Part shown: piece after piece, positions 1 to 64,000 of the stretch
Numbering within the stretch: the stretch's first letter is position 1
Layout: every line of letters begins with the position of its first letter
Source of the DNA: Bacteroidetes bacterium UBA7662
GTDB lineage: Bacteria; Bacteroidota; Bacteroidia; UBA7662
Reading direction: 5' to 3'
Length of the DNA stretch: 64,000 nucleotides
Assembly: GCA_002483345.1 (NCBI GenBank)
Contig: DLHS01000016.1
Location: 21,956 to 85,955 of the forward strand
Program-made: the position numbers and the translations under genes
Notes under the pieces: generated by a model
What the model saw: only the letters and a program-made list of their open reading frames with translations
Database searches by the model: none
Told to the model about the DNA's origin: nothing

Positions 1-671
1 TGGGGTTCGGACGTGCCAATAACCTGGGTGCCTCCACTGCCCGGGGTGATTATTTATTTTTTCTCAATCCGGATACCGAACTGTTGTCGCCAGTACCGGC
101 CCTGCTAAAGGCATTGCTGGAGCAAGATGCCTACAGCCAGGTGGGCGTTGCCGGGGTGAGCATCGTCAATGAATTTGAAAAAGCAGATGTAGCGGCCGGG
201 AATTTCCCGACACCCGCTACCTTGTTGCAGGAGCTTTTTCCTGCCCGATTGTTCCCCTATACCCTCCGGACAGCGCCCTTGTCGGAAAATGTGGTATCGG
301 TAGATTATGTTTCGGGGGCTGATTTATTCTTCCGCCGATTTGTTTTCGAACAAGCCGGCGGCTTTGACCCCGACTTCTTTTTGTACTACGAAGAAACGGA
401 ACTGCAATACCGGGTAGCAAAAATGGGCTATCAGCGGGTTCTGCTGACCGATGCCCGGCTCAAACATTTGTGCGGAACGCCCGACCACAAAGTATCGGAC
501 CGGAAAATCCGGATATTTGAAACCAGCCGTCTGCTGTTCCACCGGAAATGTTACGGCCCGGCAGGTGGTCTCTGGGCCCGTATCTGGCTGGTGTTGTTTT
601 ACGGCAGCCGCTTGCTGACGGGTGGTCCGCGACATTATTTAACCGGAATTAAAACCGCTTTTCAAAGCTGA
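1..671 (+). CDS. Glycosyltransferase family 2, 5'-truncated by the window edge
   Basis: Frame 3 is open from nt 3. The translation contains GFGRANNLGASTARGDYLFFLNPDTEL, a GT2 DxD-region motif. The C-terminal part matches GT2 C-terminal regions. The stop overlaps the next start (ATGA). Confidence 0.75.
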   Translation, partial: GFGRANNLGASTARGDYLFFLNPDTELLSPVPALLKALLEQDAYSQVGVAGVSIVNEFEKADVAAGNFPTPATLLQELFPARLFPYTLRTAPLSENVVSVDYVSGADLFFRRFVFEQAGGFDPDFFLYYEETELQYRVAKMGYQRVLLTDARLKHLCGTPDHKVSDRKIRIFETSRLLFHRKCYGPAGGLWARIWLVLFYGSRLLTGGPRHYLTGIKTAFQS

Positions 672-1597
672 TGCCTTTTTTTAGCGTTGTCATACCCCTC
701 TATAACAAAGCCTCCTGGATTGGAGCCACCCTTGACAGTGTGCTGGGGCAATCATTTCAGGATTTCGAATTGCTGGTGATCAACAACGGCAGCACCGATG
801 GCAGCGAACAGGTAGTTGAATCGTATCAGGATAACCGCATCCGGCTGTTTCACCAGGAAAATGGAGGGGTTTCCCGGGCCCGGAATGCAGGCATACTGGA
901 GGCAAAAGCCCATTTTATTGCCTTCCTGGATGCCGATGACCTGTGGGCACCTGCTTTTCTGGAACAGTTGCACCAACTCATACAGCAATATCCGGAAGCA
1001 ACGGCCTATGGTTGTCAGTATGCCTTCAGACAGAAGTATACAGACATACCGCCGCATCAGCCCCTCCTTTCGGGTGAAAAAATGCAGTTGATTGACAATT
1101 ATTTCGATCAGGTGGCTGCCGGAGATATGCTGCTGACTGCGTCATCCGTCTGCATTCCCAAAAAATGGTTTACGAAAGTTGGCCTGTTCCCGGAGGGGGA
1201 ACGGATAGGAGAAGATCAGGATATGTGGGCACGTCTGGCTCTGGCAGGCCCGCTGGCCTTTCATGGTAGTTGTGCTGCTTATTACAGGCAGGAGGTGGGC
1301 GGCATGGCCACTGCGGCCAGACCGGAGGCACAGCTCTGGCCATTTGTAGAGAGACTCTTGCATAAACTCCGTTCCGGCCGGATTCCACAAAATCTTGAAC
1401 CCTCGGTAAGGCGATATGCTGTCAGGCAATTACTCGGACAAGCCAGTCAGCTGGTGTTGGATGGTCAGCAAAAAGCTGCCGGCGTCCTGTTGGCAATACC
1501 GGAAGCCCGTTCGGGTGGAAAACGTTTCCTGTATTGGAAATTTGTGAATCAGCTCCCTGCCTTTTTGCTGTTTTTTATCAAAAAGAGACATGGTTGA
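671..1597 (+). CDS. Glycosyltransferase family 2
   Basis: Canonical GT2 N-terminus (VVIPLYNKASWIGATLDSVLGQSF...LLVINNGSTDGS...FLDADDLW). 308 aa, translationally coupled to both neighbours. Confidence 0.85.
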   Translation: MPFFSVVIPLYNKASWIGATLDSVLGQSFQDFELLVINNGSTDGSEQVVESYQDNRIRLFHQENGGVSRARNAGILEAKAHFIAFLDADDLWAPAFLEQLHQLIQQYPEATAYGCQYAFRQKYTDIPPHQPLLSGEKMQLIDNYFDQVAAGDMLLTASSVCIPKKWFTKVGLFPEGERIGEDQDMWARLALAGPLAFHGSCAAYYRQEVGGMATAARPEAQLWPFVERLLHKLRSGRIPQNLEPSVRRYAVRQLLGQASQLVLDGQQKAAGVLLAIPEARSGGKRFLYWKFVNQLPAFLLFFIKKRHG

Positions 1598-2402
1598 ATC
1601 AAAAAAGAAGGTGGATACCCTCGCCATTCTGGTCTGTTATGGGCAGGACTTCCGGCAATGCAGCAGCTGGCTTAGTTTACGGGTTGCAGCCGGAGCCCAA
1701 TTAGACTGGTTTGTGGCCGACAACAGCCCACACCCTGTTCTGCAGGACGAAGCCATCGTTTACAGGCATTACCCACACAATCCCGGCGTAAGTGTTGCTT
1801 ATCTGGAAGGGGCTGCATTTGCCAGAAATGAAGGGTACAGTTGGATATTATTATTGGATCAGGATACAAATTTCCCGGCAGAAAGCTGGCAGGCCTATCA
1901 GGAGGCACGTACGCAATGGCCTGATTATGCACTTTACAGCCCACAGCTTTGGTCTGCACAGAAAGGCATATCACCCGCACCGGCCAGATTCGGGAGGGCC
2001 TTTGCCAGTGAAAAGCTGCCCTCAGGGCCTTATTCGCTGGCAGCTTACAGCCCGATCAATGCAGGCATGTTGCTTTCGCTCGATGCTTATCTGGCCGTAG
2101 GTGGTCATGTGCCCAGTGTTTACCTCGACTTCAGCGATTATGCCTTTATCCGGAAATTCCGCAGGAAGTTCCCCAAGGCTGTTGCGCTCCCCCTTCGTAT
2201 CCATCACCACCTTTCGGGTACAGAAAAGAGAACAAAAGAGCAGGACTTTACCCGATTCGGCCATTACTGCCGTTGTGCCAAAGCATATGCCCGCGTTGGT
2301 GGTCCCCGTTTCTGGTTGTTTTTCTGGGCCTTTGCCCGGGCATTGCTGCTTGGTATCCGGCACCGCAGCTTCCGCTTTTTTGGTTTAATTTTAACCTCTT
2401 AA
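1590..2402 (+). CDS. GT2-like glycosyltransferase (rhamnosyltransferase-like)
   Basis: 270 aa. LAILVCYGQD...WILLLDQDTNFP resembles a GT2/WbbL-like DxD region. 8-nt overlap with the upstream gene. Confidence 0.55.
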   Translation: MVESKKKVDTLAILVCYGQDFRQCSSWLSLRVAAGAQLDWFVADNSPHPVLQDEAIVYRHYPHNPGVSVAYLEGAAFARNEGYSWILLLDQDTNFPAESWQAYQEARTQWPDYALYSPQLWSAQKGISPAPARFGRAFASEKLPSGPYSLAAYSPINAGMLLSLDAYLAVGGHVPSVYLDFSDYAFIRKFRRKFPKAVALPLRIHHHLSGTEKRTKEQDFTRFGHYCRCAKAYARVGGPRFWLFFWAFARALLLGIRHRSFRFFGLILTS

Positions 2403-2497
2403 CCCTTACTTTGAAGACAAAGACCTCTTTCTCCTGGCCCTTGCTCCTGTGTTGGCTGGTGCTGACAGAACTGGTGCTGGGTGGGGGTGGCCGCTGG

Positions 2498-3709
2498 ATG
2501 AGTATGGGACCACTCAGTCCACGCATGATACTGTTCGGGCTTGTCCAGCTTACAGTCCTTTATCAGCTGATAAGTGGCAAATGGAATTGGAAAATACCCT
2601 TTTTACCATTTTTAGCAGTTTTTTTCGGAATCACAACCTTCTCGGCCTTGTGGGGATGGCAACAGGGAGCCAGTCTGACAGCGGTGTTTACGGACGTCAA
2701 ACCCCTTCTATTCTGGGCAAACCTGGCATTTTTCGCTTACGTTTTTTCGGATTTAAGTCAGTTAAGCAACCTCCGGTTCCTGTTTAAGTGGACTACTTTC
2801 GGCTTGGCGGTGAGTTACCTGGCCTTATTACTTTTCTGGCAGCTGAATTGGATAGATGCGGAAAAAATGTACCGGCATCTCGCCCTGAACGAAGAGTTTT
2901 CCTTTCGGGGGAACCTGGGTTTTATGTATAAGGGTTTTGTGTTTTTACCTGTCGGCATGTTTTTCTGGTTACAGGAGAAGGGCTACCGCAAGTACTTTGT
3001 ACTTCTCCTGCTGTATCTGGCTGTATTATTCACCTTTACCCGTGGTTTTTGGGCCATATTATTTTTCATCCATATTTTTTATACGCTCGTTTACCGGCCC
3101 GGGAAATGGGTAAACTGGGTAGCTGCTGCCTTTATGCTGGTAAGTGTATATGCCGCCGGTTTATATGTGGCCAGTCAGCCCAAAGCCTATTTCAAAGGAC
3201 AGGAGGCAGGAGAGATTTTAAACAATGCAGAGAAGCTACAGCAGTCGTTGAGCCAGACGGAAAAGGAAATCAGTGGCGCCTTTAAGCAAGGGTTTGAACA
3301 CCGGGAAGCCTCCATACTCGATCGTTTCATACAGATTCGGCAGGTGGCAGAAGCTACCACCCCTCTTTCCCTTGTTATGGGTCACGGTTTCGGACATGGG
3401 ATTGCGAGCCGGCCGGTTCACATGGAAATAACCTATCTGGAGGTCTTCCACAAACAAGGTTTAGCAGGTCTTGGTCTTTGGATCTGGCTTTTCCTGGCTT
3501 TGGTTAAAAGATTTTACATTGCCATCGGGCGAAAAATCAGAGCCGTTGATGCCTCGTCAGACAGTTTTGTATTTTTTGCATCCGCTTGTTTTATGTTTGG
3601 TATTTCCTGCCTCAACCCGTTTATCAACGCTCCTATGGGGCTGGGCATGCTGGCACTCTCCCTTATCGTACTGGAAAAACTGAGCCAACAAAAAGAGACA
3701 GCCCTATGA
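2498..3709 (+). CDS. Wzy_C / O-antigen ligase-family membrane protein (polymerase or ligase)
   Basis: Polytopic membrane protein carrying an H-x-E-x-x-YLE...G-L-x-G motif (VHMEITYLEVFHKQGLAGLG) typical of the O-antigen ligase/Wzy_C domain. The track ORF begins at a TTG at 2273, overlapping the upstream gene by 130 nt, so the first ATG (2498) was chosen. The start is uncertain. Confidence 0.55.
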   Translation: MSMGPLSPRMILFGLVQLTVLYQLISGKWNWKIPFLPFLAVFFGITTFSALWGWQQGASLTAVFTDVKPLLFWANLAFFAYVFSDLSQLSNLRFLFKWTTFGLAVSYLALLLFWQLNWIDAEKMYRHLALNEEFSFRGNLGFMYKGFVFLPVGMFFWLQEKGYRKYFVLLLLYLAVLFTFTRGFWAILFFIHIFYTLVYRPGKWVNWVAAAFMLVSVYAAGLYVASQPKAYFKGQEAGEILNNAEKLQQSLSQTEKEISGAFKQGFEHREASILDRFIQIRQVAEATTPLSLVMGHGFGHGIASRPVHMEITYLEVFHKQGLAGLGLWIWLFLALVKRFYIAIGRKIRAVDASSDSFVFFASACFMFGISCLNPFINAPMGLGMLALSLIVLEKLSQQKETAL

Positions 3710-4419
3710 CCCGAGTAAGTGTTTGTATGCCTGTTTACAACGGCGCTGAGTGGCTGGCGGAACAACTCGATTCCATTCTGCAGCAATTGGGGCCGGAAGA
3801 TGAGATTGTCGTCAATGATGACGGTTCCCGCGACAACAGCATGCAGTTGCTGAGCAGCTATCAGCAACGAGACCCGCGCGTGCGAATACTACCTGCCAGG
3901 AAGTTCGGGAATGTGGTCTACAATGTAGAGTACCTCCTGCAACAGGCTAGGGGAAGTTTTATTTTACTGAGTGACCAGGATGATATCTGGGCACCGGAAA
4001 AGGTGACCCGGATGTTGGCGGCCTTGTCGGATCATACGCTGGTAGTGCATGATTGTGCGGTAGTGGATGCCGGGAAAACACTGCTTCACCCTTCTTTTTA
4101 TGAGATGCACGGCAGTGGCCCTGGCAGATTTAAAAATATCGTCCGCAATAGCTATCTGGGCTGCTGCATGGGATTCCGGAAGGAGTTGCTTCAAACGGCG
4201 CTTCCTTTTCCGGAAAAACTGGATATGCACGATATCTGGCTGGGAAACATAGCGGCATGGTGGTATGAGCTGGTATTTATTAACGATAGACTCCTTTCCT
4301 ACCGACGGCATGGCGGCAATGCTTCTTCTGCCTCAGAAGCCAGCAAATACAATCGTTTGCAGCAAATTGGCATGCGCCTGAAGCTGGTGGCCCAACTTTT
4401 TAAAAGATATTTACGCTGA
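3706..4419 (+). CDS. Glycosyltransferase family 2
   Basis: The ATG at 3706 overlaps the upstream stop. MTRVSVCMPVYNGAEWL...VVNDDGSRDNS...LSDQDDIW is a GT2 signature. Confidence 0.8.
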   Translation: MTRVSVCMPVYNGAEWLAEQLDSILQQLGPEDEIVVNDDGSRDNSMQLLSSYQQRDPRVRILPARKFGNVVYNVEYLLQQARGSFILLSDQDDIWAPEKVTRMLAALSDHTLVVHDCAVVDAGKTLLHPSFYEMHGSGPGRFKNIVRNSYLGCCMGFRKELLQTALPFPEKLDMHDIWLGNIAAWWYELVFINDRLLSYRRHGGNASSASEASKYNRLQQIGMRLKLVAQLFKRYLR

Positions 4420-5174
4420 TGCGTGTCTCCATCATTACCGTTTGCTTTAACAGTGCCGGAACCATTGCCGATACTTTCCGGAGTGTGGCCGCTCAAACCC
4501 ACGCCGGTACAGAACACATTGTAGTCGACGGAGGTAGCACTGACGGAACGGTTACGCTTATACAAGAATATGCAGCTGCTCAGCCTTCCGGTCGTGTAAA
4601 ATGGGTCAGTGAGGCAGACAAGGGCCTGTACGATGCCATGAACAAGGGGCTTGCATTGTGTACGGGAGAGGTGGCAGGATTTCTGAATGCAGATGATTTT
4701 TATGCTTATCCCGGCGCTATATCCGATCTGGTTGCCACTTTCCAGGCAGAAAAAACGGCCTGTGTTTACACAGACCTCCATTATGTGGATGCGCAACAGA
4801 CCGGCAAGGTTACCCGTAAGTGGAAAGCCGGGAAATATCAAAAAAATGCCTTTTTATGGGGCTGGATGCCTCCCCATCCTACCTTTTATGTCAAAACTGC
4901 CGTGTACAAAAGGCTGGGTGGTTACCGGCTTGATTTAAAAAGTGCTGCTGACTACGAGCTGATGTTGCGTTTTTTGCATAAAAACAAGATTACAGCAGCC
5001 TATCTGCCCAAAACCACGGTTTTGATGCGCGCAGGAGGGGTAAGCAATGCCAGCGTACAAAACAGGCTTATCGCCAATCAAATGGATCGCAAGGCATGGG
5101 TAGTGAATGGCCTGAAACCCTACTTTTTCACCCTTTGGGTAAAGCCATTGCGGAAAATCGGCCAGTTTTTTTAG
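4419..5174 (+). CDS. Glycosyltransferase family 2
   Basis: MRVSIITVCFNSAGTI...VVDGGSTDGT...LNADDFY is a GT2 signature. ATGA overlap with the upstream gene. Confidence 0.8.
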   Translation: MRVSIITVCFNSAGTIADTFRSVAAQTHAGTEHIVVDGGSTDGTVTLIQEYAAAQPSGRVKWVSEADKGLYDAMNKGLALCTGEVAGFLNADDFYAYPGAISDLVATFQAEKTACVYTDLHYVDAQQTGKVTRKWKAGKYQKNAFLWGWMPPHPTFYVKTAVYKRLGGYRLDLKSAADYELMLRFLHKNKITAAYLPKTTVLMRAGGVSNASVQNRLIANQMDRKAWVVNGLKPYFFTLWVKPLRKIGQFF

Positions 5175-5300
5175 ACAACGAGATTTCGAGAGGCGAGAAG
5201 CGAGACTTTTGCGCCTGCGGCGCAGTCCATAGCCGATAACCACACTGCCGCACAGCGGCAGTAAAAAGTCTCGCTTCTCGCCTCTCGAAATCTCGCTGTC
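5174..5300. repeat. Nested-palindromic MITE/REP-like intergenic element, copy 1
   Basis: 37-nt terminal inverted repeats (5174-5210 and 5264-5300, 1 mismatch) flank a 53-bp core with two GC-rich sub-hairpins (gcgcctgcggcgc; ctgccgcacagcggcag). The left arm begins at the stop codon of the GT2 gene. The 31-nt core of the arm (gagatttcgagaggcgagaRgcgagactttt) recurs at 59610-59640. Confidence 0.7.
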
Positions 5301-5348
5301 TAAGAAAAGAAACCGCTGCGAAGCAGCTCCATTATTTATATTTGAGGT

Positions 5349-6644
5349 ATGATTAACCTGATCCTTTCAGGAGGCAGCGGTACCCGTTTGTGGCCTCTTT
5401 CGCGCAAGTTTATGCCCAAGCAGTTTTATCCGCTTCTGGGTGAAAAAACGTTGTTTGAGCGAACAGTTGAGCGCAATGCTTCCACTTGCAAAGCTTACTG
5501 GATTGTTACCAATCAGGATCAGGCTTTGCTTGCCGAAGCACAAATGGGAGCACATGAAGCCCGCTTCATCCTGGAGCCTGTAGGCAGAAATACCGCACCC
5601 GCCATTGCGTTGGTTTGCCATCTCCTTGAGCCGGATACAGTGGTACTCGTGAGTGCCAGCGATCACCTGATTAAAAAGCAAGCTGCTTACGAAAAAGTGG
5701 TAGCCCGTGCTTCCAAACTGGCTGAAGAAGGGTTTCTGGTCACCTTCGGCATCAAACCTTCCTACGCTGAAACCGGCTATGGCTACATTGAGTCAAAAGG
5801 GGAGGAAGTTTTATCGTTCAAGGAAAAACCGGATGCGGTAACGGCGGCACAATACCTTGCCAGCGGTAATTATCTCTGGAACAGTGGCATGTTCTGTTTC
5901 AAAGCCGGAACCTTTCTGGAAGAGCTGAAGAAACATGCCCCCGAGGTATACCACAAATCAAAAGAAGCCCTGAAAAATCATCCTGCAGAGGACGAAATAA
6001 TCGAAATTACTCCGGAGGCCATGCAGGCCATACCGGAAATCAGCATCGATTATGGTGTCATGGAAAAAAGTGATAAGGTGCGGGTGGTGCCTGCCGACAT
6101 CGGCTGGAGTGATCTGGGCAGTTTTGATGCCCTCTACGAAGAACTGCCCCATGATGAGCATGGAAATACGGAAGCGGAAATCACCAACTTCCTGGGAGCA
6201 AAAAATAACCTTGTTTTCAACCGCTCCGACAGCCGGTTGGTACTGCTGGATGTGGAAGACCTGCTGGTGGTAAAAACGCAGACCGCGACCCTCATCGGCC
6301 GCAGAGGACACTCACAAAACGTAAAAAAAGCAGTCGACTTCCTGAAAAAAGAAAACGCCTGGGAACTCAACACCCATGAGAGCCAGGTACTGAGTTATGG
6401 CATTCAAAGGGTCATCAGCTCAACGCCCGAATACGAGCTGGTGGAATTATTTCTGCATCCGGGAGAGACCATTCATACCCATCCGGGTGAACATATTTCC
6501 ATTCAGTTGATTTCAGGCAGTCTGCAACTCGATGAACGTCAACTTAAGTTGGGTGAAAGTATTTCAGCACAAAAAAATGCGCTTAAGTTATTTAACCCTG
6601 ATTTAGAGCAACCCTGCTTGCTGCTTATTACTCATTTGCATTGA
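5349..6644 (+). CDS. manC: Mannose-1-phosphate guanylyltransferase (GDP-mannose pyrophosphorylase) with C-terminal cupin
   Basis: N-terminal LILSGGSGTRLWPLSR nucleotidyltransferase motif. C-terminal cupin region (LHPGETIHTHPGEHISIQ). 431 aa. Confidence 0.85.
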   Translation: MINLILSGGSGTRLWPLSRKFMPKQFYPLLGEKTLFERTVERNASTCKAYWIVTNQDQALLAEAQMGAHEARFILEPVGRNTAPAIALVCHLLEPDTVVLVSASDHLIKKQAAYEKVVARASKLAEEGFLVTFGIKPSYAETGYGYIESKGEEVLSFKEKPDAVTAAQYLASGNYLWNSGMFCFKAGTFLEELKKHAPEVYHKSKEALKNHPAEDEIIEITPEAMQAIPEISIDYGVMEKSDKVRVVPADIGWSDLGSFDALYEELPHDEHGNTEAEITNFLGAKNNLVFNRSDSRLVLLDVEDLLVVKTQTATLIGRRGHSQNVKKAVDFLKKENAWELNTHESQVLSYGIQRVISSTPEYELVELFLHPGETIHTHPGEHISIQLISGSLQLDERQLKLGESISAQKNALKLFNPDLEQPCLLLITHLH

Positions 6645-8218
6645 TGAGAGTATTCCTGCTTTTTCTTTTTTCGCTCCTGACCTTCATAGGTTATGGTCAG
6701 CACATTCCTTCAAACTTCAGCCTGAACCGATTCTGGCAGCTGGAATTTGAAAGACAGAATAGTTTGCTGGAAAATAAAGCGCATACATCCATCCGCCCCT
6801 GGATAAACAACAGTCAGCAGCTGGCACCTTCGGGAGACAGCCTGGGAACCGGTGAGAAATCATGGCTCTATCGTAAGGTGTACCGGGAACATCTGGTTGA
6901 CTACAGAAAAGAAGACTGGAGCATTCAGCTGGATCCGTTGATGGATCTGCAGCTGGGTGGTTCACAGGGAGGTTCGTTAGCAGTAAATACCCGCGGGGTA
7001 CAGCTACAGGGTAATATCGGCACCCGTTTCGCCTTCTACTCCAGCTTTTTCGAAACCCAGGCCACTCATCCTGATCATGTTACCAATAAAATCCGGAGCA
7101 CACGGGTGGCTCCTGCACAGGGTAATGTGCGTGATTTTGGCAGCAGGGGATTTGATTATGCGCAATCTGTGGCATACGTTTCCTTCTCCCCCAATAAACA
7201 CTTCAACTTCCAGTTCGGACATGACAGACATTTCATTGGCGATGGTTACAGGTCGCTCTTGCTGTCAGATGCCTCCTTCCCACATCCTTACTTCAGAATA
7301 CTGACCGATGTAGGGCCCTTTCAGTATATGTATCTGGTCAGTCAGTATACCGATTTAGTGGCTCCCCGGCTCTCAAATCAGTTGGGTAACCGGCAGAAAT
7401 ACAGTGCCATGGGATATCTTGACTGGCGCATAGGCAAACGGTTTACCCTGGGGTTCTTTCAGGCTGTGGTCTGGCAGGCGGATGATTCTACAGGCAGAAG
7501 AGGTCTGGATGTAAACTACCTGAATCCCATTATATTCCTGCGCCCTGTAGAATTCAGCCTGGGTTCTGAAGGCAATATGCTGCTTGGTCTGAATGCCAAA
7601 CTCAAACTCAGCGATCATCACCTGTTGTACGGGCAGTTGATCCTCGATGAATTCGATTTTTCAGAACTCGTAGCTCAAAACGGCTATTGGGCCAATAAAT
7701 ATGGCTTTCAACTGGGTTATAAAGGCTTTGATATGTTTGGTATCCCCCACCTGGCCTTGCAGTCGGAGGTCAATACGGTTCGCCCCTATACTTACAGTCA
7801 TTGGACAAGTCTGACCAATTATGGTCAATACAATGAACCTTTGGCCCATCCTTTCGGGGCCAATTTTATAGAGTGGGTAAACTTCATTAATTATCGCAAA
7901 GACCGGTACTACGGTCAGTTGCAGCTGATGGCAGCTACCATCGGATACAATGAAGCAGGCAGCAGCGCTGGTCAGGATATTTTCAGCAGCTATTATACCC
8001 GAAGCAGGGACTACGGGAACACCATTGGTCAGGGTAATACCACCAATATTTTTCTTGCTGGTTTGAAAGGGGGGTATATCCTCAACACCCAAACCAATTT
8101 AAGACTTGAGCTCAGTCTTCACCACCGGCAATCACGTCAGGCGTCGGGCACACAAAATGATCAGTGGATAATGCTCGGCCTCGTAAGCAGCATCCGGAAT
8201 CTGTATTACGATTTCTAA
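6641..8218 (+). CDS. Secreted outer-membrane beta-barrel protein, possibly Wzi-like capsule-assembly protein
   Basis: Signal peptide (MMRVFLLFLFSLLTFIGYGQ). 525 aa, rich in Gly/Tyr/Asn beta-strand repeats, with a C-terminal aromatic terminus (YYDF) typical of OM beta-barrels. The size and locus context fit Wzi-family proteins. The family assignment is inference. Confidence 0.4.
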   Translation: MMRVFLLFLFSLLTFIGYGQHIPSNFSLNRFWQLEFERQNSLLENKAHTSIRPWINNSQQLAPSGDSLGTGEKSWLYRKVYREHLVDYRKEDWSIQLDPLMDLQLGGSQGGSLAVNTRGVQLQGNIGTRFAFYSSFFETQATHPDHVTNKIRSTRVAPAQGNVRDFGSRGFDYAQSVAYVSFSPNKHFNFQFGHDRHFIGDGYRSLLLSDASFPHPYFRILTDVGPFQYMYLVSQYTDLVAPRLSNQLGNRQKYSAMGYLDWRIGKRFTLGFFQAVVWQADDSTGRRGLDVNYLNPIIFLRPVEFSLGSEGNMLLGLNAKLKLSDHHLLYGQLILDEFDFSELVAQNGYWANKYGFQLGYKGFDMFGIPHLALQSEVNTVRPYTYSHWTSLTNYGQYNEPLAHPFGANFIEWVNFINYRKDRYYGQLQLMAATIGYNEAGSSAGQDIFSSYYTRSRDYGNTIGQGNTTNIFLAGLKGGYILNTQTNLRLELSLHHRQSRQASGTQNDQWIMLGLVSSIRNLYYDF

Positions 8219-8223
8219 ACGGG

Positions 8224-9471
8224 CTAACGGTTCGGGGCACTCACTTTATCAGGCAAATTCAAATAAAGGAGAGAAGAAAAAATACCAAAGAACAAAACAC
8301 CCCTGTGCCAGAAGAGAATGGTTTCCGTCTGGAGGCAAAGAAAAATAAAGGCGAGAAATGCTACAAAAAGGAGATTTTTTGTCTTGAAACCCCTTCTTAT
8401 GCCGTAAACAAAAATTCCCAGAAGCAGAAAAGACTGAATAAGACCACCATAAAGAGCTGCTTCTACAAACTGGTTATGACTATTGTATTGTCCCACAAGA
8501 CCTGTCTGAAATCCCTTTTGGGTATACACTTCCCTGAGTGCGTCCTTCCCATCTCCGGCACCTGTACCAAACCATAAATTATCCTGTATTACTTCTGCAG
8601 CGCACTCCCATTGGGCCAAACGAACAGTAATGCCATTGTAGTCAGCTGCCTGATAGGTTTTAATATCATAATCCAGACTTTCAGTCACCTCGAGCAATCT
8701 TAGTTGTACCTGGGAGGGTAAAAAACGGAAACTGAGTACGAACAGCAAGACTATGCCCAATAAAACAGCCACCGGCTTCCACCGCTTCAGTGTTATTGCC
8801 TGATAAACAACGGCCAGCCCCAGGGTAAGCAGGGCAGCCAGCATGGTCATTCTGCCATTAAGCATCACCAGACAAGCGAGCAGGCAGATTCCGGCAGTGA
8901 TACTCCCTGTATTTACCCGCCAGTGTTTATCCATCCAGAATTTGACAAGGATACCGAGACTGACTATCAGCTGCAAGCTGAAATACCCCGGATGCATAAT
9001 CGGCTCGGATAAACCCGTGTAGAAAAAGTAAGCGTAATATATGGTCTCATCTATCACCGGTGAATGATAAACGCGCCAGGCTGCGAAGACAAATGCACCG
9101 GCAACTGCCGCCAGCGATGACAGCAACTGTGCTTTGAATAACCACCTTAAATCCGCCTGATCAGGTTTCCTGATTAACAACAGACCAGGAAGCAACACCA
9201 ATAGTAACTGAGTCCCCAGATTCGAGCCGGCATCTGCCCAATTTTGAGTCCATAACAAGCTCAAAAGCTGCCAGCAGAAATAAAACAACAGTCCTCTGAA
9301 CCAGCCATTGTGCCTTAATTCCCGCCAATTATTTGACTTCCAGCCAACCAAAACAAGGAGTATCAGCACTGCCAAAGCATAGCTGCTAAACCAAACCGGT
9401 AAAAACTGCGAAACGATTAAAAGCATCCAGCCGGCACGTATTGGCCAACCCATCGATTCGCTATTCAGCAT
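8224..9471 (-). CDS. Wzy_C / O-antigen ligase-family membrane protein
   Basis: Polytopic membrane protein with a YNSHNQFVEAALYGGLIQ motif (H-N-x-F-x-E...G) characteristic of O-antigen ligase/Wzy_C. It is a lone minus-strand gene inside the plus block. Confidence 0.55.
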   Translation of the reverse strand: MLNSESMGWPIRAGWMLLIVSQFLPVWFSSYALAVLILLVLVGWKSNNWRELRHNGWFRGLLFYFCWQLLSLLWTQNWADAGSNLGTQLLLVLLPGLLLIRKPDQADLRWLFKAQLLSSLAAVAGAFVFAAWRVYHSPVIDETIYYAYFFYTGLSEPIMHPGYFSLQLIVSLGILVKFWMDKHWRVNTGSITAGICLLACLVMLNGRMTMLAALLTLGLAVVYQAITLKRWKPVAVLLGIVLLFVLSFRFLPSQVQLRLLEVTESLDYDIKTYQAADYNGITVRLAQWECAAEVIQDNLWFGTGAGDGKDALREVYTQKGFQTGLVGQYNSHNQFVEAALYGGLIQSFLLLGIFVYGIRRGFKTKNLLFVAFLAFIFLCLQTETILFWHRGVLFFGIFSSLLYLNLPDKVSAPNR

Positions 9472-9532
9472 TTTAGGTTATTTTGCGGTGCCAAAACGTT
9501 GTTCTCAACCATATCAGCTCAAGATACGAAGG

Positions 9533-9925
9533 ATGCAAATTTTACAAGGAGACCTTTTCAAATTCATTAAGTTCGGAGTAGTTGGCTTTTCAGGTCTTCT
9601 GATTGACTTTGCCTTGACCTGGGTACTTAAAGAAAAGGCTCGGATTTCTCCTTATGCTGCCAATGCCGCAGGTTTTTTGGTCGCAGCGAGTTCTAACTGG
9701 TATCTCAACCGTATCTGGTCGTTTGAAAGTCAGAACAGCGAGTTGGTTGAGGAGTATTTTGCCTTTTTAGTTGTCTCTCTGCTTGGTTTGGTCATCAATA
9801 CAGCCGCTTTATTTGTAGGAATAAAAAAATTCAGACTCAATTTCTACCTGGCCAAAGCCATCGCCATCGCCATTACCACCTTCTGGAATTTTTTCGCCAA
9901 TTACTACTATACCTTTGCCGTATGA
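9533..9925 (+). CDS. GtrA-family membrane protein (putative polyprenyl-phosphate-sugar flippase subunit)
   Basis: About 130 aa, about 4 TM, KFGVVGFSGLLIDFALTWVL...NWYLNRIWSFES typical of GtrA. ATG at 9533 preferred over the upstream GTG at 9488. Confidence 0.65.
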   Translation: MQILQGDLFKFIKFGVVGFSGLLIDFALTWVLKEKARISPYAANAAGFLVAASSNWYLNRIWSFESQNSELVEEYFAFLVVSLLGLVINTAALFVGIKKFRLNFYLAKAIAIAITTFWNFFANYYYTFAV

Positions 9926-11343
9926 AGCGGCCGGGTATATATCAACTGATTCTTGCGACTACCCTTGCCGGATTTTTATTACCTAATTTATTTACTACCG
10001 GCATTTTCGGAGATGGATTAATTTATGCCGTCATTTCAAGAAATCTCTCGGAGGGACTAGGCAGTTGGTGGAATCTCTATTACAGTACCTATATTTTCTC
10101 GCCCTTTGCAGAACATCCTCCGCTCCTTTTCTGGGTTGAGTCGATATGGTTCAGGATACTGGGAGATTACCACTTTACCGAGAAAAGCTTCTCTGTATTA
10201 CTTGCAGCAGGCATGATTATCAGTCTTCGTTTTTTCTGGATAAGGATAGCCAGAAATCAGACAGAAAAACAAGCCTGGTGGTTTCCGGTACTGCTATGGA
10301 TTCTGGTCCCGACCATTCATTGGGCGTATCCCAACAATATGCTTGAAAACCTGATGGTTCTTTTTACCAGTTGGGCAGTATGGTCAGGATTTTATAAGCC
10401 TTCAGGCCAAAAGGCGCTCCTGGTAGGTGTGCTTGTTTTTTTAGCCTTTCTTACCAAGGGATTGGTCGGACTATTCCCGTTAGCCGTTTTCGGCATCCGT
10501 TGGTTAAGCCTCCGGGAGGATACCCTTCGTAAAGCACTTTCATGGACCTCTTTGGCGCTGTTTGGCTTTGTATTGTGTATGGCCATCAGTTTAATACCTG
10601 AATCGGCCCGGAATTATTGGATGCAGTATTTTGATGTACAGTTGCTGGCCACCCTGAGGGGCGAACGGCTGGTACAGGATCATGTGGTTGATCTTCCCCG
10701 TTACTATCTGCTCACAAGGCTCTTTACAGAGTTGATTAATCCGCTGCTTTTAACGGGGCTCCTGCTGCTGGGTACCCGCAGGTTCCGGAAAAAAGGAGCT
10801 GTACCTGCGTTAGCGCACGGCTACATCCTGTTCTTTGCACTGGTAGCATGCAGCGCTACTTTACCCTTGCTGATTTCTCCCAAGCAACACTCCTTTTACC
10901 TGATACCTGCCATTCCCTGGTTTATACTGGCTTTGTCGAAAGGTGCCGGGCCTTTTGTTTTTGATATCCTGGCACAATGGCAAAGCCGGCAACTGAGTTA
11001 TAAAATAAGTTACCTTTTTTTCAGTGGTCTTTTTGTGGCCGCCCTGGTCATATGTGGATGGCGGGCGAACCAACCTGGCCGGGATGCAGATTTGATGTCG
11101 GCAGTAGATGTCATAGCACATACAACAGGCTCACACCAGATAGGAATACCCCATTCCCTGATCAGGCACCATAGTTTACATGCCTATTTTCAGCGAAATC
11201 ATCACATCAGTCTCTCCCCCTATGACAGCACAGCAGGTTATTGGATAACTGAAAAGGATAGTATTCCTCCTCCCGGATATAAAACTATGGATATCGGCAT
11301 CTCCGGTTACGACTTGCACCAGCTTAGCGGGCAGCATCGTTAA
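9922..11343 (+). CDS. ArnT/PMT-like GT-C fold membrane glycosyltransferase (GT83/GT39-like)
   Basis: 473 aa polytopic protein. N-terminal GDGLIYAVISRNLSEG resembles the ArnT PDETRYAEISREMLASG motif. FLTKGLVGLFPLAV resembles ArnT VMTKGFLALAVPVL. Overlaps the GtrA stop. Confidence 0.6.
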   Translation: MKRPGIYQLILATTLAGFLLPNLFTTGIFGDGLIYAVISRNLSEGLGSWWNLYYSTYIFSPFAEHPPLLFWVESIWFRILGDYHFTEKSFSVLLAAGMIISLRFFWIRIARNQTEKQAWWFPVLLWILVPTIHWAYPNNMLENLMVLFTSWAVWSGFYKPSGQKALLVGVLVFLAFLTKGLVGLFPLAVFGIRWLSLREDTLRKALSWTSLALFGFVLCMAISLIPESARNYWMQYFDVQLLATLRGERLVQDHVVDLPRYYLLTRLFTELINPLLLTGLLLLGTRRFRKKGAVPALAHGYILFFALVACSATLPLLISPKQHSFYLIPAIPWFILALSKGAGPFVFDILAQWQSRQLSYKISYLFFSGLFVAALVICGWRANQPGRDADLMSAVDVIAHTTGSHQIGIPHSLIRHHSLHAYFQRNHHISLSPYDSTAGYWITEKDSIPPPGYKTMDIGISGYDLHQLSGQHR

Positions 11344-11370
11344 AAACACCTGCGGGGTGCAAAGTTTTTG

Positions 11371-12453
11371 CTATGCTTCCTGATCGTTAACAGGATGATA
11401 GACATGTCTGGACTTTTGCCATTTTTTGATCAGAAACGGAATCTGACTCAGGACTAATGCAGAAAGAAGACTAATGCCCAATATTTGAATGGGCCGTAAA
11501 TCACGAAGCAGCCAGGCTAGTAAGATGAAACCTGCGTTGGCGGCATATAAGGTGAAGGCTGCCTGGCTATGCGACATGCCCAGATCAAGCAGGCAATGGT
11601 GGATATGGTTGCGGTCGGCAGAAAATGGCGATCGTTTGTGCATAATCCTGACAGTGAATACCCTCAAGGTATCGAAAAGAGGAATAATCAACACATTAAA
11701 GGCATATACTGCGCCCGCGATACTGAAAAAGTAATTCGGTTCAAAGGTTCTGCTCAGTTGTATAAATCGTACACTGATGATGGCAATTAAATACCCCAAA
11801 ACCAGCGAACCCGAATCACCCATAAATATGCTGGCATTCCTGAAATTAAACCGTAAAAATGCCAGCAGGGAGCCGATCATGGTCAGACACAAAATGAAAA
11901 AAACCTGATCATTCATGCGGTAAAACCAATACCCGAAAGTTGACAATACAATCACCCCGATGCCTCCTGCCAGTCCGTTGATGCCATCAATGAGGTTAAA
12001 GCCATTCATGATGGTAAGAATACTCAGGGTTGAAAAAACGATTGACTCCACATAATTCAAATCATGAATGCCGAGTAGTCCATAAAGATTATCAATCCTG
12101 ATTTCACCTTGTATGACTACAATCAGGGTAGCAATAATCTGGGCAAGAAGCTTCTTCCAGGCTACCAGCGGGAATAAATCATCTTTGATTCCTATGACAA
12201 ACAGTATCATCAGGGCCGACAATATTGCACCAAACTTAGGGACAGTCATTCCTGACGTCCAGAAAACAAATGAGAAGAAAAACCCGACAAAAAGCGCTAA
12301 ACCACCCAGCGTAGGAATCCGGGTCAGGTGGGCCTTCCTGTGATTTGGCTCGTCGTATAATTTTTTGATTCTCGCCAGATTAATAATCGCAGGAACACTG
12401 AGATAGGTGATCAGCCAAGCCGTAAAAAAAGACAGGATATAAATCAGGGTCAT
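11371..12453 (-). CDS. wecA: UDP-HexNAc:undecaprenyl-phosphate HexNAc-1-phosphate transferase (WecA/WbpL/TagO family, GT4 MraY-like)
   Basis: MraY/WecA motifs DDLFPLVAWKKL and NLIDGINGLAGG. 360 aa, 10-11 TM. Confidence 0.85.
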   Translation of the reverse strand: MTLIYILSFFTAWLITYLSVPAIINLARIKKLYDEPNHRKAHLTRIPTLGGLALFVGFFFSFVFWTSGMTVPKFGAILSALMILFVIGIKDDLFPLVAWKKLLAQIIATLIVVIQGEIRIDNLYGLLGIHDLNYVESIVFSTLSILTIMNGFNLIDGINGLAGGIGVIVLSTFGYWFYRMNDQVFFILCLTMIGSLLAFLRFNFRNASIFMGDSGSLVLGYLIAIISVRFIQLSRTFEPNYFFSIAGAVYAFNVLIIPLFDTLRVFTVRIMHKRSPFSADRNHIHHCLLDLGMSHSQAAFTLYAANAGFILLAWLLRDLRPIQILGISLLSALVLSQIPFLIKKWQKSRHVYHPVNDQEA

Positions 12454-12531
12454 AGCTTAAATGTACAAAGAATGATCGAAAGGGATTTTACAGTTACGCC
12501 GTCTGCCCAACGGTATGGGATAAATAATCAT

Positions 12532-12563
12532 AAAAAAACCCGTGCGGGACATGCCTGCACGGG
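12532..12563 (-). terminator. Rho-independent terminator after the capD/pglF-like gene
   Basis: On the minus strand, a GC-rich hairpin (acccgtgcaggc-atgt-cccgcacgggt, with one G-U pair) is followed by a run of 7 T. It lies 20 nt downstream of the stop at 12584. Confidence 0.55.
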
Positions 12564-12583
12564 TATACGCTGATACTTAAAAA

Positions 12584-14545
12584 CTAGTCTCCGAGGTTTT
12601 TATTTCCGTTTTCAGGAGCATCGTTGGCAAATCTCTTTTTATCAATTTCTTCAAAAACAGAGTTATTACTGACGAATTCGGGGACGATTTCTTTGATTTT
12701 GGCAACGATGCGGTGCTCCTCTCCTGTATTCAGAATCTGGCGTAAGACAACCAGTTGCTGAGCCACCTGATCATAATCATAGGCACGTACCTTGCCGATC
12801 ATGATTTTCGGGTGGTGGGTTGGTACCGTATTCTCCTGGACATTCAGCAGCTCTTCATAAAGCTTTTCTCCCGGACGTAGCCCGGTGAAAGTAATCTGAA
12901 TGTCTTTGCCGATGGTTAATCCCGACAGTTTCACCATCTTTTTGGCCACGTCCAGTATTTTGACGGATTCTCCCATGTCGAAGATGAAAATTTCACCTCC
13001 GTTACCCATAACGCCGGCCTCCAGCACGAGCTGGCAGGCTTCGGGTATGGTCATAAAGTACCGGGTGATATCCGGATGGGTTACCGTGATAGGTCCTCCG
13101 GCTTCAATCTGACGTTTAAAAAGTGGTATCACCGAGCCATTAGAACCCAGTACATTGCCAAAGCGGGTGGTCACAAATTTAGTATTGCCTGCATAGGCGT
13201 TGTTGAGGCTTTGCGTATAAATCTCTGCCACCCTTTTGGTAGAACCCATCACATTGGTAGGATTCACAGCCTTATCTGTAGAGACCATCACAAATTTACT
13301 CACCCCAAATTCTACCGAAAGGTCGGCCAGCAACTGCGTACCGAAAACATTTACCAAAACAGCTTCATAGCAGTTGTCTTCCATCAGGGGGACGTGCTTA
13401 TAAGCAGCCGCATGAAAAACATAGTTAGGATGGTACTTTTTGAAGAGGCTTCGCATCCGTTTATCGTTTCGGACATCTGCGATCACAAACCTCACATTGT
13501 GCAGCAGGTGGGCATGCAGTTTGCGTAATTCTATTTCCAGTTCGTAAAGGGGTGATTCAGCCTGGTCAATGAGGATAAGTTGGGCCGGCTTGTAATGAAG
13601 GAGTTGCCGGGCAATCTCTGAACCTATAGAACCTGCCGCACCTGTCACGAAAACAACTTTCTCTTCAATTTCATTGGAGACGTTTTCATTGTCAAGCACT
13701 ATCTCTTCCCGCTGCAGCAGGTCTTCAATTTTGACTGCTTTGATTTGTTTGCTGCTCAATTCTCCGTTGATCCAGTTCTGAACGGGAGGTACATTTTTAA
13801 CCTTGATGTTGTGAATCAGGCATTGATCAATAATCTGCCGTTTCCGGATATTGGAGATATTCTGAATAGAGAGAATTACTTCTTTTACATCCTTCTTCTC
13901 CACAAAATCAGACTCGAGTATACTGGCCGGATAAACACGGACCCCGTGTACTGATTTGAATACCTTGCTTGGATTATCATCGATGAAGGCTACTACATTG
14001 TAGTGCAGGCTATCGTCCTGCAGCAGGGTATTCCGGGTGATGGTGCCTGACTTACCGGCACCGTAGATGATTACATTGACTTTATTTTTGCCCCCCTCAA
14101 ATACCGCCATAAAAACGGCCTTGAAGAGAAATCTGCTGGTTACCAGCAAAAAAACTGCAAAGACGTACTGAATAAAAACTATGGCAAGTCCTACCGAGAG
14201 GGGGCCATAATTATTCGGAGAGAAGCGGTAAGTAAGCAGGTTGAGTAATATAAGGACCCCGGTTGCCAGCGTGGTGGCATAAAACAAACGAACCGCATCT
14301 TCTACCCCCGTATGTCGGATAATACCGCTGAAGGATTTAAACGTAATAAAACCTGCCAGGTATGAAACTGACACTATAGCCAACTGCCTCAGCGCAAGTT
14401 CAAAGTTGATGGCTGTAAGATCAAAATTGAACCGCACCAGATTTGAAATGGCAAAGGCAAATGCCACAATCGCCATGTCAATCAACAATACCATCCACCT
14501 CGAAACGAAGCGGTTGGAGTATATGCGGAGGTACTTTTGAAACAT
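12584..14545 (-). CDS. Membrane-anchored UDP-GlcNAc 4,6-dehydratase (CapD/PglF/WbpM family)
   Basis: 653 aa. N-terminal TM helices, Rossmann VFVTGAAGSIGSEIARQLL, polysacc_synt_2 architecture. Confidence 0.9.
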   Translation of the reverse strand: MFQKYLRIYSNRFVSRWMVLLIDMAIVAFAFAISNLVRFNFDLTAINFELALRQLAIVSVSYLAGFITFKSFSGIIRHTGVEDAVRLFYATTLATGVLILLNLLTYRFSPNNYGPLSVGLAIVFIQYVFAVFLLVTSRFLFKAVFMAVFEGGKNKVNVIIYGAGKSGTITRNTLLQDDSLHYNVVAFIDDNPSKVFKSVHGVRVYPASILESDFVEKKDVKEVILSIQNISNIRKRQIIDQCLIHNIKVKNVPPVQNWINGELSSKQIKAVKIEDLLQREEIVLDNENVSNEIEEKVVFVTGAAGSIGSEIARQLLHYKPAQLILIDQAESPLYELEIELRKLHAHLLHNVRFVIADVRNDKRMRSLFKKYHPNYVFHAAAYKHVPLMEDNCYEAVLVNVFGTQLLADLSVEFGVSKFVMVSTDKAVNPTNVMGSTKRVAEIYTQSLNNAYAGNTKFVTTRFGNVLGSNGSVIPLFKRQIEAGGPITVTHPDITRYFMTIPEACQLVLEAGVMGNGGEIFIFDMGESVKILDVAKKMVKLSGLTIGKDIQITFTGLRPGEKLYEELLNVQENTVPTHHPKIMIGKVRAYDYDQVAQQLVVLRQILNTGEEHRIVAKIKEIVPEFVSNNSVFEEIDKKRFANDAPENGNKNLGD

Positions 14546-14709
14546 TGCTTTACAAAGGTAAACTTCAAACCGACTTATACAGCATAAAAGTAAGAAGCGG
14601 CCGAGGCAGGAAAACTAACCAAATTGATATTAAGTCATGATTAATTTATACCAAGAACGTGAATATATCGCCGTCTGGACATACCCTTAACAGGGCATTT
14701 TTGGTCTGA

Positions 14710-15849
14710 TCAACCAGGGAAACAAGCCTTAACTGCCTTCACAACCCGGTCAAGGTCGTGGGTAGTCAGGTTAGATCCTGATGGCAGACACAAGCCCTTC
14801 TCAAAGAGTTTTGCTGATACTTCGCCACCATAATAAGGAGCAGTTTCGAAAACCGGTTGCATATGCATGGGCTTCCAAAGCGGTCTCGATTCAATGTTTT
14901 CTTTTTCAAGCGCCAACCGGATATTTTCACGGCTTATGCCTCCGGTAACAGCCGGGTCGACCAGAATAGTTGTAAGCCAGCGGTTTGTGAAACTCCCGGC
15001 TGGTTCAGTCACAAAAGAAATTCCTTCGATATCCCGGAAGGCATTTACATAATAGGCATAATTAGCACGACGCTGTTGAACCCTATCGCTGAGAACAAGC
15101 ATCTGCCCGCGACCAATACCTGCGCAAACATTACTCATACGATAGTTATACCCAATCTCACTGTGCTGATAATGGGGTGCAGCATCTCTTGCCTGTGTAG
15201 CCAGGAAACGAGCCTTTTCCACCAGTTTCGCATCGGCAGATATCAAGGCGCCACCACCGGAGGTAGTGATAATTTTGTTTCCATTAAAACTGAGCACACC
15301 CATTTTTCCGAATGTCCCGCAGGCCTGATGCTGGTAGGTGGACCCCAGTGCTTCTGCCGCATCTTCTACGATATCAATGCCGAATTCATTGGCAATCGCC
15401 GTGATTTCATCCATTTTTGCAGGCATCCCATAGAGGTGAACAGGGATAATAGCCTTTGGCTTTTTGCCTTTGGCGATGCGATCTAAAATAGCTTCCCTCA
15501 AAACCTTTGGATCCATATTCCAGGTATCTGGTTCTGAATCGATAAAAACCGGCAAAGCTCCGAGATAAGCAATCGGATTTGCAGAGGCTGAAAATGTAAA
15601 ACTCTGGCAAATTACTTCATCACCAGCCTTTACTCCCAGCAGAATTAATGCAAGGTGGATGGCCGAAGTCCCGCTTGAAAGCGCAGCAGCACTGGGTGAT
15701 TTTGTAAAATCACACAAATCCTGCTCAAATCCGTTTACATGCGGACCCAACGGCGCTATCCAGTTGGTATCAAAGGCATCTTTGACAAATTTAAACTCCT
15801 CCAGTCCCATATGGGGTGATGAAAGCCAGATTTTTGGTGATTCAGACAT
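14710..15849 (-). CDS. DegT/DnrJ/EryC1 PLP-dependent sugar aminotransferase (PglE-like, UDP-4-amino-sugar)
   Basis: WLSSPHMGLEEFKFVKDAF...LSSGTSAIHLALILLGVKAGDEVICQSFTF is a DegT-family signature. ATG at 15849 chosen (MSESPK). Confidence 0.85.
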   Translation of the reverse strand: MSESPKIWLSSPHMGLEEFKFVKDAFDTNWIAPLGPHVNGFEQDLCDFTKSPSAAALSSGTSAIHLALILLGVKAGDEVICQSFTFSASANPIAYLGALPVFIDSEPDTWNMDPKVLREAILDRIAKGKKPKAIIPVHLYGMPAKMDEITAIANEFGIDIVEDAAEALGSTYQHQACGTFGKMGVLSFNGNKIITTSGGGALISADAKLVEKARFLATQARDAAPHYQHSEIGYNYRMSNVCAGIGRGQMLVLSDRVQQRRANYAYYVNAFRDIEGISFVTEPAGSFTNRWLTTILVDPAVTGGISRENIRLALEKENIESRPLWKPMHMQPVFETAPYYGGEVSAKLFEKGLCLPSGSNLTTHDLDRVVKAVKACFPG

Positions 15850-16222
15850 ACTTATATTGAAATTTAAAAGCAAGAAAAACAACCACGGCGAAAATGGGTG
15901 TGGTGATTAACCGGTGTAAGGTGGCGCAAAAATTTTGTAGTGATTCAAATTCTAAACTAAAGATATAGAGTATGAAGAGTAATAAATAGAAAACAATGCT
16001 GATAAGTGTCAACAACCATGTCATTTTATGACCCAACATGAGAACGGCATATATAAGATAACTTCCCCATGCAATCAGAAGTACCCTGGCGAAAAGCACA
16101 CTATGTGGGTAAGTGCGAAAGAGAAAACTCCAATCCGGAATCAGGGAGAGTGCCTGCACTCCATAACTCATGATAAACAAGAATATGGCTAAACAAACTT
16201 TAAACAGCCTGCTCCTTAACAT
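15842..16222 (-). CDS. Small 4-TM membrane protein, putative exosortase-F-associated protein
   Basis: 126 aa, very hydrophobic. Tightly coupled (23-nt overlap) to the putative XrtF gene, a pairing characteristic of XrtF systems. The assignment is by context and size. Confidence 0.4.
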   Translation of the reverse strand: MLRSRLFKVCLAIFLFIMSYGVQALSLIPDWSFLFRTYPHSVLFARVLLIAWGSYLIYAVLMLGHKMTWLLTLISIVFYLLLFILYIFSLEFESLQNFCATLHRLITTPIFAVVVFLAFKFQYKYV

Positions 16223-16745
16223 GAGATCCGGGATTCGCTGTCGACTTCAACCAAAACAACCAGATGAGGAAAACACATGTATACATGATGGCGGTAAAGG
16301 CATACTTGTGATAATAATAAAAGAGGGTAGCGTTTTCTAAAGCAATGTTTAGCAGCAATACCAGTCTGATAAGGTTAAGCAAATGAATACTTAACAAGCC
16401 TATCAGGATATACCCGAATGTCCGTTTTGTCCATTTCCAGAATGCGACAAAAAAAGACAAAAACAAACCGGCTACGATAAAACCATTACACCCCTCAAAA
16501 ACTGAAACGGCGGGAACACCTGCAAGCCGGATTGTAAGGGCATCACGCTCTACAACCAAATCAACCGCCCGTGAATCAAATACCTGCTGTATTTCCGCGA
16601 CTTGCAAAGCAACGGAATAGGTAATAGGGTCAGGAACGCCTTCGTATGCAGATAAATAAATACTGTACCCTAACGAAAAAACCAGATAAAACAGGCCAAA
16701 TCTGACGACAAACCAAAGAGCCGGATATTTATCAGGATTCATCAT
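16200..16745 (-). CDS. xrtF: Putative exosortase family protein (short XrtF-like)
   Basis: 181 aa polytopic protein with Cys in EGCNGF followed by conserved Arg/Asn-containing helices (LLNLIRLVLLLNI). Short length and Bacteroidota context fit XrtF. Not verifiable without HMMs. Confidence 0.45.
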   Translation of the reverse strand: MMNPDKYPALWFVVRFGLFYLVFSLGYSIYLSAYEGVPDPITYSVALQVAEIQQVFDSRAVDLVVERDALTIRLAGVPAVSVFEGCNGFIVAGLFLSFFVAFWKWTKRTFGYILIGLLSIHLLNLIRLVLLLNIALENATLFYYYHKYAFTAIMYTCVFLIWLFWLKSTANPGSHVKEQAV

Positions 16746-17373
16746 GAAACTTTATAGGCTTGGCTGGTATGCCGACTGCAGTACAATAGGGAGGCAAACT
16801 TTTCGACACTACCGCACCTGAACCGACGATTGTATCTTCTCCTATTTCAAGCTGATTGATAATTTTTGCACCCGTTCCAACATATACGCCAGCCTTAATA
16901 ACCACCTCGCCCGATATATTTACCCCTGGCATAAAGGAGCTGTAGTCACCAATTATAGTGTCATGCCCTACTGTGCAGGCCAAATTGAGCAGCGTATGTT
17001 TTCCAAGAGAAATATCGACCGTTATCAGACAACCTGCACATATAATACTTCCATCTCCGATGCTCACCCGGTCTCCAATCAACACATTGGGGTGTATAAG
17101 CGTAGCGAATTTTGCTTTCGGGCCAAGGCGCTGAGCCACATTTCGTTTCGACTTGGGATTCCCCAATGCTAACACAAAATACGCTTCTGAATAATCCTTG
17201 GCCGAATCTATGCCTCCAATAACCTTTGTACTTCCAATGGCGGTTCCGGCTTCAAGGGATTCGTCCAGGAAACCCAATAAATCCCAGGTGAGTTGACGCG
17301 TGTTTATCTGGCTTATAAGCATCTCCACTTCTCTTCCAAACCCTCCTGCACCAATAATAATAACCTGCTTCAT
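16732..17373 (-). CDS. Sugar N-acetyltransferase, NeuD/PglD/PglB family (left-handed beta-helix)
   Basis: N-terminal Rossmann-like VIIIGAGGFGREV followed by hexapeptide repeats. 213 aa, typical for PglD/NeuD. Confidence 0.8.
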   Translation of the reverse strand: MKQVIIIGAGGFGREVEMLISQINTRQLTWDLLGFLDESLEAGTAIGSTKVIGGIDSAKDYSEAYFVLALGNPKSKRNVAQRLGPKAKFATLIHPNVLIGDRVSIGDGSIICAGCLITVDISLGKHTLLNLACTVGHDTIIGDYSSFMPGVNISGEVVIKAGVYVGTGAKIINQLEIGEDTIVGSGAVVSKSLPPYCTAVGIPAKPIKFHDES

Positions 17374-17984
17374 GTTTTTGATTTATTGCCTGTAAAATAC
17401 GTTGCAGTCGCAGCCCCCTGGGCATTAATTCCTTCCCGTATCAGCACTTTTTTAAAGGTCAGAAAAACTATTTTCAAGTCCAGCATAAAAGAGAAGTTAT
17501 CGACATACCAAACATCCAAAGCAAACTTTTCCTCCCAGGAAAGTGCATTCCGCCCGTTAATTTGTGCCCATCCGGTAATCCCAGGTCTTACATTATGTCT
17601 TTTTGATTGCTCCGGATTGTACAGGGGGAGATACTGAACAAGTAACGGTCTTGGTCCGATCAGACTCATTTCTCCCTTCAGCACATTAAAAAGTTGCGGG
17701 AGTTCATCCAGAGATGTTTTCCTGATAAAGCTACCCAGTCTGGTCATTCGTTTTTCATCAGGAAGCAGATTACCCTGCTCATCCCTGAGGTTGCTCATGG
17801 TTCTGAGTTTGACTAATCTGAATATCCGACTGTTTTTACCTGGTCTCAATTGCATGAAAAAGGGAGATTCTCCATCATAAAGGTAAATGAGCAATCCTAA
17901 AAACAGTATCACAGGTAATCCTAAAACAAGAACCAGGAAGGCCAGTGTGAAATCAATGAAACGTTTTCCAAATCTCTTGTACAT
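17370..17984 (-). CDS. Undecaprenyl-phosphate sugar phosphotransferase (PglC/WbaP-C-terminal 'bacterial sugar transferase')
   Basis: 204 aa with one N-terminal TM. Hallmark DELPQLFNVLKGEMSLIGPRP motif. Confidence 0.9.
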   Translation of the reverse strand: MYKRFGKRFIDFTLAFLVLVLGLPVILFLGLLIYLYDGESPFFMQLRPGKNSRIFRLVKLRTMSNLRDEQGNLLPDEKRMTRLGSFIRKTSLDELPQLFNVLKGEMSLIGPRPLLVQYLPLYNPEQSKRHNVRPGITGWAQINGRNALSWEEKFALDVWYVDNFSFMLDLKIVFLTFKKVLIREGINAQGAATATYFTGNKSKT

Positions 17985-17986
17985 GG

Positions 17987-19198
17987 CTAAAAAAATTGTT
18001 CATAGTCTCTGGCCAATTTATCGAAGCAGCGCTGTTCTTTCAGATATGCTATGGCCCTGGTTCCCATTTTTTCCCTTTCTTCAAATGACATACGCTGATA
18101 TCGGAGGATTTCTTTTGCAAGCAACTCAACATTCCCAAATGGCACAAAGCTCCCGCAATCGGCTTCATTAATCATCGACTGAAACCCGGAATATGAGCAA
18201 ACTATTGGTTTGCCTGCATTCATATAATCAATCCACTTATTTCTCGACAACCCGAAACGGGCAATTTCTGAATCAATAGCATCAAAACAAAGATCCACGT
18301 GCCTCAGAAAATTATTTACTAACTTTTTAGGAATGGGTGCTATAAAATGTATGTTCCCGAAATCCCTGTATTTCTCCTTATAGGTATCCAACATTGACCC
18401 GCTACCCAAAATATACGCCTCTACCTTAGCGTCTGTACCCAGACCTGCAACTGCAGCGAGCAGTGTTTCAATTGGATTATTGGGATTAATGGTCCCTGCA
18501 TAAGCAACTTTAAACGTATCCTGTGTAAAGGTATTTGAGACATAAGCGTCATCCAAAGGAACTCCGTATCCCAGGGATTCCCGTTTAATACCTTGTGGAA
18601 TACATACACACTCCTTAAAATATGGCTCTACCTCCCTAACATGTTCTATCAGATTCGGCATCGTACCAACTACCAAATCTGCCTTCCTGTATCCGAATTT
18701 TTCAAGAGTACCTAAAATCCATATAAAGGGGTTTCTACGGCTGAATCCCCCTAATTGCATGGCAGACAACGGCCAGATGTCCCGAATCTCCAGAATAAAT
18801 CTTGCCTTGTACCTGCGTGATAAAAGATATCCGGAAATTATACTCAGAATTGATAAAGACGATGCTATGACAACATCAGGCTTTGGAATTCCTTGTTTGG
18901 AGGTATAAAGGACTGCCCACTCAAAGTGAATCCAGGATAAAATACGTTGAACTGAAGAGGATTTTCTGGTCTTTAAAACCTTCAGCCAGATAGTCCGCAC
19001 CCCGGCTATATTCTCTTCCATTCTACTTCCTTCAAATACAGGCAGTTTGTCTGTTAAATGGGAAGCATTAGAGGTAAATACCGTCACATCATGGCCATTT
19101 TTCACCCATTCTTCTGCCAAATAAAAATGCCTCGTCCCGAAAAAGTACTTTTCAGGTGAGGCATATTTACAAATTAACCAGACGTTTTTACTCATCAC
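17987..19198 (-). CDS. Glycosyltransferase family 4
   Basis: 403 aa GT-B protein. C-terminal E-x7-E-like region typical of GT4. Confidence 0.75.
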   Translation of the reverse strand: MMSKNVWLICKYASPEKYFFGTRHFYLAEEWVKNGHDVTVFTSNASHLTDKLPVFEGSRMEENIAGVRTIWLKVLKTRKSSSVQRILSWIHFEWAVLYTSKQGIPKPDVVIASSLSILSIISGYLLSRRYKARFILEIRDIWPLSAMQLGGFSRRNPFIWILGTLEKFGYRKADLVVGTMPNLIEHVREVEPYFKECVCIPQGIKRESLGYGVPLDDAYVSNTFTQDTFKVAYAGTINPNNPIETLLAAVAGLGTDAKVEAYILGSGSMLDTYKEKYRDFGNIHFIAPIPKKLVNNFLRHVDLCFDAIDSEIARFGLSRNKWIDYMNAGKPIVCSYSGFQSMINEADCGSFVPFGNVELLAKEILRYQRMSFEEREKMGTRAIAYLKEQRCFDKLARDYEQFF

Positions 19199-20304
19199 GA
19201 TTCATAAAATTCCCGGATACAGCTTGCAACATAATTAATTTGTTCCTCCGTGAGCTCAGGATAAATAGGCAGGGACAGAATTTGCGACTGATAAGACGTA
19301 GCTACCGGGAAATCTGCCGGCTGATGTCCGAGATACTGATAGGCTTTAAGATTTGGCAGGGCAGTTGGGTAGTGGATGGCCGTTTCAACCTGCTTTCTTT
19401 TAAGGAACGTCATCAGGTCATCTCTTCTTTGGGCCCGAATTACATAAAGGTGAAAGGAGTGTTTGGAGTCAGGTCTTCTTGCTGGTGTCACAATTTGCGG
19501 AATGCCTTGTAAAGCTTTGTCGTACAAACTTGCACAGCGAATCCTTGCCTCTGTCCAATCGAGTATGTAAGGTAATTTTGCCGAAAGGATGGCTGCCTGC
19601 AAACCATCTAACCGGCTGTTGATTCCTTCAATCTGATGTTCATGTTTTTGGAGTGCCCCGTGTCGTGCATACATTTTGCATTTTTCAGCCAATTCGGCAT
19701 TGTTGGTAAGTATGCATCCTGCATCGCCATAGGCCCCCAGATTTTTACCAGGGTAAAAGCTGAAAGAAGCGGCAATACCAAAACTACCCACTCGTTTTCC
19801 CCCAAGCTCCGAAAAATGTGATTGTGCACAGTCTTCAATAACAGGAATACCATATTTATCTGCAATTGCGCAAATAGCTGTAATGTTAGCCGCCTGTCCT
19901 TGCAGATGTACCGGAATAATTGCTTTGGTCCGAGGGGTTATCCTTGCCTCAAGCATCGTTTCATCCATGCTATAATAAACAGGATCTATATCAACGAAAA
20001 CAGGCTTGGCACCTGTTTGGGAAATGGTTTCTGAAGAAGAAATCCAGCTGTTCGCCACGGTAATTACTTCGTCACCGTTCCCGATACCCAACATTTTCAT
20101 AATAATGTACAGAGAATCAGTACCATTGGCAACTGAAATACAATGCTTGATACCATAAAGGGATGAAAAGGCAGCTTCAAAATCTGTAACTGGTTTACCT
20201 CCAATAAAAGCTGTGTTTTCAATAACGTCAGAAATAGCGCTGTCTATTTCTTTCTTTATAGAATAATACTGTGCTTTTAAATCAACAAAAGGAACTTTTT
20301 GCAT
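19195..20304 (-). CDS. DegT-family aminotransferase (WbpE-like, UDP-2-acetamido-3-amino-2,3-dideoxy-hexuronate forming)
   Basis: VPFVDLKAQYYSIKKEIDSAI...CISVANGTDSLYI is a DegT/WbpE signature. Operon context with WbpD-like and WbpB-like genes. Confidence 0.8.
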   Translation of the reverse strand: MQKVPFVDLKAQYYSIKKEIDSAISDVIENTAFIGGKPVTDFEAAFSSLYGIKHCISVANGTDSLYIIMKMLGIGNGDEVITVANSWISSSETISQTGAKPVFVDIDPVYYSMDETMLEARITPRTKAIIPVHLQGQAANITAICAIADKYGIPVIEDCAQSHFSELGGKRVGSFGIAASFSFYPGKNLGAYGDAGCILTNNAELAEKCKMYARHGALQKHEHQIEGINSRLDGLQAAILSAKLPYILDWTEARIRCASLYDKALQGIPQIVTPARRPDSKHSFHLYVIRAQRRDDLMTFLKRKQVETAIHYPTALPNLKAYQYLGHQPADFPVATSYQSQILSLPIYPELTEEQINYVASCIREFYES

Positions 20305-20309
20305 ATAAG

Positions 20310-20765
20310 TTATTTAATTTTTTTGGCAGGATTTCCTGCATAAACTCCTGGCTGATGAATATCTTTTGTAACTACTGCCCCGGCACCAATAACCACATTA
20401 TCACATATGGTAACAGGAAGTATCGTTGCATTACTGCCAATGCTCACCTGATTCCCTATACGTGTTGACTTCCACAAGGTCTTGTCGCCTCTTGCCGGAC
20501 CACCTTTTGCAAAAAGGTCATTGATAAACATGACTCCATGACCGATAAAACAATCATCGCCAATATTAACCAGCTCACAAATAAATGAATGTGACTGGAT
20601 TTTAGTACGATGACCTATGATCACGTCTTTCTGGATCTCTACGAAAGGGCCAACAAAACAAGCATCTCCAATGGTACAGCCATATATATTAACAGGTTCA
20701 ACGATTTTGACTGATGAGCCAAACTGAACGTCTTTGATGGCAGAAGTATATAATGTAGGGCTCAT
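20310..20765 (-). CDS. Hexapeptide-repeat N-acetyltransferase (WbpD-like)
   Basis: 151 aa left-handed beta-helix protein. Adjacent to the WbpB/WbpE homologues. Confidence 0.7.
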   Translation of the reverse strand: MSPTLYTSAIKDVQFGSSVKIVEPVNIYGCTIGDACFVGPFVEIQKDVIIGHRTKIQSHSFICELVNIGDDCFIGHGVMFINDLFAKGGPARGDKTLWKSTRIGNQVSIGSNATILPVTICDNVVIGAGAVVTKDIHQPGVYAGNPAKKIK

Positions 20766-21778
20766 GACGCATTTTGTTTAACCGATTGATAAATCTTATC
20801 AATGATTTCAACAGTTTTCAGTCCCTCAAAAGAATTGGTAGAAATTGTGCTTCCATTGTTCAGAACATCTATTACATTTTCATATACCTTATCATGATTT
20901 GACATGGAACCCTGGTACTTACCATAGTTATTTGCCGTATTTCCAACAGGCAAATCTTTAAATTCAAATCCATCAATGTTCTGGTATTCCAACTCATTCA
21001 GATACTGACCTCCGATTTTTACGGTTCCTTTTTCCGCAAAAATGGTCAGTGATCCTTCCATATTTTTGCCATAGCTGTTAACAGTGTAATTTACAGTACC
21101 TATGGCACCGTTGTAGAACTGCATCACAACTGCGCCTGTGTCTTCAAATTCAATCACACCTTCATGGGCATAATTACCCATAAAAGCATGTACTTGTTTT
21201 ACATCACCCACTATCCAATAAAGTAAATCAATAAAATGGCTGAACTGAGTGTACAGCGTTCCGCCATCAAGTGCTTTAGTTCCTTTCCAGGAATTTTCGT
21301 AATAATCAAAGTTCCTGTTCCAGAAACAGCTGAGCTGAACACTGTAAATCTTACCCATTATACCCTCATCAATGGCCTTCTTGACTGCAGCAACCGGTGG
21401 ATTAAATCTGTTCTGTTTTATGGCAAACAAGCGTTTGTTATTTTTTTCCGCAGTTTTAATCATTTCACCACAATCATAAACACTGATTGCCATAGGTTTT
21501 TCACATAAGACATGATATCCTGCATTCAATGCTGCAATGGCGTGCTGAGCATGGAGCCCGTTAGGGCTGCTTATGGTCACAACATCTACATCGGGTTTTG
21601 CAGTCAGGAGTTCTTCTATCGAAAAAAACACCCGGGCATCATATTTCTTGCCGAGAGAATTAGCCTTTTCAGGTTCTATATCGCATACTGCCACTAACTC
21701 CCCTAGTCTTGCTATATGTTCGGCATGGCGTTGTGCAATCCGTCCACAACCAACAATTGCAAATTTAATTTTTTTCAT
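20762..21778 (-). CDS. Gfo/Idh/MocA-family oxidoreductase (WbpB-like UDP-GlcNAcA 3-dehydrogenase)
   Basis: KFAIVGCGRIAQRHAEHI N-terminal Rossmann of the Gfo/Idh/MocA family. 338 aa. Confidence 0.8.
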   Translation of the reverse strand: MKKIKFAIVGCGRIAQRHAEHIARLGELVAVCDIEPEKANSLGKKYDARVFFSIEELLTAKPDVDVVTISSPNGLHAQHAIAALNAGYHVLCEKPMAISVYDCGEMIKTAEKNNKRLFAIKQNRFNPPVAAVKKAIDEGIMGKIYSVQLSCFWNRNFDYYENSWKGTKALDGGTLYTQFSHFIDLLYWIVGDVKQVHAFMGNYAHEGVIEFEDTGAVVMQFYNGAIGTVNYTVNSYGKNMEGSLTIFAEKGTVKIGGQYLNELEYQNIDGFEFKDLPVGNTANNYGKYQGSMSNHDKVYENVIDVLNNGSTISTNSFEGLKTVEIIDKIYQSVKQNAS

Positions 21779-22905
21779 ATACTGGGCTTTTCAAGGTATA
21801 AATTAAGGTAGGTCTTGGCAATTTGAGTCCATGAGAATGGTGCGACCGCCTGAACAGCTTCCCTACTTGCCGTTTCGAAATTGTCAGCTATTTTTTTGAT
21901 AGCTTCAATACTCTCGTTCATATTGTTTGGTTGTACCGGAATTGCAAAGCTACTCTTTTCAAAATAACCATCTATTCCCTGCCCTGCAGTATGTATAACA
22001 GGTAAACCCTGACTCAGCGCCTCCAAATAAACCAAACCAAATGTTTCAAGCTTACTGATCATGACAAAAATATCATGTTCTCCATAAAGCGCCCGCATGG
22101 CAGTGGCTCCTTCAACCTTTCCGACAAATTTCACAAAACTAAAGTCTTCTTGCTTTAAAGCCTTTAAAACACTTTCATGACCATCTCCGCCCCCTCCGGC
22201 AAGCGTGAGTGTTACAGGACGTTCTCCAGATAGTGCTTTTATCACGCTAAGAAGAAGTAAAATGTTTTTATTGAAGGTAAAATCACCTACGTACAATATC
22301 CTCAATGGATTATGGGGTACAGGCCGGGATTCCTGATTTTCAAACCAATCAGGAGTTAATCCGTTTGGTATCACAGTCGCATTCAAAATACGCTCCTTCA
22401 GTTGCCCGGCAATATATTTATCCGCAACCTGCTTCCGATACGACGGTGTAACAAATATGCACTGCCTGGCATTTGACAGAATATTTTGTCCATGTCCTCT
22501 CAGATGAATCATATATTTAAAAAACATATTTACATCTGTATTCCTGACTGCTGTAATATATGGGATTGAAAATTGCTGCTTTAATTTCAAGGCAACACCC
22601 CCGTCACTGAATAAGAAGTGAGCATGGATGATGTCTATTCCTTTTATTTCCACTTTGGACAGAACATCCTCATAAATGGTATTGATTTTTGATTTGTAAA
22701 GTATACGGTGTTTTGGCTCAAGAATATGGGCATAAATAACAACTGTATCCGGTACATTAGGGATATCGTACTTCCCAACTTCTGCTGCTGTCCTGACAGG
22801 TACATAAATGGTTTGACGGATTCCCATTTGTGCAAGCGACAGAAAAAGTTCTTTGTACAGCTTTTGTCTGGAATAATCGGAGCACAAATGAAGCACATGT
22901 ATCAT
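21775..22905 (-). CDS. Glycosyltransferase family 4
   Basis: 376 aa GT-B protein. Overlapping start and stop with neighbours. Confidence 0.75.
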   Translation of the reverse strand: MIHVLHLCSDYSRQKLYKELFLSLAQMGIRQTIYVPVRTAAEVGKYDIPNVPDTVVIYAHILEPKHRILYKSKINTIYEDVLSKVEIKGIDIIHAHFLFSDGGVALKLKQQFSIPYITAVRNTDVNMFFKYMIHLRGHGQNILSNARQCIFVTPSYRKQVADKYIAGQLKERILNATVIPNGLTPDWFENQESRPVPHNPLRILYVGDFTFNKNILLLLSVIKALSGERPVTLTLAGGGGDGHESVLKALKQEDFSFVKFVGKVEGATAMRALYGEHDIFVMISKLETFGLVYLEALSQGLPVIHTAGQGIDGYFEKSSFAIPVQPNNMNESIEAIKKIADNFETASREAVQAVAPFSWTQIAKTYLNLYLEKPSI

Positions 22906-24032
22906 CTGGAGTAATAGCCCTTTTCTCTTAGTTTATTTACAAAAGACTTTAGCTTTTGTACTCTTTCAAAATTATTGGGGTAATCTCTGAACGTTTTAGG
23001 AGGCAGAGCCATGATAGCATCAAAAGATGCTTCATTTAACTCAAATTTCTTGATAACAAAATCCTTGTCCTGCCTGAAGAGTTTTTCATCATAACCAGGC
23101 AATTCCATTTGTTTCAGCGCATCCTCCCGGCTTATCTGTCCCGACTTAATCAAATCTGATAAATGAGCTTTGCGTTTATCTATTCCAAATTTCCGGGGCA
23201 GAATATAACCCTGAAAAAATCTTGTATAGACCGACTCATAGTGTTTACCTCCGTAATAAACCCAGCCAAGCTCAGATTGAAGAATCTCCATCACGGCATC
23301 CTTCTTATAATCTACATAGTTTAATATTGAAATTACTTTAATTCGTTTTACAATATTCCACCAGAACAAATCAAAGAAAGTGTATTTGGGATATCGGTTC
23401 AATTTAGCTGTCCCGAAAATCTTTTGAATTGACTTAATATACTTCCAATCACTGTGTCCATATGCCCATCCGGGTACACTAATGGATTCTGCCGCGAAAT
23501 TCATTCCATTTATAATATACTTGATTCCCCTCTTATTAGCCTCCCTGAACAGCAAGGCATTGATGGCATGATCTGTCGGGATTTCACCATCCGGTGTGGA
23601 AGCCTTTAAAAATGAAAGCTGCAAATCTTTAAATTCTTCCCAATCAATGACATAAGTATATAAGTCAATGCCCAGGTGATCCAGTGTCTTTTCTATATTA
23701 CTTACAGCTAATTCAGAATTCCATCCGTTATCAAAGTGAATGGCCAGGGGCCGGATGCCCAGTTGTTTGGTTAAATAGGCCACATAGGTGCTGTCAACAC
23801 CTCCGCTCACGCCAATGATACAATCGTATTCCTTCCCGTTACCGGATGCCTTTATTTTTTCTATCAGTATGCTGAGTTTCTGATCAGCCTCCTGTCCGCT
23901 AAATACCCTTCTATGGAGTTCGCTGTTATACCTCAGACAATGATTGCAGATTCCCTTGCTGTCAAATGTAATGTCCGGATCAGAAGTATCCATTATACAC
24001 TGGGTACATATTTTATAGGCGAGATCTTTCAT
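22902..24032 (-). CDS. N-acetyl sugar amidotransferase (WbpG/WbuX/PseA-like PP-loop ATPase)
   Basis: N-terminal Cys cluster (CTQC...CNHC) and PP-loop IIGVSGGVDSTYVAYL. 376 aa. Immediately followed by HisH/HisF paralogs as in wbpG-hisF-hisH and wbuXYZ clusters. Confidence 0.8.
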   Translation of the reverse strand: MKDLAYKICTQCIMDTSDPDITFDSKGICNHCLRYNSELHRRVFSGQEADQKLSILIEKIKASGNGKEYDCIIGVSGGVDSTYVAYLTKQLGIRPLAIHFDNGWNSELAVSNIEKTLDHLGIDLYTYVIDWEEFKDLQLSFLKASTPDGEIPTDHAINALLFREANKRGIKYIINGMNFAAESISVPGWAYGHSDWKYIKSIQKIFGTAKLNRYPKYTFFDLFWWNIVKRIKVISILNYVDYKKDAVMEILQSELGWVYYGGKHYESVYTRFFQGYILPRKFGIDKRKAHLSDLIKSGQISREDALKQMELPGYDEKLFRQDKDFVIKKFELNEASFDAIMALPPKTFRDYPNNFERVQKLKSFVNKLREKGYYSR

Positions 24033-24784
24033 AGCGAATTTAGATTTGCAATTTCATCCTGAGTGGGGTAGTTTATCAAAACAGCCCTGTGTTTTCCTTT
24101 ATATACAAAGAAGCTGCCAGCTGCCACTGAAGAAGCTTTCCCAATTTTGAGTGCATCAGCAATGTGAGAAATATTACCTGCCCCGCCACTGGCTACAATT
24201 GGCACATTTACGGCATTGGCAACACTTTTAGTAAGCTCCAGATCAAAACCAGACATACTTCCTTCCTTATCAACAGACTGAATAATGATTTCTCCTACTC
24301 CGGCTGCAACTACCTGTCTGGCAAAATCTTCCGGTGTCCATTTGTGTTTAACGGTACCGCTTTTGCTGTACACCTGATAGGAACCAAAAAAAGACTTTTT
24401 GGCATCTATGGAGACTACGATGCTTTGATTGCCATAAATGGAAGCGGCCTTTGCAAGTAATTCAAAATCGAAGGCAGCAGAATTCATAATAACTTTTTCA
24501 ACTCCCAGATCAAAAATCCTGCGTATCTGCTCAATATTCCTGATCCCCCCCCCATAACCAACCGGCATGAAACATTCACTTACAATATCTTTTATCCAGG
24601 CATAGTTGGGCTCTCTTTGTTGCGTACTGGCTTCAATATCACATAATACCAATTCATCAACCTCTTTTTCGTTGAATATCCTGACAGCATTGATCGGATC
24701 TCCAATGTAAACAGGGTTCTTGAAATTAACAGTCTTCACCAATCCCTTCCCTTTGAGCAACAATACCGGTATAAGTCTTATCAT
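24029..24784 (-). CDS. HisF-like imidazole glycerol phosphate synthase cyclase subunit paralog (WbuZ-like)
   Basis: MIRLIPVLLLKGKGLVKTVNF matches the HisF N-terminus. ATG at 24784 sits 2 nt after the hisH-like stop. The upstream in-frame Met at 24862 would overlap. Confidence 0.85.
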   Translation of the reverse strand: MIRLIPVLLLKGKGLVKTVNFKNPVYIGDPINAVRIFNEKEVDELVLCDIEASTQQREPNYAWIKDIVSECFMPVGYGGGIRNIEQIRRIFDLGVEKVIMNSAAFDFELLAKAASIYGNQSIVVSIDAKKSFFGSYQVYSKSGTVKHKWTPEDFARQVVAAGVGEIIIQSVDKEGSMSGFDLELTKSVANAVNVPIVASGGAGNISHIADALKIGKASSVAAGSFFVYKGKHRAVLINYPTQDEIANLNSL

Positions 24785-24786
24785 TT

Positions 24787-25404
24787 TCACAACTCTAAAA
24801 AATTCTGGAAAAGGCGCATCCCAAACTTGTGACTCTTTTCCGGATGAAACTGTACTGCCCAAATATTATCCTTATGCAAACCCGCAGCAAATGGAGTCTT
24901 GTATGCAGCTGTACATAATACATCCGAAGGCTGGTTACTGTGCATATAGTAGGAATGAACAAAATAAAACCTGGGATTCTCCGGCAGATTCTTTAGCAAT
25001 TCCGTTTCATTTTCAAATTGAATGGTATTCCACCCCATATGGGGTATCCTTATGTTCTCTTCATTCGGAAGTTTCGAGAAATGAAGTACTTCGGCATCAA
25101 AAAAACCAAATCCAGGCATAGTCCCTTCCTCTGACCTTTGGGTCAACAACTGCGCCCCCAAACAAATACCCAGTAAAGGCCGCTCTTTCTGCTGCACATA
25201 CGCTTTCACAGCTTCTACTAAATTATTGTCTGACAGCATCTTCATCCCATGATCAAAATGCCCTACACCTGGCAGTATTAATTTATCCGCACCCAATATT
25301 TCGTCAGGACTGCTGACAATTTTACTTGTCCCCCCCAGCCTGCGAATCATGTTAACAATAGAGCCTATGTTTCCCGCTCCGTAGTCAATGATACTTATCA
25401 TCAA
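24787..25404 (-). CDS. HisH-like glutamine amidotransferase paralog (WbuY-like)
   Basis: IIDYGAGNIGS, GVGHF and PHMGWN are class-I GATase motifs. Confidence 0.85.
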   Translation of the reverse strand: MMISIIDYGAGNIGSIVNMIRRLGGTSKIVSSPDEILGADKLILPGVGHFDHGMKMLSDNNLVEAVKAYVQQKERPLLGICLGAQLLTQRSEEGTMPGFGFFDAEVLHFSKLPNEENIRIPHMGWNTIQFENETELLKNLPENPRFYFVHSYYMHSNQPSDVLCTAAYKTPFAAGLHKDNIWAVQFHPEKSHKFGMRLFQNFLEL

Positions 25405-26570
25405 AGCAGCTCTTCTATATCATTCATTCCAAAGTCTTTCAAAACAACCGTTTTACCAGTTCTGTATGCTTCAACCCCAGCGAGCGCTACCACCACTGAT
25501 CTGGCAGCGTCGAATACTGTACAATCTAACTTACCCTTTCCCTTGACAGTATTCATAAAGTTTTCTGCAGAATTTCTGACCGCCATGGAGTGTTCATAAA
25601 GTCTGATGGGATAATATCCAATATTGTATTGGGCATTATAAGGGTATGACCGCATCAGCCATTCAAAAAGTTTGGAGTAGGTAGCGATGACTGTTTCTTT
25701 TATCCATGCCAGTTTCCTGCCTTGCATGGTATTTCTGATCGGAGTAGCAAATATTTCAAAACTCCCGTCTTTGTCAAACAGCATATTGTTGAAGATGCTC
25801 TTATCATTACCATAAACCTGAACCGTATGGTCTTGCGGTCTTCCGGCACCGAAGGCAGTTACTACTTTCCCAATTATACCTGACCTGAACTTAAGCAGGA
25901 CTACATTTAAATCACTCTCCGGATATTCAGGGAAACAAATATTGTTTGCCATGGCTGATACCTCTACAATCTCATCATCAACAACCCACCTGAGAAGGTC
26001 GACGAAGTGAATCCCTGAATAAATGAGTGGGGTAGCGTTCTCAACCAACCGCCAGTTATCGTATTCAAAAGCTCGTTTGGTAAGGTTGTGTACATAGTAT
26101 CCTTCTATATATCCAACTTTCCCAAGCACACCACTGCTGACGATATCCTTGATTTTACGGTGTATAGGCAAACACCTCATCTGGTGTTGAACGCCGACTA
26201 CAATGTCAGGATGTGCTTTTACACATTTCAGAATATCTCTTATCCCTTCGACAGAATCGGTCAGAGGTTTTTCGCACAATACATGTTTACCATGTTCCAC
26301 ACTCCGGCAGATATATTTTGCATGGGTGCTATCTGGTGAAGAAACAACCACGATATCAATTCCACTTTCAAGAAATGCATCAAAATCCGATGTGAGGAAT
26401 AGGTCTGCCCTATGATTCCTTGCCCGTTCAAAGGCTGGCTCTTTTATGTCGAATACACTGATTACAGAACAGTCATCAAACGATTCAAAGTGTTTGTACA
26501 GAGCCATGCCTGCTCCTCCAAAACCTACGATTCCGATGTAGTACTTTTCTTTTATCTTAATTTTATCCAT
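25401..26570 (-). CDS. Gfo/Idh/MocA-family oxidoreductase
   Basis: N-terminal IGIVGFGGAGMALYKHF Rossmann fold, with VLCEKP motif. 389 aa. Confidence 0.75.
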   Translation of the reverse strand: MDKIKIKEKYYIGIVGFGGAGMALYKHFESFDDCSVISVFDIKEPAFERARNHRADLFLTSDFDAFLESGIDIVVVSSPDSTHAKYICRSVEHGKHVLCEKPLTDSVEGIRDILKCVKAHPDIVVGVQHQMRCLPIHRKIKDIVSSGVLGKVGYIEGYYVHNLTKRAFEYDNWRLVENATPLIYSGIHFVDLLRWVVDDEIVEVSAMANNICFPEYPESDLNVVLLKFRSGIIGKVVTAFGAGRPQDHTVQVYGNDKSIFNNMLFDKDGSFEIFATPIRNTMQGRKLAWIKETVIATYSKLFEWLMRSYPYNAQYNIGYYPIRLYEHSMAVRNSAENFMNTVKGKGKLDCTVFDAARSVVVALAGVEAYRTGKTVVLKDFGMNDIEELL

Positions 26571-26595
26571 AGGACAATAGGTAATAAAATTGAAC

Positions 26596-27537
26596 TTAAT
26601 TTCTTGTATTGTATTCTTTTATTTCAGCATTAATATATAGCTGAGGATCATCCTTCTCTAATAAATTTTCCGCAATCAAACCAGCGAAAAAGGTGGAGAA
26701 TATATGGGCTCCCTTTTCATTAAGGTGCTCCAGATCAGCAAAATGCTGGTTTCCGAGAGCCAGTTGTTTAAAGTCAAGAAAAACGACCCCATCCAGCAAT
26801 TCCTGTCTGTTCTTCTGAAAAAAAGCTTCGTTCTGTAAATAAGGCCAGGCCGGATGGAGGGGTGTTCTGATCAGGTAAAGGGATACTTTTTTCTCTTTGC
26901 ATAATGCTACTATCTTCAACAAATAGTGCATATTCAACTTGGCCATATCTGCAGGTAATATCGTCTCCTGAGAAGCTATGTTCACAAATGAATCGGTAAG
27001 CAGTCGGGTCAAAGGGGAAAAACCGCCCAATGAATGATTTGTCAATACATTGACAGAGGTCATTGCCTCCCTACTTACTTTTGGCAGTGCCTTGATATGT
27101 GTTTTTATAAAAGGTAATTCGTTATTAAGCGTCAGATGTTCAAACTCTTCTTTTCCTAAAAGAGCGTAGTACAACGGGTATCTTGAATTCAGATAATTTT
27201 CCGAATAAATAATGGAATCCTGCTGCTTATCAACCTGGAAGTTGCAAAAATCAACAAAAACATGTTCAATATGAGCATTCGTTTCCAATACATTCTTAAT
27301 CTTCAAATAGGTGAACATATAGATTTCACTGGATTGAGAAATATTCACAAAACCATCCAGAGATGTATTCATGGAACACTCAAGGTGAGAATCTCCCACC
27401 ACCAGATACTTTTTTGATTCAGGTATTCTGAAATAATCAGCATCGTATTGGCATAAATAACCAATCCAGGAGGCAATTAAAAGAACAACTACAAAAAGCA
27501 AACTGAACTTAGCCGAATCAACTAAAAAATTTCTCAT
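26596..27537 (-). CDS. Signal-anchored SGNH/GDSL-like protein, putative O-acetyltransferase partner of MBOAT (AlgJ/AlgX/PatB-like)
   Basis: N-terminal signal anchor. VVGDSHLE (block I GDSH) and C-terminal DLEHLN (DxxH). Immediately downstream of the MBOAT gene. ATG at 27537 chosen, which removes the 77-nt overlap. Confidence 0.45.
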   Translation of the reverse strand: MRNFLVDSAKFSLLFVVVLLIASWIGYLCQYDADYFRIPESKKYLVVGDSHLECSMNTSLDGFVNISQSSEIYMFTYLKIKNVLETNAHIEHVFVDFCNFQVDKQQDSIIYSENYLNSRYPLYYALLGKEEFEHLTLNNELPFIKTHIKALPKVSREAMTSVNVLTNHSLGGFSPLTRLLTDSFVNIASQETILPADMAKLNMHYLLKIVALCKEKKVSLYLIRTPLHPAWPYLQNEAFFQKNRQELLDGVVFLDFKQLALGNQHFADLEHLNEKGAHIFSTFFAGLIAENLLEKDDPQLYINAEIKEYNTRN

Positions 27538-27544
27538 GGTAGTC

Positions 27545-28993
27545 CTAGAACTGAAAATAAATAAATTCCTGCTCGCGGCCGTTAAAAAGGAAAATACAGA
27601 ATAGTATAACCCCATATACAACCCATCTTACATTCCGTTTCCACGGGTTCATAAAATGCTGTATAGCATACTGGCTTTCTCTGCCAATCCATTCAATCAG
27701 CATAAATATGACTACCAGTATCAAAGTTGACACTGCCAATCCAATTCCCGGGAAATACGGAATTTTGAACAGATCCCATGTAAACATCCCTTGCAAATAA
27801 CTAAAGGCATGTCCTACGTTTTCAGCTCTGAAGAAAATCCAGGCCAAAACTGTGAGCGAAAACGTAATCGAAATAGAGAAAAACTCCCTGAGGGTAGGGA
27901 AATACCTGCCAGCTGCCACTATATCAAGATTTACCCTGTTTTTACCCCTCAGCAATGAGGGTAAAAAATAGAGTGCATTCAGCCCTCCCCATATTATGAA
28001 AGTCCAGTTGGCACCATGCCAAAATCCGCTTACCAGAAATATTATAAATGTGTTCCTTATTTTAAAACCCATGGAACCTCTGCTGCCACCTAAGGGGATG
28101 TATAAATAATCTCTGAACCAGGAAGACAAAGAAATGTGCCATCTCCTCCAGAATTCAGCTATATCTCGAGAAAAGTATGGGTATGCAAAATTCCTTAACA
28201 AATCAATCCCAAATAAACGAGCAGTACCAAGAGCTATGTCAGAGTATCCTGAAAAGTCACAATATATCTGAAACGTGAAGAACAATGCTCCAAGAAGCAG
28301 GGTACTGCCTGAATAGTCAGAAGAGTTATTAAAAATAATATTGGCATATTCCGCACAGTTGTCCGCTATGACCACTTTTTTAAAGAGACCCCATAAAATC
28401 TGCTTCAATCCATCTACTGCCTGTAACCGGCTAAAAACACGCATTTTCTGAATCTGGGGCAGAAGGTGCGTTGCCCTTTCGATAGGACCTGCCACCAGTA
28501 ACGGAAAAAAACTTACAAAAACAGAGTAGTCTACAACATTCTTTTCTGCCTTGATCTTACCGTTATAGATATCGATAACGTATGACAATCCGTGAAAGGT
28601 ATAGAATGAAATACCTACCGGCAGAATAACATTTAAAGTGAACACATCCACACCTATACCCAAACTGTCAAGACCTGAAGCAAATGAGGTGACAAAAAAA
28701 TTATAGTATTTGAACACTCCCAGAAATCCAAGATTTACAATTATGCTCAACCAAAACCAGAATTTCTTTTTTCTGACATCTATCGCTTCTTCAATTTTGA
28801 TTCCGGAGTAGTAGTCCAGAAATGTGGAGAACATCAACAGGAAGAGGAAACGATAATCCCAGCAGGCATAAAAATAATAGCTTGCAACGAGCAACAAAAT
28901 ATTCTGAAGACGCAGACTTTTATTGACCACAAACCAATAGAAAAAAAACACTATTGGTAAAAATATGACGAATTCAATAGAATTAAACAGCAT
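27545..28993 (-). CDS. MBOAT-family membrane-bound O-acyltransferase (AlgI/DltB/PatA-like)
   Basis: 482 aa polytopic protein. Conserved FWRRWHISLSSWFRDYLYIPLGGSR with the catalytic His. Confidence 0.85.
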   Translation of the reverse strand: MLFNSIEFVIFLPIVFFFYWFVVNKSLRLQNILLLVASYYFYACWDYRFLFLLMFSTFLDYYSGIKIEEAIDVRKKKFWFWLSIIVNLGFLGVFKYYNFFVTSFASGLDSLGIGVDVFTLNVILPVGISFYTFHGLSYVIDIYNGKIKAEKNVVDYSVFVSFFPLLVAGPIERATHLLPQIQKMRVFSRLQAVDGLKQILWGLFKKVVIADNCAEYANIIFNNSSDYSGSTLLLGALFFTFQIYCDFSGYSDIALGTARLFGIDLLRNFAYPYFSRDIAEFWRRWHISLSSWFRDYLYIPLGGSRGSMGFKIRNTFIIFLVSGFWHGANWTFIIWGGLNALYFLPSLLRGKNRVNLDIVAAGRYFPTLREFFSISITFSLTVLAWIFFRAENVGHAFSYLQGMFTWDLFKIPYFPGIGLAVSTLILVVIFMLIEWIGRESQYAIQHFMNPWKRNVRWVVYGVILFCIFLFNGREQEFIYFQF

Positions 28994-30214
28994 CTATATA
29001 AGTTGTTTGTTGTAATTAGATTCATTCTGACTTATCCCGAAATAGATTGCCAGGAAAACAGTCAATTGAGGAATCACGCATACAGTCTCTGTAAAATCGA
29101 CTGAAATAATAGTCAATCCTATAAGGATTTTTGGTGCTGCGGATCTTACGCTCAAAAGTTTTGCAAAAAGAATGTATAAGTAAAATAAATACCCAACAAT
29201 GCCCCTTTCTATCAGTAGTAACAAAGAGGCCGATTCACTACCCTTGTGGGGAGCGCCCGTGTCAGCCATTAAAAACATTTCATTCCCGGTACCGACGCCA
29301 AACAAAGGCCTCTGGCTAATCAGGTCGAATGTAAATTCGGCAATTCTACGTCGGATGGTATAAGAATTATCTTCCTGATCTACCAACGCACTCAATCTGA
29401 AAAGATCATCAAGAACCAATAGATCCTCATAGTTACTGTAGACAAACAATCCGAGCAGCACGCTTACAGCCAAAAAGATTAAAAGTTTAAAATGTTGTTT
29501 TTTGATCACGCTGTAAACAACATTTACCATTACGAATGCGAGCATGGATGTCCTCGATTTTGAGAACAAAACAAGGTTAGCCAGAACAAAGAGAAACAAG
29601 ATTACTTTCTCCTTCTTCGACAAGTAATCCGGGTTTTCGAAAAATAAGAGTATGTAACAGAATACCGTAAAAACTCCGAATACGTTCGCATTCCCAAGAA
29701 AAGAAACAGGCCTTTTGGCTAATGGCAGGGCTTCTTCAACATAAACTACCCAACTTCCGTTTTCAATAACATAGATAGGTTGAAACAACGACTGATAAAG
29801 TGCTACAAAAAAAGAAACAATCAGAAGTACTTTAACAACCCCAAAATAAAATGACGTCTTCCGTATTTTGAGGGTTCTGACCAGGTAGTAAAATAAAACA
29901 GGGACTACTGCTCTTAAAAATCCCGGAATTGTAACCCCATAAGGAGAAAGCGCATAAGAACATAGAATTGTAAAAACAAAAAGTACAATAAACCAAACTT
30001 CATTTTTAGTAAAGATTGCCCCTTTTGCCAGTAGTAAACAGGCAAACAAGACGGGTAGCGTAATGAATGTGGAGATATTATAAAGCCAATAGGGTAATCC
30101 CGGAATATACCCGAGCATCCCAAGCGTAAACATAACCGCAAACAGAAGGTTTGCAACTATACCATTTGAATGTACGCGCGGCACATCCGTAACCACATTA
30201 CTTAACGATGTCAT
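28994..30214 (-). CDS. Wzy_C-family membrane protein (putative polymerase)
   Basis: 406 aa polytopic protein. GAPHKGSESASLLLLIERGIVG resembles the Wzy_C H...E-R-G-I-x-G motif. Confidence 0.5.
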   Translation of the reverse strand: MTSLSNVVTDVPRVHSNGIVANLLFAVMFTLGMLGYIPGLPYWLYNISTFITLPVLFACLLLAKGAIFTKNEVWFIVLFVFTILCSYALSPYGVTIPGFLRAVVPVLFYYLVRTLKIRKTSFYFGVVKVLLIVSFFVALYQSLFQPIYVIENGSWVVYVEEALPLAKRPVSFLGNANVFGVFTVFCYILLFFENPDYLSKKEKVILFLFVLANLVLFSKSRTSMLAFVMVNVVYSVIKKQHFKLLIFLAVSVLLGLFVYSNYEDLLVLDDLFRLSALVDQEDNSYTIRRRIAEFTFDLISQRPLFGVGTGNEMFLMADTGAPHKGSESASLLLLIERGIVGYLFYLYILFAKLLSVRSAAPKILIGLTIISVDFTETVCVIPQLTVFLAIYFGISQNESNYNKQLI

Positions 30215-31353
30215 TCAACAATGAATCGACTGTATATTTCTTCCATGACACCAGAACATCTTTCATTAGAATGCTCCTTAACCACAAACGCTTTACCTCT
30301 TGCGGAAATGCTACCCCAATCGGGAATCGATTTAAGTTTATCAAACTGGGCAACAAGGCCCTTGGGATCTCCCTCTGCTGCTAAAAAATGATTTTCAGGA
30401 GGTATAATATTGGGAATATCCGCGTGTGTGGTTGAAACGACAGGCAGACCTAAAGCCTGCATCTCTATGATAATTGTGGGAGCCCCTCCCTCAGACCCAC
30501 CATCAGGAGCAGTTTCACTGGGATGAAAAAACAAATGGAAAGACGTGGACAGGGTATAGATCTCATCCAGAGATCTTTTACCAATCAGGGAAACAACATG
30601 ACCGAGTTCAAGCCTTTCTATAAGATTGAGAATGTCAACCTTCTGAGGCCCCTCTCCAATGATAACAACCTCGAGCTTGTCTCCTCTGTCAGCCATTATT
30701 TTAATGGCTTTGAGCGCTGTCAGATACCCCTTCTTTGGATAAAAATTGGCACACATCAAAATCTTCAATACTTCGCCTTCAGACCAGGAATTACGTTCTC
30801 TGAACTGGAGGTGGTCTAAAGGAACCCCTATCTTAACCACCGAAACCTTCTCTTGTTCACATCCCAATTCCACCATCCTGCTCTTCATAAATTGGCCTTC
30901 CACTACTATCTGAGAAGCATGCTCAAAGAGTAAATGGTAACGATCCCTCCAACCAGGCAACTTAGGTACGTCAGACATATCAGAGCCATAAAAAGTAACA
31001 ATCAGCGGTATGTTGAGCTTTTTAGACAGCTTAATAGCATAATATCCCTGAGTACCCATGTGGGCGTGCAAAATCCCGATATTTTTTTCTTTCCTCAACA
31101 AAAAATAGTAGGACCACCAATCATTAATCAGACGTGCGCTAAACCCCAGTTTAACGGTCAGCAGCTTATCGAGAAACAAAAAAGGTGCAAAAAACGGGCT
31201 TGTCTTCAGTATATTCTTATAGGGATAAAGAATTGTATCGACAGGAATTATTTCCCTACAAGCTACAAAATGCTCGTACTTTCTGAATCCCTTCAGTAAA
31301 AAATAGACGAAGCTGACTCTCAGGTACTGATCTCTAAGATGTATAATTTTCAT
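30211..31353 (-). CDS. Glycosyltransferase family 4
   Basis: 380 aa GT-B protein. EGGAPTIIIEMQALGLPVVST is a GT4 C-terminal motif. Confidence 0.8.
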   Translation of the reverse strand: MKIIHLRDQYLRVSFVYFLLKGFRKYEHFVACREIIPVDTILYPYKNILKTSPFFAPFLFLDKLLTVKLGFSARLINDWWSYYFLLRKEKNIGILHAHMGTQGYYAIKLSKKLNIPLIVTFYGSDMSDVPKLPGWRDRYHLLFEHASQIVVEGQFMKSRMVELGCEQEKVSVVKIGVPLDHLQFRERNSWSEGEVLKILMCANFYPKKGYLTALKAIKIMADRGDKLEVVIIGEGPQKVDILNLIERLELGHVVSLIGKRSLDEIYTLSTSFHLFFHPSETAPDGGSEGGAPTIIIEMQALGLPVVSTTHADIPNIIPPENHFLAAEGDPKGLVAQFDKLKSIPDWGSISARGKAFVVKEHSNERCSGVMEEIYSRFIVE

Positions 31354-32807
31354 GCTCTACTTTTCAAATATTTTGTTGAAACAAAATTCCAGATAAAATC
31401 AAAATTTCTTCTGTAGATATATACATACAGTCCCAACATTGCAGCGTAGGATAAAACTGCTATAAACAAGTTTAAATTATACTGAAAAATAAGCCTGTCC
31501 GCCACGGAAAACATTATAAAAAAAAGCAAAATACCCAGGGTTTCAGGAAACTTGTAATCCAAAGGAAAATACTTCTTGTTGTAAATATTTATCAGAACAA
31601 AAGAAGTCAATGACATCAATATCTGACAAAGAGCAGCGCCGAGTAATCCTATTTTTTGTATAAGAATATAACTCCCGATAAGTCCTGTAATGAGCGTTGC
31701 TATGGTAACCAGCATTTCGATACTGGTTTTTTTATTGATGTTGGTTGTCATAGCCAACAACATAAACAACACGCTCAGTGAATTGGCAATGATCAGAAAA
31801 GGGGTATACAAAGCTGCTTCCAGGTATTCTTTTTTACTCAGGTAGTTCAGCAGGTAGGCATCTACAAAAACCAGCAACATAGCCAACAGAAAGAACATGG
31901 AGACAAAAGTTGATATTTTGGCGTTAATCTGCCTTTTAAACTCATCAATAGACACCGTGTTATACATTCTCAGGTAATAGGGTGTAAACGAAATCATAAA
32001 AGCATTAACCAACACAATACTTAATATACCTGTGATCTTCTGGGCAACATCAAAAATGGCCACATCCTCTGTATTTGAAAAAAATACGAGAAAGTATCTG
32101 TTACCGTAAGCGATTAAATAGGAAACAACATTTGCCACCGATAAGGGCAATCCATACATAAGTAAGTACTTCAAAGCTCCCTTATTAAAATCCAGGGTCA
32201 GAAATTTGCTCAGGAACCCGAATCCAATGACAATGCTGAGTGTAGAAGAAATCAAATAGCCTACAAGTATATTTTCCACTCCAAAAGATGTAAAAAACAT
32301 AATGTACAAATTCACCACACACAATATGATTACATCTGCAACTGTCAGGCTAACGTACTTAACCGGCTTTTCCAAAGCCCTTAATGCGCCCAGTATCATG
32401 CCGAACAAAACCCTGGTAAATCCCCAAAGCAGGACCACAAAGACGTTATTCCTGTCTGCCTGTGAACTAAAATTTGGAATATTTAAAGAGTCAGGCAGCA
32501 AATTAAAAAAAACAAAAACAACCAGAAATGTTAACAAGAAAAACACGGTCATGGTTGAAACCGCCGACCTTCTCAAAGAAACAGCATCAAATTCAGAGAA
32601 ATATCTTAAAATACCGTTGGAAATTGAGAATGAAAAAATGATGCTGAACAAGTTCCCGGTTACATAGAGAATCGAAAATTTCCCATAATCTGCAACATTC
32701 AATTTTTCCAGGTAAACAGGAATCAGCAACAGCACTATCAGTGCGTAGAGCATATTGCCGATTCCGTATATTAAGAAACTCTTAGTTAGAGAAATGCCTG
32801 GCATCAA
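31350..32807 (-). CDS. wzx: Wzx-type polysaccharide flippase (MOP superfamily)
   Basis: 485 aa, about 12-14 TM, polysacc_synt-like N-terminus. Confidence 0.75.
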   Translation of the reverse strand: MMPGISLTKSFLIYGIGNMLYALIVLLLIPVYLEKLNVADYGKFSILYVTGNLFSIIFSFSISNGILRYFSEFDAVSLRRSAVSTMTVFFLLTFLVVFVFFNLLPDSLNIPNFSSQADRNNVFVVLLWGFTRVLFGMILGALRALEKPVKYVSLTVADVIILCVVNLYIMFFTSFGVENILVGYLISSTLSIVIGFGFLSKFLTLDFNKGALKYLLMYGLPLSVANVVSYLIAYGNRYFLVFFSNTEDVAIFDVAQKITGILSIVLVNAFMISFTPYYLRMYNTVSIDEFKRQINAKISTFVSMFFLLAMLLVFVDAYLLNYLSKKEYLEAALYTPFLIIANSLSVLFMLLAMTTNINKKTSIEMLVTIATLITGLIGSYILIQKIGLLGAALCQILMSLTSFVLINIYNKKYFPLDYKFPETLGILLFFIMFSVADRLIFQYNLNLFIAVLSYAAMLGLYVYIYRRNFDFIWNFVSTKYLKSRA

Positions 32808-33460
32808 AGAGCTTTTTTGCCTGTAAATACAGAATTACAGTCAACAATATCGGTGTATTGATCAATTTTAACCAAACTGGCAAAGCTAAATAGGTTAGTA
32901 TAAAACTCTACCGTCTTGGTTTGAAAGTTAGACAGATCCTCCGAGGTCTTCTCTACAAGAAAAACAGATCCCCCGGGCTTTAAAACCCTTTCGATTTCTG
33001 AAACAGTCTTCGTGAGGACAGCAGAATCTGTAATGGATCCAAAGACCAGACATATAAACACGGAATCTACACTATTTTCCTCAAGAGGTATAATACCCTC
33101 CGCCATCAGTCTGTATTCAACATTAGCGGCCGCCGGTGCCAGATCAATCAGTTTTTTAATCGGGTCTACACCAATAACCTGCGCCTGGAAAAACTCAGCC
33201 AGTTTTCCTGAAAATCTACCTGGTCCACAACCGAAATCCAGAATGATATTTCCGGAACCATCAGAAAGAATTTTTTGGTACAACGGAAACAAAAAGCCGA
33301 TTTGAAACGCTGTAACTTTCTCCAATTCTTCTTCGGTATGACCAAGATGAATCACAGATCTCACCCCATAGTTCTTGGCTCTGTCTTCCCAATATTCAAT
33401 CTGAGAGTTGTACTTTTTAGGGAAGAACTTATTCCATACCCGTTTAATTAAACTAATCAT
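32804..33460 (-). CDS. Class I SAM-dependent methyltransferase
   Basis: ILDFGCGPGRFSGKLAEF is motif I. 218 aa. Confidence 0.75.
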   Translation of the reverse strand: MISLIKRVWNKFFPKKYNSQIEYWEDRAKNYGVRSVIHLGHTEEELEKVTAFQIGFLFPLYQKILSDGSGNIILDFGCGPGRFSGKLAEFFQAQVIGVDPIKKLIDLAPAAANVEYRLMAEGIIPLEENSVDSVFICLVFGSITDSAVLTKTVSEIERVLKPGGSVFLVEKTSEDLSNFQTKTVEFYTNLFSFASLVKIDQYTDIVDCNSVFTGKKAL

Positions 33461-34596
33461 CCTCTGTCTTGTTTAAAATAGTGCTTAATCAAATCTGTAA
33501 TACGAACTACGTCTTTACCTTCCAATCCTGAAAACATGGGCAGGCGCAATAAACGTTCGCTTTCTTTGGTAGTATGCTCATCCAAACCATGGAATCTTCC
33601 ATATTTTAACCCTGCTATCGCAGAATGAAGTGGTATATAATGGAAAACAGAACTAACGCCGTTGGCTTGTAAATAATCAATCAGTCCCTGACGAGCTTCT
33701 ATGTCCTGGAGTTTAACAAAGAAAATGTGTCCGTTATGTTGGCAATCAGCCGGGATTTTGGGTAATTCTATAAAACCAGCCGTTTCCAATTCTGCCAATA
33801 AGTCATTGTAGAGATTCCAGGTCTTTAATCTGCCCTCCGTTATTTCTTTGCCAACCTCAAGCTGGGCATATAAAACAGCAGCTAATAACTCACTTGGCAA
33901 ATAGCTGGAACCCATGTCAACCCAGGTATATTTATCTACCTGCCCTCGCAGAAACATAGATCTGTTCGTCCCTTTTTCCCGGATGATTTCTGCTCTTTGT
34001 GTGAACTTTTCAGTATTAAGAACCAGAGCTCCACCTTCGCCGGAATGAATATTTTTCGTCTCATGAAAACTAAAACAGCTCATATCCCCCAGAACACCAA
34101 CAGGCTGTCCCTTGTAATAAGAACCGAAACATTGAGCAGCGTCTTCTATAACTAAAAGATTGTGCTTTTTTGCAATAGACAATATGGCATCCATATCGCA
34201 AGACACTCCACCATAATGAACTGGCACGATGGCTCTTGTTTGGGGTGTTATAGCTGATTCTATTTTCGTTTCATCTATGTTCATCGTTACGGGATTAATA
34301 TCCACAAAAACGATTGTTGCACCCCGAAGAACAAAAGCATTGGCCGTGGAGACGAAAGTAAACGACGGCATGATAACTTCATCACCAGGTTTTATGTCTG
34401 CCAGTATCGCTGACATTTCCAAAGCATGTGAGCATGAAGTTGTTAAAAGAACCTTGGGTGCACCCAGGGCTTGCTCCAACCAGCTATGACACTTTTTTGT
34501 AAAAGAACCGTCTCCTGAAAATTTCTTACTCAAAAAGACTTCAGACAGGTATTCCCTTTGTTTTTCAGATTCAAAAGGTACATTAAATGGAATCAT
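33457..34596 (-). CDS. DegT-family aminotransferase (WecE/ArnB-like, dTDP/UDP-4-keto-sugar 4-aminotransferase)
   Basis: MIPFNVPF...LLTTSCSHALEMSAILADIKPGDEVIMPSFTFVSTANAF resembles the WecE family. Confidence 0.8.
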   Translation of the reverse strand: MIPFNVPFESEKQREYLSEVFLSKKFSGDGSFTKKCHSWLEQALGAPKVLLTTSCSHALEMSAILADIKPGDEVIMPSFTFVSTANAFVLRGATIVFVDINPVTMNIDETKIESAITPQTRAIVPVHYGGVSCDMDAILSIAKKHNLLVIEDAAQCFGSYYKGQPVGVLGDMSCFSFHETKNIHSGEGGALVLNTEKFTQRAEIIREKGTNRSMFLRGQVDKYTWVDMGSSYLPSELLAAVLYAQLEVGKEITEGRLKTWNLYNDLLAELETAGFIELPKIPADCQHNGHIFFVKLQDIEARQGLIDYLQANGVSSVFHYIPLHSAIAGLKYGRFHGLDEHTTKESERLLRLPMFSGLEGKDVVRITDLIKHYFKQDRG

Positions 34597-34749
34597 AGTA
34601 TTTCCAAAAATTATAGTAGGGTGTAATTAGAATTGATTTAAGAGCGGGCAAATCCTTATGCTCCAGAAATCTACCGGTACGCCAGGCAATGAAAAAATTC
34701 TTGGCGTGGGTTTTAAAAGAGGAGGGCGGTTGCTATTATCGATTAAAGT

Positions 34750-35826
34750 TTAATCCTTATCGCTCAATATCCGGCTCATCCACTTTCTGAAAAGCAGGAA
34801 GAAGGAGAAACCAGCGGTCAAAATAAATGAAGTCAGGATTGCCCACTTAACCCTGCCTTTACCCTTTTTGTCTAGGGGGAATCTTGGTGAGTCAATAACT
34901 TCAATAGTAGGCTCTTCTCTTTCGAGTGTAAATTTGGTGAGTTCCAGATTTTTGACCAATTCACCGTAGAGGGTAGTCAACATCTGCACTTCTAACTGTT
35001 TTTTTGCAGCAGGTACCCTTGCACGCATCATTATCAACGATTGATTCTGATCACTTTCCTGGGCAGCAGAACTCATGGCAAGACCCAGAGCCCTTCTAAC
35101 TGAATCAACCCTGTGCTCCAACAGATTTACTGTCCGCCTGGTTTTGCCCACTTTTAATTCCAAATACAAGGCGATTGCTTCTTCAATGATAATTTGATTC
35201 ATTAAAAAAGCCCATTTCTCGTCAACATCGCTAATATGAACCTCCAGAAGACCTGCTTTTTTTTCAAGTCTTGTTACCTTAAGAGAATTGTCCACAATAT
35301 CTGTTACAACCAAACCGAGAATACTATCCTCTTTTCTTGTAAACTGTTGAATCGATTTATGGGGATCAATAAATTCGATTTTATGCTCCTTTAAGGCATC
35401 TTCAAAGTGATTACCAATATATCTGTTAAGAAGCGTTCCCTCATTAAAATCAATTTGTGGAGTCAATAATGCTGCCTGAATAATGCGATCGGACTGCAAA
35501 AGTAAAATCAGGTTATCAGTTGAAAATAATCCTGCACCTCCACCACCCAAATCAAATCCAAACTGACTTGCAATACCTGACAAGCCTGAAGATCCGGTTT
35601 TTTCTTCTACAGCAAAAGTTAAATTGCTGGTATACAAAACCTTATTGAAGAAATGAGCGTATCCAAATCCAACAACCAGTCCGATTACAGACACCAAGAG
35701 GATACGTATTTTGTAAATCCACAAAAAACCAAGGGTGTCTCTGACACCTATAAGTATCTCTTTCAAACTTAGTTCACCATCATTCCCACCTGTCTGCAGG
35801 TGGGATGTTTTGTCTGGTAAGTTCAT
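34750..35826 (-). CDS. wzz: Wzz/PCP chain-length determinant protein without a kinase domain
   Basis: N-terminal TM after about 35 residues, a large periplasmic coiled region, and a C-terminal TM (WAILTSFILTAGFSFFLLF). 358 aa. Confidence 0.7.
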   Translation of the reverse strand: MNLPDKTSHLQTGGNDGELSLKEILIGVRDTLGFLWIYKIRILLVSVIGLVVGFGYAHFFNKVLYTSNLTFAVEEKTGSSGLSGIASQFGFDLGGGGAGLFSTDNLILLLQSDRIIQAALLTPQIDFNEGTLLNRYIGNHFEDALKEHKIEFIDPHKSIQQFTRKEDSILGLVVTDIVDNSLKVTRLEKKAGLLEVHISDVDEKWAFLMNQIIIEEAIALYLELKVGKTRRTVNLLEHRVDSVRRALGLAMSSAAQESDQNQSLIMMRARVPAAKKQLEVQMLTTLYGELVKNLELTKFTLEREEPTIEVIDSPRFPLDKKGKGRVKWAILTSFILTAGFSFFLLFRKWMSRILSDKD

Positions 35827-38231
35827 AGCTGTTTAAGCAATATTATGAGGGTTGCTAATCCGGTGAGTTTAATTGTTGTGTTTTCAATGGCCCTGTTCCA
35901 ATCAATCGGGTCACCCTTTTCCCTTTTAATTTTAGAGGTCTCTTTCATTGAAACATATATGGTCGCTCCTGGTGTTACTTTAGGATAAATTTTGATGCCC
36001 AGGTAGTTTCTTGTTCTGCTCACCTTATCATTGGCGGCCACCACAAACACGCGTTTACGGGAAGCCTTTTCACTAAACCCGTCTCCAAAATTCTTCACAT
36101 ATCTGTTAGCCCTTAATCCGGGCTTGTAAGGAGCATTTACAGCCTTCATCCCTGTTGTATTCAAATACTGCACACCAGGTCCCTGTATACTCACATAGGG
36201 GATATATTCCGGCACTATGATTCTGTCACCATCCATCAAGCGATAATCAAACCGTCTGTTTCCTGTATTCAGAACCCTGGGCAAATCAATCAGCACTTGC
36301 CCTCCCGGAGCTGTTTCACGGAAAAAGCGCGTGGCTTCAATAAAGGCCTGGCCTTTTAAGCCTCCCGCTCTTCTGATAACATCACTTATCCTTTCTTCTC
36401 TGCTCAGCAAAGAATATGTACCCGGATACTTAAATTCACCTTCCAGCAAAACTGAAGCGGGCTCCATAAAATCAGCCAGCGTTCGTACATAAATCCGGTC
36501 ATACGGCTGCAGCATGAATTTGTCACCATCCCCTTTAAGCTCTCCGTTTTCCAGTTCAAAACCCAAAATAAATACAGCTGCCTCTTTAGGGGCATTGGCA
36601 TTAAATAAACTCAGCCGGACAACTTCAATTCGTTTGGGATCTGCTTCGGCCTTTAAACCGCCTACTTGCAGAATAACATCTCCCAGTGTTATCCCCGTTT
36701 CATAGGCTAAATCCCCTGGTTTGCGTACAGCTCCGATTACTCTCAAATCGGGATTTTCAAGGAAATCTGACTTACTGACCACCATAATCCTATCAAAAGG
36801 CTGCAGTTCCATATTATCAGCAGAATTACTATCCTTCATCAGAGACTCTAAAGGAAGGGGAATGGTCTGCCTACTTTCATCTGACAGTTTCCGTGACAAA
36901 AATGCTCTTTGACCAAAAGCAGTTGGTTTAAGACCTCCGGCTTTTTCGATCAGTTCTTTGACCCGCATGCCGGGTGTAAAGGTGTAGAGGCCTTCCTGAT
37001 TGATATCTCCGCTTACCTGAATTCCGTTTCTCACATCATCCGGCAAGGCCCTTACCATAATTTCATCCCCGTCCCGCAAGGTATCTTTAGGTAAATTGCT
37101 GTTAAGATTGTATTCAATGACCTCGCGTGCACCGTTATTGAAGGTTACCCGCTGAATGCTCCCGCCAAATGCATTACCGCTTAAGCCACCGGCTAACTGA
37201 ATCAGCTCGGTAAGCCTTTCACTATCTACAATTTCATACTCCAGTGGTTTTCTGACTGCGCCCTGCATTTTGACAATTTTCCCTGCCGGATGTACTACTA
37301 TGTAATCATTGTCCTGTAGGGAAAACTCACTGGAAGTGGTTTTGCCACGTAAAAAGGCGTAGGTATCAAAACCAAAGACCTTTTTCCCATCTCTTTGAAC
37401 TTCAATGTTACGCAGACTTCCATTTTCATTCGGACCTCCGGCAGCCAAAAGTGCGTTAAAGACTGAATTAAGAGCCGGGAACTCGTAGGTTCCGGGTCGT
37501 GTAACTTCACCGACTATGTTTACTTTAATTACCCGGCTAAAAATCAGGGTAATCTCCAGTTGGTTATTATTCAAATCATAATACTGACTCCATTTGGAAC
37601 GAATCAGCTTTCGTGCCTGCTCAAAGGTCAGTCCGCTCAGGTAAATGGTTCCCATGGCTTTGACCCTTGCCGCGCCCCGAGCATCGATTTTTATGACTTC
37701 ATTGGCATAGGAGGTTCCAAACACGGAAACGACTAATTCATCGCCCGGGCCCAGAATATAGGATTCAGGTGCTCTGGTGTCTGTAGCCTGCCCAAAAAGT
37801 TTATAATTGGTGTTTTTAAAAATATCTCTTCCGTATACTTCAGAAACAGTAGTGTCCATTTTTAAAGTATCTTCTGAAGCCTTGTCTTTCTCTACAACTG
37901 AGGTGGGTTTAGGAATATAGTTTCCGGTTGTATTGATTTCTGTTTTTTCCAACGGAATAGCCGGGACCGTCTGATTCATCAACGCCACCCGTTCTTTGAA
38001 GGCAATGGCCTCTGCAGGTGCCAATCCCATACTGAGTGCCAGTTTTTCGCCTTCTTCAATATTTAGTCCCCTTGATTTACCCTGGTTGAGGATATCTGTG
38101 ATCTGCTGATCAGACAATTCAGATACTTTTACTTTAGATAAATCCATCGGCAGTTGTGCCGAGACCTGACCACAGCAAAACGCCGCAAAAATGGCAAGTA
38201 TTAAAACAAAGCGTTTCTGACTATTTCGCAT
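35823..38231 (-). CDS. wza: Polysaccharide export outer-membrane protein, Wza-like with multiple SLBB domains
   Basis: Signal peptide MRNSQKRFVLILAIFAAFCCGQVSA. Poly_export motif ILGPGDELVVSVFG and repeated soluble-ligand-binding beta-grasp modules. ATG at 38231 chosen. Confidence 0.8.
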   Translation of the reverse strand: MRNSQKRFVLILAIFAAFCCGQVSAQLPMDLSKVKVSELSDQQITDILNQGKSRGLNIEEGEKLALSMGLAPAEAIAFKERVALMNQTVPAIPLEKTEINTTGNYIPKPTSVVEKDKASEDTLKMDTTVSEVYGRDIFKNTNYKLFGQATDTRAPESYILGPGDELVVSVFGTSYANEVIKIDARGAARVKAMGTIYLSGLTFEQARKLIRSKWSQYYDLNNNQLEITLIFSRVIKVNIVGEVTRPGTYEFPALNSVFNALLAAGGPNENGSLRNIEVQRDGKKVFGFDTYAFLRGKTTSSEFSLQDNDYIVVHPAGKIVKMQGAVRKPLEYEIVDSERLTELIQLAGGLSGNAFGGSIQRVTFNNGAREVIEYNLNSNLPKDTLRDGDEIMVRALPDDVRNGIQVSGDINQEGLYTFTPGMRVKELIEKAGGLKPTAFGQRAFLSRKLSDESRQTIPLPLESLMKDSNSADNMELQPFDRIMVVSKSDFLENPDLRVIGAVRKPGDLAYETGITLGDVILQVGGLKAEADPKRIEVVRLSLFNANAPKEAAVFILGFELENGELKGDGDKFMLQPYDRIYVRTLADFMEPASVLLEGEFKYPGTYSLLSREERISDVIRRAGGLKGQAFIEATRFFRETAPGGQVLIDLPRVLNTGNRRFDYRLMDGDRIIVPEYIPYVSIQGPGVQYLNTTGMKAVNAPYKPGLRANRYVKNFGDGFSEKASRKRVFVVAANDKVSRTRNYLGIKIYPKVTPGATIYVSMKETSKIKREKGDPIDWNRAIENTTIKLTGLATLIILLKQL

Positions 38232-39240
38232 GTTTGAAATATTGAATATAAAAGGCAACGGTTTCGGCCAGATAGGCATCAAATTGCTGTCTGGGTTCCC
38301 AGTTCAAATCCTGTTTAAGTTTATCTGCATCAATGGCATATCGCAAATCATGACCTTTACGATCGGTGACAAAGGTAATGAGTTCTAAGGCATTACCATC
38401 TTTCCTGCCCAACTGAGTATCGACAATGCTGCAGAGCTTGTGAACCAGGTCTATGTTTTTCCATTCGTTGTTTCCCCCTACATTGTAGGTCTCGCCATTT
38501 TTACCCTTATGGAAAATAACATTCATTGCCGACACATGATCACCCACAAAAAGCCAGTCCCGGATGTTTTCTCCTTTGCCGTAAACGGGAATCGGTTTGC
38601 GTTCCAAAATCTGCCTGATAACAACCGGAATTAACTTCTCCGGATATTGGTTGGGGCCATAATTATTGGAACAGTTGCTTAAAACAATAGGAAGGCCGAA
38701 TGTGTGATGGTAAGCTCTGACAAAATGATCCGATGATGCTTTCGAAGCCGAATAGGGAGAACGGGGATCGTAAGGTGTTTCTTCCGTGAAAAAGCCCTCC
38801 GCGCCCAAACTTCCATACACCTCATCTGTGGAAATGTGATAAAAGAGGTATTTTTCAGGATCTGCATGTTCCCCCCATGCCTTTAAGGCGGCATTGAGTA
38901 AAGTGACCGTTCCAACTACATTCGTTGTCACAAATTCCATGGGATTTTCAATAGAACGATCCACATGGGATTCTGCAGCCAGGTGCATGACGCCATCTAT
39001 TTGATATTCCGTAAATAATTGCTTAACCAGACTGGCATCACAAATATCCCCCTGCACAAAGGTAAAATTTGGCTTCCCCTCCAGATCGCGGATATTATCC
39101 TGATTCCCCGCATAAGTCAGCTTATCGAGCACAATAATCCGGTAATCAGGATAGGTATTCACCATAAAACGGGCTGCATGAGATCCTATAAATCCTGCAG
39201 CGCCTGTCATTAAAATGTTTCTTTTAAAATTCATATGCAT
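38221..39240 (-). CDS. rfbB: dTDP-glucose 4,6-dehydratase
   Basis: ILMTGAAGFIGSHAARFMV...YRIIVLDKLTYAGN and an extended SDR with YxxxK. Start at the ATG at 39240 (MHMNFK), overlapping the regulator stop by 1 nt. The track GTG at 39252 is not preferred. Confidence 0.9.
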   Translation of the reverse strand: MHMNFKRNILMTGAAGFIGSHAARFMVNTYPDYRIIVLDKLTYAGNQDNIRDLEGKPNFTFVQGDICDASLVKQLFTEYQIDGVMHLAAESHVDRSIENPMEFVTTNVVGTVTLLNAALKAWGEHADPEKYLFYHISTDEVYGSLGAEGFFTEETPYDPRSPYSASKASSDHFVRAYHHTFGLPIVLSNCSNNYGPNQYPEKLIPVVIRQILERKPIPVYGKGENIRDWLFVGDHVSAMNVIFHKGKNGETYNVGGNNEWKNIDLVHKLCSIVDTQLGRKDGNALELITFVTDRKGHDLRYAIDADKLKQDLNWEPRQQFDAYLAETVAFYIQYFKHAK

Positions 39241-39767
39241 TATTTTGACCACAAAACGATGTGTGCCTGTTTTTCAAAATCATAACCGAAACCATCCTTG
39301 TCAGCTGGCTGTATTGAATATCGGATTTTTCTTTGAATCAACGCTTCTGCTTTGATGACAAGCTGTTCCAGGTAAACCAGGTCAATGTCGCCAACAAGCC
39401 GAAGATCTATGATGCCGGAATCGTGACCCTGGGCATAATCTCCGGTTACAACAGCCAGCTGAAGATTCCCAATTCTTTGGAGCACATTCTCAATAATCTG
39501 GTCGAATCCAAGATATTTCGAGACGATTTTTTTGATCTCATGGTAGATAGGATTCTCGACATCTGCTTTGTACAAGATGGTATTACCTACCGGTTCTGCC
39601 CTTAACAAGCCGGCATCCGTCAGCCTGTTGAGCTCAACACGAACAGAATTCGTGCTCTCGCCAAATTCATCTGCCAGCGAACGCAAATACGCTGCATTTG
39701 AACTATTACTGAAGAACTTCAGCAACAATTTTATGCGGGTTTTAGAAGTAATAAGAGAATCTAACAT
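39240..39767 (-). CDS. wHTH (ArsR-like) DNA-binding protein fused to a nucleotidyltransferase-like domain, first gene of the minus-strand operon
   Basis: N-terminal RIKLLLKFFS...AAYLRSLADEFGESTNSVRVELNRLTDAGLL is a winged helix. C-terminal LAVVTGDYAQGHDSGIIDLRLVGD resembles the GS...D.D minimal nucleotidyltransferase motif. Confidence 0.45.
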   Translation of the reverse strand: MLDSLITSKTRIKLLLKFFSNSSNAAYLRSLADEFGESTNSVRVELNRLTDAGLLRAEPVGNTILYKADVENPIYHEIKKIVSKYLGFDQIIENVLQRIGNLQLAVVTGDYAQGHDSGIIDLRLVGDIDLVYLEQLVIKAEALIQRKIRYSIQPADKDGFGYDFEKQAHIVLWSK

Positions 39768-40291
39768 GTTATTCCGTGCTTCGTATTTGTTCTGTGTACA
39801 TCAGAGACAAATCTGGCAATGCGTATACTGATAATGATTTTGCTAAAATTTTAAACGATCTGTCCTGATAAATATTTGCCCGGCAGCTTAAACTGATGGA
39901 GATACTTTTCAGAAAACATGCTGTTTAGGCCTACAATTGCACAGCTTCGCTTGGTAAGTCCCAGGCCAAAAGGACAGAGTGAGTAATAATTTTACTCAAA
40001 GAAACGACAACAACAGCAATCCACCAAAAATTTGGATTGAATAAATCCGGAAGATGACTGTTAGACGAGGGTCTGAAAGCAGCATCTTTCCGGCACCCGG
40101 TTTGAGCCAGGCGCTGTGATTTTATACCATTAAAAAGGAAAAAGACCTGTCGGATTAATGATTCCCTGCGTCTGAATCTCTTACAGACAGATAAGCATCA
40201 ATGGATTTAAGAGAAACTTCACGCTATCGGTTGTCTGATTTTCTCTGTCCCGGATTGGATTCTCAGGAGCATCCGGCATAATTTGTCAGGG

Positions 40292-41299
40292 TCAGCCGGC
40301 TTTGTAGATGCGTTCTATGATATCTACCACTTTCATTCCTTCAAGTGCATTGGTGGTAACATCTGATTTCCCGTTAAGTACGTCTATGACGTTTTCAATG
40401 ATGAGGTGATGGTTCTGTGCGGAACCTTTGAAAGCCCCGTAGTCATTACCTGGATTTGTCGGGGCAAGTTCCGGTAGTACATAATCCCGGATATGGCAAT
40501 ACTCAACTTTGTCCATGTATTGTCCGCCTACCCTGACAGAACCTTTTTCCCCGATAATGGTAATACTGCTTTCAAGATTTTTATCCCATACAGCTGTAGA
40601 AAAACTAAGAACACCGCTTCCACCGGAGCAAAAATCGAAAGTCACGAGGCCTGAATCGTTGAACTCTGTCAATCCGGCATGATTAAAATTATAAAACCGG
40701 CTGTGGATGTGCTCAATATCTCCGAAAAGCCAGAACATGATATCTATGAAATGGGAAAACTGAGTATAAAGAACTCCTCCATCAAACTTTTGAGTACCCC
40801 TCCAGCTTCCAGGCAGGTAATATCTCTGATCTCTGTTCCAGTAACAATTCAACTGCAACATATAGAGTTTTCCCAATCTCCCTTCCTCTACTATGTTCTT
40901 CAGCCAAACAGAGGGAGGAGAATACCGGTTTTGCATAACCACAAAAATCCTGCGGTCAACCTGCGTTGATAATGAAACTATCTCCTCTGCATCTGCTTTG
41001 CTCAGCGTCATGGGTTTTTCAATCACCACATGTTTTCCGGCTTTCAATGCAGCGATAGCCAGACTGGCATGCAAACCGTTGGGCGCAGCAATGTTAATCA
41101 CATCTATGTCCAGACCTGCTTCCAGACAAGCGGTCAGATCCTGAAATACACGAACACCCTGCTTCCTGAATAATTCCGTTTTATCGGAATCGGGATCAAC
41201 CACAGCTGTGAGTGCTGCCAACGGGTTTTTATTTATTATTTCTGCGTGCCGTTTCCCAATGTGGCCACCACCAACAACAGCGAAATTTATGCATTTCAT
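40292..41299 (-). CDS. Gfo/Idh/MocA-family oxidoreductase (WbpB-like), second copy
   Basis: MKCINFAVVGGGHIGKRHAEII. ATG at 41299 avoids overlap with the upstream acetyltransferase. 335 aa. Confidence 0.8.
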   Translation of the reverse strand: MKCINFAVVGGGHIGKRHAEIINKNPLAALTAVVDPDSDKTELFRKQGVRVFQDLTACLEAGLDIDVINIAAPNGLHASLAIAALKAGKHVVIEKPMTLSKADAEEIVSLSTQVDRRIFVVMQNRYSPPSVWLKNIVEEGRLGKLYMLQLNCYWNRDQRYYLPGSWRGTQKFDGGVLYTQFSHFIDIMFWLFGDIEHIHSRFYNFNHAGLTEFNDSGLVTFDFCSGGSGVLSFSTAVWDKNLESSITIIGEKGSVRVGGQYMDKVEYCHIRDYVLPELAPTNPGNDYGAFKGSAQNHHLIIENVIDVLNGKSDVTTNALEGMKVVDIIERIYKAG

Positions 41300-41300
41300 G

Positions 41301-41891
41301 TTATGATTTCCTTTTAACCGCGCCTGCAATCATTTCGTATTGCTGTCCGCTTTCAGGGCAAATGGCCATGCCAGATGCATCAAAAACAAGTTTGTGGCCA
41401 TACTCACTTACCCAGCCACTTTGTCTGGCAGGATTCCCTACCATCAATGCATAGGCCGGCACCTCCCTGGTTATTACTGCACCTGCTCCAATCAATGCAA
41501 ACTGATGAATGTCATGGCCGCATACAATAGTAGCATTGGCTCCGATGCTGGCTCCCTTCTCTACTTTGGTTTTGACATACGCTTCCTTCCTGCTGACGGC
41601 ACTGCGAGGGTTTATAATGTTGGTGAAAACACAGGAAGGTCCCAAAAAAACATCGTCCTCACAGCTGACACCGGTATACAGACTTACATTGTTCTGAACC
41701 TTTACGTTGTTACCCAGTACTACCCCGGGAGAAACAACTACGTTCTGTCCAATATTGCAATTCTGACCTATAATGCTGCCGGTCATGACATGGCAGAAAT
41801 GCCATATACGGGTTCCGGCACCTATTTCACAGCCCTCATCTATGACAGCTGTTTCGTGTGCAAAATATAATTTGGAATCAGAGTCTGGCAT
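41301..41891 (-). CDS. Hexapeptide-repeat N-acetyltransferase (WbpD-like), second copy
   Basis: 196 aa left-handed beta-helix protein with the same size and architecture as WbpD. Sits between WbpA-like and WbpB-like genes. Confidence 0.75.
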   Translation of the reverse strand: MPDSDSKLYFAHETAVIDEGCEIGAGTRIWHFCHVMTGSIIGQNCNIGQNVVVSPGVVLGNNVKVQNNVSLYTGVSCEDDVFLGPSCVFTNIINPRSAVSRKEAYVKTKVEKGASIGANATIVCGHDIHQFALIGAGAVITREVPAYALMVGNPARQSGWVSEYGHKLVFDASGMAICPESGQQYEMIAGAVKRKS

Positions 41892-43173
41892 CCGCTAAAT
41901 GGCGTGGAATAAAGGCTTTGGTGTCGAAAATAACGGCCCCTTGTGCCTTCATCTTTTCAAAATCTATGCTTTTAAAGCTTTCATGAGAGACAGCCACAAT
42001 AACCGACTGGTACTTTTTATCAACCAACTGCTCTAAAAGATCCAGCTTATACTCGTGTTTAACTTCATCCGCATTTGCCCAGGGGTCATAAACATCTACC
42101 TGCAGGCCAAACTGAACCAATTCATTGTAAATATCGATAACCTTCGTGTTCCGGACATCCGGACAGTTTTCCTTGAAGGTTACTCCCAGAATAAGGGAGT
42201 GCGCCCCTTTGATGGTATGTCCTTTCTGGATCATCAACTTTACGACCTTGTTTGCCACAAACATGCCCATATTGTCATTCACCCTTCTCCCGGAAAGAAT
42301 AACCTGAGGGTGATAGCCCAATGACTCTGCCTTGTGCGCAAGGTAATATGGATCAACACCTATGCAGTGACCGCCAACCAGGCCTGGTTTGTACTTCAGG
42401 AAATTCCACTTGGTAGCGGCTGCATCCAGCACATCCTGGGTGTCGATTCCCATTCTGTCGAAAATAAGCGCAAGTTCATTCACAAAAGAGATGTTCACAT
42501 CCCTTTGTGCGTTCTCAATTGCCTTCGATGCTTCAGCAACCCGGATTGAACTGGCCATGAAAGTTCCTGCGGTAATAATAGAGGCATATAATTTATTCAC
42601 CAGCACGGCTATTTCAGGGGTAGAGCCGGATGTAACTTTTTTAATCTTTGTAAGCGTATTTACTTTGTCGCCCGGATTTATTCTTTCAGGGGAGTAGCCG
42701 CAAAAGAAATCCTGATTGAACCGGAGGCCGGAGAACTTTTCGAGTATAGGCACACAGTCTTCTTCTGTACAGCCGGGGTAAACAGTCGACTCATAAACCA
42801 CGACATCTCCTTTGGAAAGAACTTTGCCAAGCATTTCAGAAGCTTTCAACAGAGGCTTCAAGTCAGGTGCTTTAAAGCTATCAATAGGTGTCGGAACGGT
42901 AACGATGTAAAAATTTCTGTCTTTCAGAAAGGCGGTCTCATGGGAGAAACGTAATCCTGTTTTTGAGTTTTCTCCGGATACAAATACTGCTTTCAATTCT
43001 TCAGGGTCAGCTTCCAGGGTACGGTCTTCTCCCCGTCGAAGCTCTCCGATACGGTCTTCGTTGATATCAAAACCAAGTACATCGTATTTTTTGGCAAATT
43101 CGATTGCCAACGGCAACCCTACATAACCCAACCCAATTATCGCAATTTTCGGCTCAAAAGAATCAAAATCCAT
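41878..43173 (-). CDS. UDP-N-acetyl-D-hexosamine 6-dehydrogenase (WbpA/TviB/WecC family)
   Basis: KIAIIGLGYVGLPLAIEFA NAD-binding N-terminus. 431 aa nucleotide-sugar dehydrogenase. Confidence 0.85.
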   Translation of the reverse strand: MDFDSFEPKIAIIGLGYVGLPLAIEFAKKYDVLGFDINEDRIGELRRGEDRTLEADPEELKAVFVSGENSKTGLRFSHETAFLKDRNFYIVTVPTPIDSFKAPDLKPLLKASEMLGKVLSKGDVVVYESTVYPGCTEEDCVPILEKFSGLRFNQDFFCGYSPERINPGDKVNTLTKIKKVTSGSTPEIAVLVNKLYASIITAGTFMASSIRVAEASKAIENAQRDVNISFVNELALIFDRMGIDTQDVLDAAATKWNFLKYKPGLVGGHCIGVDPYYLAHKAESLGYHPQVILSGRRVNDNMGMFVANKVVKLMIQKGHTIKGAHSLILGVTFKENCPDVRNTKVIDIYNELVQFGLQVDVYDPWANADEVKHEYKLDLLEQLVDKKYQSVIVAVSHESFKSIDFEKMKAQGAVIFDTKAFIPRHLADARL

Positions 43174-43226
43174 TTTCTACTTATTGGCTGCTAAAATAAC
43201 TAATCCTCTTTGATATCCCGAATTCA

Positions 43227-43234
43227 TATCTTTG
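43227..43234 (+). promoter_or_regulatory. Candidate Bacteroidota -7 box TATCTTTG (TAnnTTTG consensus) for the wbpE-ugd-uxs plus-strand unit
   Basis: Located 15 nt upstream of the ATG at 43250, inside the 76-bp divergent region between wbpA-like (-) and wbpE-like (+). Confidence 0.3.
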
Positions 43235-43249
43235 TGCAAAAACAATTTC

Positions 43250-44377
43250 ATGCGTCAGCCTCTTCAGATGGTCGATTTAAAGGCCCAATACGAGCTTATA
43301 CAAACTGAAATCGACCAGGCTGTACTGAACGTAGTACGTTCGACGGCCTATATAAACGGCCCGGAAGTAAAACAGTTTCAGGAAGGGTTGCAGAAATACC
43401 TGGGGGTAGCTCACGTAATTCCGTGTGCCAACGGCACCGACGCCCTTCAGATAGCCATGATGGCTTTGGGTCTTCAGCCCGGAGACGAAGTTATCACGGC
43501 CAGTTTTACCTACGTGGCGACGGCTGAAGTAATCGCACTGCTGAAGCTTACACCTGTTTTGGTTGATGTTGATCCTGTCACCTTCAATATCAACCCTGCG
43601 GAAGTTGAAAAAGCCATCACTCCGCGTACAAAAGCGATTGTCCCGGTACATCTTTTTGGTCAATGCGCCAATATGGAGGCCTTGCTGGCAATCGCTGAAA
43701 AACACAATTTGTTTGTGATTGAGGATACTGCCCAGGCCATCGGTGCCGAATATACTTTTTCGGACGGCCGTAAAGCCAAGGCGGGCACCATGGGTACTGT
43801 TGGTACCACCAGTTTTTTTCCGTCCAAAAATCTGGGTTGTTACGGGGATGGCGGCGCAATCATGACGCAGGATGAACCTCTGGCCAAAAAAATCAGGACG
43901 ATAGCCAATCACGGGCAATCGGTTCAGTACTATCACGATGAAATCGGGGTCAACTCCCGTCTTGACAGTATTCAGGCGGCTGTTTTAAACGTGAAACTGC
44001 CCCATCTCGACAGATACAATGCCTCCAGAAAAGCAGCAGCGGATTTTTATAATCAGGCATTTTCAGGCAATTCCAAATACACGACTCCTGGCCTTGATTC
44101 AAAGTCAACACATGTTTTCCATCAATACACCCTACAATTACACGGTATTGATCGTCAGGGGCTTCGTGACCATCTGGCTGCCAGGCAGATTCCAAGCATG
44201 ATATATTACCCCGTACCCCTGCATATACAGAAGGCCTACAGCAGTGACCGATATCAGCCAGGTGCATTTCCGGTAACCGAAAAATTATGTGCCTCTGTAC
44301 TCTCACTACCCATGCATTCTGAGCTGACATCGGAGCAATTGAACCATATTGTTGCAGGAGTGCTCTCCTATCATTAA
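43250..44377 (+). CDS. DegT-family aminotransferase (WbpE-like), second copy
   Basis: MVDLKAQYELIQTEIDQAV...VIPCANGTDALQIAM. The ATG at 43250 was chosen because the track start at 43232 is a TTG codon. Confidence 0.85.
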   Translation: MRQPLQMVDLKAQYELIQTEIDQAVLNVVRSTAYINGPEVKQFQEGLQKYLGVAHVIPCANGTDALQIAMMALGLQPGDEVITASFTYVATAEVIALLKLTPVLVDVDPVTFNINPAEVEKAITPRTKAIVPVHLFGQCANMEALLAIAEKHNLFVIEDTAQAIGAEYTFSDGRKAKAGTMGTVGTTSFFPSKNLGCYGDGGAIMTQDEPLAKKIRTIANHGQSVQYYHDEIGVNSRLDSIQAAVLNVKLPHLDRYNASRKAAADFYNQAFSGNSKYTTPGLDSKSTHVFHQYTLQLHGIDRQGLRDHLAARQIPSMIYYPVPLHIQKAYSSDRYQPGAFPVTEKLCASVLSLPMHSELTSEQLNHIVAGVLSYH

Positions 44378-44477
44378 TTCAACCCTTGATCATGGGTTAT
44401 GCCCCGCCGGTATTCCCATTGCGTTCATCCATGCCGGGTGGTGCTTATTTTCACCTTGCGCTTCATTCTCCAAGGCC

Positions 44478-44485
44478 TATCTTTG
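44478..44485 (+). promoter_or_regulatory. Second TATCTTTG -7-like box upstream of ugd
   Basis: The same octamer as at 43227. 18 nt upstream of the ugd ATG at 44504, within a 126-bp intergenic gap. Confidence 0.3.
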
Positions 44486-44503
44486 CGCAACCAAAGCTGT
44501 TTT

Positions 44504-45820
44504 ATGAAAATTGTTGTTGTTGGCACCGGTTATGTTGGATTGGTAACAGGCACTTGTTTTGCCGAAGTTGGCATTGATGTAACCTGCATAGACATTGATC
44601 AGAAGAAGATTGATAATCTCCACCAGGGTATCATGCCCATCTATGAACCCGGTCTGGAAGAAATGGTGCTGCGCAACGTTGACAAAGGCCGTTTACACTT
44701 TTCAACCAATTTGAAAGACAGCATTCAGGGCGCTGAAGTTGCTTTTATTGCCGTAGGAACTCCCCCGGGAGAAGACGGCAGTGCAGATTTGAAGTATGTT
44801 CTGGGAGTTGGCCGTGAAATCGGCGAGCATATGTCGGACTACCTGGTTGTTGTAACCAAATCGACGGTACCTGTCGGAACGAGCCATAAAGTAAAAAAGG
44901 CTGTTGCGGATGCATTGGCTGGAAGAAAAGCGCAGATACCTTTCGATGTGGCCTCCAACCCTGAATTCCTGAAAGAAGGGGCGGCCATTGATGATTTTCT
45001 CAAACCCGACCGTATTGTCGTGGGCACAGAAAGCGCCCGTGCGGAAGAGATTATCGGAAAACTTTATAAGCCTTTTGTGATGAACGGCCATCCCATCTTA
45101 TTTATGGATGTGCCGTCGGCTGAGATGACCAAATATGCAGCCAACTCCATGCTGGCTACCAAGATCAGCTTCATGAATGATATTGCCAATCTGTGCGAAA
45201 TCATGGGAGCAGATGTAAATCTGGTTCGGAAAGGTATCGGAAGTGATGCCCGGATAGGCAATAAGTTTATATATCCCGGGGTAGGTTATGGCGGAAGCTG
45301 TTTCCCGAAAGATGTCAAGGCCCTGGTTAAAACCGCCAAGGAGCATGGTTACCAGATGCGGATACTGGAATCAGTGGAGGCGGTTAACGAAGACCAGAAA
45401 CATGTGCTCTCCAACAAAGTCATCAAACATTTTGGCGAGGATCTTTCAGGCAAAACCTTTGGTGTCTGGGGTCTTTCTTTCAAACCAAAAACAGATGATA
45501 TGCGCGAAGCGCCGAGCGTAGTCATCATCAACAACCTGCTTAAGCGGGGAGCGAAGGTATTGGCCTACGACCCTGTAGCCATGTCAGAGGCCCGGCATCA
45601 GCTTCATGACACGATTACCTACAGCAAAAATCAATACGAAGCGCTTGCGGAAGCAGATGCTATGCTGTTGATTACAGAGTGGCCCGAATTCAGATTACCT
45701 GACTTCGAAGAGATGAAGCGGCTGATGAAAGGAAGGGTAATTTTCGATGGCCGGAATCAATACGATACAAGGGAAGTGCAAAAGCATGGATTTACCTATT
45801 ATAGCATAGGGGTACGCTAA
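44504..45820 (+). CDS. ugd: UDP-glucose 6-dehydrogenase
   Basis: MKIVVVGTGYVGLVTGTCFAEVG...GSCFPKDV catalytic Cys motif. 438 aa. Confidence 0.9.
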   Translation: MKIVVVGTGYVGLVTGTCFAEVGIDVTCIDIDQKKIDNLHQGIMPIYEPGLEEMVLRNVDKGRLHFSTNLKDSIQGAEVAFIAVGTPPGEDGSADLKYVLGVGREIGEHMSDYLVVVTKSTVPVGTSHKVKKAVADALAGRKAQIPFDVASNPEFLKEGAAIDDFLKPDRIVVGTESARAEEIIGKLYKPFVMNGHPILFMDVPSAEMTKYAANSMLATKISFMNDIANLCEIMGADVNLVRKGIGSDARIGNKFIYPGVGYGGSCFPKDVKALVKTAKEHGYQMRILESVEAVNEDQKHVLSNKVIKHFGEDLSGKTFGVWGLSFKPKTDDMREAPSVVIINNLLKRGAKVLAYDPVAMSEARHQLHDTITYSKNQYEALAEADAMLLITEWPEFRLPDFEEMKRLMKGRVIFDGRNQYDTREVQKHGFTYYSIGVR

Positions 45821-46094
45821 GCTGCTTACCGGCGCAAAAGGCATTACCCTTTGGCTACCAGAAACAGACCGGAGGGTTCCGTTGTGTTTTAAACACTTAC
45901 CACCAGTATTTTCAGCTCGTTAAACATCCATCCGACGGAGGCTTACCCGGTCATAGCAACATCAGGGAAGGGAAATCTCTCCTTGAAATAAGAAAAGAAA
46001 TAAGCATCTTGAGTTCAGACTATGGCAACTGAAACGCTGCCAATCTAAAATACAGGTACGCAAAACCTCCTTATTACCATTCAACTAATCTCCC

Positions 46095-47078
46095 ATGCCG
46101 CGTATTCTTATCACCGGTGCCGCCGGTTTTCTGGGTTCCCACTTATGTGACCGTTTCATCCAAGAAGGATATCAGGTGGTGGCAATGGATAATCTCATCA
46201 CCGGGGATTTGAAAAACATTGAGCACCTGACACCATTGCCCCAGTTTGAGTTCTATCATCACGATGTTTCGAAATTTGTTCATGTTTCAGGAGCGCTGGA
46301 TGAGATTCTCCATTTTGCATCACCGGCCAGTCCGATCGATTATCTTAAAATACCTATTCAGACCCTTAAAGTAGGATCGTTGGGTATACATAATCTGCTT
46401 GGACTGGCTAAAGAGAAAAATGCCAGAATTCTGATTGCCTCTACTTCAGAGGTTTACGGCGACCCCGACATCCATCCGCAACCAGAAAGTTATTGGGGGA
46501 ATGTAAATCCGGTTGGTCCCAGAGGTGTTTATGATGAGGCCAAGCGTTTTCAGGAGGCTATGACCATGGCCTACCATACCTACCATGGGCTGGAGACAAG
46601 AATTGTCCGCATCTTCAATACCTATGGCCCGCGCATGCGACTCAATGATGGCCGGGTACTGCCGGCCTTCATCGGTCAGGCACTCCGCGGAGAAGATCTG
46701 ACCATTTTTGGAGACGGGAGTCAAACCCGTTCCTTTTGTTATGTGGATGATTTGATTGAGGGTATTTTCCGCCTGCTTAAAAGTGATTATGCCGGACCGG
46801 TCAACATTGGAAACCCGGATGAGATTACCATCCGGCAATTTGCCGAGGAGATTATCAAATTAACAGGTACCAGTCAGAAGATTGTTTATAAGCCGCTGCC
46901 AACAGATGATCCCAAACAACGACAGCCCGACATTAGTCTGGCCAGAAGGTTATTGAATTGGGAGCCGGCCATCGACCGGGCAGAAGGTTTAAGACGTACC
47001 TACGCTTATTTCAAAGATTTACCTCAGGAGGAACTTTACCGGGAGGCGCACGGCAGAAACTTCATTAAGAAAAACTAG
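46095..47078 (+). CDS. uxs: UDP-glucuronate decarboxylase (UDP-xylose synthase)
   Basis: [18 protein letters not shown]...[10 protein letters not shown] matches the UXS/ArnA-C-terminal family closely. 327 aa. Confidence 0.9.
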
Positions 47079-47122
47079 ACTGCCGGTGCTCTTTTGGAAA
47101 GGTTATTCTGAAAGAAATTCCT

Positions 47123-47521
47123 TTACTTTTTTCTCATAGACTTAATCAGGATGTAGGAAGACAGGTACTGATTCAGTTTCCGTTTCGGATTGGGCAGATA
47201 TTTCAGGCTATCCTCCCTGACAGCGAAGGCATCACCATTAAATTTGAACGATTTGTCAAACTTAAGGTATTGATGTTCTCTTCTGGATTTTGAATTTGAT
47301 TGCAGAATCAACTTATCCCCTTTTATTTCCCATTTGCCATGGTCTTCAAGAGAACTGCCATCCAGAAACGACTCCCGGTAGGTAAAGGTGTTGTCAGGAT
47401 TCAATTGTAAATCGAGCAATTGGTTCTTGTACTCATCCAGACCTATGTAAGTATGTAAATCAGCCACATTGACAAAGGAGCCGAAGAAGAACCATATTAA
47501 GATAAGCAGGAGCCTGTTCAT
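47123..47521 (-). CDS. Hypothetical secreted protein
   Basis: Signal peptide MNRLLLILIWFFFGSFVNVADL. 133 aa. No recognised motif. Confidence 0.4.
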   Translation of the reverse strand: MNRLLLILIWFFFGSFVNVADLHTYIGLDEYKNQLLDLQLNPDNTFTYRESFLDGSSLEDHGKWEIKGDKLILQSNSKSRREHQYLKFDKSFKFNGDAFAVREDSLKYLPNPKRKLNQYLSSYILIKSMRKK

Positions 47522-47890
47522 ATTAGGTATATTTAAATACAATCCAATTCTGGGAAAAAACTTTCTATAATCAAAGATACGACTGGAAGAGTAAAAGGGT
47601 TGGGTCATGCCTGACCTTTTTCAATTTTTAATCAGATATTAACAATTACGTGACAAATAGGCCTTCACCAATAACAGCGACGCACCTTATAACACTTGTA
47701 CATATCGATTAACAATTATGCATGATAAATTATGGTTCACTGGTCGAATAAAAACCAGGAATCGGGAATCAAATCAGTTATTTCATAAAAAACAAATAAA
47801 TTACAATAATTGGCATAATGATTGATATTGAGTGCTTTCTCAATTTTGGCAGTGTCAGTTTTTATGAAATAACTTTCTGAACTTCGCTGC

Positions 47891-48382
47891 ATGAAAATCT
47901 GGTATGCGCTTTATACCCGTCCCCGCTTTGAAAAAAAAGCACAGCACTACCTTAATTTAAAAGGGATTGAAAGTTATTTACCCCTTACCCGCACCAAACG
48001 AAAGTGGAGCGACCGAATAAAATGGGTGGAGGAGCCGCTTTTCAAGTCTTATATTTTTGTCTGTATTGAGGAAAAGGATTACTACGAGGCCCTCAACACT
48101 CCTGGTATTGTACGATTTGTAACCTTTAACAGCAAAGCCGCCTCAATCCGGGAGCAGGACATACAGTTTCTGCACAAACTATTGGATACTGAATATATGG
48201 TAGAGGTGGTGGGAGCCTCGTTGGAGGCTGGTCAAGATGTAAAAATTGAAAGGGGCCCATTGACAGGTTTTACCGGTACTCTGATTTCCTATGCCGGCGA
48301 TAAAAAGGTAAGGGTGGACGTACTCCATTTGGAGCACTCTCTGCTGATAACAGTCCCGGTAGACTATCTCAGCGTGCTTTAG
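47891..48382 (+). CDS. UpxY-family transcription antiterminator (NusG/RfaH paralog)
   Basis: WYALYTRPRFEKKAQHYL NGN domain plus a C-terminal KOW (GQDVKIERGPLTGFTGTL). 163 aa. Confidence 0.75.
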   Translation: MKIWYALYTRPRFEKKAQHYLNLKGIESYLPLTRTKRKWSDRIKWVEEPLFKSYIFVCIEEKDYYEALNTPGIVRFVTFNSKAASIREQDIQFLHKLLDTEYMVEVVGASLEAGQDVKIERGPLTGFTGTLISYAGDKKVRVDVLHLEHSLLITVPVDYLSVL

Positions 48383-48532
48383 CAAAATTTTCTGAAGACT
48401 TGCAAAGGCCTTTCGGCCCATACAACCTCAATTGAGTTTACATTTAACTACTTTTGCTTCATTATCCCGTTAAATCTATTCCTTCAACTCCAGGTAATTC
48501 CAATATTCATCAAAACCATCCGTTAGCTGCCC

Positions 48533-49291
48533 ATGAAACTTTTGAAATTATACTGTTTGTCATGGTTTCTGGGGCTTCCTTTTTTGGCAGCGGCCCAGCA
48601 AGCCACCCCTAAAGAACCCATCCGGCTGGTTCAGGTAAAAACTTTCGCGGGTTATTATCTTCCACAGGCGGATCTGACGCAACGTTTTGGTGGAAGTGCA
48701 CTGGTAGGAATGGAAGTGAGCTATCAGCTCAAAAGCGGGTGGCTATTTGGCGTAAGCGGCGGCCATCTTTTTGGAAATAATGTGCTTGAGCGCGATATCA
48801 TGTCGAATATCACCACTGCATCGGGTGATATCATAACAGCCAATGGCGTTTATGAAGATTACAGACTCCGGACATTCGGGTGGGTTATGAATGCCCGGGT
48901 AGGCAAAATCATCCCTGTGATTGGCCCAAATGTAAATTCAGGTTTGCTGGTAGATTTTGGCCTGGGTATTATGCAGCATAAAATATGGATTGAAACACCC
49001 GTCATCAACAGTCCGCAACTGGAGGGTGACTATAAAAAGGGATACGACCGCCTGACCAATGGCCTTTCGTTAAACCAGTTTATAGGCTACCAACATCTTT
49101 CCAATAACCGTTTGATTAATTTTTATGTAGGCGTTGATGTTCATGAGGGTTTTACGCAAAATCGCCGCTCTGTGAACTACAATACCGGGCTTAAGGACGA
49201 CCGGCAGCGGCTGGATGTCCTGATAGGTCTTAAAGCAGGATGGATTTTACCTCTCTACCACAGGGCAGAAAAAGAACTCTCCTTCTATTGA
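48533..49291 (+). CDS. Secreted putative outer-membrane beta-barrel protein
   Basis: Signal peptide MKLLKLYCLSWFLGLPFLAAAQQ. Alternating hydrophobic beta-strand pattern and a C-terminal aromatic (…LSFY). Function unknown; possibly lipid-A related, given the waaA neighbour. Confidence 0.4.
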   Translation: MKLLKLYCLSWFLGLPFLAAAQQATPKEPIRLVQVKTFAGYYLPQADLTQRFGGSALVGMEVSYQLKSGWLFGVSGGHLFGNNVLERDIMSNITTASGDIITANGVYEDYRLRTFGWVMNARVGKIIPVIGPNVNSGLLVDFGLGIMQHKIWIETPVINSPQLEGDYKKGYDRLTNGLSLNQFIGYQHLSNNRLINFYVGVDVHEGFTQNRRSVNYNTGLKDDRQRLDVLIGLKAGWILPLYHRAEKELSFY

Positions 49292-50535
49292 TGTACTGGC
49301 TTTACCGAAGCGCTGTTTTCCTGTATGGTCTGGGTATCCGCCTGGCTGCCCTCTGGCAACCTAAGGCACGTTTGTGGTTAGAAGGCCGTAAAAGGATCTG
49401 GGATCAGTTGGCTGATATACCACCGGGCAGCAAAGTAGTCTGGTTTCATACCGCCTCTCTGGGAGAATTTGAGCAGGGGCGCCCTTTGATAGAGCATTAC
49501 CGCAAGTTGCATCCTGATTACTTTTTATTGCTCACTTTCTTTTCTCCTTCCGGTTTTACACCCAGAAAAAACTATGCGTATGTCGACAAGGTATGTTACC
49601 TCCCCCTCGACCACCCTGCTGCTTCCAGGAGATTTTTTGATTTAGTCAGGCCTTCCCTGATTGTTTTCGTGAAGTACGAATTCTGGTATCACTATTTCCG
49701 GGAGGCTTCCCGCCGGAACATACCGCTCATACTGGTATCGGCACGTTTCAGGGCAAATCAGCTATTCTTTCAACCCCTGTCGGGTGCCTTCTGGCGAAAA
49801 ATACCGGCCATGGCCAGTCACATTTTTGTACAGGATCGGGAGTCGGCCGATTTACTTCAAAGCATTGGCATAGAACAGGTGACTGTAAATTCTGACACCA
49901 GATTTGACCGGGTGTTACAGGTAAAAGAGGAGTACTTCCGGGACGAACGTCTGGAGGCCTTCTGCATGGGGAAGACCATCATAGCAGGAAGCAGCTGGCC
50001 GGTGGATGAGCAGTTATTGCTGGAAATCATGCAAAGGAAGGAACTGAAAGCATGGAAACTGATCCTGGTTCCTCATGATTTAAGGCAGGATCACCTGACC
50101 CGATTAAGCGAGCAGTTAGGCTCATCGGGGCAGCGGTACGCTGATCAGCCAAATCCAAAAACGTTGGCTGCCGCCCGGTTTCTGATACTTGATACGGTGG
50201 GGATGCTCTCGAAAGTATATCGTTACGGAGAAATTGCCTATGTAGGAGGAGGTTTCGGCAAGGGCATACACAATACCCTCGAAGCAGCCGTGTATGGTTT
50301 ACCGGTGCTGTTCGGCCCCGAACATGCCAAATTTCTGGAGGCGGCCGATTTAATAGCGTTGGGTGCCGGGTTTGAAGTCAGGGATGTTCAGACCATGGGT
50401 AACCGGCTGGTTATGCTCGCTGAAAATGAGGTAGAAAGAACCGCAATAGCGGGGAATATTTCTGCCTACTTTCAGGAGAAAAGGGGTGCTACAGACCGGA
50501 TTTTGTCCTGGATGGAGCAGACAGCCCTTGGGTAA
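49291..50535 (+). CDS. waaA: 3-deoxy-D-manno-octulosonic acid (Kdo) transferase
   Basis: VVWFHTASLGEFEQGRPLIEHYRK is a KdtA N-terminal motif. The ATG at 49291 overlaps the upstream stop (TGATG). Confidence 0.85.
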   Translation: MYWLYRSAVFLYGLGIRLAALWQPKARLWLEGRKRIWDQLADIPPGSKVVWFHTASLGEFEQGRPLIEHYRKLHPDYFLLLTFFSPSGFTPRKNYAYVDKVCYLPLDHPAASRRFFDLVRPSLIVFVKYEFWYHYFREASRRNIPLILVSARFRANQLFFQPLSGAFWRKIPAMASHIFVQDRESADLLQSIGIEQVTVNSDTRFDRVLQVKEEYFRDERLEAFCMGKTIIAGSSWPVDEQLLLEIMQRKELKAWKLILVPHDLRQDHLTRLSEQLGSSGQRYADQPNPKTLAAARFLILDTVGMLSKVYRYGEIAYVGGGFGKGIHNTLEAAVYGLPVLFGPEHAKFLEAADLIALGAGFEVRDVQTMGNRLVMLAENEVERTAIAGNISAYFQEKRGATDRILSWMEQTALG

Positions 50536-50548
50536 CCCTGTATTTCGG

Positions 50549-51325
50549 TTACTGTGCTGAAAATCGGCGGAGTATGAGGTGCAGGAAATTTACCAACGCC
50601 TCTTTTTCCATTTCCCAGCCATAGCGTGGTAAAAGTTCACTGGCGATGTAGGCTTCCGCCTCTTCCACATTGGCGCGGCTGTTCAAAGCATCCACGGCAT
50701 CAGCATATGCCTGGTGATCGTTGGCAAACAACTCACGAATGAAGAGAAACTTCTCATTAAGTCCGATGCCTGATTTGAGATCATGTATCGGCTTGAGTTT
50801 AAGATGTGTCAGAATCAGGTCTTTATCTCCTGACAGTTTTAAGACCTCAGCAATCGAAAAACGATTGTACTGCAGGGTGACCTTAGGCTCGGGCGTTTGA
50901 TCAGCCGTTTTTTCGGCCGTTACAGTAATGACGAGTTGCTCAATTTCAAGATCCGGGCCAGGTTCCTTCAGCTCCTTTTCTTCCTGTGCAGGCTCATTCT
51001 CCGGATATACTTCCGTTTCTGAACTTTCCGCTTCTGCTGTAACCGGCTCCTTTTCCGTTGAAAAAGTTGCTGCTTCGGGTTCTTCCGTTTCCGGAAGGGC
51101 TGCCGCCTCTTCTGCAAGTTGCTGCAGGATTTCGGCAGGCTGACCTTCCGCGGCCCCGGCTGCTTCGGGTAATTTCAGAATTGCCTCGTACAGCAGCCGT
51201 CCACGGTATAATACCAGGTCCTTTTCAACGGTATGGAGTTTTTCTTCCGTACCGAATTTATCGATCGTTGTAGTGAGCTCCTCCAAACATTGCAGGAGGG
51301 TTTTCAGCGCTTGGGTGTGGTGCAT
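50549..51325 (-). CDS. Hypothetical protein with a central Glu/Ala/Pro-rich, low-complexity acidic segment
   Basis: 258 aa with structured N- and C-terminal regions flanking about 100 aa of E/A/P/T-rich sequence. No recognised motif. Confidence 0.45.
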   Translation of the reverse strand: MHHTQALKTLLQCLEELTTTIDKFGTEEKLHTVEKDLVLYRGRLLYEAILKLPEAAGAAEGQPAEILQQLAEEAAALPETEEPEAATFSTEKEPVTAEAESSETEVYPENEPAQEEKELKEPGPDLEIEQLVITVTAEKTADQTPEPKVTLQYNRFSIAEVLKLSGDKDLILTHLKLKPIHDLKSGIGLNEKFLFIRELFANDHQAYADAVDALNSRANVEEAEAYIASELLPRYGWEMEKEALVNFLHLILRRFSAQ

Positions 51326-51385
51326 GGAATCCTTACTTTCGCAGTAACAACGCTAAGTTAAGCGGTTGGGTACGAAAAGTGGAAT

Positions 51386-51967
51386 ATGTTCACAGAACCA
51401 GGGCTCAGAAGCGCTTCCAAAGGGTGGATTGAGGTGATATGCGGATCGATGTTCTCGGGCAAAACCGAAGAACTGATACGCAGACTGCGCAGAGCGCAGT
51501 TTGCCAACCAACACATAGAAATTTTCAAACCCACCATCGATACTCGCTATCACGAAACTGAGATTGTGAGCCATGATGCCAACAGCATCCACTCTACGCC
51601 GGTGGAACATTCGCAGAACATTCTTTTGCTGGCCAATACCGTTGAGGTAGTCGGCATCGACGAGGCACAGTTTTTTGATGCCTCGCTGACAGATGTATGC
51701 CAGCAACTGGCTCAAAGAGGCAGCCGGGTTATCGTGGCTGGTTTGGATATGGATTATCTCGGCAACCCTTTCGGCCCCATGCCGGGTTTGCTGGCAGTGG
51801 CCGAATATGTCACCAAAGTGCATGCCATCTGTATGGTTTGCGGCGATCTGGCCAGTCACTCTTTCCGTAAAAACGATGATTCCCAAAAAGTACTGCTGGG
51901 AGAAAAAGACAGCTATGAGCCCCGTTGCCGCCGTTGTTTTCAGGACGGATTAGCACAAAAATCCTGA
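51386..51967 (+). CDS. tdk: Thymidine kinase
   Basis: P-loop [14 protein letters not shown] and C-terminal Zn-ribbon cysteines (CMVCG...CRRC). Confidence 0.9.
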
Positions 51968-51968
51968 T

Positions 51969-53402
51969 ATGAGCTTATTTCTACGGATACTCATGCTGGT
52001 CACGTTCTTGTCAGGCTGTGGCAGCAACAAACAAAATGCCCCTGCACCTTTGCTCGAACCCGCAGATACACCTGCTGAGCTACCTGTTTCGACCCTGCAA
52101 TTTCCCATAGTAATACCCTATGCCGACGTTGAGAAAAGGTTGAACAAAGAGCTGGGTATCCGCTTATATGAGGACAACGATTTCGAAAACAATGGCGTTG
52201 ACAACATAAAACTCACCGTGCATCGCACCGGGAATATCCGGATGAATGCCCTGAACGATTACCTGCAGTTTACGGTGCCGCTGAACATCTGGGTAGAGGG
52301 GAGGATAAAATCAAGTCTGGGAGGCATTTTCAGTCCGCAGCAAGCACCACAAATCACCAAAGCGGCCAATTTCAAAATTGAAGTAACCCTCAGCAGCAAG
52401 GCAGAGGCACAAAGCGACTGGAGCATCAAAACCACTTCTCAGGTTAATTTCCGTTGGACAGCATCGCCAACCCTCGATTTTGGCATCGTCAAATTACCTA
52501 TCGGAGGACTGATAGAAAAGGTGGTTGCGGGGCAGCTTAACAAGCTCGCTGTCCAGCTGGATGCAGAAGCTAAAAAGCAACTTCAGTTCAGGACTCAGGT
52601 GGATCAATACTGGCGCGAAATTCAACAGCCTATCCGCATAGCAGGGCCTTTCCCTGCTATCCTGTACATACAACCCGAAAGTATACAGCTGGCCCCCCTG
52701 AAGCCTGGCCCAGCTTCCCTGGAATTACGCACGGCCATTCAGGCTAAAATCCTGCTTACCACAGACACTTTACTTCGGAAACCGGCGCTGATACCCATGC
52801 CTGCCCTGCGGCTGGGAGAACCTGCCACAACAGGTGCTCAGTTGATGCTCACCGCAGCGTTGAGCTATAGCCAGCTCAGTGAACTGGCCAGAAAAAACAT
52901 CGCCGGACAGGAATTTGCCTTTGAGAACGGGAAACACCGGCTTACCCTGGAAGACATTGAAATAAGTGGTTTAGGAACCACGTTGCAAGCCAAAGTACGT
53001 ATCAAAGGCAGCGCCAAAGCGGGTCTGTTCGGACGCAAAAAACTGGACGGCACCTACTATTTCACCGGAACCCCTTATTACGAGCCCATCAAACAGGAAA
53101 TCCGCATCAAAAACTTTGATTTTGATGTAAAAAGTAAAGATTTACTACTCCAGACGGCCGAATGGCTTTTCAAAAGTAATTTCAAAAAGCAGCTTGCGGA
53201 GCAACTGCGATACCCACTGGCCAAAGATCTGCAACAACTCAGCATCACGGCAGAAAACGCCCTGAACAAACCTTTCAGCAAAGAAATCCTCCTATCCGGA
53301 AAAATTACCAAACTGGAACCCGGTGAGATCAGACTCGATCCGCGGCAATTGGTTATTTACGTTGAAACAACCGGAACAGTCGCCATTCAATTCAAAGATT
53401 AA
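51969..53402 (+). CDS. Hypothetical lipoprotein
   Basis: Lipobox LVTFLSGCGSN. 477 aa. No enzymatic motif recognised. Confidence 0.55.
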   Translation: MSLFLRILMLVTFLSGCGSNKQNAPAPLLEPADTPAELPVSTLQFPIVIPYADVEKRLNKELGIRLYEDNDFENNGVDNIKLTVHRTGNIRMNALNDYLQFTVPLNIWVEGRIKSSLGGIFSPQQAPQITKAANFKIEVTLSSKAEAQSDWSIKTTSQVNFRWTASPTLDFGIVKLPIGGLIEKVVAGQLNKLAVQLDAEAKKQLQFRTQVDQYWREIQQPIRIAGPFPAILYIQPESIQLAPLKPGPASLELRTAIQAKILLTTDTLLRKPALIPMPALRLGEPATTGAQLMLTAALSYSQLSELARKNIAGQEFAFENGKHRLTLEDIEISGLGTTLQAKVRIKGSAKAGLFGRKKLDGTYYFTGTPYYEPIKQEIRIKNFDFDVKSKDLLLQTAEWLFKSNFKKQLAEQLRYPLAKDLQQLSITAENALNKPFSKEILLSGKITKLEPGEIRLDPRQLVIYVETTGTVAIQFKD

Positions 53403-53411
53403 TCCGGGGCA

Positions 53412-53496
53412 GGGAATTATATGGAACGGTCACGACCGTCCCGTATTTGCAGGACGGCCCGGGGATTTATAGGAACGGTGGAGACCGTCCCTTATA
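53412..53496. terminator. Tandem about 48-bp direct repeat, each unit carrying a dyad (acggtc-ac-gaccgt / acggt-ggag-accgt); likely a bidirectional terminator between convergent genes
   Basis: Unit A is ccggggcagggaattatatggaacggtcacgaccgtcccgtat. Unit B is cccggggatttataggaacggtggagaccgtcccttat. Located between the lipoprotein gene (+) and lpdA (-). Confidence 0.4.
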
Positions 53497-54903
53497 TCAC
53501 ATGTGGAGTGCGCGGTTTGCTGTTGCGGCGAGGCAGGCTTCGCGGAATACTTCTGTATAGGTTGGGTGTGCATGGCTCATGCGGGCAATGTCTTCGGCAG
53601 AAGCACGGAACTCCATGGCTACTACGGCCTCTGCTATCATATCTGCTACGCGTGGACCAATCATGTGTACACCCAGTATTTCATCGGTGTCTTTGTGGGC
53701 ATAAACACGTACAACGCCGTCCATGTCCATGGAAGCGCGCGCGCGGCCACTTGCTTTAAACGGGAATGCGCCTGTTTTATAGGGAATCGCCTGCTCCTTG
53801 AGTTCCTTTTCGGTATACCCTACGCTTGACACTTCGGGCCAGGTATAAACAACGTTCGGGATAAGCAGGTAATTGATGTGCGGCTTCTGACCTGCAATCA
53901 GCTCTGCAACGAAAACGCCTTCTTCTTCCGCCTTGTGGGCCAGCATCGCACCCTTTACCACATCTCCGATGGCATAAATGCCCGGTACAGTGGTTTCCAG
54001 GTGATTATTTACAGGGATACGGCCACGTTCGTCTGCGGTCAGCCCTGCCTTTTCGAGCGACAGTCCATCGGTATAAGGCCGTCGGCCTACCGAAACGAGG
54101 GTGTAATCAGCCTTCAGTTCTTTCTTCTCTCCGGTTTTAAGTTCCTCGAATGCCACAACCGTTTGTTTTCCTTTAACGGCTACTCCGGTCACTTTGTGTC
54201 CGAAATAGAAGTCAAAGCCCAGTTTTGCAAGTACTTTTTGCAGCTCTTTGCCCATGGCGGCATCCATGGTGGGAATCAGCGAATCGGTAAACTCTATCAC
54301 TGAAACTTTAGCACCCAGCCTGCCATAAACCGACCCTAACTCCATTCCGATGACACCACCCCCTATGACCACCATGTGTTTGGGAACTTCCTGCAGATTT
54401 AAGGCTTCTGTAGAGGTAATGATGCGCTTTTTGTCAATTTCAACTCCCGGGATAGCCATTGGCTTTGATCCTGTGGCAATGATGATGTTTTTAGCCGTAA
54501 TCTGCTCGCTGCTGCCATCGGTTTTGGCTATGCTCAGGGTGTTTTTATCAAGAAAAGAACCATGCCCTTCAAAAACCGTGATTTTGTTCTTTTTCATGAG
54601 GAAGGCGATGCCATCCACATTCTGTTTCACAACTTCGTTTTTGCGGGCAATCATCTGCAGGAGATTCACTTTCAGTCCATTCAGGTCAATGCCATGTATT
54701 TTAAACGTATGTTCTGCATTGTGGTAATGTTCGGATGAATCGAGCATGGCTTTGGACGGGATACACCCCACGTTTAGACAGGTTCCACCCAAGGTTTTGT
54801 AACGCTCGATAATGGCTGTTTTTAACCCAAGCTGAGCACAACGGATAGCGGCTACATACCCCCCGGGGCCTGAACCAATTATGGCTACATCAAAATTCGA
54901 CAT
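53497..54903 (-). CDS. lpdA: Dihydrolipoyl dehydrogenase (E3)
   Basis: FDVAIIGSGPGGYVAAIRCAQLG and GGTCLNVGCIPSK redox-active disulfide motif. ATG at 54903. Confidence 0.9.
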   Translation of the reverse strand: MSNFDVAIIGSGPGGYVAAIRCAQLGLKTAIIERYKTLGGTCLNVGCIPSKAMLDSSEHYHNAEHTFKIHGIDLNGLKVNLLQMIARKNEVVKQNVDGIAFLMKKNKITVFEGHGSFLDKNTLSIAKTDGSSEQITAKNIIIATGSKPMAIPGVEIDKKRIITSTEALNLQEVPKHMVVIGGGVIGMELGSVYGRLGAKVSVIEFTDSLIPTMDAAMGKELQKVLAKLGFDFYFGHKVTGVAVKGKQTVVAFEELKTGEKKELKADYTLVSVGRRPYTDGLSLEKAGLTADERGRIPVNNHLETTVPGIYAIGDVVKGAMLAHKAEEEGVFVAELIAGQKPHINYLLIPNVVYTWPEVSSVGYTEKELKEQAIPYKTGAFPFKASGRARASMDMDGVVRVYAHKDTDEILGVHMIGPRVADMIAEAVVAMEFRASAEDIARMSHAHPTYTEVFREACLAATANRALHM

Positions 54904-55003
54904 GGACTGATTATTTGTCTGCAAAAATAAGAGAATCAAACCAAAAGGAGGGGTTTTGGTTTTACAAGTACCGGGAAAACAACTTATCTTTCTTCAACCA
55001 TTC

Positions 55004-57433
55004 ATGACAACGGTAGCAAAATACAAACACAATAAATTTGAAATCGATTATCAGTCGATGCTCGAAGGTGTTGCGCTTGCTTCCGCCCTGTTGCTGAAAT
55101 CGGTTACACCTGAAGATGTATTCCCGCAGGTGGTTACCACCATTGGCCAGGCTACACGGGTAGATCGCTGTTATATATTTAAAAATTTCTACCTCGAGGG
55201 ACATGCTTATATGTCGCAGCAGTATGAGTGGGTGCGTGATGGTGTTTCGATACAAATAGATAATCCGGCGCTGCAAAAAATCACCTATGATATTCTCCCG
55301 GGTCTGTACGCCCAATTGAGCAGGCGGAAGGATTACAGTGGGTTGGTAAGGGAAAGCACCGATGAATTCAGGGCCATGATGGAGGCACAGGATATTGTCA
55401 GTTATCTGCTGCTTCCCATTTTTATGGGAGAAACCTTCTGGGGATTTATAGGTTATGACGACTGCCAGCATGATAAAATCTGGACAACTGCTGAAATAAA
55501 CACCCTGGCTACCCTGGCAGCCGCCATAGGGGCCTTTTTGGTCCGTCACAAACTGGAAACGGAGCTGCGTGAAAAAAATGCCCAATATGAACTTGCCTTA
55601 CGGGGTTCTCAGGACGGCATCTGGGAACTGGATTACCGTACCGGTAAAATTTTCACTAACCGGCAATGGCGGGAGATGTTTGGGTTCAGGCATATGACCG
55701 AATACGGCCTTACCCTGGATCTTTTTCTGGAGCTTTTGCATCCTGCAGATCGAAAAAGAGTTGAAGGAGAATTGAACGACTACCTGAAAAGAGGCAAAGG
55801 CACCCTTGATCTGGAATACCGCATACAACATGCCAAAGGACACTACATCTGGATTTACCGCAGGTCGGCTGCTGAATGGGATGAAAACGGTGAACCCGTC
55901 AGATTAGGAGGCTCAGATTCTGACATCACCGAACGGAAGATTCACGACAAGCTGCTCGCAGATAATGAAAAACAATACCGTGAGCTCATCAATAACCTGA
56001 ATGATGTGATTTTTGAAACGGATCATCAGGGTCGTTTTACTTTTCTCAACAAAGCCTGGGAAGACCTCACCGGTTATACTGTCGCCGAGTCAATTGGTTT
56101 AAAAGGAGCCGATTTTGTGCTCCGGGAAGACGCGGCAATCATTCCTATGGTCTCCCATAAAATGAATGTTCTCCATAAAAACAGCGTCTCGGAAGAATTC
56201 AGGTACCGCCGTAAAAACGGGGAGGCGGTATGGGTGCACATGGTCGGGAACAAAGTCTTTGACCATAAGGGTGAATTGACAGGTTTCAATGGCACCATCT
56301 CCAACATCCAGAGTCGCAGGGAAGCAGAAATCAGACTGATTGAAAGTGAGGCCAAATACAGGCTGATATCAGAGAATATGACGGATCTTGTTACCCAGCA
56401 TGACTTTGAAGGCAGGGTGAAATTCGCCTCCAGTTCCCTTCGCGACTGGCTGGGTTATGATGCGGAAAATCTGCCTTCTCTGGATTCGTTTTACTATTTC
56501 CATCCCGATGATATCAATCATATTCGGGCGAATGCCGTTGAAAAACTCAAGCAGGGGGAAAAAAGTGTTACCATCAACTACCGGCTGAGGCATGCGGAGG
56601 GTCACTATTTGTGGGTAGAATCACTCACCAAATATGTTTATAATGAAAAACATCAGATGGTAGCTATTCAGGTATCGACCCGCAATATTACCGAACGCAA
56701 ACAGGCTGAAGAGGATATCCGTCATGCGCTTGAAAAGGAAAAAGAACTACGCGATCTGAAATCCCGCTTTGTTGTCATGGCATCCCATGAATTCAGAACC
56801 CCACTGGCCACTATTCAGTCAAGTCTTGATTTGTTGCAGCACTATACTGAGCTGGATCAGTACGGGCAGCCATCCAAGACGGAGCGCCATTTTGTGCGCA
56901 TCCGCAGTGAGATTAAAAAGGTCACCGACCTGATGAACGACATTTTATTGCTCGGCAAACTGGAAGCAGGGCATACCAAGATGAAACTGGAGTCAACGGA
57001 CCTGATAGAACTTGTAAACGAGCTGATAGAGGGCAACTTCAGTCAGGGAAAAGATCCCAGAATACCTGTATTTGATTACAGCGGATTTCCCCGAAACATC
57101 TTTGCAGATCAGCAATTATTGAGGCATGCCCTTTCGAATCTGATTTCAAATGCCCTTAAATTTTCGAAAGAAAAACCGAATCCGCAGCTGCGCATCAACT
57201 ATCTGAAAAACAAGGTGAGAATTACCATTACTGATTTTGGCATCGGTATACCGCGGAATGAAAAAAATCGCATTTTTGAATCGTTCTACCGGGGTACCAA
57301 TACCACCGAATTTCAGGGCACCGGACTTGGGTTGGTGATTGCCAAAGAATTTGTGGAGATGCACCGAGGTATAATCTGGTTTGAATCGAACCCTGGCAAA
57401 AAGACTGTTTTTACTATTGAACTAAACCTATGA
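55004..57433 (+). CDS. Cytoplasmic sensor histidine kinase (GAF - 3xPAS - HisKA - HATPase_c)
   Basis: No TM segments. The H-box is MASHEFRTPLATI. C-terminal N/G boxes (LISNALKFS; DFGIGIP; GTGLGL). Repeated PAS-like YRIQHAKGHYIWI / YRLRHAEGHYLWV. Confidence 0.85.
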   Translation: MTTVAKYKHNKFEIDYQSMLEGVALASALLLKSVTPEDVFPQVVTTIGQATRVDRCYIFKNFYLEGHAYMSQQYEWVRDGVSIQIDNPALQKITYDILPGLYAQLSRRKDYSGLVRESTDEFRAMMEAQDIVSYLLLPIFMGETFWGFIGYDDCQHDKIWTTAEINTLATLAAAIGAFLVRHKLETELREKNAQYELALRGSQDGIWELDYRTGKIFTNRQWREMFGFRHMTEYGLTLDLFLELLHPADRKRVEGELNDYLKRGKGTLDLEYRIQHAKGHYIWIYRRSAAEWDENGEPVRLGGSDSDITERKIHDKLLADNEKQYRELINNLNDVIFETDHQGRFTFLNKAWEDLTGYTVAESIGLKGADFVLREDAAIIPMVSHKMNVLHKNSVSEEFRYRRKNGEAVWVHMVGNKVFDHKGELTGFNGTISNIQSRREAEIRLIESEAKYRLISENMTDLVTQHDFEGRVKFASSSLRDWLGYDAENLPSLDSFYYFHPDDINHIRANAVEKLKQGEKSVTINYRLRHAEGHYLWVESLTKYVYNEKHQMVAIQVSTRNITERKQAEEDIRHALEKEKELRDLKSRFVVMASHEFRTPLATIQSSLDLLQHYTELDQYGQPSKTERHFVRIRSEIKKVTDLMNDILLLGKLEAGHTKMKLESTDLIELVNELIEGNFSQGKDPRIPVFDYSGFPRNIFADQQLLRHALSNLISNALKFSKEKPNPQLRINYLKNKVRITITDFGIGIPRNEKNRIFESFYRGTNTTEFQGTGLGLVIAKEFVEMHRGIIWFESNPGKKTVFTIELNL

Positions 57434-58167
57434 GCAGAATACTGATTGTTGAAGATGAACGTAGTTTGCGTGAGAATATCATGGAGCTTTTTGAAAGCCA
57501 GTCGTACGAGGTTTATGGCGCAGAAAACGGATCGGCCGGTTATGAAGCTGCCCTTCATCACAAACCAGACCTTATCATTTCGGATGTAATTATGCCGGAG
57601 GCAGATGGTTATGCCCTGCTTGAAAGACTTCGTCAGAATCCTTCTACAGAGCTTATTCCGGTTATTTTGCTGACTGCTAAAACCATGCTGGATGCCCGCA
57701 TTCAAGGCCTGCAATTAGGTGCAGACGACTACATAGGTAAACCCTTCAGTGCGGATGAATTACTGGTCCGTTCATCCAACCTTATCGAAAAGCAGAAAAA
57801 AATAATCCACAGGGCACTGACCAGCCCTGCCGAGGTGGAAGGTGACTCGCGCAATGAGGTACTGATTAAAAAAATAGTGCAGATTATTGAAGACCGGATG
57901 AGTGATTATAATCTCTCGGTTGATTTGATAGCACACCAGTTGGGTATAAGCAAATCTACCATCCAGCGTAAGCTCAAAAGCACTATCAATAAAAATCTCA
58001 ACCAGCTTATCCGGGAGTACCGGCTGGAGAAAGCCCGTAAGATGATAGAGAAAAAAACAGGTAGTTTATCTGACATTGCCACAGCCACGGGCTTCAACAG
58101 TCTTTCTTATTTCTCCTACTCTTATAAAAAATTCTTCGGCAAGGCACCCTCTCAGGAGGTTCGCTGA
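57430..58167 (+). CDS. Response regulator, receiver + AraC-type HTH
   Basis: ILIVEDE...DLIISDVIMPEADG receiver with phospho-acceptor Asp. The C-terminus has an AraC-family HTH. ATGA overlap with the kinase. Confidence 0.85.
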   Translation: MSRILIVEDERSLRENIMELFESQSYEVYGAENGSAGYEAALHHKPDLIISDVIMPEADGYALLERLRQNPSTELIPVILLTAKTMLDARIQGLQLGADDYIGKPFSADELLVRSSNLIEKQKKIIHRALTSPAEVEGDSRNEVLIKKIVQIIEDRMSDYNLSVDLIAHQLGISKSTIQRKLKSTINKNLNQLIREYRLEKARKMIEKKTGSLSDIATATGFNSLSYFSYSYKKFFGKAPSQEVR

Positions 58168-58183
58168 GTAATCCCGGGCACCT

Positions 58184-59611
58184 ATGGCCGGCTTTTCCCT
58201 GTTGCAAAAACCGTTTCTCAGACAACTGCTTCGTTGGCTGTTTCCGCTGACGGCATTACTTTTTCTGACATCCGCTCCGATGGATCCGCCGGCTCGTTAT
58301 ACGCTGGCGTTGATGATCTGGATGTTGGGCTGGTGGATATTTGAACTGGCCCCCATCGCTGTAACAGCGCTTTTACCCCTGATATTTCTACCCTTAGCGG
58401 ATGTGCTTCCGCTGAAAGCAGTCGCTGCTGCTTATGGAGACCCGGTCATCTTTCTCTTTTTTTCAGGTTTTATCCTCGCTATCGCACTCGAAAAACATGG
58501 CCTTCATCTGCTTTTTTCAAGCTTTTTGCTCCACCATTTCGCCAGATCTGCAGGCAGTATTGTGCTCATTGTAATGGTGACCACCGCGTTTCTGAGTATG
58601 TGGATAAGCAATACCGCTACGGCTGTGATGATGTTACCCATCGGTTTAGCGGTGATGAAATCTTTTCTGGAACAGCATCCGACAGCAGATCCGCAGGACT
58701 GCCGGCGTTTTGCTACCTGCATGGTACTCGGAATTGCCCACAGTGCCAATATTGGTGGAGCAACCACCCTCATTGGCACACCCCCCAATGTGGTGATGGC
58801 CGGTTATATGCAGGAATTATTGCAATATGAGCTGGGTTTTGCCTCGTGGCTGTTTTTCGCGCTTCCCATTGGAATTTTCGTACTGCTGTGTTCCTGGTAT
58901 CTCATGACACATTTCCTCTTTCCGTTCAGATTCCCGGCTGGTCACGCTGTATTTTCCGTTAAAGCGGAACAGGTGAAACTCAATCAGCTGCAAAAACTCA
59001 TCGTAGTGGTCTTCTCCCTGACGGCCCTTTGCTGGATATTTAAAAATCAACTTGAAAACATAAGTGGTATCCGGCTGCACGATGCGCAGATTGGTCTGGC
59101 TGCTGCTGTCTTTTTATTCTTGCTGACAGACAAAAAAGGAGAAACCGCATTGCGTTGGCAAGATACCCGTGACTTGCCCTGGGGTATTTTGCTGCTTTTC
59201 GGTGGCGGTATTGCCCTTGCGAACGGCATGGAAACAGCCGGCATCCTGGAAGCGATTGGTACGTTTATGCAGCAGTTAGAGAGTATGCCCATGCTGCTAT
59301 TTATAATCATACTTACGGCAACAGCCATTTTTATGTCGGAAGTGATGAGTAATGTAGCCCTTGCTACGGTGATGCTGCCGATAGTCATCGGCATTGGGAA
59401 AGGCTTAGACCTGCCTCCTATGCTGCTGGTAGCACCGGTTACCCTCGCCACCACCTTTGCTTTCATGCTGCCGATTGGCACACCACCCAATGCGATTGTG
59501 TACGGCAGCGGTCAGGTAAGTCAGCAGGCTATGATACGGGCAGGCTGGTGGATGAACCTGATCTCAATCGGGGTAATCAGCCTGGTTTCTTACGTGTGGT
59601 TTAGACATTGA
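58184..59611 (+). CDS. DASS/SLC13-family anion (di/tricarboxylate or sulfate):Na+ symporter
   Basis: 475 aa polytopic protein. Duplicated hairpin-containing halves with SNTATA and SNVALA motifs typical of DASS permeases. Confidence 0.8.
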   Translation: MAGFSLLQKPFLRQLLRWLFPLTALLFLTSAPMDPPARYTLALMIWMLGWWIFELAPIAVTALLPLIFLPLADVLPLKAVAAAYGDPVIFLFFSGFILAIALEKHGLHLLFSSFLLHHFARSAGSIVLIVMVTTAFLSMWISNTATAVMMLPIGLAVMKSFLEQHPTADPQDCRRFATCMVLGIAHSANIGGATTLIGTPPNVVMAGYMQELLQYELGFASWLFFALPIGIFVLLCSWYLMTHFLFPFRFPAGHAVFSVKAEQVKLNQLQKLIVVVFSLTALCWIFKNQLENISGIRLHDAQIGLAAAVFLFLLTDKKGETALRWQDTRDLPWGILLLFGGGIALANGMETAGILEAIGTFMQQLESMPMLLFIIILTATAIFMSEVMSNVALATVMLPIVIGIGKGLDLPPMLLVAPVTLATTFAFMLPIGTPPNAIVYGSGQVSQQAMIRAGWWMNLISIGVISLVSYVWFRH

Positions 59612-59784
59612 GATTTCGAGAGGCGAGAGGCGAGACTTTTTTGCCGACCCCTGCGGGGTCACAGAGCGGAGATGAGTTATCCCTGCGGGCCACAAGCTGT
59701 GTAAGCGTAAGCGCGGCGCACCCCAGTCTGCAACCCCTCCGGGGTTGCAGAAAAAGTTTCGCCTCTCGCCTCTCGAAATCTCAA
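59608..59784. repeat. Nested-palindromic MITE/REP-like intergenic element, copy 2
   Basis: 34-nt terminal inverted repeats (59608-59641 and 59751-59784). Their 31-nt core differs by 1 nt from copy 1. A 109-bp core has three GC-rich sub-hairpins (gacccctgcggggtc; ccctgcggg; gcaacccctccggggttgc). The left arm includes the TGA stop of the DASS gene. Confidence 0.7.
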
Positions 59785-59795
59785 AATCTCCCATC

Positions 59796-61019
59796 TCAGA
59801 TACTAAGAAGCATCCTGGCAGGATCTTCCAGATATTCCTTGACGCGGAACAGAAAACTGACCGATTCTTTACCGTCGATGATGCGGTGGTCGTAGCTGAG
59901 CGCGATGTACATGACAGGGCGAATGACCACCTCACCCTGCAACGCAATGGGTCGTTCCACGATGTTGTGCATGCCCAGAATAGCCGACTGTGGTGCATTG
60001 ATGATGGGTGTGCTGAGCATAGAGCCAAACACTCCGCCATTGGTGATGGTAAAGGTACCCCCGGTCATTTCCTCAATTGTCAGCGCATTTTCACGGGCCT
60101 TTTTCGCCAGGCGACCAATCTCCGCTTCAATCTCGTGGAGTGACAGGGTCTCGGCATTGCGAATTACCGGTACAACCAGACCACGCGGTGCAGAAACCGC
60201 GATGCTGATGTCACAGAAATCGTTGTAAACAATCTCATCTCCATCAATCATGGCATTTACACCCGGGAATTCCTGTAGCGCCAGGCAGACGGCTCTGGTG
60301 AAAAACGACATAAAGCCGAGATTCACTCCATACTTTTCTTTGAATTTATCCTTGTAACGGCTCCGAAGCTCCATCAGCGGTCCCATATTCACCTCATTGA
60401 AAGTGGTAAGCATGGCTGTTTCGCTTTTTACCGCCACCAAACGCCGGGCAACGGTTTTGCGCAGCTGACTCATACGCTCACGGCGCTGGCCTCTGCTACC
60501 GGCCGCTGCTTTGGGTGTGCTTGCAGGGGCAGGGGCCGGTGCTGCAGGTGCTGCTTTGGGCTGGGCCTGCATAGCATCTTCTTTAGTGATGCGGCCATCT
60601 TTACCGGTACCGGTGACAGCGGTTGCCTCCATTCCTTTTTCAGCCAGTATTTTGGCTGCTGCAGGCGACGGATGTCCGGCAGCATAACTGTCGGTGGTAG
60701 CAGTAGTGGTGGTAGCGGCGGCTGGTGCCGGTGCAGAAGTTTCAGCAGCCGGGGTTGCTGCTGGTGCGGCAGCAGGTGCGGCAGCAGAAGTATCCAGACT
60801 GCATACAACATCGCCGATGGCCAGGGTGGCACCTTCGGGGGCGATGATTTTGAGGATGCCTGCTTGTTCCGCATTGAGTTCCATGGTGGCCTTGTCGGTC
60901 TCCAGTTCACACAATACGTCGTCCATCTTCACATAATCACCATCTTTTTTCAGCCATTTGGCGATCACTACTTCGCTGATCGACTCTCCGAGGGCTGGAA
61001 TTTTGACTTCAATGGCCAT
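59796..61019 (-). CDS. sucB: Dihydrolipoamide succinyltransferase (2-oxoglutarate dehydrogenase E2)
   Basis: Lipoyl domain [13 protein letters not shown], Ala/Pro linker, and catalytic DHRIIDG motif. Confidence 0.9.
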
Positions 61020-61031
61020 CTTATCTGCTTA

Positions 61032-63746
61032 TTAAAGGGTAAATGCTTTATTGATGATATCCTGTTGCTCGCGTTCGTGCACCTTGGCATAACCGGTTGC
61101 CGGCGATGCACTGGATTTACGACTGATAAGCTCCAGGTGTTTGTTTTGCTCATAACGGAGCATGTAGGTCCAGGCACCCATGTTTTTGGGTTCTTCCTGT
61201 ACCCAGTAGAAATCGGCTTTGGCATATTTATCATACACCGCCTGCAACTGCTTCTCAGCCATGGGGTAGACCTGCTCAATGCGGACAATGGCAATGTCCC
61301 TGCGTTTTTCCTGCTGCTGACGGGCCAGCAAATCGTAGTACAATTTACCGGTACACAAAAGCACCCGCTTGACCTTCTTCACATCGGCATAGGTATCGTC
61401 GATGATCTCGCGGAAACCACCTTTGGTAAGCTCGTCTACGGATGACACACAAAGCGGATGACGCAACAAGGCTTTGGGCGACATCACAATCAATGGCTTG
61501 CGGAACTCCCAGCTTTGCTGGCGACGCAGCAGGTGGAAGAAGTTGGCCGGCGTCGTGACATTGGCAACCACCATATTCAGTTCGGCAGCCAGTTGCAGAA
61601 AACGCTCGGGACGGGCATTGGAGTGCTCAGGGCCCTGGCCCTCGTAACCGTGTGGCAACAACATAACCAGGCCGCTCATCTTCCGCCATTTTGATTCACC
61701 CGAGCTGATGAACTGGTCGATGATGGTTTGTGCCCCATTGGCAAAATCACCGAACTGGGCCTCCCAGATGGTCAGTACATTGGGGGATGTGATGGAATAA
61801 CCGTATTCAAAACCAAGTACAGCATATTCCGACAGCAAAGAGTTGTAAATGCTGAACCGCCCCTGCTTTTCGCGGACATAATTCAGATTGACGTATAAGT
61901 CATTGGTCTTTTCATCTCTGACAGCGGCATGCCGGTGAGAGAAAGTCCCCCGGATAACATCCTGACCTGTGATACGGATTTTTTTACCTTCGGCGAGCAT
62001 GCTGCCGTACGACAACAACTCACCCATCGACCAGTTGATGGTATTCTTCTGGTACAATTCGGCCCTTTCGTCGAGTACTTTCTGAACTTTTTTGATGGGT
62101 GAAAAGCCTTCCGGAACCTTGGTGAGGGCACTGATAACCTCATCCAGTATTTTTTTGTCGACACCGGTAGCGGGCGATTGTTCGAAATCGTCGTAGGTCG
62201 ATTTACGCATATTTTCCCACTCTTTGTCAAGCGCATGGGGTTTGTACGGAACGGCATTTTGTTTCACCAGGTTCAGCCGATCCTGCAGCAGATTTTTAAA
62301 ATCCTCCTCCATTTGATGCGCTAGTTTTTCATCAATATCTCCTCTGGCGATGAGGGTCTGCTGATATACTTCCCGGGGGTTAGCGTGTTCGTCGATGAGT
62401 TTGTAGAGGGTAGGCTGGGTGAATTTCGGTTCGTCCGACTCGTTGTGGCCGTGCCTGCGGTAGCAAAGCATGTCCACAAAAATATCCTGCTTGAAAAGCT
62501 GACGGAATTCTATCGCAAATTCTATCGCAAAGGTCACTGCCTCTGCATCGTCTCCATTCACGTGCAATACAGGCACATCGATGGCTTTGGCAACAGCCGT
62601 GCAGTAATCAGACGTACGGGCATCATCAAAATCTGTCGTGAAACCGATCTGGTTGTTGATGACAAAATGCAGCGAACCACCGGTATGGAAGCCTTTGAGC
62701 TGCGACATCTGCGCTACCTCTGTCACCACGCCCTGACCAGCCACGGCTGCATCGCCATGTATGAGTACCGGCAGGATGCGGTTGTAATCTTTAGCATACA
62801 ACAGGTCGGCTTTGGCACGTACAAATCCTTCCAATACCGGATCAACAGCCTCCAGGTGAGATGGGTTGGGTACCAGATCCAGCACAACTTTCTTCCCTGC
62901 CAGTGTATCAACCTGCGATGAAAACCCAAGGTGGTATTTAACGTCCCCATCGCCGAACGACAGGTCGGGGTTGGCAATGCCTTCGAACTCGTTGAATATA
63001 TATTCGTAGGTTTTGCCCAGCACATTGGCGAGCACATTCAAACGGCCGCGGTGTGCCATGCCGATGGCGATGGCATCGATGCCGAGTTCTGCCCCTTTCT
63101 GAATCACAGCATCGAGGGCTGGAATGGTATTCTCTCCGCCTTCGAGTGAAAAGCGTTTCTGACCTACATATTTTTTATGAAGAAAACTCTCGAAGGCTAC
63201 TGCTTCGTTGAGTTTACTGAGAATACGTTTTTTCTTTTCTACCGTAAAATTGTAGTGGTAGGCTTCCTTTTCAAACTTATTCTTACACCAGTCGCGGATT
63301 TCGGTATTGCGGATGTGCATATACTCGATACCGATAGAGCGTGTGTAAATGGATTTCAGGCGATCGACAATTTCCTGCAGTGTGCCATTGGGTAAACCTA
63401 TTAATTCACCGGCTGCAAAACGGGTTTTCAGATCAGCCTCTGAGAGGTTGTGAAATTTGAGGTCGGTACCAGGCTGCCGGTCTTTGCGGGGCCGGATCGG
63501 ATTGGTCAGCGACAGCAGGTGTCCGCGGGAACGGTAGGCATGTATCAGGTGTACGACATGAATTTCTTTCTGCATTTGTTCCCCGGAAGCAGGAGGACCG
63601 GCTTCGCCGTGGTGTTGTGCAAACTCAAAGCCTTCAAAAAACTTACGCCAGCCCAGGTCGAGGGCATCGGGGTTTTCCTTGTACAGCTGAAAATAACCGT
63701 CGATCACTACAGGATCGGCATTGGCGATGTAAGAGAATTTATCCAT
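61032..63746 (-). CDS. sucA: 2-oxoglutarate dehydrogenase E1 component
   Basis: 904 aa. N-terminal MDKFSYIANADPVVIDGYFQLY. ThDP-binding GDAAVAGQG motif. Confidence 0.9.
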   Translation of the reverse strand: MDKFSYIANADPVVIDGYFQLYKENPDALDLGWRKFFEGFEFAQHHGEAGPPASGEQMQKEIHVVHLIHAYRSRGHLLSLTNPIRPRKDRQPGTDLKFHNLSEADLKTRFAAGELIGLPNGTLQEIVDRLKSIYTRSIGIEYMHIRNTEIRDWCKNKFEKEAYHYNFTVEKKKRILSKLNEAVAFESFLHKKYVGQKRFSLEGGENTIPALDAVIQKGAELGIDAIAIGMAHRGRLNVLANVLGKTYEYIFNEFEGIANPDLSFGDGDVKYHLGFSSQVDTLAGKKVVLDLVPNPSHLEAVDPVLEGFVRAKADLLYAKDYNRILPVLIHGDAAVAGQGVVTEVAQMSQLKGFHTGGSLHFVINNQIGFTTDFDDARTSDYCTAVAKAIDVPVLHVNGDDAEAVTFAIEFAIEFRQLFKQDIFVDMLCYRRHGHNESDEPKFTQPTLYKLIDEHANPREVYQQTLIARGDIDEKLAHQMEEDFKNLLQDRLNLVKQNAVPYKPHALDKEWENMRKSTYDDFEQSPATGVDKKILDEVISALTKVPEGFSPIKKVQKVLDERAELYQKNTINWSMGELLSYGSMLAEGKKIRITGQDVIRGTFSHRHAAVRDEKTNDLYVNLNYVREKQGRFSIYNSLLSEYAVLGFEYGYSITSPNVLTIWEAQFGDFANGAQTIIDQFISSGESKWRKMSGLVMLLPHGYEGQGPEHSNARPERFLQLAAELNMVVANVTTPANFFHLLRRQQSWEFRKPLIVMSPKALLRHPLCVSSVDELTKGGFREIIDDTYADVKKVKRVLLCTGKLYYDLLARQQQEKRRDIAIVRIEQVYPMAEKQLQAVYDKYAKADFYWVQEEPKNMGAWTYMLRYEQNKHLELISRKSSASPATGYAKVHEREQQDIINKAFTL

Positions 63747-63847
63747 TTCGGTCTGATAAGACTGGCGGCAAAGTTAAGAAGACTCTACTGCAATCTAGCC
63801 TTTTTAGACTGATATTAAATGCGAAAGGAGGTCTTTAGGGTATTTTT

Positions 63848-63865
63848 ATGTTGCTTATGCAACAT
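63848..63865. promoter_or_regulatory. Perfect 7-4-7 inverted repeat ATGTTGC-ttat-GCAACAT upstream of sucA, candidate operator
   Basis: Palindrome located about 100 nt upstream of the sucA start, in the otherwise ORF-free 63747-64000 region. Confidence 0.2.
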
Positions 63866-64000
63866 ATTTTCTCAGAGCGTGGACAGAATGCCTGAAAAGC
63901 ACACAGTCAAAAAGCCCCTGAGCCTTTTAAAATCCTCCTTTTGCTTTAAAATTGCTGGAAGCAGCCGGCACAGCTGAAAACTACATCAGTTTTTTAAGCC

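Follow-up and report, generated by a model that had tools for sequence, protein, structure and literature searches.

In REPINs, which are mobilised by RAYTs, the inverted ends were previously shown to be conserved and the spacer less so, with compensatory changes (Bertels & Rainey 2011, PMC3116915). It was also found that REP termini often supply TAG stop codons, that REP dimers have variable spacers and are in some cases nested in long palindromes, and that long TIR repeats form families linked to Y1 transposases (Di Nocera et al. 2013, PMC3733652). Two further points of comparison are the bacterial MITEs, such as the Correia elements of Neisseria (review, PMC10969869), and BrickBuilt, a MITE of Porphyromonas gingivalis that carries a 23-nt minisatellite (PMC4596501). 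Here we analyzed two palindromic elements in a 64,000-nt stretch of DNA (the window) from an uncultured member of the Bacteroidota. They form a new family, but of a kind of repeat already well known from bacteria (REPIN/MITE-like), and do not represent a new kind of system. At about even confidence, we read them as low-copy, lineage-restricted, non-coding palindromic elements resembling REPINs and TIR repeats, which would be spread by an enzyme encoded elsewhere and would form a hairpin at the 3' end of RNA.

Architecture of the two elements

The 31-mer GAGATTTCGAGAGGCGAGARGCGAGACTTTT was found four times in the window, as two inverted pairs (5180-5210/5264-5294 and 59610-59640/59752-59782). 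The matches at 5180-5210(+), 5264-5294(-) and 59610-59640(+) were free of mismatches and that at 59752-59782(-) had one; the R position was A in copy 1 and G in copy 2. No match was recovered from 100 dinucleotide-preserving shuffles, and none is expected by chance. Outward of the 31-mer, homology reached TTTAGACA, which placed the elements at ~5170-5304 and ~59600-59790, and the left arms of the two copies were 89% identical over 46 nt (5170-5215 vs 59600-59645). The four arms, set against zero matches in the shuffles, show that the nested palindromic intergenic family recognised in the first-pass annotation, whose inverted ends are conserved while its hairpin-rich cores vary, is genuine. The parts of the two copies and their neighbouring genes are as follows.

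Copy 1
4419-5174, plus strand: GT2 gene, the upstream neighbour of copy 1
5170-5304: whole element, ~135 nt, between the GT2 gene and a ManC-like NTP-transferase gene
5170-5210, plus strand: left arm, TTTAGACAAC then the 31-mer (GAGATTTC GAGAGGC GAGAAGC GAGAC TTTT); holds the GT2 stop codon TAG (5172-5174)
5211-5223, plus strand: inner-left hairpin, GCGCC-TGC-GGCGC; the fold of 5211-5263 has z -3.5
5244-5262, plus strand: inner-right hairpin, ACTGCCGC-ACA-GCGGCAGT
5264-5304, minus strand: right arm, the left arm in reverse complement but for a single mismatch, located in the terminus (ACAGC vs ACAAC)
5349-6644, plus strand: ManC-like NTP-transferase gene, the downstream neighbour of copy 1

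Copy 2
58184-59611, plus strand: DASS transporter gene, convergent with sucB
59600-59790: whole element, ~191 nt, filling the entire spacer between the convergent DASS transporter gene and sucB
59600-59640, plus strand: left arm, TTTAGACATT then the 31-mer (G variant); encodes the last two DASS codons (R H) and the stop codon TGA (59609-59611)
59646-59660, plus strand: inner-left hairpin, GACCCC-TGC-GGGGTC
59728-59750, plus strand: inner-right hairpin, CTGCAACCCC-TCC-GGGGTTGCAG
59752-59790, minus strand: right arm, in which the 31-mer has GAAAC for GAGAC as its only mismatch and the terminus has diverged, GAGATTTT replacing TAGACATT
59796-61019, minus strand: sucB, whose stop codon (59796-59798) lies 6 nt outside copy 2

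The termini of copy 2 were set by homology to copy 1 and by the ends of Logan contigs at 59629 and 59761. We rejected TTAG-N4-YGAGAT as its right terminus because those bases are sucB codons conserved in relatives. Copy 1 sits in a large polysaccharide-biosynthesis region.

Each copy is a long inverted repeat, of 45 nt at 96% in copy 1 (5166-5210/5264-5308) and of 63 nt at 83% in copy 2 (59603-59665/59727-59789). The arm is made of four ~7-nt units, GAGATTTC GAGAGGC GAGARGC GAGAC, and this describes it better than the tandem GAGGCGA duplication noted earlier, which is present and perfect in copy 2 but has one mismatch in copy 1. All four halves share one architecture: (T)TTAGACA-nn, four ~7-nt GAGAnnC units, a T-run and a GC-rich tri-loop hairpin, and two such halves, inverted with their tags outward, make one element. 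Both copies thus read arm, T-run, GC-rich tri-loop hairpin, unrelated core, hairpin, A-run and inverted arm. Of the four termini, three have the sequence TTTAGACA or CTTAGACA and the fourth, on the right of copy 2, has GGGAGATT. The first core is 53 nt long, as the first-pass annotation had it, and the second is 111 nt rather than 109. Both are GC-rich (65-66% GC vs 45% in the window) and unrelated to each other in sequence, so that homology between the two loci is confined to the arms.

Folding as RNA, which the first-pass annotation had proposed as a check, and as DNA showed that the whole elements are very stable (z -10.5 to -14.4). Copy 1 folded at -98.8 kcal/mol as RNA (z -12.6) and at -60.8 kcal/mol as DNA (z -14.4), and copy 2 at -117.9 kcal/mol (+) and -121.6 kcal/mol (-) (z -10.5). 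Each strand forms a hairpin of 34-45 bp with small hairpins nested in it, among them the GC-rich hairpins noted earlier inside each core; single arms folded no better than shuffles (z -0.9 and -1.1). One compensatory difference was found between the copies, A5199/T5275 in copy 1 vs G59629/C59763 in copy 2. The inner-left hairpins occupy the same position and have the same CC-TGC-GG apex, with three stem pairs changed on both sides; overall, the inner hairpins are more alike within one copy than between copies. A search of the whole window with the Rfam 15 covariance models gave no match at the gathering score.

Gene ends, copy number and contig breaks

Both elements overlap the end of a gene. 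The stop codons of GT2 (TAG, 5172-5174) and DASS (TGA, 59609-59611) were each found within the conserved terminus, in agreement with the overlap reported from the first inspection. Our results also showed that the element is derived, since it is absent from the orthologous DASS/sucB site in three relatives (L014, L015 and L025), where a spacer of 42-44 nt, AAAAATGCC...GGCATTTTT, forms a canonical bidirectional terminator. These relatives are distant (E1 ~90% identical, DASS 55-59%, GT2 70%). Their DASS proteins end in WFN* or WFK* (TGGTTTAAxTAA), vs WFRH* in the window (TGGTTTAGACATTGA), and GT2 in the window lacks 3-6 codons relative to orthologues 70% identical to it. Neither site retains the ancestral spacer, which looks like replacement and not like clean insertion.

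A role as terminator or mRNA stabiliser had been suggested for the elements. They are not canonical intrinsic terminators, as neither strand has a hairpin followed by a T-run; the T-runs inside both elements precede the hairpins. In its favor, copy 2 occupies the position of the terminator in the relatives. Terminator-like sites were absent from both strands of 59300-60100, around copy 2, and the only such sites in the vicinity of copy 1 were at 5309-5330, outside the element. Without a U-tract, any termination by the element would be non-canonical. We infer only that a role as 3'-end structure or terminator substitute is plausible.

Within the host DNA covered (~77 kb, comprising the window, L003 and L006), we found only the two copies and no Y1 transposase. 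The earlier statement that the window is without a transposase held for the ORFs scanned, which comprised nearly all those of at least 90 aa and in which no such domain was detected; recombinase genes were likewise absent from the window ORFs. No match to the arm that was related to the element was found in 185,579 species genomes, and plasmids, phages and viral contigs gave no arm match. When the GTDB species genomes were scanned for exact matches to a 22-mer of the arm, the sole hit was a microsatellite of heptamers, all in one direction, in an Acidobacteriaceae MAG (L001, 3780-3935), composed of the same unit types and placed directly after a stop codon. By our own calculation, ~0.5 hits of a 22-mer are expected by chance in 596 Gb, and this hit was judged to be unrelated or at chance level. 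The JGI metagenomes, scanned for exact matches to a 19-mer of the arm, yielded 7 single hits, of which most were in coding sequence and none was the element. Neither the GTDB nor the JGI scan returned the source contig itself, so that these null results are no sure guide to the host genome; if the rest of that genome was among the sequence scanned, it contains no additional copies. The sequence strings were likewise not found in the literature. We also sought proteins with arm-encoded C-terminal tails (LD.EISRGE[KR]RDF), for which single-sequence phmmer is too weak and a padded 8-row profile works in simulation; against a database of 5.8 billion proteins, this profile gave 1 word-sharing candidate and no hit. 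Of the two signs that the first-pass annotation had jointly set against its own reading, no further copies genome-wide and no conservation in relatives, the second was seen, as the relatives and all other genomes searched are without the family; on the first, contig ends hint at one or more additional copies.

Evidence for further sequence of this kind came from contig ends. Logan is built from distinct 31-mers by construction (PMC12424806), and a k=31 de Bruijn graph made from the window alone predicted breaks only at copy 1. Logan contigs end at 5208 and 5266, exactly as predicted from the 32-nt inverted repeat of copy 1 itself. Further contig ends, at 59629 (in two SRA runs) and at 59761, have no explanation in the window sequence; the contigs concerned include SRR5322582_50 (59629), SRR5322582_9 (59761) and SRR845265_1181. 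Therefore, other sequence in the samples must have 30 nt or more in common with both arms of copy 2, which suggests at least one further copy of the element, or allelic variation. Polymorphism inside the element within the sampled population is a possible alternative cause.

Comparison with described repeats and rival explanations

The elements resemble REPINs in having inverted conserved ends, a variable spacer, a long ssDNA or RNA hairpin and compensatory stem changes, and in being extragenic, ~100-200 nt long, non-coding and free of target-site duplication (PMC3116915). Here, this takes the form of an inverted doublet with a less conserved spacer, which folds into one long hairpin with one A-T to G-C double change. 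Unlike the GTAG-tagged palindrome that ends a REPIN (PMC3116915), however, the end of these elements is a non-palindromic heptamer array of 31-40 nt. The small palindromes are contained in the arms and lack sequence conservation, and the spacers are unrelated, with a two-fold difference in length. REPINs occur in tens to hundreds of copies, compared with the two seen here in ~77 kb, and have a cognate RAYT, whereas none is known for this genome. A classical REP/BIME identity does not fit, because the conserved arm is not palindromic and lacks a GTAG or CGTC tag; the conserved unit is not an imperfect palindrome of 20-40 nt, only the non-conserved inner hairpins are palindromic, and the termini contain TAG in place of either tag.

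The TIRtrons and TIRYT-associated repeats offer a parallel as moderately abundant, long, non-REP, dimeric inverted repeats (PMC3733652). The same study described head-to-head dimers whose spacers of 20-100 bp vary in sequence and size and bear small terminal stem-loops, small palindromes within outer palindromes of 41-55 bp (Anabaena variabilis, Halothiobacillus neapolitanus), and termini that give TAG stops to the flanking ORFs, all of which recall the present elements. The difference is that these show no sequence similarity to the described families and that the tag is TTTAGAC(A), not GTAG or CGTC. BrickBuilt is alike in being an intergenic repeat of Bacteroidota with short tandem units, variable unit number and limited host range (PMC4596501). 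Compared by description, it most resembles the arrays of 22-nt units in the relatives L014, L015 and L022, while the window elements have about four 7-nt units per inverted arm and no leader or tail segments.

The REPIN/TIR-repeat-like reading implies that the whole unit has been spread, in the past or at present, by an enzyme encoded elsewhere. The mobiliser would be a single-strand HUH/Y1 transposase of the RAYT/TIRYT kind rather than a DDE transposase, because target-site duplications are absent and because the layout is one of tag plus hairpin. Insertion would be into T-rich gene 3' ends, where the RNA hairpin may serve as the 3'-end structure of the flanking transcripts, as a barrier to read-through and 3' exonucleases and possibly as an RNase III site. 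With the hairpin in place, the original terminator may have become dispensable.

A broader version of this proposal, possible but doubtful, is that an undescribed repeat system, inherited vertically in an uncultured Cytophagales-like lineage and built from units of a TTTAGA(C) tag plus a small GC hairpin, takes its local form in these elements. The arrays of 22-nt or ~100-nt units in relatives would then belong to the same system, and the heptamer array would have grown between tag and hairpin (TTTAGACA + 34 nt + GCCTGCGGC vs TTTAGACAGCCTGCGGC in L015). Such a system would include propagation by a dedicated single-copy HUH transposase, systematic overwriting of intrinsic terminators and last codons, and concerted evolution of the two arms. 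Local alignment of the elements to the arrays gave scores mostly within the shuffle range; the best, copy 2 vs L022 (1 of 200 shuffles as good) and copy 2 vs L014 (10 of 200), are a lead only.

Bacterial MITEs are likewise short, non-coding and intergenic with terminal inverted repeats, may overlap gene ends, and form RNA hairpins that affect transcript stability or processing (PMC10969869). We therefore considered a classical MITE of a DDE transposase (e.g., of the IS630/Tc1 type), inserted at TA and mobilised through its terminal inverted repeats by an IS elsewhere. The repeats are long (31-45 nt at 96-100%), TA stands at both ends of copy 1 (TA|GACAAC...GCTGTC|TA), and taking copy 1 out along with one TA gives back ...TTTTTTTAAGAAAAG, in which a TAA stop falls at the same codon. 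Copy 2, too, has a left junction that coincides with TTTA|A of the ancestral TGGTTTAAxTAA of the three relatives. However, the TA of copy 1 is part of the inverted repeat, so that it need not be a duplication, TA is missing from the right end of copy 2 (...AAAATCTC|CCATC), and excision of copy 2 would strip the stop codons from both convergent genes. No direct repeat flanks copy 1 (CAGTTTT|...|AAAAGAAACC) or copy 2 (GTGTGG|...|CCATCTCA), and the cores are unrelated, in contrast to the common internal sequence of a MITE family. Nor did we find a parent IS, as none with this arm was present in the 185,579 species genomes, plasmids, phages or viral contigs. With no target-site duplication, unrelated cores and no IS with these ends in the collections searched, the elements fall outside the classical MITEs, and we consider this origin unlikely. 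Somewhat more improbable still are non-mobile long palindromes produced by fold-back or template-switch replication, with arms homogenised by gene conversion, selected as substitute terminators or RNA-stabilising hairpins and linked between the loci by a single ectopic conversion or duplication. Such palindromes would account for arms that are more alike within a copy than between copies, including the A/T vs G/C pair and the inner hairpins, for the fact that only two copies were seen, for the replacement rather than interruption of the ancestral spacer at both sites, and for junctions in T-runs, which are potential microhomology. A 46-nt arm at 89% identity with unrelated cores, at loci 54 kb apart, nevertheless still needs a transfer of arms between loci, and the Logan ends at copy 2 point to more sequence with the same arms, termini included.

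The heptamer periodicity of the arm, together with the L001 array of the same unit types after a stop codon, could also mean that the arms are protein-binding arrays of GAGAnnC heptamers that mark a regulatory or nucleoid-associated site, the hairpin potential being incidental. We regard this as very unlikely: the inverted layout, the compensatory difference between the copies and the nesting of hairpins point to selection for pairing, the 7-nt spacing is not helical, and the lone L001 hit is within the chance expectation (~0.5). To our knowledge, there is no candidate protein that binds GAGAnnC heptamer arrays. Least credible of all, in our view, are invertons, the invertible DNA switches of Bacteroidetes polysaccharide loci, in which a site-specific recombinase flips the segment. 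Copy 1 does place inverted repeats around a short segment in a polysaccharide-biosynthesis region. The segments are only 53 and 111 nt long, however, and contain no sigma-70-type or TAnnTTTG motif (the lone TAnnTTTG lies outside, at 5337); copy 2, between convergent genes, offers no target for a promoter; and the window has no recombinase gene. By our reasoning, moreover, inverted isomers predict k=31 ends at 59633 and 59759, and those observed were 59629 and 59761. An attC site was rejected by inspection, as RYYYAAC/GTTRRRY cores were absent, and a CRISPR reading was also rejected.

Implications for gene ends and repeat families

The family opens no new class of system and has no bearing on a long-standing open question. 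In practical terms, assemblies at k=31 are interrupted by the elements at bases that can be predicted, a point of importance for binning and assembly. If the REPIN/TIR-repeat-like reading is true, a palindromic repeat now stands where a canonical bidirectional terminator stood, presumably does its work, and has rewritten the last codons of two genes. The two copies would then illustrate cleanly, in nature, the reshaping of gene ends and 3' UTRs by hairpin repeats, whether selfish or semi-domesticated, and they would extend REPIN/TIR-repeat-like elements to a poorly sampled lineage of Bacteroidota.

Architecture and folding of the paired elements

Copy 1 (~5170-5304) lies between a GT2 glycosyltransferase gene (4419-5174, +) and a ManC-like nucleotidyltransferase gene (5349-6644, +), within a large polysaccharide-biosynthesis region, and copy 2 (~59600-59790) occupies the entire spacer from a DASS/SLC13 transporter gene (58184-59611, +) to the convergent sucB gene (59796-61019, -). 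Four matches to the 31-mer GAGATTTCGAGAGGCGAGARGCGAGACTTTT were found in the window, and none in 100 dinucleotide-preserving shuffles, in keeping with the first-pass annotation, which had described a pair of elements with inverted 31-nt ends.

Matches to the 31-mer in the window
5180-5210, + strand, copy 1, 0 mismatches
5264-5294, - strand, copy 1, 0 mismatches
59610-59640, + strand, copy 2, 0 mismatches
59752-59782, - strand, copy 2, 1 mismatch

When extended, the inverted repeat reached 45 nt at 96% in copy 1 and 63 nt at 83% in copy 2, and homology between the two left arms spans 46 nt from TTTAGACA onwards (5170 and 59600). When each element was compared by BLASTN with the window and every fetched locus, the arms proved to be the sole sequence common to both copies. 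The cores are unrelated in sequence, measure 53 nt (as annotated) and 111 nt (annotated as 109), and have a G+C content of 65-66%, versus 45% for the window. Alignment of the four half-elements (arm plus inner hairpin) revealed an invariant block of ~38 columns and a single common layout, i.e., a tag, (T)TTAGACA-nn, followed by GAGATTTC GAGAGGC GAGARGC GAGAC, a T-run and a GC-rich tri-loop hairpin.

The arm by itself did not fold beyond its shuffles (z about -1), and the whole elements formed extremely stable folds, both as RNA and as DNA.

Folding of the whole elements
Copy 1, + strand, RNA: -98.8 kcal/mol, z -12.6
Copy 2, + strand, RNA: -117.9 kcal/mol, z -10.5
Copy 2, - strand, RNA: -121.6 kcal/mol, z -10.5
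Copy 1, DNA: -60.8 kcal/mol, z -14.4

The variable arm position, an A/T pair in copy 1 (5199/5275) and a G/C pair in copy 2 (59629/59763), is one compensatory change, with both sides of the stem altered between copies. The inner-left hairpins have the apex CC-TGC-GG in common and differ in three stem pairs, each changed on both sides, and inner hairpins are more alike within one copy than between copies. Copies 1 and 2 are a genuine pair of related palindromic elements, derived and not due to chance.

Genomic setting and comparison with relatives

The window forms part of contig PBR_1000035 (199 kb) of JGI metagenome 3300000271, and its proteins were also found on a 530,699-bp contig of an NCBI assembly and in the Logan assemblies (k=31) of SRA runs SRR845265 and SRR5322582. 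Their closest named homologues, from Cytophagales (Fulvivirga, Spirosoma), are only 43-58% identical, and the organism is therefore an uncultured member of the Bacteroidota. The closest relatives at hand are all equally far from it (E1 ~90%, DASS 55-59% and GT2 70% identity).

In three syntenic relatives (L014, L015 and L025), the DASS/sucB spacer is 42-44 nt long, lacks the element and is taken up by a canonical bidirectional terminator, AAAAATGCC...GGCATTTTT. No terminator-like site was detected on either strand of the window spacer. Another relative, L020, has no DASS gene, and its sucB directly faces a response-regulator gene (L020 13951-14011), so DASS is an accessory insertion here in part of the lineage. 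The DASS gene ends in TGG TTT AAx TAA (WFN*/WFK*) in relatives versus TGG TTT AGA CAT TGA (WFRH*) in the window; therefore, copy 2 starts inside TTTA and provides two codons and the stop. The sucB end is ancestral (LLSI* versus LLGI*), with its stop 6 nt beyond copy 2. Likewise, GT2 terminates in ...QFF* in the window versus ...QFFFAH* and ...QFSIFNRK* in relatives L021 and L022, respectively, and the TAG of copy 1 therefore truncates it by 3-6 codons. The annotated overlap with upstream stop codons thus holds at both sites. At both, the ancestral spacer is missing, not split, and neither copy has a target-site duplication. Outside copy 1, the last ~45 nt 5' of ManC are conserved in L021 and include a Bacteroidetes-type -7 promoter motif, TATATTTG (5337-5344), 5 nt 5' of the ManC start. 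Just beyond copy 1, a hairpin (GCTGC-GAA-GCAGC, 5315-5327) with a T-rich tract scored as terminator-like on both strands.

Other features of the window were also recorded. Positions 20000-36000, with 39-40% G+C versus 45-50% in the flanks, a strongly negative GC skew, and glycosyltransferase, aminotransferase, Wzy and flippase genes, resemble a polysaccharide (O-antigen/EPS) cassette subject to horizontal exchange. Neither an ORF of at least 90 aa nor an Rfam match was found in four stretches of 0.5-1 kb (26570-27545, 38282-39240, 24862-25401 and 39767-40292). A perfect, AT-rich 16-nt inverted repeat, AGTTATTTCATAAAAA (47776-47791/47859-47874, 67-nt spacer), sits just 5' of a NusG-family gene (47891-48382).

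Copy number and contig breaks

Only two copies were present in ~77 kb of host genome, made up of the window, L003 and L006. Exact scans with the arm, neither of which returned the source contig itself, gave no related sequence among 185,579 species genomes, in which the sole match was L001 from an Acidobacteriaceae MAG; in JGI metagenomes they gave seven single, chance-like matches. There were no matches in viral contigs, plasmids or phages, a profile search for protein tails encoded by the arm found none, and the elements had no Rfam match. In L001 (3780-3935; CAVXKP010000013.1), tandem heptamers (GAGAGGC, GAGATGC and GAGATTTC), all in one direction, begin right at the stop codon (TGA) of a gene for chorismate mutase and fill the spacer to the same-operon DAHP synthase gene. 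This array is probably an independent microsatellite; the unit vocabulary that it shares with the window arms and its position just after a stop codon are nonetheless curious.

Built from the window sequence only, a de Bruijn graph (k=31) predicted branching at copy 1 and nowhere else, with nodes at 5179-5209/5180-5210 and 5264-5294/5265-5295, and Logan contig ends matched this prediction exactly (SRR5322582_62 stops at 5208, and SRR5322582_50 begins at 5266). Logan contigs also end at copy 2, at 59629 (SRR5322582_50 and SRR845265_1181) and 59761 (SRR5322582_9). With a perfect inverted repeat of just 26 nt in copy 2, the window sequence is unable to produce these breaks; each copy 2 arm must therefore have at least 30 nt in common with some other sequence in these samples. 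For a branch that enters from outside, the common stretch would begin at 59600 (TTTAGACATT...) and at 59790, the same termini that homology indicates. This other sequence is either a polymorphic allele of copy 2 or one or more additional copies in the genome. Separately, SRR845265_1181 ends at ~6522, within the ManC-like gene towards its 3' end, where the window-only graph has no branch and SRR5322582_50 reads straight through; SRR845265 probably includes another strain, or a paralogue, with a common 31-mer there.

Relation to known repeats and proposed mechanism

The elements are a new sequence family of an already known kind of repeat. Their anatomy (conserved inverted ends, a weakly conserved hairpin-forming spacer, compensatory change and no target duplication) and their extragenic placement overlapping stop codons were compared with described systems. 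The anatomy matches the organisation of REPINs (PMC3116915) and that of long "TIR repeat" families and nested REP-in-palindrome arrangements (Di Nocera et al., PMC3733652); in the latter study, repeat termini often provided TAG stop codons, and head-to-head dimers had variable, structured spacers. The strict definition of REP failed, as the arm is non-palindromic and lacks a GTAG or CGTC tag, and so did that of MITE, in the absence of a target-site duplication, a shared core or, in the collections scanned, a parent IS. The earlier "MITE or REP/BIME-like" label is thus only partly supported, as the elements are neither a classical MITE nor a classical REP/BIME. On this comparison, the elements most likely work like a REPIN/TIR-repeat, assigned to neither the REP nor the MITE family.

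Relatives' intergenic spacers hold other hairpin-rich repeat arrays, some at the same sites. In L014 (2119-2417) and L015 (1-430), 22-nt units, GGTTTAGAC-AGCCTGCGGCT-GA, in which GGTTTAGAC is joined to a small hairpin (AGCC-TGC-GGCT or GGC-TTC-GCC), are arranged as a left array and, in inverse orientation, a right array on either side of a conserved ~110-nt core, with unit number varying by genome and no Rfam match. This unit type also lies immediately 3' of the GT2 orthologue in L022 (6771-6827), where a Logan contig ends, and Logan contigs begin or stop within such arrays. The syntenic Glycos_transf_N site in the window is just 13 nt (50535-50549). L020 (21549-22030) carries 4-5 tandem ~100-nt units in the same convergent-gene spacer, and each unit contains two hairpins, one GCCCT-TTC-AGGGC and the other CAGGGC-TGC-GCCCTG. 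Small GC hairpins whose tri-loop is TGC, TTC or GAA are common to all these lineage-specific repeats and the window element cores. The left half of copy 1 has the form TTTAGACA + 34 nt + GCCTGCGGC, versus TTTAGACAGCCTGCGGC for an L015 unit, and local alignment scores between the window elements and the arrays fell mostly inside the shuffle range. A wider family uniting them is a lead only.

Other origins were weighed against the REPIN/TIR-repeat-like reading. A TA-targeting DDE MITE, consistent with copy 1 and, in copy 2, with the left junction, is doubtful, because the right end of copy 2 does not fit, the cores are unrelated and no IS carrying these ends was found in the collections scanned. 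A purely local origin by fold-back replication and conversion would account for the symmetry within each copy, but it would still need arm transfer between loci 54 kb apart and leaves the copy 2 contig breaks without explanation, which makes it improbable. An inverton is unlikely, given segments that are short and lack a promoter, the placement of copy 2 between convergent genes, and wrong predictions of the k-mer break positions. Nor was a recombinase or transposase domain detected among the window ORFs scanned, consistent with the annotated lack of a transposase. Finally, arms serving as a protein-binding heptamer array would leave the selection on pairing unaccounted for, and we regard this as improbable.

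For the REPIN/TIR-repeat-like elements, the lack of duplications and the tag-plus-hairpin layout suggest mobilisation by a single-strand HUH/Y1 transposase. Given their position and stability, and with no other terminator present, their putative function is that of an RNA hairpin at the 3' end that replaces the lost terminator. None of their hairpins is followed by a U-tract, so termination at the elements would be non-canonical, and the 3' end may arise through Rho, a physical roadblock or RNase III processing.

Follow-up and report, generated by a model that had tools for sequence, protein, structure and literature searches.

A GtrA-like protein and a predicted ArnT-like GT-C glycosyltransferase encoded as a pair in a variable cassette of a Bacteroidota polysaccharide region

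Introduction

Enterobacterial gtr clusters combine conserved gtrA and gtrB genes with a type-specific GT-C gene. In the systems for teichoic acid glycosylation of Gram-positive bacteria (CsbB/GtcA/YfhO), a GtrA-family protein (GtcA) is also accompanied by a GT-C transferase, and the gene for the GT2 synthase can be located elsewhere in the genome. In the enterobacterial and phage GtrA/GtrB/Gtr(type) systems of O-antigen glucosylation (Shigella flexneri, Salmonella), a small GtrA protein is found together with a polytopic, type-specific GT-C transferase (PMC11127046). It should be noted that the flippase activity of GtrA proteins has never been directly demonstrated, even for the prototypes (PMC11127046). 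Furthermore, in the Citrobacter youngae O1/O2 pentofuranose system (GT136) and in the mycobacterial Rv3789/AftA system, a GT-C enzyme works with a polyprenyl-phosphate sugar that is made by a synthase other than a GtrB-type GT2 (PMC11127046). Other enzymes of the GT-C group are ArnT (GT83), the lipid A 4-amino-4-deoxy-L-arabinose transferase, and the protein O-mannosyltransferases (GT39, Pmt1/2/4 and the actinobacterial Pmt).

The gene pair described here belongs to an LPS/polysaccharide region, where it is accompanied by WecA, by KdtA, by PglF/DegT/PglD/PglC genes and by a Wzx/Wzy/Wza/Wzz locus, within the window, as we call the whole 64-kb stretch of DNA that was analyzed. The pair is an ordinary kind of system. 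It shares with the Gtr systems an O-antigen/polysaccharide setting, a transferase that varies far more than GtrA does, and the behavior of a variable, exchangeable module. Unlike them, it has no gtrB-type undecaprenyl-phosphate-hexose synthase gene in the operon or in the 64 kb, its genes follow the order gtrA and then GT-C with an ATGA overlap, a divergent Wzy_C gene forms part of the cassette, and the cassette is chromosomal, with no signs of phage or mobile elements. From the CsbB/GtcA/YfhO systems it differs in the GT-C family (YfhO in those), in the acceptors (LTA/WTA) and in the type of envelope. With the C. youngae GT136 system and mycobacterial Rv3789/AftA arabinosylation it has in common a putative post-polymerisation glycosylation outside the cytoplasm, and AftA appears among the fold matches of the transferase; however, the GT-C family is another one, and the window lacks a PRPP-dependent UbiA-like synthase, the phosphatase, DprE1/E2 and the MATE flippase. 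A pentofuranose pathway of the UbiA/PRPP type (as in PMC11127046) was considered for this locus and rejected, as no UbiA, DprE or MATE genes are present in the window.

Results

The gtrA-like gene (9533..9925, plus strand) encodes a 130-aa member of the GtrA/DPMS-TM family, which has four TM helices, and the gene that follows it (9922..11343, plus strand) encodes a membrane glycosyltransferase of 473 aa, of the PMT_2 / 'GT39 / ArnT-family' type. The sequence-only reading had described a GtrA-family protein of 130 aa overlapping the start of the 473-aa gene, and this description is accurate: the first protein matches PF04138, and the stop codon of gtrA and the start codon of the GT-C gene share the 4 bp ATGA (9922..9925, plus strand), as read from the sequence. 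Such an overlap suggests translational coupling within a bicistronic operon. The same 130-aa and 473-aa products were called independently on a Logan contig of identical sequence. In addition, both genes stand side by side in 13 of 13 related loci, in an abutting or overlapping layout in all of them, and since the pair is kept in these 13 loci we regard both as true genes and not as ORFs arisen by chance. The adjacency alone has limited weight, because the close loci all belong to a single clade in which synteny is extended.

Upstream of gtrA, and divergent to it, there is a gene of the Wzy_C family (8224..9471, minus strand; PF04932, 61.9 bits) for a protein of 415 aa, similar to O-antigen ligases or polymerases. 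The comparison of this neighbor with PDB sequences, aimed at separating WaaL, Wzy and PglL, gave no match. The divergent intergenic region between the Wzy_C gene and gtrA (9472..9532, 61 bp) presumably contains the promoters of both genes. A sigma-70-like scan of 9472-9532, a search that does not cover Bacteroidota promoters, found one weak match on the minus strand (9508-9480), not above chance. On the other side, immediately 3' of the GT-C stop codon, a terminator-like hairpin with a T-run (11347..11369, plus strand) occupies the 27-bp gap before a convergent WecA-like gene; the region as a whole has no more terminator-like sites than expected from shuffling, and it is the position of this hairpin that supports it.

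The WecA-like gene (11371..12453, minus strand) encodes a polyprenyl-phosphate HexNAc-1-P transferase (PF00953, E=3.6e-37), and its score against the WecA model TIGR02380 is 152 bits, below the cutoff. It is present in the window, in L012/L018, L005, L015 and L016, and absent in L002, L003, L007, L014, L017 and L019; it is thus a variable accessory, found in some versions of the cassette only. The left flank (5349..8218, plus strand), present in all related loci, consists of a gene for a ManC-like GDP-mannose pyrophosphorylase (5349-6644, plus strand; TIGR01479 GMP_PMI, 353 bits; 75-80% identity across the loci), which overlaps the gene of an uncharacterized secreted protein of 525 aa (6641-8218, plus strand; 51-69% identity).

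The only Pfam match of the 473-aa protein is PMT_2 (PF13231), with 35.6 bits and a gathering score of 26.1. Its AF2 model has a pLDDT of 92.6 and a pTM of 0.91, and presents a small C-terminal alpha/beta domain at about residues 385-473. In a Foldseek search with this model, the top PDB matches were the ArnT structures 5EZM/5F15 (E~1e-7, best 8.5e-8; TM 0.63; 15% identity), followed by AglB, STT3, AftA, ALG12, PglB and Pmt4; AglB, STT3 and PglB were weaker matches than ArnT (TM 0.44-0.50), the Pmt4 match was much weaker, and the best 38 PDB matches were all GT-C enzymes. The protein is therefore predicted with confidence to adopt a GT-C fold, and the ArnT-like fold proposed earlier from the sequence is upheld by the quality of the model, by ArnT as the first structural match and by a PF13231 score above the gathering score.

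As regards ArnT itself, the likeness lies in the GT-C-A type of architecture with a small soluble domain at the C-terminus, in the conserved acidic residue that follows TM1, and in a motif similar to E-x-P-P-L at the start of PMT_2. In contrast, the window protein has 15% identity and no match at the sequence level, it is ~70 residues shorter, and it is coupled to a GtrA instead of ArnE/F. No NCBIfam model, that of ArnT included, matched the protein, and the family profile found no ArnT chain among the PDB sequences at E<1, only spurious G-alpha matches at E about 0.3. Moreover, none of the ArnA/B/C/D/E/F pathway genes is found in the window.

Conservation was evaluated on 188 family members with a median identity of 29%. 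The most constant positions were D31 (99%), H65-P-P-L (90-99%), E142 (98%), K179 (100%), R260 (93%), P315 (100%), Q322 (100%) and Y326 (99%). D31 belongs to the motif F-x-D-G-L-I-Y and is kept in 187 of the 188 members; according to the DSSP assignment of the AF2 model it is located between TM1 (residues 6-19) and the first juxtamembrane helix (30-43). In GT-C enzymes the loop that follows TM1, the first on the extracytoplasmic side, carries the catalytic acidic residue (PMC11127046); D31 would occupy this position in the model and is a candidate for this residue. Loop 1 presents D31-G32, with G32 in 96% of the members, and not a D-E motif. Neither a MIR domain nor an STT3/PglB signature or a Wzy_C domain was detected with Pfam, and the sequence contains no WWD motif.

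The GtrA protein matches PF04138 over the full model (1-117/117, E=7.7e-26), and its sequence shows four hydrophobic segments. Among PDB sequences it matches only the Dol-P-Man synthase of P. furiosus (5MLZ, E=1.4e-4), in the TM domain of that enzyme (residues 250-373). All the 296 homologues listed are stand-alone proteins of 121-146 aa, none of them with a fused GT2 domain, and the identity is still 51-64% in other orders of Bacteroidota. To judge from these sequences, GtrA belongs to a conserved stand-alone orthogroup of the Bacteroidota. In a Vicingaceae MAG, a member of this orthogroup adjoins a GT-C of another family (GT22/Alg9-like), which suggests that GtrA is a generic partner of varied GT-C enzymes; in a Bacteroidales MAG, an orphan GtrA was observed amid housekeeping genes.

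The comparison of the related loci showed that the Wzy_C, gtrA and GT-C genes are a variable cassette, inherited and exchanged together. Between L012 and L003/L007/L019, ManC is 92-94% and PglF 89-90% identical, whereas the identity is 43-48% for Wzy_C, 64-66% for GtrA and 52-53% for GT-C. The pairwise identities of the three cassette proteins are closely correlated (Wzy_C/GT-C, r=0.96; Wzy_C/GtrA, r=0.94; 0.92-0.96 among all three), and their correlations with ManC are only 0.63-0.78. At the DNA level, L012 and L007 are 88% identical up to a point inside Wzy_C, the similarity collapses over Wzy_C, gtrA and GT-C, and it resumes at PglF. Across the related loci GtrA is more conserved (63-87% identity) than GT-C (42-65%), which is the pattern of the enterobacterial gtr clusters. 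An origin of the cassette in a mobile element or prophage was also considered and rejected, with no tRNAs, Rfam matches or flanking direct repeats.

A GtrA and GT-C pair of the Gtr type normally works with a polyprenyl-phosphate sugar synthase, and five GT2 genes are located near the pair (3-671, cut by the window edge; 671-1597; 1590-2402; 3706-4419; 4419-5174). None of the five proteins contains a TM helix or matches GtrB (5EKP) or DPMS (5MLZ), and their scores against ArnC are 20-37 bits, with a cutoff of 529. In NCBIfam and the PDB they are closest to soluble GT2 proteins that extend chains, such as WcaA/WcaE/TuaG/EpsD, chondroitin synthase and GalT1. The previous statement that no GtrB/ArnC-type enzyme exists among these five proteins is thus confirmed. 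In the other ORFs of the 64-kb window no GtrB/ArnC/DPMS or UbiA-type signature was found, and neither the window nor any close locus, with up to 10 kb on either side, contains a polyprenyl-phosphate sugar synthase.

On the other hand, the sequence-only reading had taken the soluble type and a length of about 240 aa as grounds for excluding a synthase, and this had to be corrected. L010, a locus with a distant homologue of the GT-C, carries, two genes downstream of this homologue, a GT2 of 244 aa and without TM helices, whose best match is the catalytic domain of the Pyrococcus Dol-P-Man synthase. The GT2 proteins of the window fail as synthases because of their sequence and not because of their architecture. 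A tblastn search with the DPMS-like GT2 of L010 gave no match in the window or in the close loci. In addition to this GT2, L010 has a UDP-GlcA decarboxylase similar to the ArnA C-terminal part 3' of the GT-C homologue, and the setting of this locus links the GT-C family to polyprenyl-phosphate sugar donors.

A profile built from an alignment of 15 GT-C sequences was used to scan the GTDB genomes; a scan of the same genomes with the single GT-C sequence gave no match. The GtrA-coupled subfamily was found in 3 of 185,579 GTDB species representatives and in 6 metagenome contigs, all of one narrow clade. The genome of the window is apparently absent from these representatives, and by its SucA, about 62% identical to homologues of named genera, it can be placed only in the vicinity of Cytophagales. 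The wider family of ~470-aa proteins comprises at least 1,682 clusters (50% identity) at E<=1e-30, with members in Cytophagales and Bacteroidales, and the NCBI names of the relatives are 'ArnT family glycosyltransferase' and 'glycosyltransferase family 39 protein'. Five distant relatives are located in unrelated contexts, with no signature of a glycosylation island. The distant relatives with PAP2 or ArnA-like neighbors, such as the homologue that adjoins a PAP2 phosphatase gene in Larkinella soli, are 26-28% identical and have no GtrA partner.

Discussion

Taken together, the pairing of GtrA with a GT-C, the behavior of the cassette, and the DPMS-like GT2 of L010 are best explained if the pair is devoted to the strain-specific decoration, in the periplasm, of an O-antigen or another LPS-linked glycan, from a polyprenyl-phosphate sugar donor made by an unlinked synthase. 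We favor this interpretation, already outlined in the sequence-only reading as a decoration of polysaccharide or LPS, as the probable one, although with reserve. A cytoplasmic synthase encoded elsewhere would put a monosaccharide onto undecaprenyl phosphate, GtrA would help to flip the lipid-linked sugar or to present it at the periplasmic face, and the GT-C would transfer the single sugar to a surface glycan, with an active site around D31, E142, K179, R260, Q322 and Y326. The most likely acceptor would be the O-antigen, or the polysaccharide linked to LPS, on which the neighboring ligase or polymerase of the Wzy_C family acts. Since the three genes travel as a strain-specific cassette, the role of a 'serotype-specific GtrC' could be assigned to the GT-C and that of a more generic partner to GtrA.

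Against this interpretation, no polyprenyl-phosphate sugar synthase turned up in the window or in the close loci with up to 10 kb on either side. It can also be observed that ArnT, the closest structural relative, acts on lipid A and not on polysaccharide, which counts against an O-antigen acceptor. An ArnT-like modification of lipid A or of the inner core, in which the sugar of a polyprenyl-phosphate donor would be transferred to a lipid A phosphate or to a core residue, is the alternative that survives best, and we regard it as unlikely. The structural match and the 'ArnT family' label of the relatives agree with it, and so do the PAP2 phosphatase gene next to the L. soli homologue, the ArnA-like decarboxylase and DPMS/ArnC-like GT2 next to another distant homologue, and the presence of KdtA in the same window; besides, the co-variation with the ligase-like gene could mean that both depend on the structure of the core. 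However, those PAP2 and ArnA-like contexts belong to the distant relatives without GtrA, no ArnA/B/C/D-type genes are found near the pair, and the resemblance to ArnT does not extend to the sequence. Furthermore, lipid A and the inner core are usually conserved among close relatives, and the GT-C alleles share ~50% identity in genomes with 93% identity in ManC. Because the GT-C is hypervariable, a conserved lipid A acceptor is argued against.

Another aspect to consider is the role of GtrA, for which we propose that of a flippase or membrane accessory for the polyprenyl-phosphate sugar. Alternatively, a DPMS-type synthase could be split, with GtrA as its separate membrane module or anchor, or GtrA could recruit the GT-C as a scaffold; we find this doubtful. 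In the split form, the pair would encode the membrane subunit of a synthase together with a transferase, and the catalytic subunit would be a short soluble GT2 encoded elsewhere. GtrA aligns with the four TM helices at the C-terminus of the Pyrococcus DPMS, a single-chain enzyme, as such a module would do, the TM-less catalytic domain next to a family member in L010 could be its counterpart, and the high conservation of an orthogroup that is often orphan, as in the Bacteroidales MAG, fits a generic subunit. For Rv3789 of M. tuberculosis, an anchoring role for AftA has reportedly been proposed instead of that of a flippase. Against it, no GT2 of this kind is found in the window or in the close loci, and the 296 relatives listed include no fusion to a GT2 domain. 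This alternative would change only the role of GtrA and not the overall pathway.

A further proposal was that the GT-C takes part in protein O-glycosylation, as a PMT-like O-mannosyltransferase that would use undecaprenyl-phosphate-mannose or as the O-oligosaccharyltransferase (O-OTase) of the Bacteroidota, which was reported as unknown for Bacteroidetes in 2022 (PMC8729774). It is the PMT_2 match and the GT-C fold that the protein shares with the protein O-mannosyltransferases, and Pmt4, STT3, PglB and AglB are among its significant fold matches; in addition, a conserved ManC gene is located two genes away, and the wider family is large and reaches the Bacteroidales. For Cytophaga hutchinsonii, the participation of a GtrA protein in protein glycosylation and in the localisation of T9SS cargo has been reported (PMC11858162). 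However, to our knowledge the bacterial O-OTases described (PglL, PilO, PglS) belong to the Wzy_C proteins and not to the ArnT-like GT-C enzymes. The window protein carries neither the MIR domain nor an STT3/PglB signature, presents D-G and not D-E in loop 1, and has 473 aa, compared with more than 500-750 aa in the O-mannosyltransferases. Moreover, GtrA partners go with carriers of monosaccharides and not with undecaprenyl-diphosphate-linked oligosaccharides, the GtrA-coupled subfamily is limited to a narrow clade, its distant relatives are in unrelated contexts, and for a general enzyme with a conserved sequon and core glycan one would expect the contrary of a hypervariable, exchangeable cassette. 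The candidacy as an O-oligosaccharyltransferase put forward in the sequence-only reading finds no support in these features, and we consider an action on proteins very improbable. Slimmer still are the chances that the wider ~470-aa family would be the protein O-glycosyltransferase of the Bacteroidota, general O-OTase or PMT-like, with the GtrA-coupled cassette as a lineage-specific offshoot.

If the decoration of a surface glycan is the right interpretation, this locus would be a further case of strain-specific periplasmic decoration, in a poorly sampled, Cytophagia-like lineage of the Bacteroidota. It would have a compact layout in which a ligase-like gene, gtrA and the GT-C gene are swapped as a single block, and could be of use for the annotation of O-antigen and serotype loci in Bacteroidota and for the prediction of antigenic variation, with no concept changed. 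A far greater importance would correspond to the family only if it acted on proteins, which the evidence presented here makes unlikely. The conserved stand-alone GtrA orthogroup spans the Bacteroidota and pairs with different GT-C families. A filter by architecture for GtrB-like enzymes can miss a true synthase, since short DPMS-like GT2 proteins without TM helices occur next to members of this GT-C family. Finally, the fold of GtrA corresponds to the TM domain of the same Pyrococcus enzyme whose catalytic domain is matched by the GT2 of L010.

Gene pair and variable cassette

Both genes of the pair were found where the sequence-only reading had placed them, at 9533-9925 and 9922-11343 on the forward strand, and identical calls were obtained on an identical Logan contig. 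The first encodes a 130-aa protein covering the entire Pfam model PF04138 (GtrA/DPMS-TM, E=7.7e-26), and the second a 473-aa GT-C protein matching PMT_2 (PF13231, 35.6 bits; gathering score 26.1). The gtrA stop codon overlaps the GT-C start codon (ATGA, 9922-9925) and the two genes are translationally coupled. A Wzy_C-family gene (8224-9471, reverse strand) is divergent from the pair across a 61-bp gap, and a WecA-like gene (11371-12453, reverse strand) is convergent with it across 27 bp holding a terminator-like hairpin. Searches for structured RNAs, tRNAs and flanking repeats around the pair gave no result.

The close GT-C subfamily (42-68% identity) is rare, being present in 3 of 185,579 GTDB species representatives, all MAGs, on six metagenome contigs and on a few Logan/JGI contigs; patterns from the window GT-C alone matched none of the GTDB species representatives. 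The lineage of the source organism is poorly sampled, and its SucA is about 62% identical to that of named genera (Roseivirga, Hymenobacter and other Cytophagales). Every related locus that is long enough presents the order ManC, a secreted protein of about 500 aa, Wzy_C (reverse strand), GtrA and GT-C, followed by an optional WecA (reverse strand) and a PglF-like dehydratase. Since this extended synteny is common to the close loci, adjacency on its own counts for little, and the informative signal is the differential divergence of the genes. Identity to the window is 75-80% for ManC, 78-90% for PglF, 63-87% for GtrA, 42-65% for GT-C and 36-70% for Wzy_C. Between locus L012 and its close relatives L003, L007 and L019, ManC is 92-94% and PglF 89-90% identical, and Wzy_C, GtrA and GT-C only 43-48%, 64-66% and 52-53%. 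Over all pairs, the identities of Wzy_C, gtrA and GT-C correlate mutually at r=0.92-0.96 (Wzy_C with the other two, r=0.94-0.96), versus r=0.63-0.78 with ManC. The DNA of L012 and L007 is collinear at 88% across ManC, the gene of the secreted protein and the 3' third of Wzy_C; the rest of Wzy_C has diverged, with a recombination breakpoint inside the gene, and similarity is lost to the end of GT-C (and WecA) and returns at PglF. Therefore, Wzy_C, gtrA and GT-C behave as an exchangeable cassette within conserved flanks, as serotype-determining genes likewise do.

Three Wzy_C-family genes are present in the window (8224-9471, reverse strand; 2273-3709; 28994-30214), of which only the first is kept in all related loci. 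It probably encodes an O-antigen ligase; PglL-type O-oligosaccharyltransferases also carry this domain. The block at 1-5174 (five GT2 genes and the Wzy-like gene 2273-3709) and the WecA-like gene, located beyond the cassette, are present or absent as a set: they occur in the window and in loci L012 and L018, and are missing from L002, L003, L007, L014 and L019. Genes for Wzx or an ABC transporter do not accompany this block.

The secreted protein of the window (525 aa, 6641-8218, forward strand) has an N-terminal signal-like segment, ends in YYDF and matched nothing in Pfam or NCBIfam. The start of its gene overlaps the ManC stop codon, and the gene is kept in all related loci; in L014 the homologue is relocated beside Wza (14625-16067). 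A possible function is that of an outer-membrane accessory in polysaccharide export.

Fold and family of the GT-C protein

An AlphaFold model built from a 47-sequence alignment was of high confidence (pLDDT 92.6, pTM 0.91). All 38 top ranks of a Foldseek search against the PDB were GT-C enzymes, the best being ArnT (5EZM/5F15; E~1e-7, TM 0.63, 15% identity), followed by AglB, STT3, AftA, ALG12, PglB, Pmt4 and DPY19. The family and fold assignments of the pair are established. The family profile found no chain at E<1 among PDB sequences, nor did the protein match any NCBIfam model; in sequence the family stands far from all solved structures. The family is large, with 1,682 clusters (50% identity) at E<=1e-30 in an exhaustive HMMER search and at least 150 full-length members of about 470 aa below 1e-128. 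Few are named, such as a "glycosyltransferase family 39 protein" in Odoribacter and an "ArnT family glycosyltransferase" in Larkinella. Over 188 members, whose median identity to the window GT-C is 29%, D31 (99%), E142 (98%), K179 (100%), R260 (93%), Q322 (100%) and Y326 (99%) are near-invariant, and the polar set also includes Y35, N41, W50, H65-P-P-L and P315. GT-C enzymes have their catalytic carboxylate just after TM1; D31 lies just past TM1 in the secondary structure of the model and would thus occupy that position. Neither a MIR domain nor the STT3 signature is present.

Search for a sugar donor synthase

The sequence-only reading had seen no GtrB/ArnC-type synthase among the nearby GT2 genes, and TM prediction, NCBIfam and PDB comparison bear this out. 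The five GT2 genes upstream of the pair (3-671, cut by the window edge; 671-1597; 1590-2402; 3706-4419; 4419-5174) encode no TM helices and match best soluble chain-extending GT2s (WcaA/WcaE/TuaG/EpsD, chondroitin synthase, GalT1). They score only 20-37 bits against ArnC (cutoff 529) and match neither GtrB 5EKP nor DPMS 5MLZ. The remainder of the annotated window contains no GtrB/ArnC/DPMS or UbiA-type gene. It should be noted that small size (about 240 aa) and soluble type, on which the exclusion had been based, do not by themselves serve as a criterion, even if the conclusion holds for the window GT2s. In locus L010, the second gene past a distant GT-C homologue encodes a 244-aa GT2 without TM domain; in the PDB it matches most closely the catalytic domain of the Pyrococcus Dol-P-Man synthase (E=4.7e-13), with ArnC and GtrB next. 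As tblastn with this GT2 gave no match in the window or the close loci, the synthase, if any, is unlinked.

At L010 (8001-11154), genes for a UDP-GlcA decarboxylase (ArnA-C-terminal-like; NF005998, 140 bits) and the 244-aa GT2 come after that of the GT-C homologue (28% identity), in what looks like a compact "Und-P-pentose plus GT-C" pathway. None of the five distant GT-C homologues (26-33% identity) has a GtrA gene within 8 kb, and their contexts are unrelated. One of them (33% identity) lies at L013, 5707-14366, where its neighbours are phage tail-fibre-like genes (PTL_trimer, Collar, Gp10_C), a Y1 transposase gene and genes of families GT25 and GT87; the locus could represent a prophage-borne or tail-like element with glycan-modifying genes.

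All 296 GtrA homologues stand alone and measure 121-146 aa, and identity is still 51-64% in other orders (e.g. Vicingaceae and Bacteroidales MAGs), therefore GtrA constitutes a conserved Bacteroidota orthogroup. In the Vicingaceae MAG (L021, 8001-9894), the orthologue (64%) overlaps convergently a gene for a 507-aa GT22/Alg9-like GT-C (66.8 bits). Hhalign related this protein to the window GT-C family at only 79% probability; it belongs to another family. All characterised eukaryotic GT22 members are known to use Dol-P-Man. In the Bacteroidales MAG the orthologue is an orphan among housekeeping genes. A generic GtrA, varied GT-Cs and an unlinked synthase in every context seen fit the logic of three-component systems (PMC11127046). 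A Cytophaga hutchinsonii GtrA protein is reported to participate in glycosylation and in localising the T9SS cargo Cel9A (PMC11858162).

Proposed role and alternatives

In the mechanism that we moderately favour, an Und-P-sugar would come from a GT2 encoded at an unlinked site, perhaps a short enzyme similar to DPMS, GtrA would flip or present this sugar, and the GT-C would move a single sugar, in the periplasm, to the O-antigen or LPS-linked polysaccharide that the neighbouring Wzy_C ligase or polymerase may process. Periplasmic decoration without a linked synthase, as first proposed, appears right in outline. Mannose as the transferred sugar is only a guess, a reasonable one because the conserved ManC gene (5349-6644) lies two genes upstream.

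That the GT-C modifies lipid A or core in the manner of ArnT is unlikely: ArnT is the structural match, and PAP2 and ArnA-like genes adjoin distant GT-C relatives, but the GT-C is hypervariable and Arn genes are absent. The window GtrA aligns with the TM domain of the same Pyrococcus Dol-P-Man synthase; that it acts as synthase subunit or scaffold and not as flippase seems to us improbable. Protein O-glycosylation by the GT-C is very improbable. A 2022 paper (PMC8729774) described the O-oligosaccharyltransferase of Bacteroidota as unknown, and no later identification was found in the literature searched. The GT-C, proposed for this function, is a poor candidate because it is limited to a narrow clade, is exchanged among close relatives for alleles of about 50% identity, is coupled to GtrA and lacks PMT and STT3 hallmarks. 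Known bacterial enzymes of this type typically have a Wzy_C domain, which is carried here by the neighbour gene 8224-9471 and not by the GT-C. For the wider family of about 470 aa, we give such a function hardly any credit.

Other features of the region

A palindromic intergenic element at 5166-5308 (45-nt arms, 96% complementary, predicted hairpin of -96 kcal/mol) lies at the junction of the variable GT2 cluster and ManC. It looks REP/MITE-like, has a second copy at 59600-59782 between a Na/sulfate symporter gene and sucB, and is absent from related loci. Inside the Wzx/Wzy locus (22902-25404, reverse strand), HisF-like and HisH-like genes come after a gene for an Asn-synthase/QueC-like ATP-pyrophosphatase, an arrangement that we take to resemble a WbuX/Y/Z-type amidotransferase set for acetamidino sugars. 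At its right end (44399-50535), the polysaccharide region encodes Ugd (44399-45820), an SDR epimerase or decarboxylase-like protein (46095-47078), a UpxY/NusG-like antiterminator (47891-48382) and, at 49240-50535, the Kdo transferase KdtA. These genes connect the region as a whole with LPS and capsule biosynthesis.

Follow-up and report, generated by a model that had tools for sequence, protein, structure and literature searches.

The segment from 12584 to 17984 of the window, i.e., of the whole 64,000-nucleotide stretch analyzed, is probably where sugar-precursor synthesis and initiation are encoded in a large Wzx/Wzy-dependent surface-polysaccharide locus of an uncultured, Cytophagales-like member of the Bacteroidota. 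An exosortase pair (XrtF and its partner) is embedded in this segment, and a WecA-like gene stands next to it as an independent unit. The genes for the synthesis of a bacillosamine-type sugar and for its priming on the membrane are all four present, on the minus strand and with the boundaries given in the first-pass annotation. That annotation named a CapD/PglF/WbpM dehydratase, a DegT aminotransferase, a NeuD/PglD acetyltransferase and a PglC-type phosphoglycosyl transferase (PGT) with a GPRP motif. Profile searches verify each of them with family scores far beyond chance (Table 1), and the motif is found in the PGT as SLIGPRPLL. The cluster is co-directional, as had been described, but the span holds six genes, not four; the two overlooked, lying between pglD and pglE, encode XrtF and a small membrane protein. 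The bacillosamine module itself looks ordinary, and the nesting of XrtF is its sole unusual feature.

Table 1. Features of the module and its immediate neighbors in the window.
Feature	Coordinates	Strand	Evidence
WecA-like polytopic phospho-N-acetylhexosamine transferase (separate adjacent unit, outside the module)	11371-12453	-	Glycos_transf_4 (PNPT), 128 bits
Intrinsic terminator-like hairpin (cccgtgcagg...cccgcacggg), then TTTTTTT	12532-12563	-	Direct sequence reading; between pglF stop and WecA-like start
PglF/WbpM/CapD-type membrane-anchored UDP-GlcNAc 4,6-dehydratase, 653 aa	12584-14545	-	Polysacc_synt_2, 400 bits
PglE-type PLP aminotransferase	14710-15849	-	DegT, 329 bits
Multi-pass membrane protein, 126 aa; diverged ortholog, by position, of the exosortase F system-associated protein (TIGR04127)	15842-16222	-	HMM of small ORFs following XrtF, E 0.0057
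Exosortase family protein XrtF, 181 aa	16200-16745	-	TIGR04128, 101.9 bits
NeuD/PglD-type sugar 4-N-acetyltransferase, 213 aa	16732-17373	-	TIGR03570, 195.7 bits
PglC-type small monotopic phosphoglycosyl transferase, 204 aa	17370-17984	-	Bac_transf, 209 bits
GT4-family ('Glycosyl transferases group 1', Pfam) glycosyltransferase, just upstream of pglC	17987-19198	-	Glyco_trans_4_4, Glyco_trans_1_4, Glycos_transf_1

From the GT4-family gene through pglC, pglD, xrtF and the partner gene to pglE, successive stops and starts overlap or nearly abut. The GT4 gene ends 2 nt before pglC begins, and its counterpart in L001, the nearest syntenic genome, is 72% identical, with gene order kept; the enzyme is a candidate for the first extender of Und-PP-diNAcBac. 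At pglD the overlaps are 4 nt with the end of pglC and 14 nt with the start of xrtF; the partner ORF shares 23 nt with the end of xrtF and 8 nt with the start of pglE. The mechanical DegT ORF reaches a TTG at 15882 (14710-15882), but the true pglE start is likely the ATG at 15849, since similarity to PglE begins just past it. A 165-nt gap precedes the dehydratase gene and contains TACCTTTG, 7 nt ahead of the ATG.

The homology tests all favor a bacillosamine sugar, i.e., a 2,4-diamino-2,4,6-trideoxy sugar of gluco configuration, as the predicted product over the Pse and QuiNAc/FucNAc routes; AAT-Gal lies outside the comparison. The dehydratase, in which VTGAAGSIG and STDKAV motifs are found, has as its best solved relative the catalytic domain of C. 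jejuni PglF/WlaL (5bju, 300 bits), ahead of CapD (176 bits), FnlA/CapE (135-143 bits) and PseB/FlaA1 (130 bits). The PglF score of 300 bits stands against 130-135 bits for inverting or 5-epimerizing enzymes. The aminotransferase scores 338 bits against C. jejuni PglE (1o61/4ztc), 230 against perosamine synthase and 85 against PseC; with family models it reaches 394 for LegC, slightly below the cut-off of 420, and 239 for PseC. Its catalytic lysine is kept, NGNKIITTSGGG aligning with the residue mutated in 4ztc. NeuB-, NeuA- and NeuC-like genes are absent from all scanned ORFs, which means that no nonulosonic-acid pathway is fed by the module. The C4 stereochemistry, acyl group and nucleotide carrier of the product are predicted from the same similarities.

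The PGT aligns with C. concisus PglC (8g1n) without gaps over residues 1-200 (241 bits, 55% identity), whereas WbaP gives 122 bits and the XrtA-system PGT model TIGR03013 165 bits, under its cut-off. A fingerprint of PGTs that use UDP-diNAcBac has been defined as an aromatic box, GxLLP, a DE dyad and PRP (PMC10186338). The window PGT carries it completely, with D93-E94, P111-R112-P113, G71-N-L-L-P75 and all five aromatic-box residues (Y118, Y122, W150, F154 and F197). Together with the similarity to Campylobacter PglF, PglE and PglC, the fingerprint bears out the earlier description: the set of PglF-PglE-PglD-PglC-type enzymes is complete and includes a small monotopic priming transferase of its own.

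The reactions are proposed to run as follows. The PglF-like dehydratase would convert UDP-GlcNAc to UDP-2-acetamido-2,6-dideoxy-xylo-4-hexulose, and the PglE-like aminotransferase would turn this into the 4-amino (gluco) sugar. N-acetylation of C4 by the NeuD/PglD-type enzyme would give UDP-diNAcBac or a 4-acylamido analogue very close to it, from which the PglC-like transferase would pass diNAcBac-1-phosphate to undecaprenyl phosphate. The adjacent GT4-family enzyme and other glycosyltransferases of the locus would add further sugars to this primer, the likely ones being 2,3-diacetamido/acetamidino uronic acids from the Wbp-like and WbuX/HisH/HisF genes. The unit would then be flipped by Wzx and polymerized by Wzy, with Wzz and Wza serving chain length and export. 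XrtF and its small membrane partner, co-transcribed within the module, most likely either act on the glycolipid or glycan started here or work together with it, because their nesting is conserved across many genomes. The WecA-like enzyme would be an independent initiator for some other lipid-linked glycan.

The first-pass annotation had placed a WecA-family transferase directly downstream of the module and had concluded that two priming enzymes mean two distinct glycans. The PNPT gene is there, its product having NxxNxxDGINGL and HIHH motifs and scoring 152 bits with the WecA equivalog model, far under the cut-off of 326. It is, however, a separate unit behind the hairpin of Table 1, which a consensus terminator scan did not pick up, and no WecA-like homolog occurs at the equivalent position of L001, where pglF is kept. 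Because it is bounded by this terminator and missing from that position, the gene looks like a neighbor rather than a part of the module, and for the same reasons the existence of two glycans is plausible but unproven.

One caveat to the diNAcBac reading is the acetyltransferase. It belongs to the NeuD/PglB/VioB family (cut-off 160.8 bits) and also has PglD_N and Hexapep domains. Its top solved relative is VioB (135 bits), a dTDP-viosamine acetyltransferase, followed by WeeI (100 bits) and the acetyltransferase domain of Neisseria PglB (76 bits), both UDP-diNAcBac-pathway enzymes, and by PerB (67 bits) and C. jejuni PglD (just 55 bits). These five, the nearest solved relatives that are named or identifiable, all N-acetylate the 4-amino group of 4-amino-4,6-dideoxyhexoses. 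The same locus encodes a dTDP-4-amino-4,6-dideoxyhexose branch, with RmlB and a WecE/VioA-type transaminase, that needs an acyltransferase. Moreover, typical XrtF loci have two NeuD-type enzymes, and the paralog nearer to C. jejuni PglD is missing from the window. Marivirga, which of the linked sugar genes keeps only acetyltransferases, holds these together with XrtF and the partner and has neither the PGT nor the DegT gene there. The enzyme may thus be VioB-like and serve the dTDP branch, or be a member of the XrtF system, so that the PGT would use a free 4-amino sugar or a differently acylated bacillosamine. We regard this as quite unlikely: the gene overlaps pglC inside the pglC-pglE operon, WeeI and the Neisseria domain are also close, the PGT has the fingerprint of enzymes that use a di-N-acetylated sugar, and the window contains no other NeuD-type enzyme. 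A further reading follows the WbpM/WbpL logic of P. aeruginosa, in which the dehydratase would mainly feed a QuiNAc/FucNAc-type sugar and the WecA-like PNPT would be the true primer of the locus. The locus bears a strong resemblance to the O5 B-band wbp cluster (wbpA-E, hisH/F, wbpG, wbpL and wbpM), with which it shares genes for 2,3-diacetamido uronic acids, an amidotransferase trio, and a dehydratase gene that is terminal and lies beside a PNPT gene; here the two adjoin at the 3' end. It differs in adding the PglE/PglD/PglC branch and XrtF and in having no clearly recognized WbpK/WbpV-type 4-keto reductase, one unassigned SDR being present at 46095-47078. With the terminator between the dehydratase and PNPT genes, with L001 keeping pglF and no WecA-like gene there, and with pglC as the gene translationally coupled to glycosyltransferases, this reading is very improbable.

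A bacillosamine primer for the locus polymer is the preferred reading. The module forms the 3' end of a locus of 32 kb that encodes, on the same strand, Wzx, Wzy, Wzz, Wza, glycosyltransferases, WbpA/B/D/E-like proteins and WbuX/HisH/HisF, and so most likely primes the polymer made there. The emphasis placed earlier on protein glycosylation finds no backing in this context. For an Und-PP-diNAcBac oligosaccharide to be transferred in one piece to proteins by a PglL-like O-oligosaccharyltransferase, in the Neisseria manner, instead of or besides polymerization, there is the precedent of diNAcBac as the reducing-end sugar in Campylobacter and Neisseria systems (PMC10186338). In addition, most related loci encode a giant secreted T9SS protein within the cluster, and the window has three proteins (2273-3709, 8224-9471 and 28994-30214) of the Wzy_C family, which includes PglL-type enzymes, so that one of them is a possible O-OTase. 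The Wzy_C proteins are nevertheless indistinguishable from WaaL or Wzy (for 8224-9471, the one searched, no solved relative turned up), no STT3-type oligosaccharyltransferase or STT3/PglB domain is seen in any scanned ORF, and translational coupling ties the module to the glycosyltransferases of a locus whose Wzx, Wzy, Wzz and Wza are hallmarks of a polymerized polysaccharide. We therefore hold transfer to proteins to be unlikely.

XrtF passes its family model (cut-off 90 bits) but not that of XrtX (99 bits, cut-off 170), and it has the near-invariant residues E84-G85-C86-N87, R127 and H146; it shares just 44% identity with its best relative among 1.84 billion representatives. The partner has no NCBIfam match and fails the TIGR04127 model, yet among the window ORFs it scores best with an HMM made from 65 small ORFs that follow XrtF (E 0.0057). 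With a small ORF of L001 that itself matches this HMM (E 1e-5) it shares 39% identity over 82 aa (E 7e-14), and its equivalents in loci L017, L003, L010 and L037 pass TIGR04127 (40-50 bits, cut-off 35).

The pairing of XrtF with a sugar operon recurs in dozens of related Bacteroidota genomes, and the link is not universal. The comparison covers 80 loci with XrtF, all in other Bacteroidota and most of them in Cytophagales, chosen as the nearest relatives of the window XrtF rather than as a random sample of the family. A NeuD-type acetyltransferase gene lies directly upstream of XrtF in 52 of 76 loci, a PGT within 2.5 kb in 42 of 66 (27 of the XrtF-linked PGTs having the full YYWFF box), and a PglE-like gene right after the partner in 38 of 69, with nine more having it upstream instead. 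All three flank XrtF in 35 of 62 loci. None is near it in 16 of the 62; the pair stands alone in L081, and the Flavobacteriales-type loci in the sample are without adjacent sugar genes. The 16 loci and L081 would suit a pair that is a mere passenger, its place in the operon reflecting gene order inherited in one lineage and no shared function, as would its much faster divergence between the window and L001 (45% identity for XrtF and 39% for the partner, 63-90% for flanking genes). A passenger is doubtful all the same: the nesting persists across genera whose XrtF is 34-45% identical to that of the window, is seen in contigs from many separate samples, outlasts rearrangements such as the upstream shift of pglE, and comes with tight gene overlaps indicative of co-translation.

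Among known systems, Campylobacter PglF-PglE-PglD-PglC, which serves UDP-diNAcBac synthesis and N-glycan priming, has the same four enzyme families in one cluster; its PglF, PglE and PglC are the best solved relatives of the window enzymes, with the PGT motifs shared. The window module, unlike it, is without a PglB oligosaccharyltransferase and Campylobacter-type glycosyltransferases, is set in a Wzx/Wzy/Wzz/Wza locus, has its operon interrupted by the exosortase pair, and has an acetyltransferase just distantly like PglD. The capsule and O-glycan loci of Acinetobacter baumannii (WeeK/WeeJ/WeeI/WeeH) and Neisseria (PglD/PglC/PglB) contain diNAcBac modules that prime Wzy-type or O-linked glycans, and WeeI (4m9c) and the PglB acetyltransferase domain (4m98) come from them. 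They belong to a different phylum and are not known to contain an exosortase.

The PEP-CTERM/exosortase (XrtA/EpsH) EPS loci likewise have an exosortase within a polysaccharide locus with a Bac_transf-family priming transferase. XrtF differs in its constant partner, a small membrane protein, and in its linked genes, here a small PglC-type PGT, NeuD-type acetyltransferase(s) and a PglE-type aminotransferase; no PEP-CTERM-like substrates of it are known (PMC10936215). Attachment of proteins to an amino-sugar compound is the role that Veith et al. speculatively gave to exosortases (PMC7468200). Flavobacterium johnsoniae XrtF (Fjoh_1448) and Fjoh_1449 are an adjacent pair as in the window, with XrtF of the same NCBIfam family, although the window partner is too divergent to pass TIGR04127. 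Deletion of either gene abolishes biofilm and zorb formation in F. johnsoniae, and deletion of a DegT sugar aminotransferase gene likewise abolishes biofilm formation (PMC10936215).

Six minus-strand genes in a row, rather than four, occupy the interval 12584-17984. The four sugar genes proposed from the sequence by the first-pass annotation, i.e., pglF-, pglE-, pglD- and pglC-type genes, are real and rightly bounded, as shown by overlapping or abutting gene calls at the limits that it gave. What it overlooked are the two middle genes, which encode the exosortase XrtF and a small hydrophobic partner. The packing is tight, with overlaps of 4 nt between pglC and pglD, 14 nt between pglD and xrtF, 23 nt between xrtF and the partner ORF, and 8 nt between the partner ORF and pglE (ATGTCTGA). 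The stop codon of the upstream glycosyltransferase gene lies 2 nt ahead of pglC. Rfam and tRNA scans of the whole window returned nothing.

Features of the window, and XrtF loci of other genomes that are named in the text
Feature	Position	Strand	Remark
Bac_transf phosphoglycosyl transferase, 204 aa (pglC)	17370-17984	minus	PF02397, 209 bits across residues 7-181; hydrophobic N-terminus
NeuD/PglB/VioB-family acetyltransferase with PglD_N domain (pglD)	16732-17373	minus	TIGR03570, 195.7 (cut-off 160.8)
Exosortase XrtF	16200-16745	minus	TIGR04128, 101.9 (cut-off 90)
Hydrophobic protein, 126 aa (partner)	15842-16222	minus	without family match
DegT aminotransferase (pglE)	14710-15882	minus	PglE similarity starts just past ATG at 15849
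Polysacc_synt_2 dehydratase, 653 aa, membrane-anchored (pglF)	12584-14545	minus	PF02719, 400 bits; 165-nt gap before gene
GC-rich 7+2-bp hairpin, then seven T	12563-12532		between pglF stop and WecA-like start
WecA-like gene	11371-12453		PNPT fold
Wzy_C-family protein, GtrA, PMT_2 (GT-C fold)	8224-11343		Wzy_C protein 8224-9471, minus; PMT_2 gene plus, ending at 11343
Second glycan cluster	84-8218	plus	four GT2 glycosyltransferases; Wzy_C-like protein 2273-3709; mannose-1-phosphate guanylyltransferase 5349-6644; 525-aa protein without family
TviB/WbpA-like dehydrogenase; two WbpB/WbpD/WbpE-like sets; WbuX/HisH/HisF amidotransferase trio	19195-26570 and 40292-44377
RmlB, WecE/VioA-type 4-aminotransferase, methyltransferase	32804-34596 and 38221-39252		dTDP-sugar branch; RmlB 445 bits (above cut-off), aminotransferase 592 bits
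Wza, Wzz, Wzx, Wzy	within ~43173-12584
Three GT4-family glycosyltransferases	30211-31353, 21775-22905, 17987-19198
DltB/AlgI-like MBOAT	27545-28993
341-aa protein without family match	26596-27621		follows the MBOAT
ArsR/PaaX-like winged-helix protein, 175 aa, with 525-nt non-coding gap before its gene (39768-40291)	39240-40291		heads RmlB-Wza-Wzz stretch
NusG-family (UpxY-like) protein, gene without assignment, Kdo transferase	47891-50535
SucB	59796-61019
XrtF and partner, closest syntenic genome	L001:9971-10884		compared with window 15842-16745
Giant T9SS protein, example	L017:12158-16942
XrtF and partner alone, Cytophaga-like genome	L081:9001-9974
Two NeuD-type acetyltransferases, XrtF and partner only (Marivirga arenosa and a JGI genome)	L082:7774-9931, L083:7770-9937

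Solved structures served as the functionally characterised landmarks for the sugar enzymes. The aminotransferase, a DegT-fold protein (PF01041, 329 bits), has C. jejuni PglE (1o61/4ztc) as its nearest landmark, at 338 bits (E 5e-100), followed by perosamine synthase (230), ArnB (149), WbpE (134) and PseC (85 bits). The comparison with PglE and PseC suggested by the first-pass annotation thus comes out clearly for PglE. The Schiff-base Lys is kept: in the alignment, the Lys of NGNKIITTSGGG falls on the position that was changed to Ala in 4ztc. Among NCBIfam models, the LegC family comes first with 394 bits, slightly short of its cut-off of 420, and the PseC HMM scores 239; LegC and PglE both yield the gluco 4-amine. 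For the dehydratase, the catalytic domain of C. jejuni PglF is the nearest landmark, with 300 bits, followed by CapD (176), FnlA/CapE (135-143) and PseB/FlaA1 (130). GAAGSIG and STDKAV motifs are present; PglF/WbpM dehydratases are large membrane-anchored SDRs with an NAD motif and a Thr-Asp-Lys catalytic trio. These similarities support assignment of the protein as a predicted PglF/WbpM-type retaining UDP-GlcNAc 4,6-dehydratase.

Among the four sugar enzymes, assignment is least secure for the acetyltransferase. Its nucleotide-binding PglD_N domain (PF17836, 46.7), its left-handed beta-helix (Hexapep, 58.7) and its TIGR03570 score place it in the NeuD/PglB/VioB family, in line with the NeuD/PglD type named by the first-pass annotation, but among solved relatives VioB (135 bits) ranks ahead of WeeI (100), the Neisseria PglB acetyltransferase domain (76), two Psychrobacter enzymes (about 75), PerB (67) and C. 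jejuni PglD (55). VioB, WeeI, the PglB domain, PerB and PglD all N-acetylate the 4-amino group of 4-amino-4,6-dideoxyhexoses, with differing nucleotide carriers. The operon position favours the UDP sugar, UDP-4-amino-4,6-dideoxy-GlcNAc, as substrate over dTDP-viosamine or GDP-perosamine.

Two other uses of the pathway were considered. Supply of pseudaminic or legionaminic acid precursors was rejected, given the low PseB and PseC scores. Furthermore, no NeuB-, NeuA- or NeuC-type gene is found in any scanned ORF, and therefore the module is not a supplier of a nonulosonic-acid pathway. A QuiNAc/FucNAc route was likewise rejected, as no reductase was recognised.

The phosphoglycosyl transferase (PGT) aligns with C. 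concisus PglC without gaps over residues 1-200, with 55% identity. Its phmmer scores, 241 bits for this PglC and 122 for WbaP, were used as a proxy for the diNAcBac-cluster HMM, which has a threshold of 200 (PMC10186338). Anderson et al. described a fingerprint for UDP-diNAcBac-specific small PGTs that combines an aromatic box made up of Y118, Y122, W150, F154 and F197 with a loop, GLLLP, at residues 71-75; these are co-conserved with the D93-E94 dyad and a PRP motif (PMC10186338). In the window PGT, the box is identical (YYWFF), the loop reads G71-N-L-L-P75, and D93-E94 and P111-R112-P113 occupy the C. concisus positions. The sole departure from the fingerprint is the E117-K196 salt bridge, which is replaced by Q117/Y196. 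The Bac_transf match and the hydrophobic N-terminus fit a small monotopic PGT with a single N-terminal membrane helix, and the fingerprint supports the prediction that it is UDP-diNAcBac-specific. The Pgl-like, bacillosamine-type module is confirmed as an observation, and its biochemical interpretation is largely supported by the homology scores and the PGT fingerprint.

The module closes a co-directional locus at its 3′ end; the locus starts near 43173, ends at 12584 and also encodes Wza, Wzz, Wzx and Wzy, together with the Wbp-like and amidotransferase genes, the dTDP-sugar genes, the MBOAT and the three GT4-family glycosyltransferases. The simplest reading, from gene content, is that PglC would prime the repeat unit of the Wzy-dependent polymer of the locus. 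The inventory of the Wbp-like regions is much like that of the P. aeruginosa O5 wbp cluster, and the Wbp-like and WbuX/HisH/HisF genes imply a polymer with putative 2,3-diacetamido/acetamidino uronic acids. For the dTDP-sugar branch, neither RmlA nor an obvious dedicated acyltransferase was seen in the window. The MBOAT and the 341-aa protein are probably a polysaccharide O-acylation pair. The non-coding gap before the winged-helix gene is possibly the regulatory region of the locus, and the NusG-family protein suggests antitermination control of an LPS-core operon next to it.

Two priming enzymes, and therefore two lipid-linked glycans, had also been proposed for the locus. The second primer candidate, the WecA-like gene, passes the PNPT family model (PF00953, 128 bits) and falls far below the cut-off of the WecA equivalog (TIGR02380, 152 against 326). 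It is therefore a PNPT without an assigned sugar specificity; its product carries an HIHH motif. A sigma-70/terminator consensus scan gave background levels and missed the real hairpin after pglF, which separates the WecA-like gene from the module. The WecA-like gene itself converges on the PMT_2 gene. Moreover, the closest syntenic genome retains the flanks, i.e., pglF (90% identical), PMT_2, GtrA and Wzy_C, and has no WecA-like gene in the stretch that they enclose or elsewhere in the examined 20 kb. The terminator-like hairpin and the absence from this relative indicate that the PNPT is an independent unit. Two primers serving two glycans is a reasonable idea, although it cannot be demonstrated that this locus makes the second glycan. 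The plus-strand glycan cluster at 84-8218 may be served by the WecA-like primer.

The glycoprotein that had been offered as one of these glycans is not demonstrated. No match to STT3, the PglB-type oligosaccharyltransferase, occurs in any scanned ORF; protein glycosylation may be a use of the module product, though nothing points to it specifically. The window encodes three Wzy_C-family proteins, a family in which Wzy, WaaL and PglL-like enzymes are not separable by family membership; a search of solved structures with the one beside GtrA found no relative. The Wzy_C/GtrA/PMT_2 trio, which is kept beside pglF in the closest syntenic genome, could comprise a ligase or O-OTase together with a lipid-linked sugar modification.

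The window XrtF keeps the nearly invariant residues of its family: E-G-C-N (C86), R127 and H146. Its divergence is unusual: in an exhaustive search of 1.84 billion representatives, the best match is 44% identical, and a word-indexed homolog search found two proteins only. A profile search of solved structures gave no match. The partner ORF has no NCBIfam match at E values up to 1, and the TIGR04127 partner model is not passed. It does lie in the position of the TIGR04127 partners elsewhere, and the post-XrtF ORF passes that model in Ohtaekwangia, Fulvivirga, Chryseolinea and a Bacteroidia MAG (40-50 bits, cut-off 35). Against an HMM built from 65 post-XrtF proteins, it is the top ORF of the window, with a weak E of 0.0057. 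Its equivalent in the closest syntenic genome (39% identity, E 7e-14) matches the same HMM at E 1e-5.

The partner ORF also carries the C-terminal LHRLxx(N/T)P...FxQ+basic motif common to post-XrtF ORFs. The partners, those of the loci L002-L080 included, end in a conserved HR(L/M)(I/V)xNP, which is followed by a hydrophobic stretch of about 14 residues, then by YQ and a basic tail; in the window partner, the sequence is LHRLITTPIFAVVVFLAFKFQYKYV. The arrangement bears a loose resemblance to a C-terminal sorting signal. Between the window and the closest syntenic genome, XrtF is 45% and the partner 39% identical, whereas the flanking genes are far better conserved: PglF at 90%, the WbpE-like protein at 79%, PglC and PglE at 73%, the glycosyltransferase at 72% and the acetyltransferase at 63%.

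The genomes of 185,579 species were scanned for the XrtF pattern. An alignment of 41 XrtF sequences was too diverse for the scan, and an 11-sequence version worked, yielding 80 loci. Most belong to Cyclobacteriaceae, Ohtaekwangia, Chryseolinea, Roseivirgaceae, Fulvivirga and other Cytophagales, and some to Flavobacteriales. Neighbours were counted by tblastn with the window proteins among the loci with enough flank. The NeuD-type acetyltransferase lies directly upstream of XrtF in 52 of 76 loci and a PglC-like PGT within 2.5 kb upstream in 42 of 66. The PglE-like gene comes right after the small ORF in 38 of 69 and upstream instead in 9 more. A PglF-like gene is found within 10 kb of XrtF in 24 of 36. 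All three of PGT, acetyltransferase and PglE-like gene are near XrtF in 35 of 62 loci, and none of the three in 16 of 62. Twenty-seven of the linked PGTs have the full YYWFF box with GLL(P/S); a second group pairs a YFWFF protein with a box-less paralog. Separate look-ups mark where the association ends. Marivirga arenosa and a JGI genome have two NeuD-type acetyltransferases, XrtF and the partner, with no PGT or DegT gene near XrtF, and a Cytophaga-like genome has XrtF and partner alone. Of the neighbours of XrtF, the acetyltransferase persists most often.

At least 45 of the 80 loci encode a protein of 1,500-1,700 aa after the PglE-like gene and before pglF. It is rich in Thr, Ser, Asn and Gly, and full-length copies end with a T9SS type A sorting domain (TIGR04183/PF18962). 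A search of the window found no homolog, nor is there one in the closest syntenic genome. Two of the 80 loci come from contigs labelled 'uncultured Burkholderiales' (L002) and 'Agrobacterium sp.' (L048); they are of Bacteroidota type, with a layout nearly identical to that of Bacteroidia MAGs, and these contigs are probably mis-binned or mislabelled.

Exosortases have been tied to EPS loci since 2006, and exosortase genes within such loci are a known theme; we know of no acceptor molecule for any of them. The window PGT also matches the PGT model of the XrtA system, at 165 bits, under the cut-off. That exosortases conjugate proteins to an amino-sugar compound is a speculation of Veith et al. 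(PMC7468200). For XrtF, the substrate is not known; in F. johnsoniae, deletion of xrtF or of the partner gene abolishes biofilm and zorb formation, a phenotype shared by T9SS mutants and by a mutant in a DegT aminotransferase (PMC10936215). Within the literature library searched, no paper mentions both exosortase and bacillosamine, and so we regard the coupling of XrtF to PglC/PglD/PglE-type genes as apparently undescribed.

From the conserved gene order, we infer a functional tie between XrtF and this sugar module. Against such a tie, a quarter of the loci sampled have lost the association, and between the window and the closest syntenic genome the XrtF pair evolves far faster than its neighbours. 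A more specific proposal, based on the giant T9SS protein in the clusters of relatives, is that XrtF and its partner are a dedicated system acting on the diNAcBac-primed lipid-linked glycan of the flanking genes; we consider it improbable. It can be framed in two versions. In one, a transpeptidase-like enzyme would join the C-terminus of a protein to the diNAcBac amino-sugar glycolipid, and that protein could be the partner itself, with its C-terminal conserved HRLxxNP motif, hydrophobic stretch and basic tail. In the other, the XrtF system would attach the glycan to the giant T9SS surface protein for which the cluster of most Cytophagales also has a gene; the cluster may serve this particular surface protein there. 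If true, either version would identify a substrate or acceptor of an XrtF for the first time, and would open a biochemical route to the molecules onto which exosortases place proteins.

The useful result is the conserved operon of PGT, NeuD-type acetyltransferase(s), XrtF, partner and PglE-type aminotransferase, which in most Cytophagales often continues with the giant T9SS cargo protein and pglF. A chemically defined sugar pathway around XrtF is a testable candidate for what the XrtF system handles. The module alone is routine, as diNAcBac modules that prime O-antigens, capsules and glycoproteins are well known, and the present one extends them to a lineage of uncultured Bacteroidota; what is modestly new is the conserved XrtF pair embedded in it. 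As for that lineage, the SucB protein encoded in the window is 65-69% identical to its nearest cultured relatives (Adhaeribacter, Rudanella, Spirosoma and Aquirufa) and 81-88% identical to metagenomic proteins. It follows that the window comes from an uncultured Cytophagales-like lineage.
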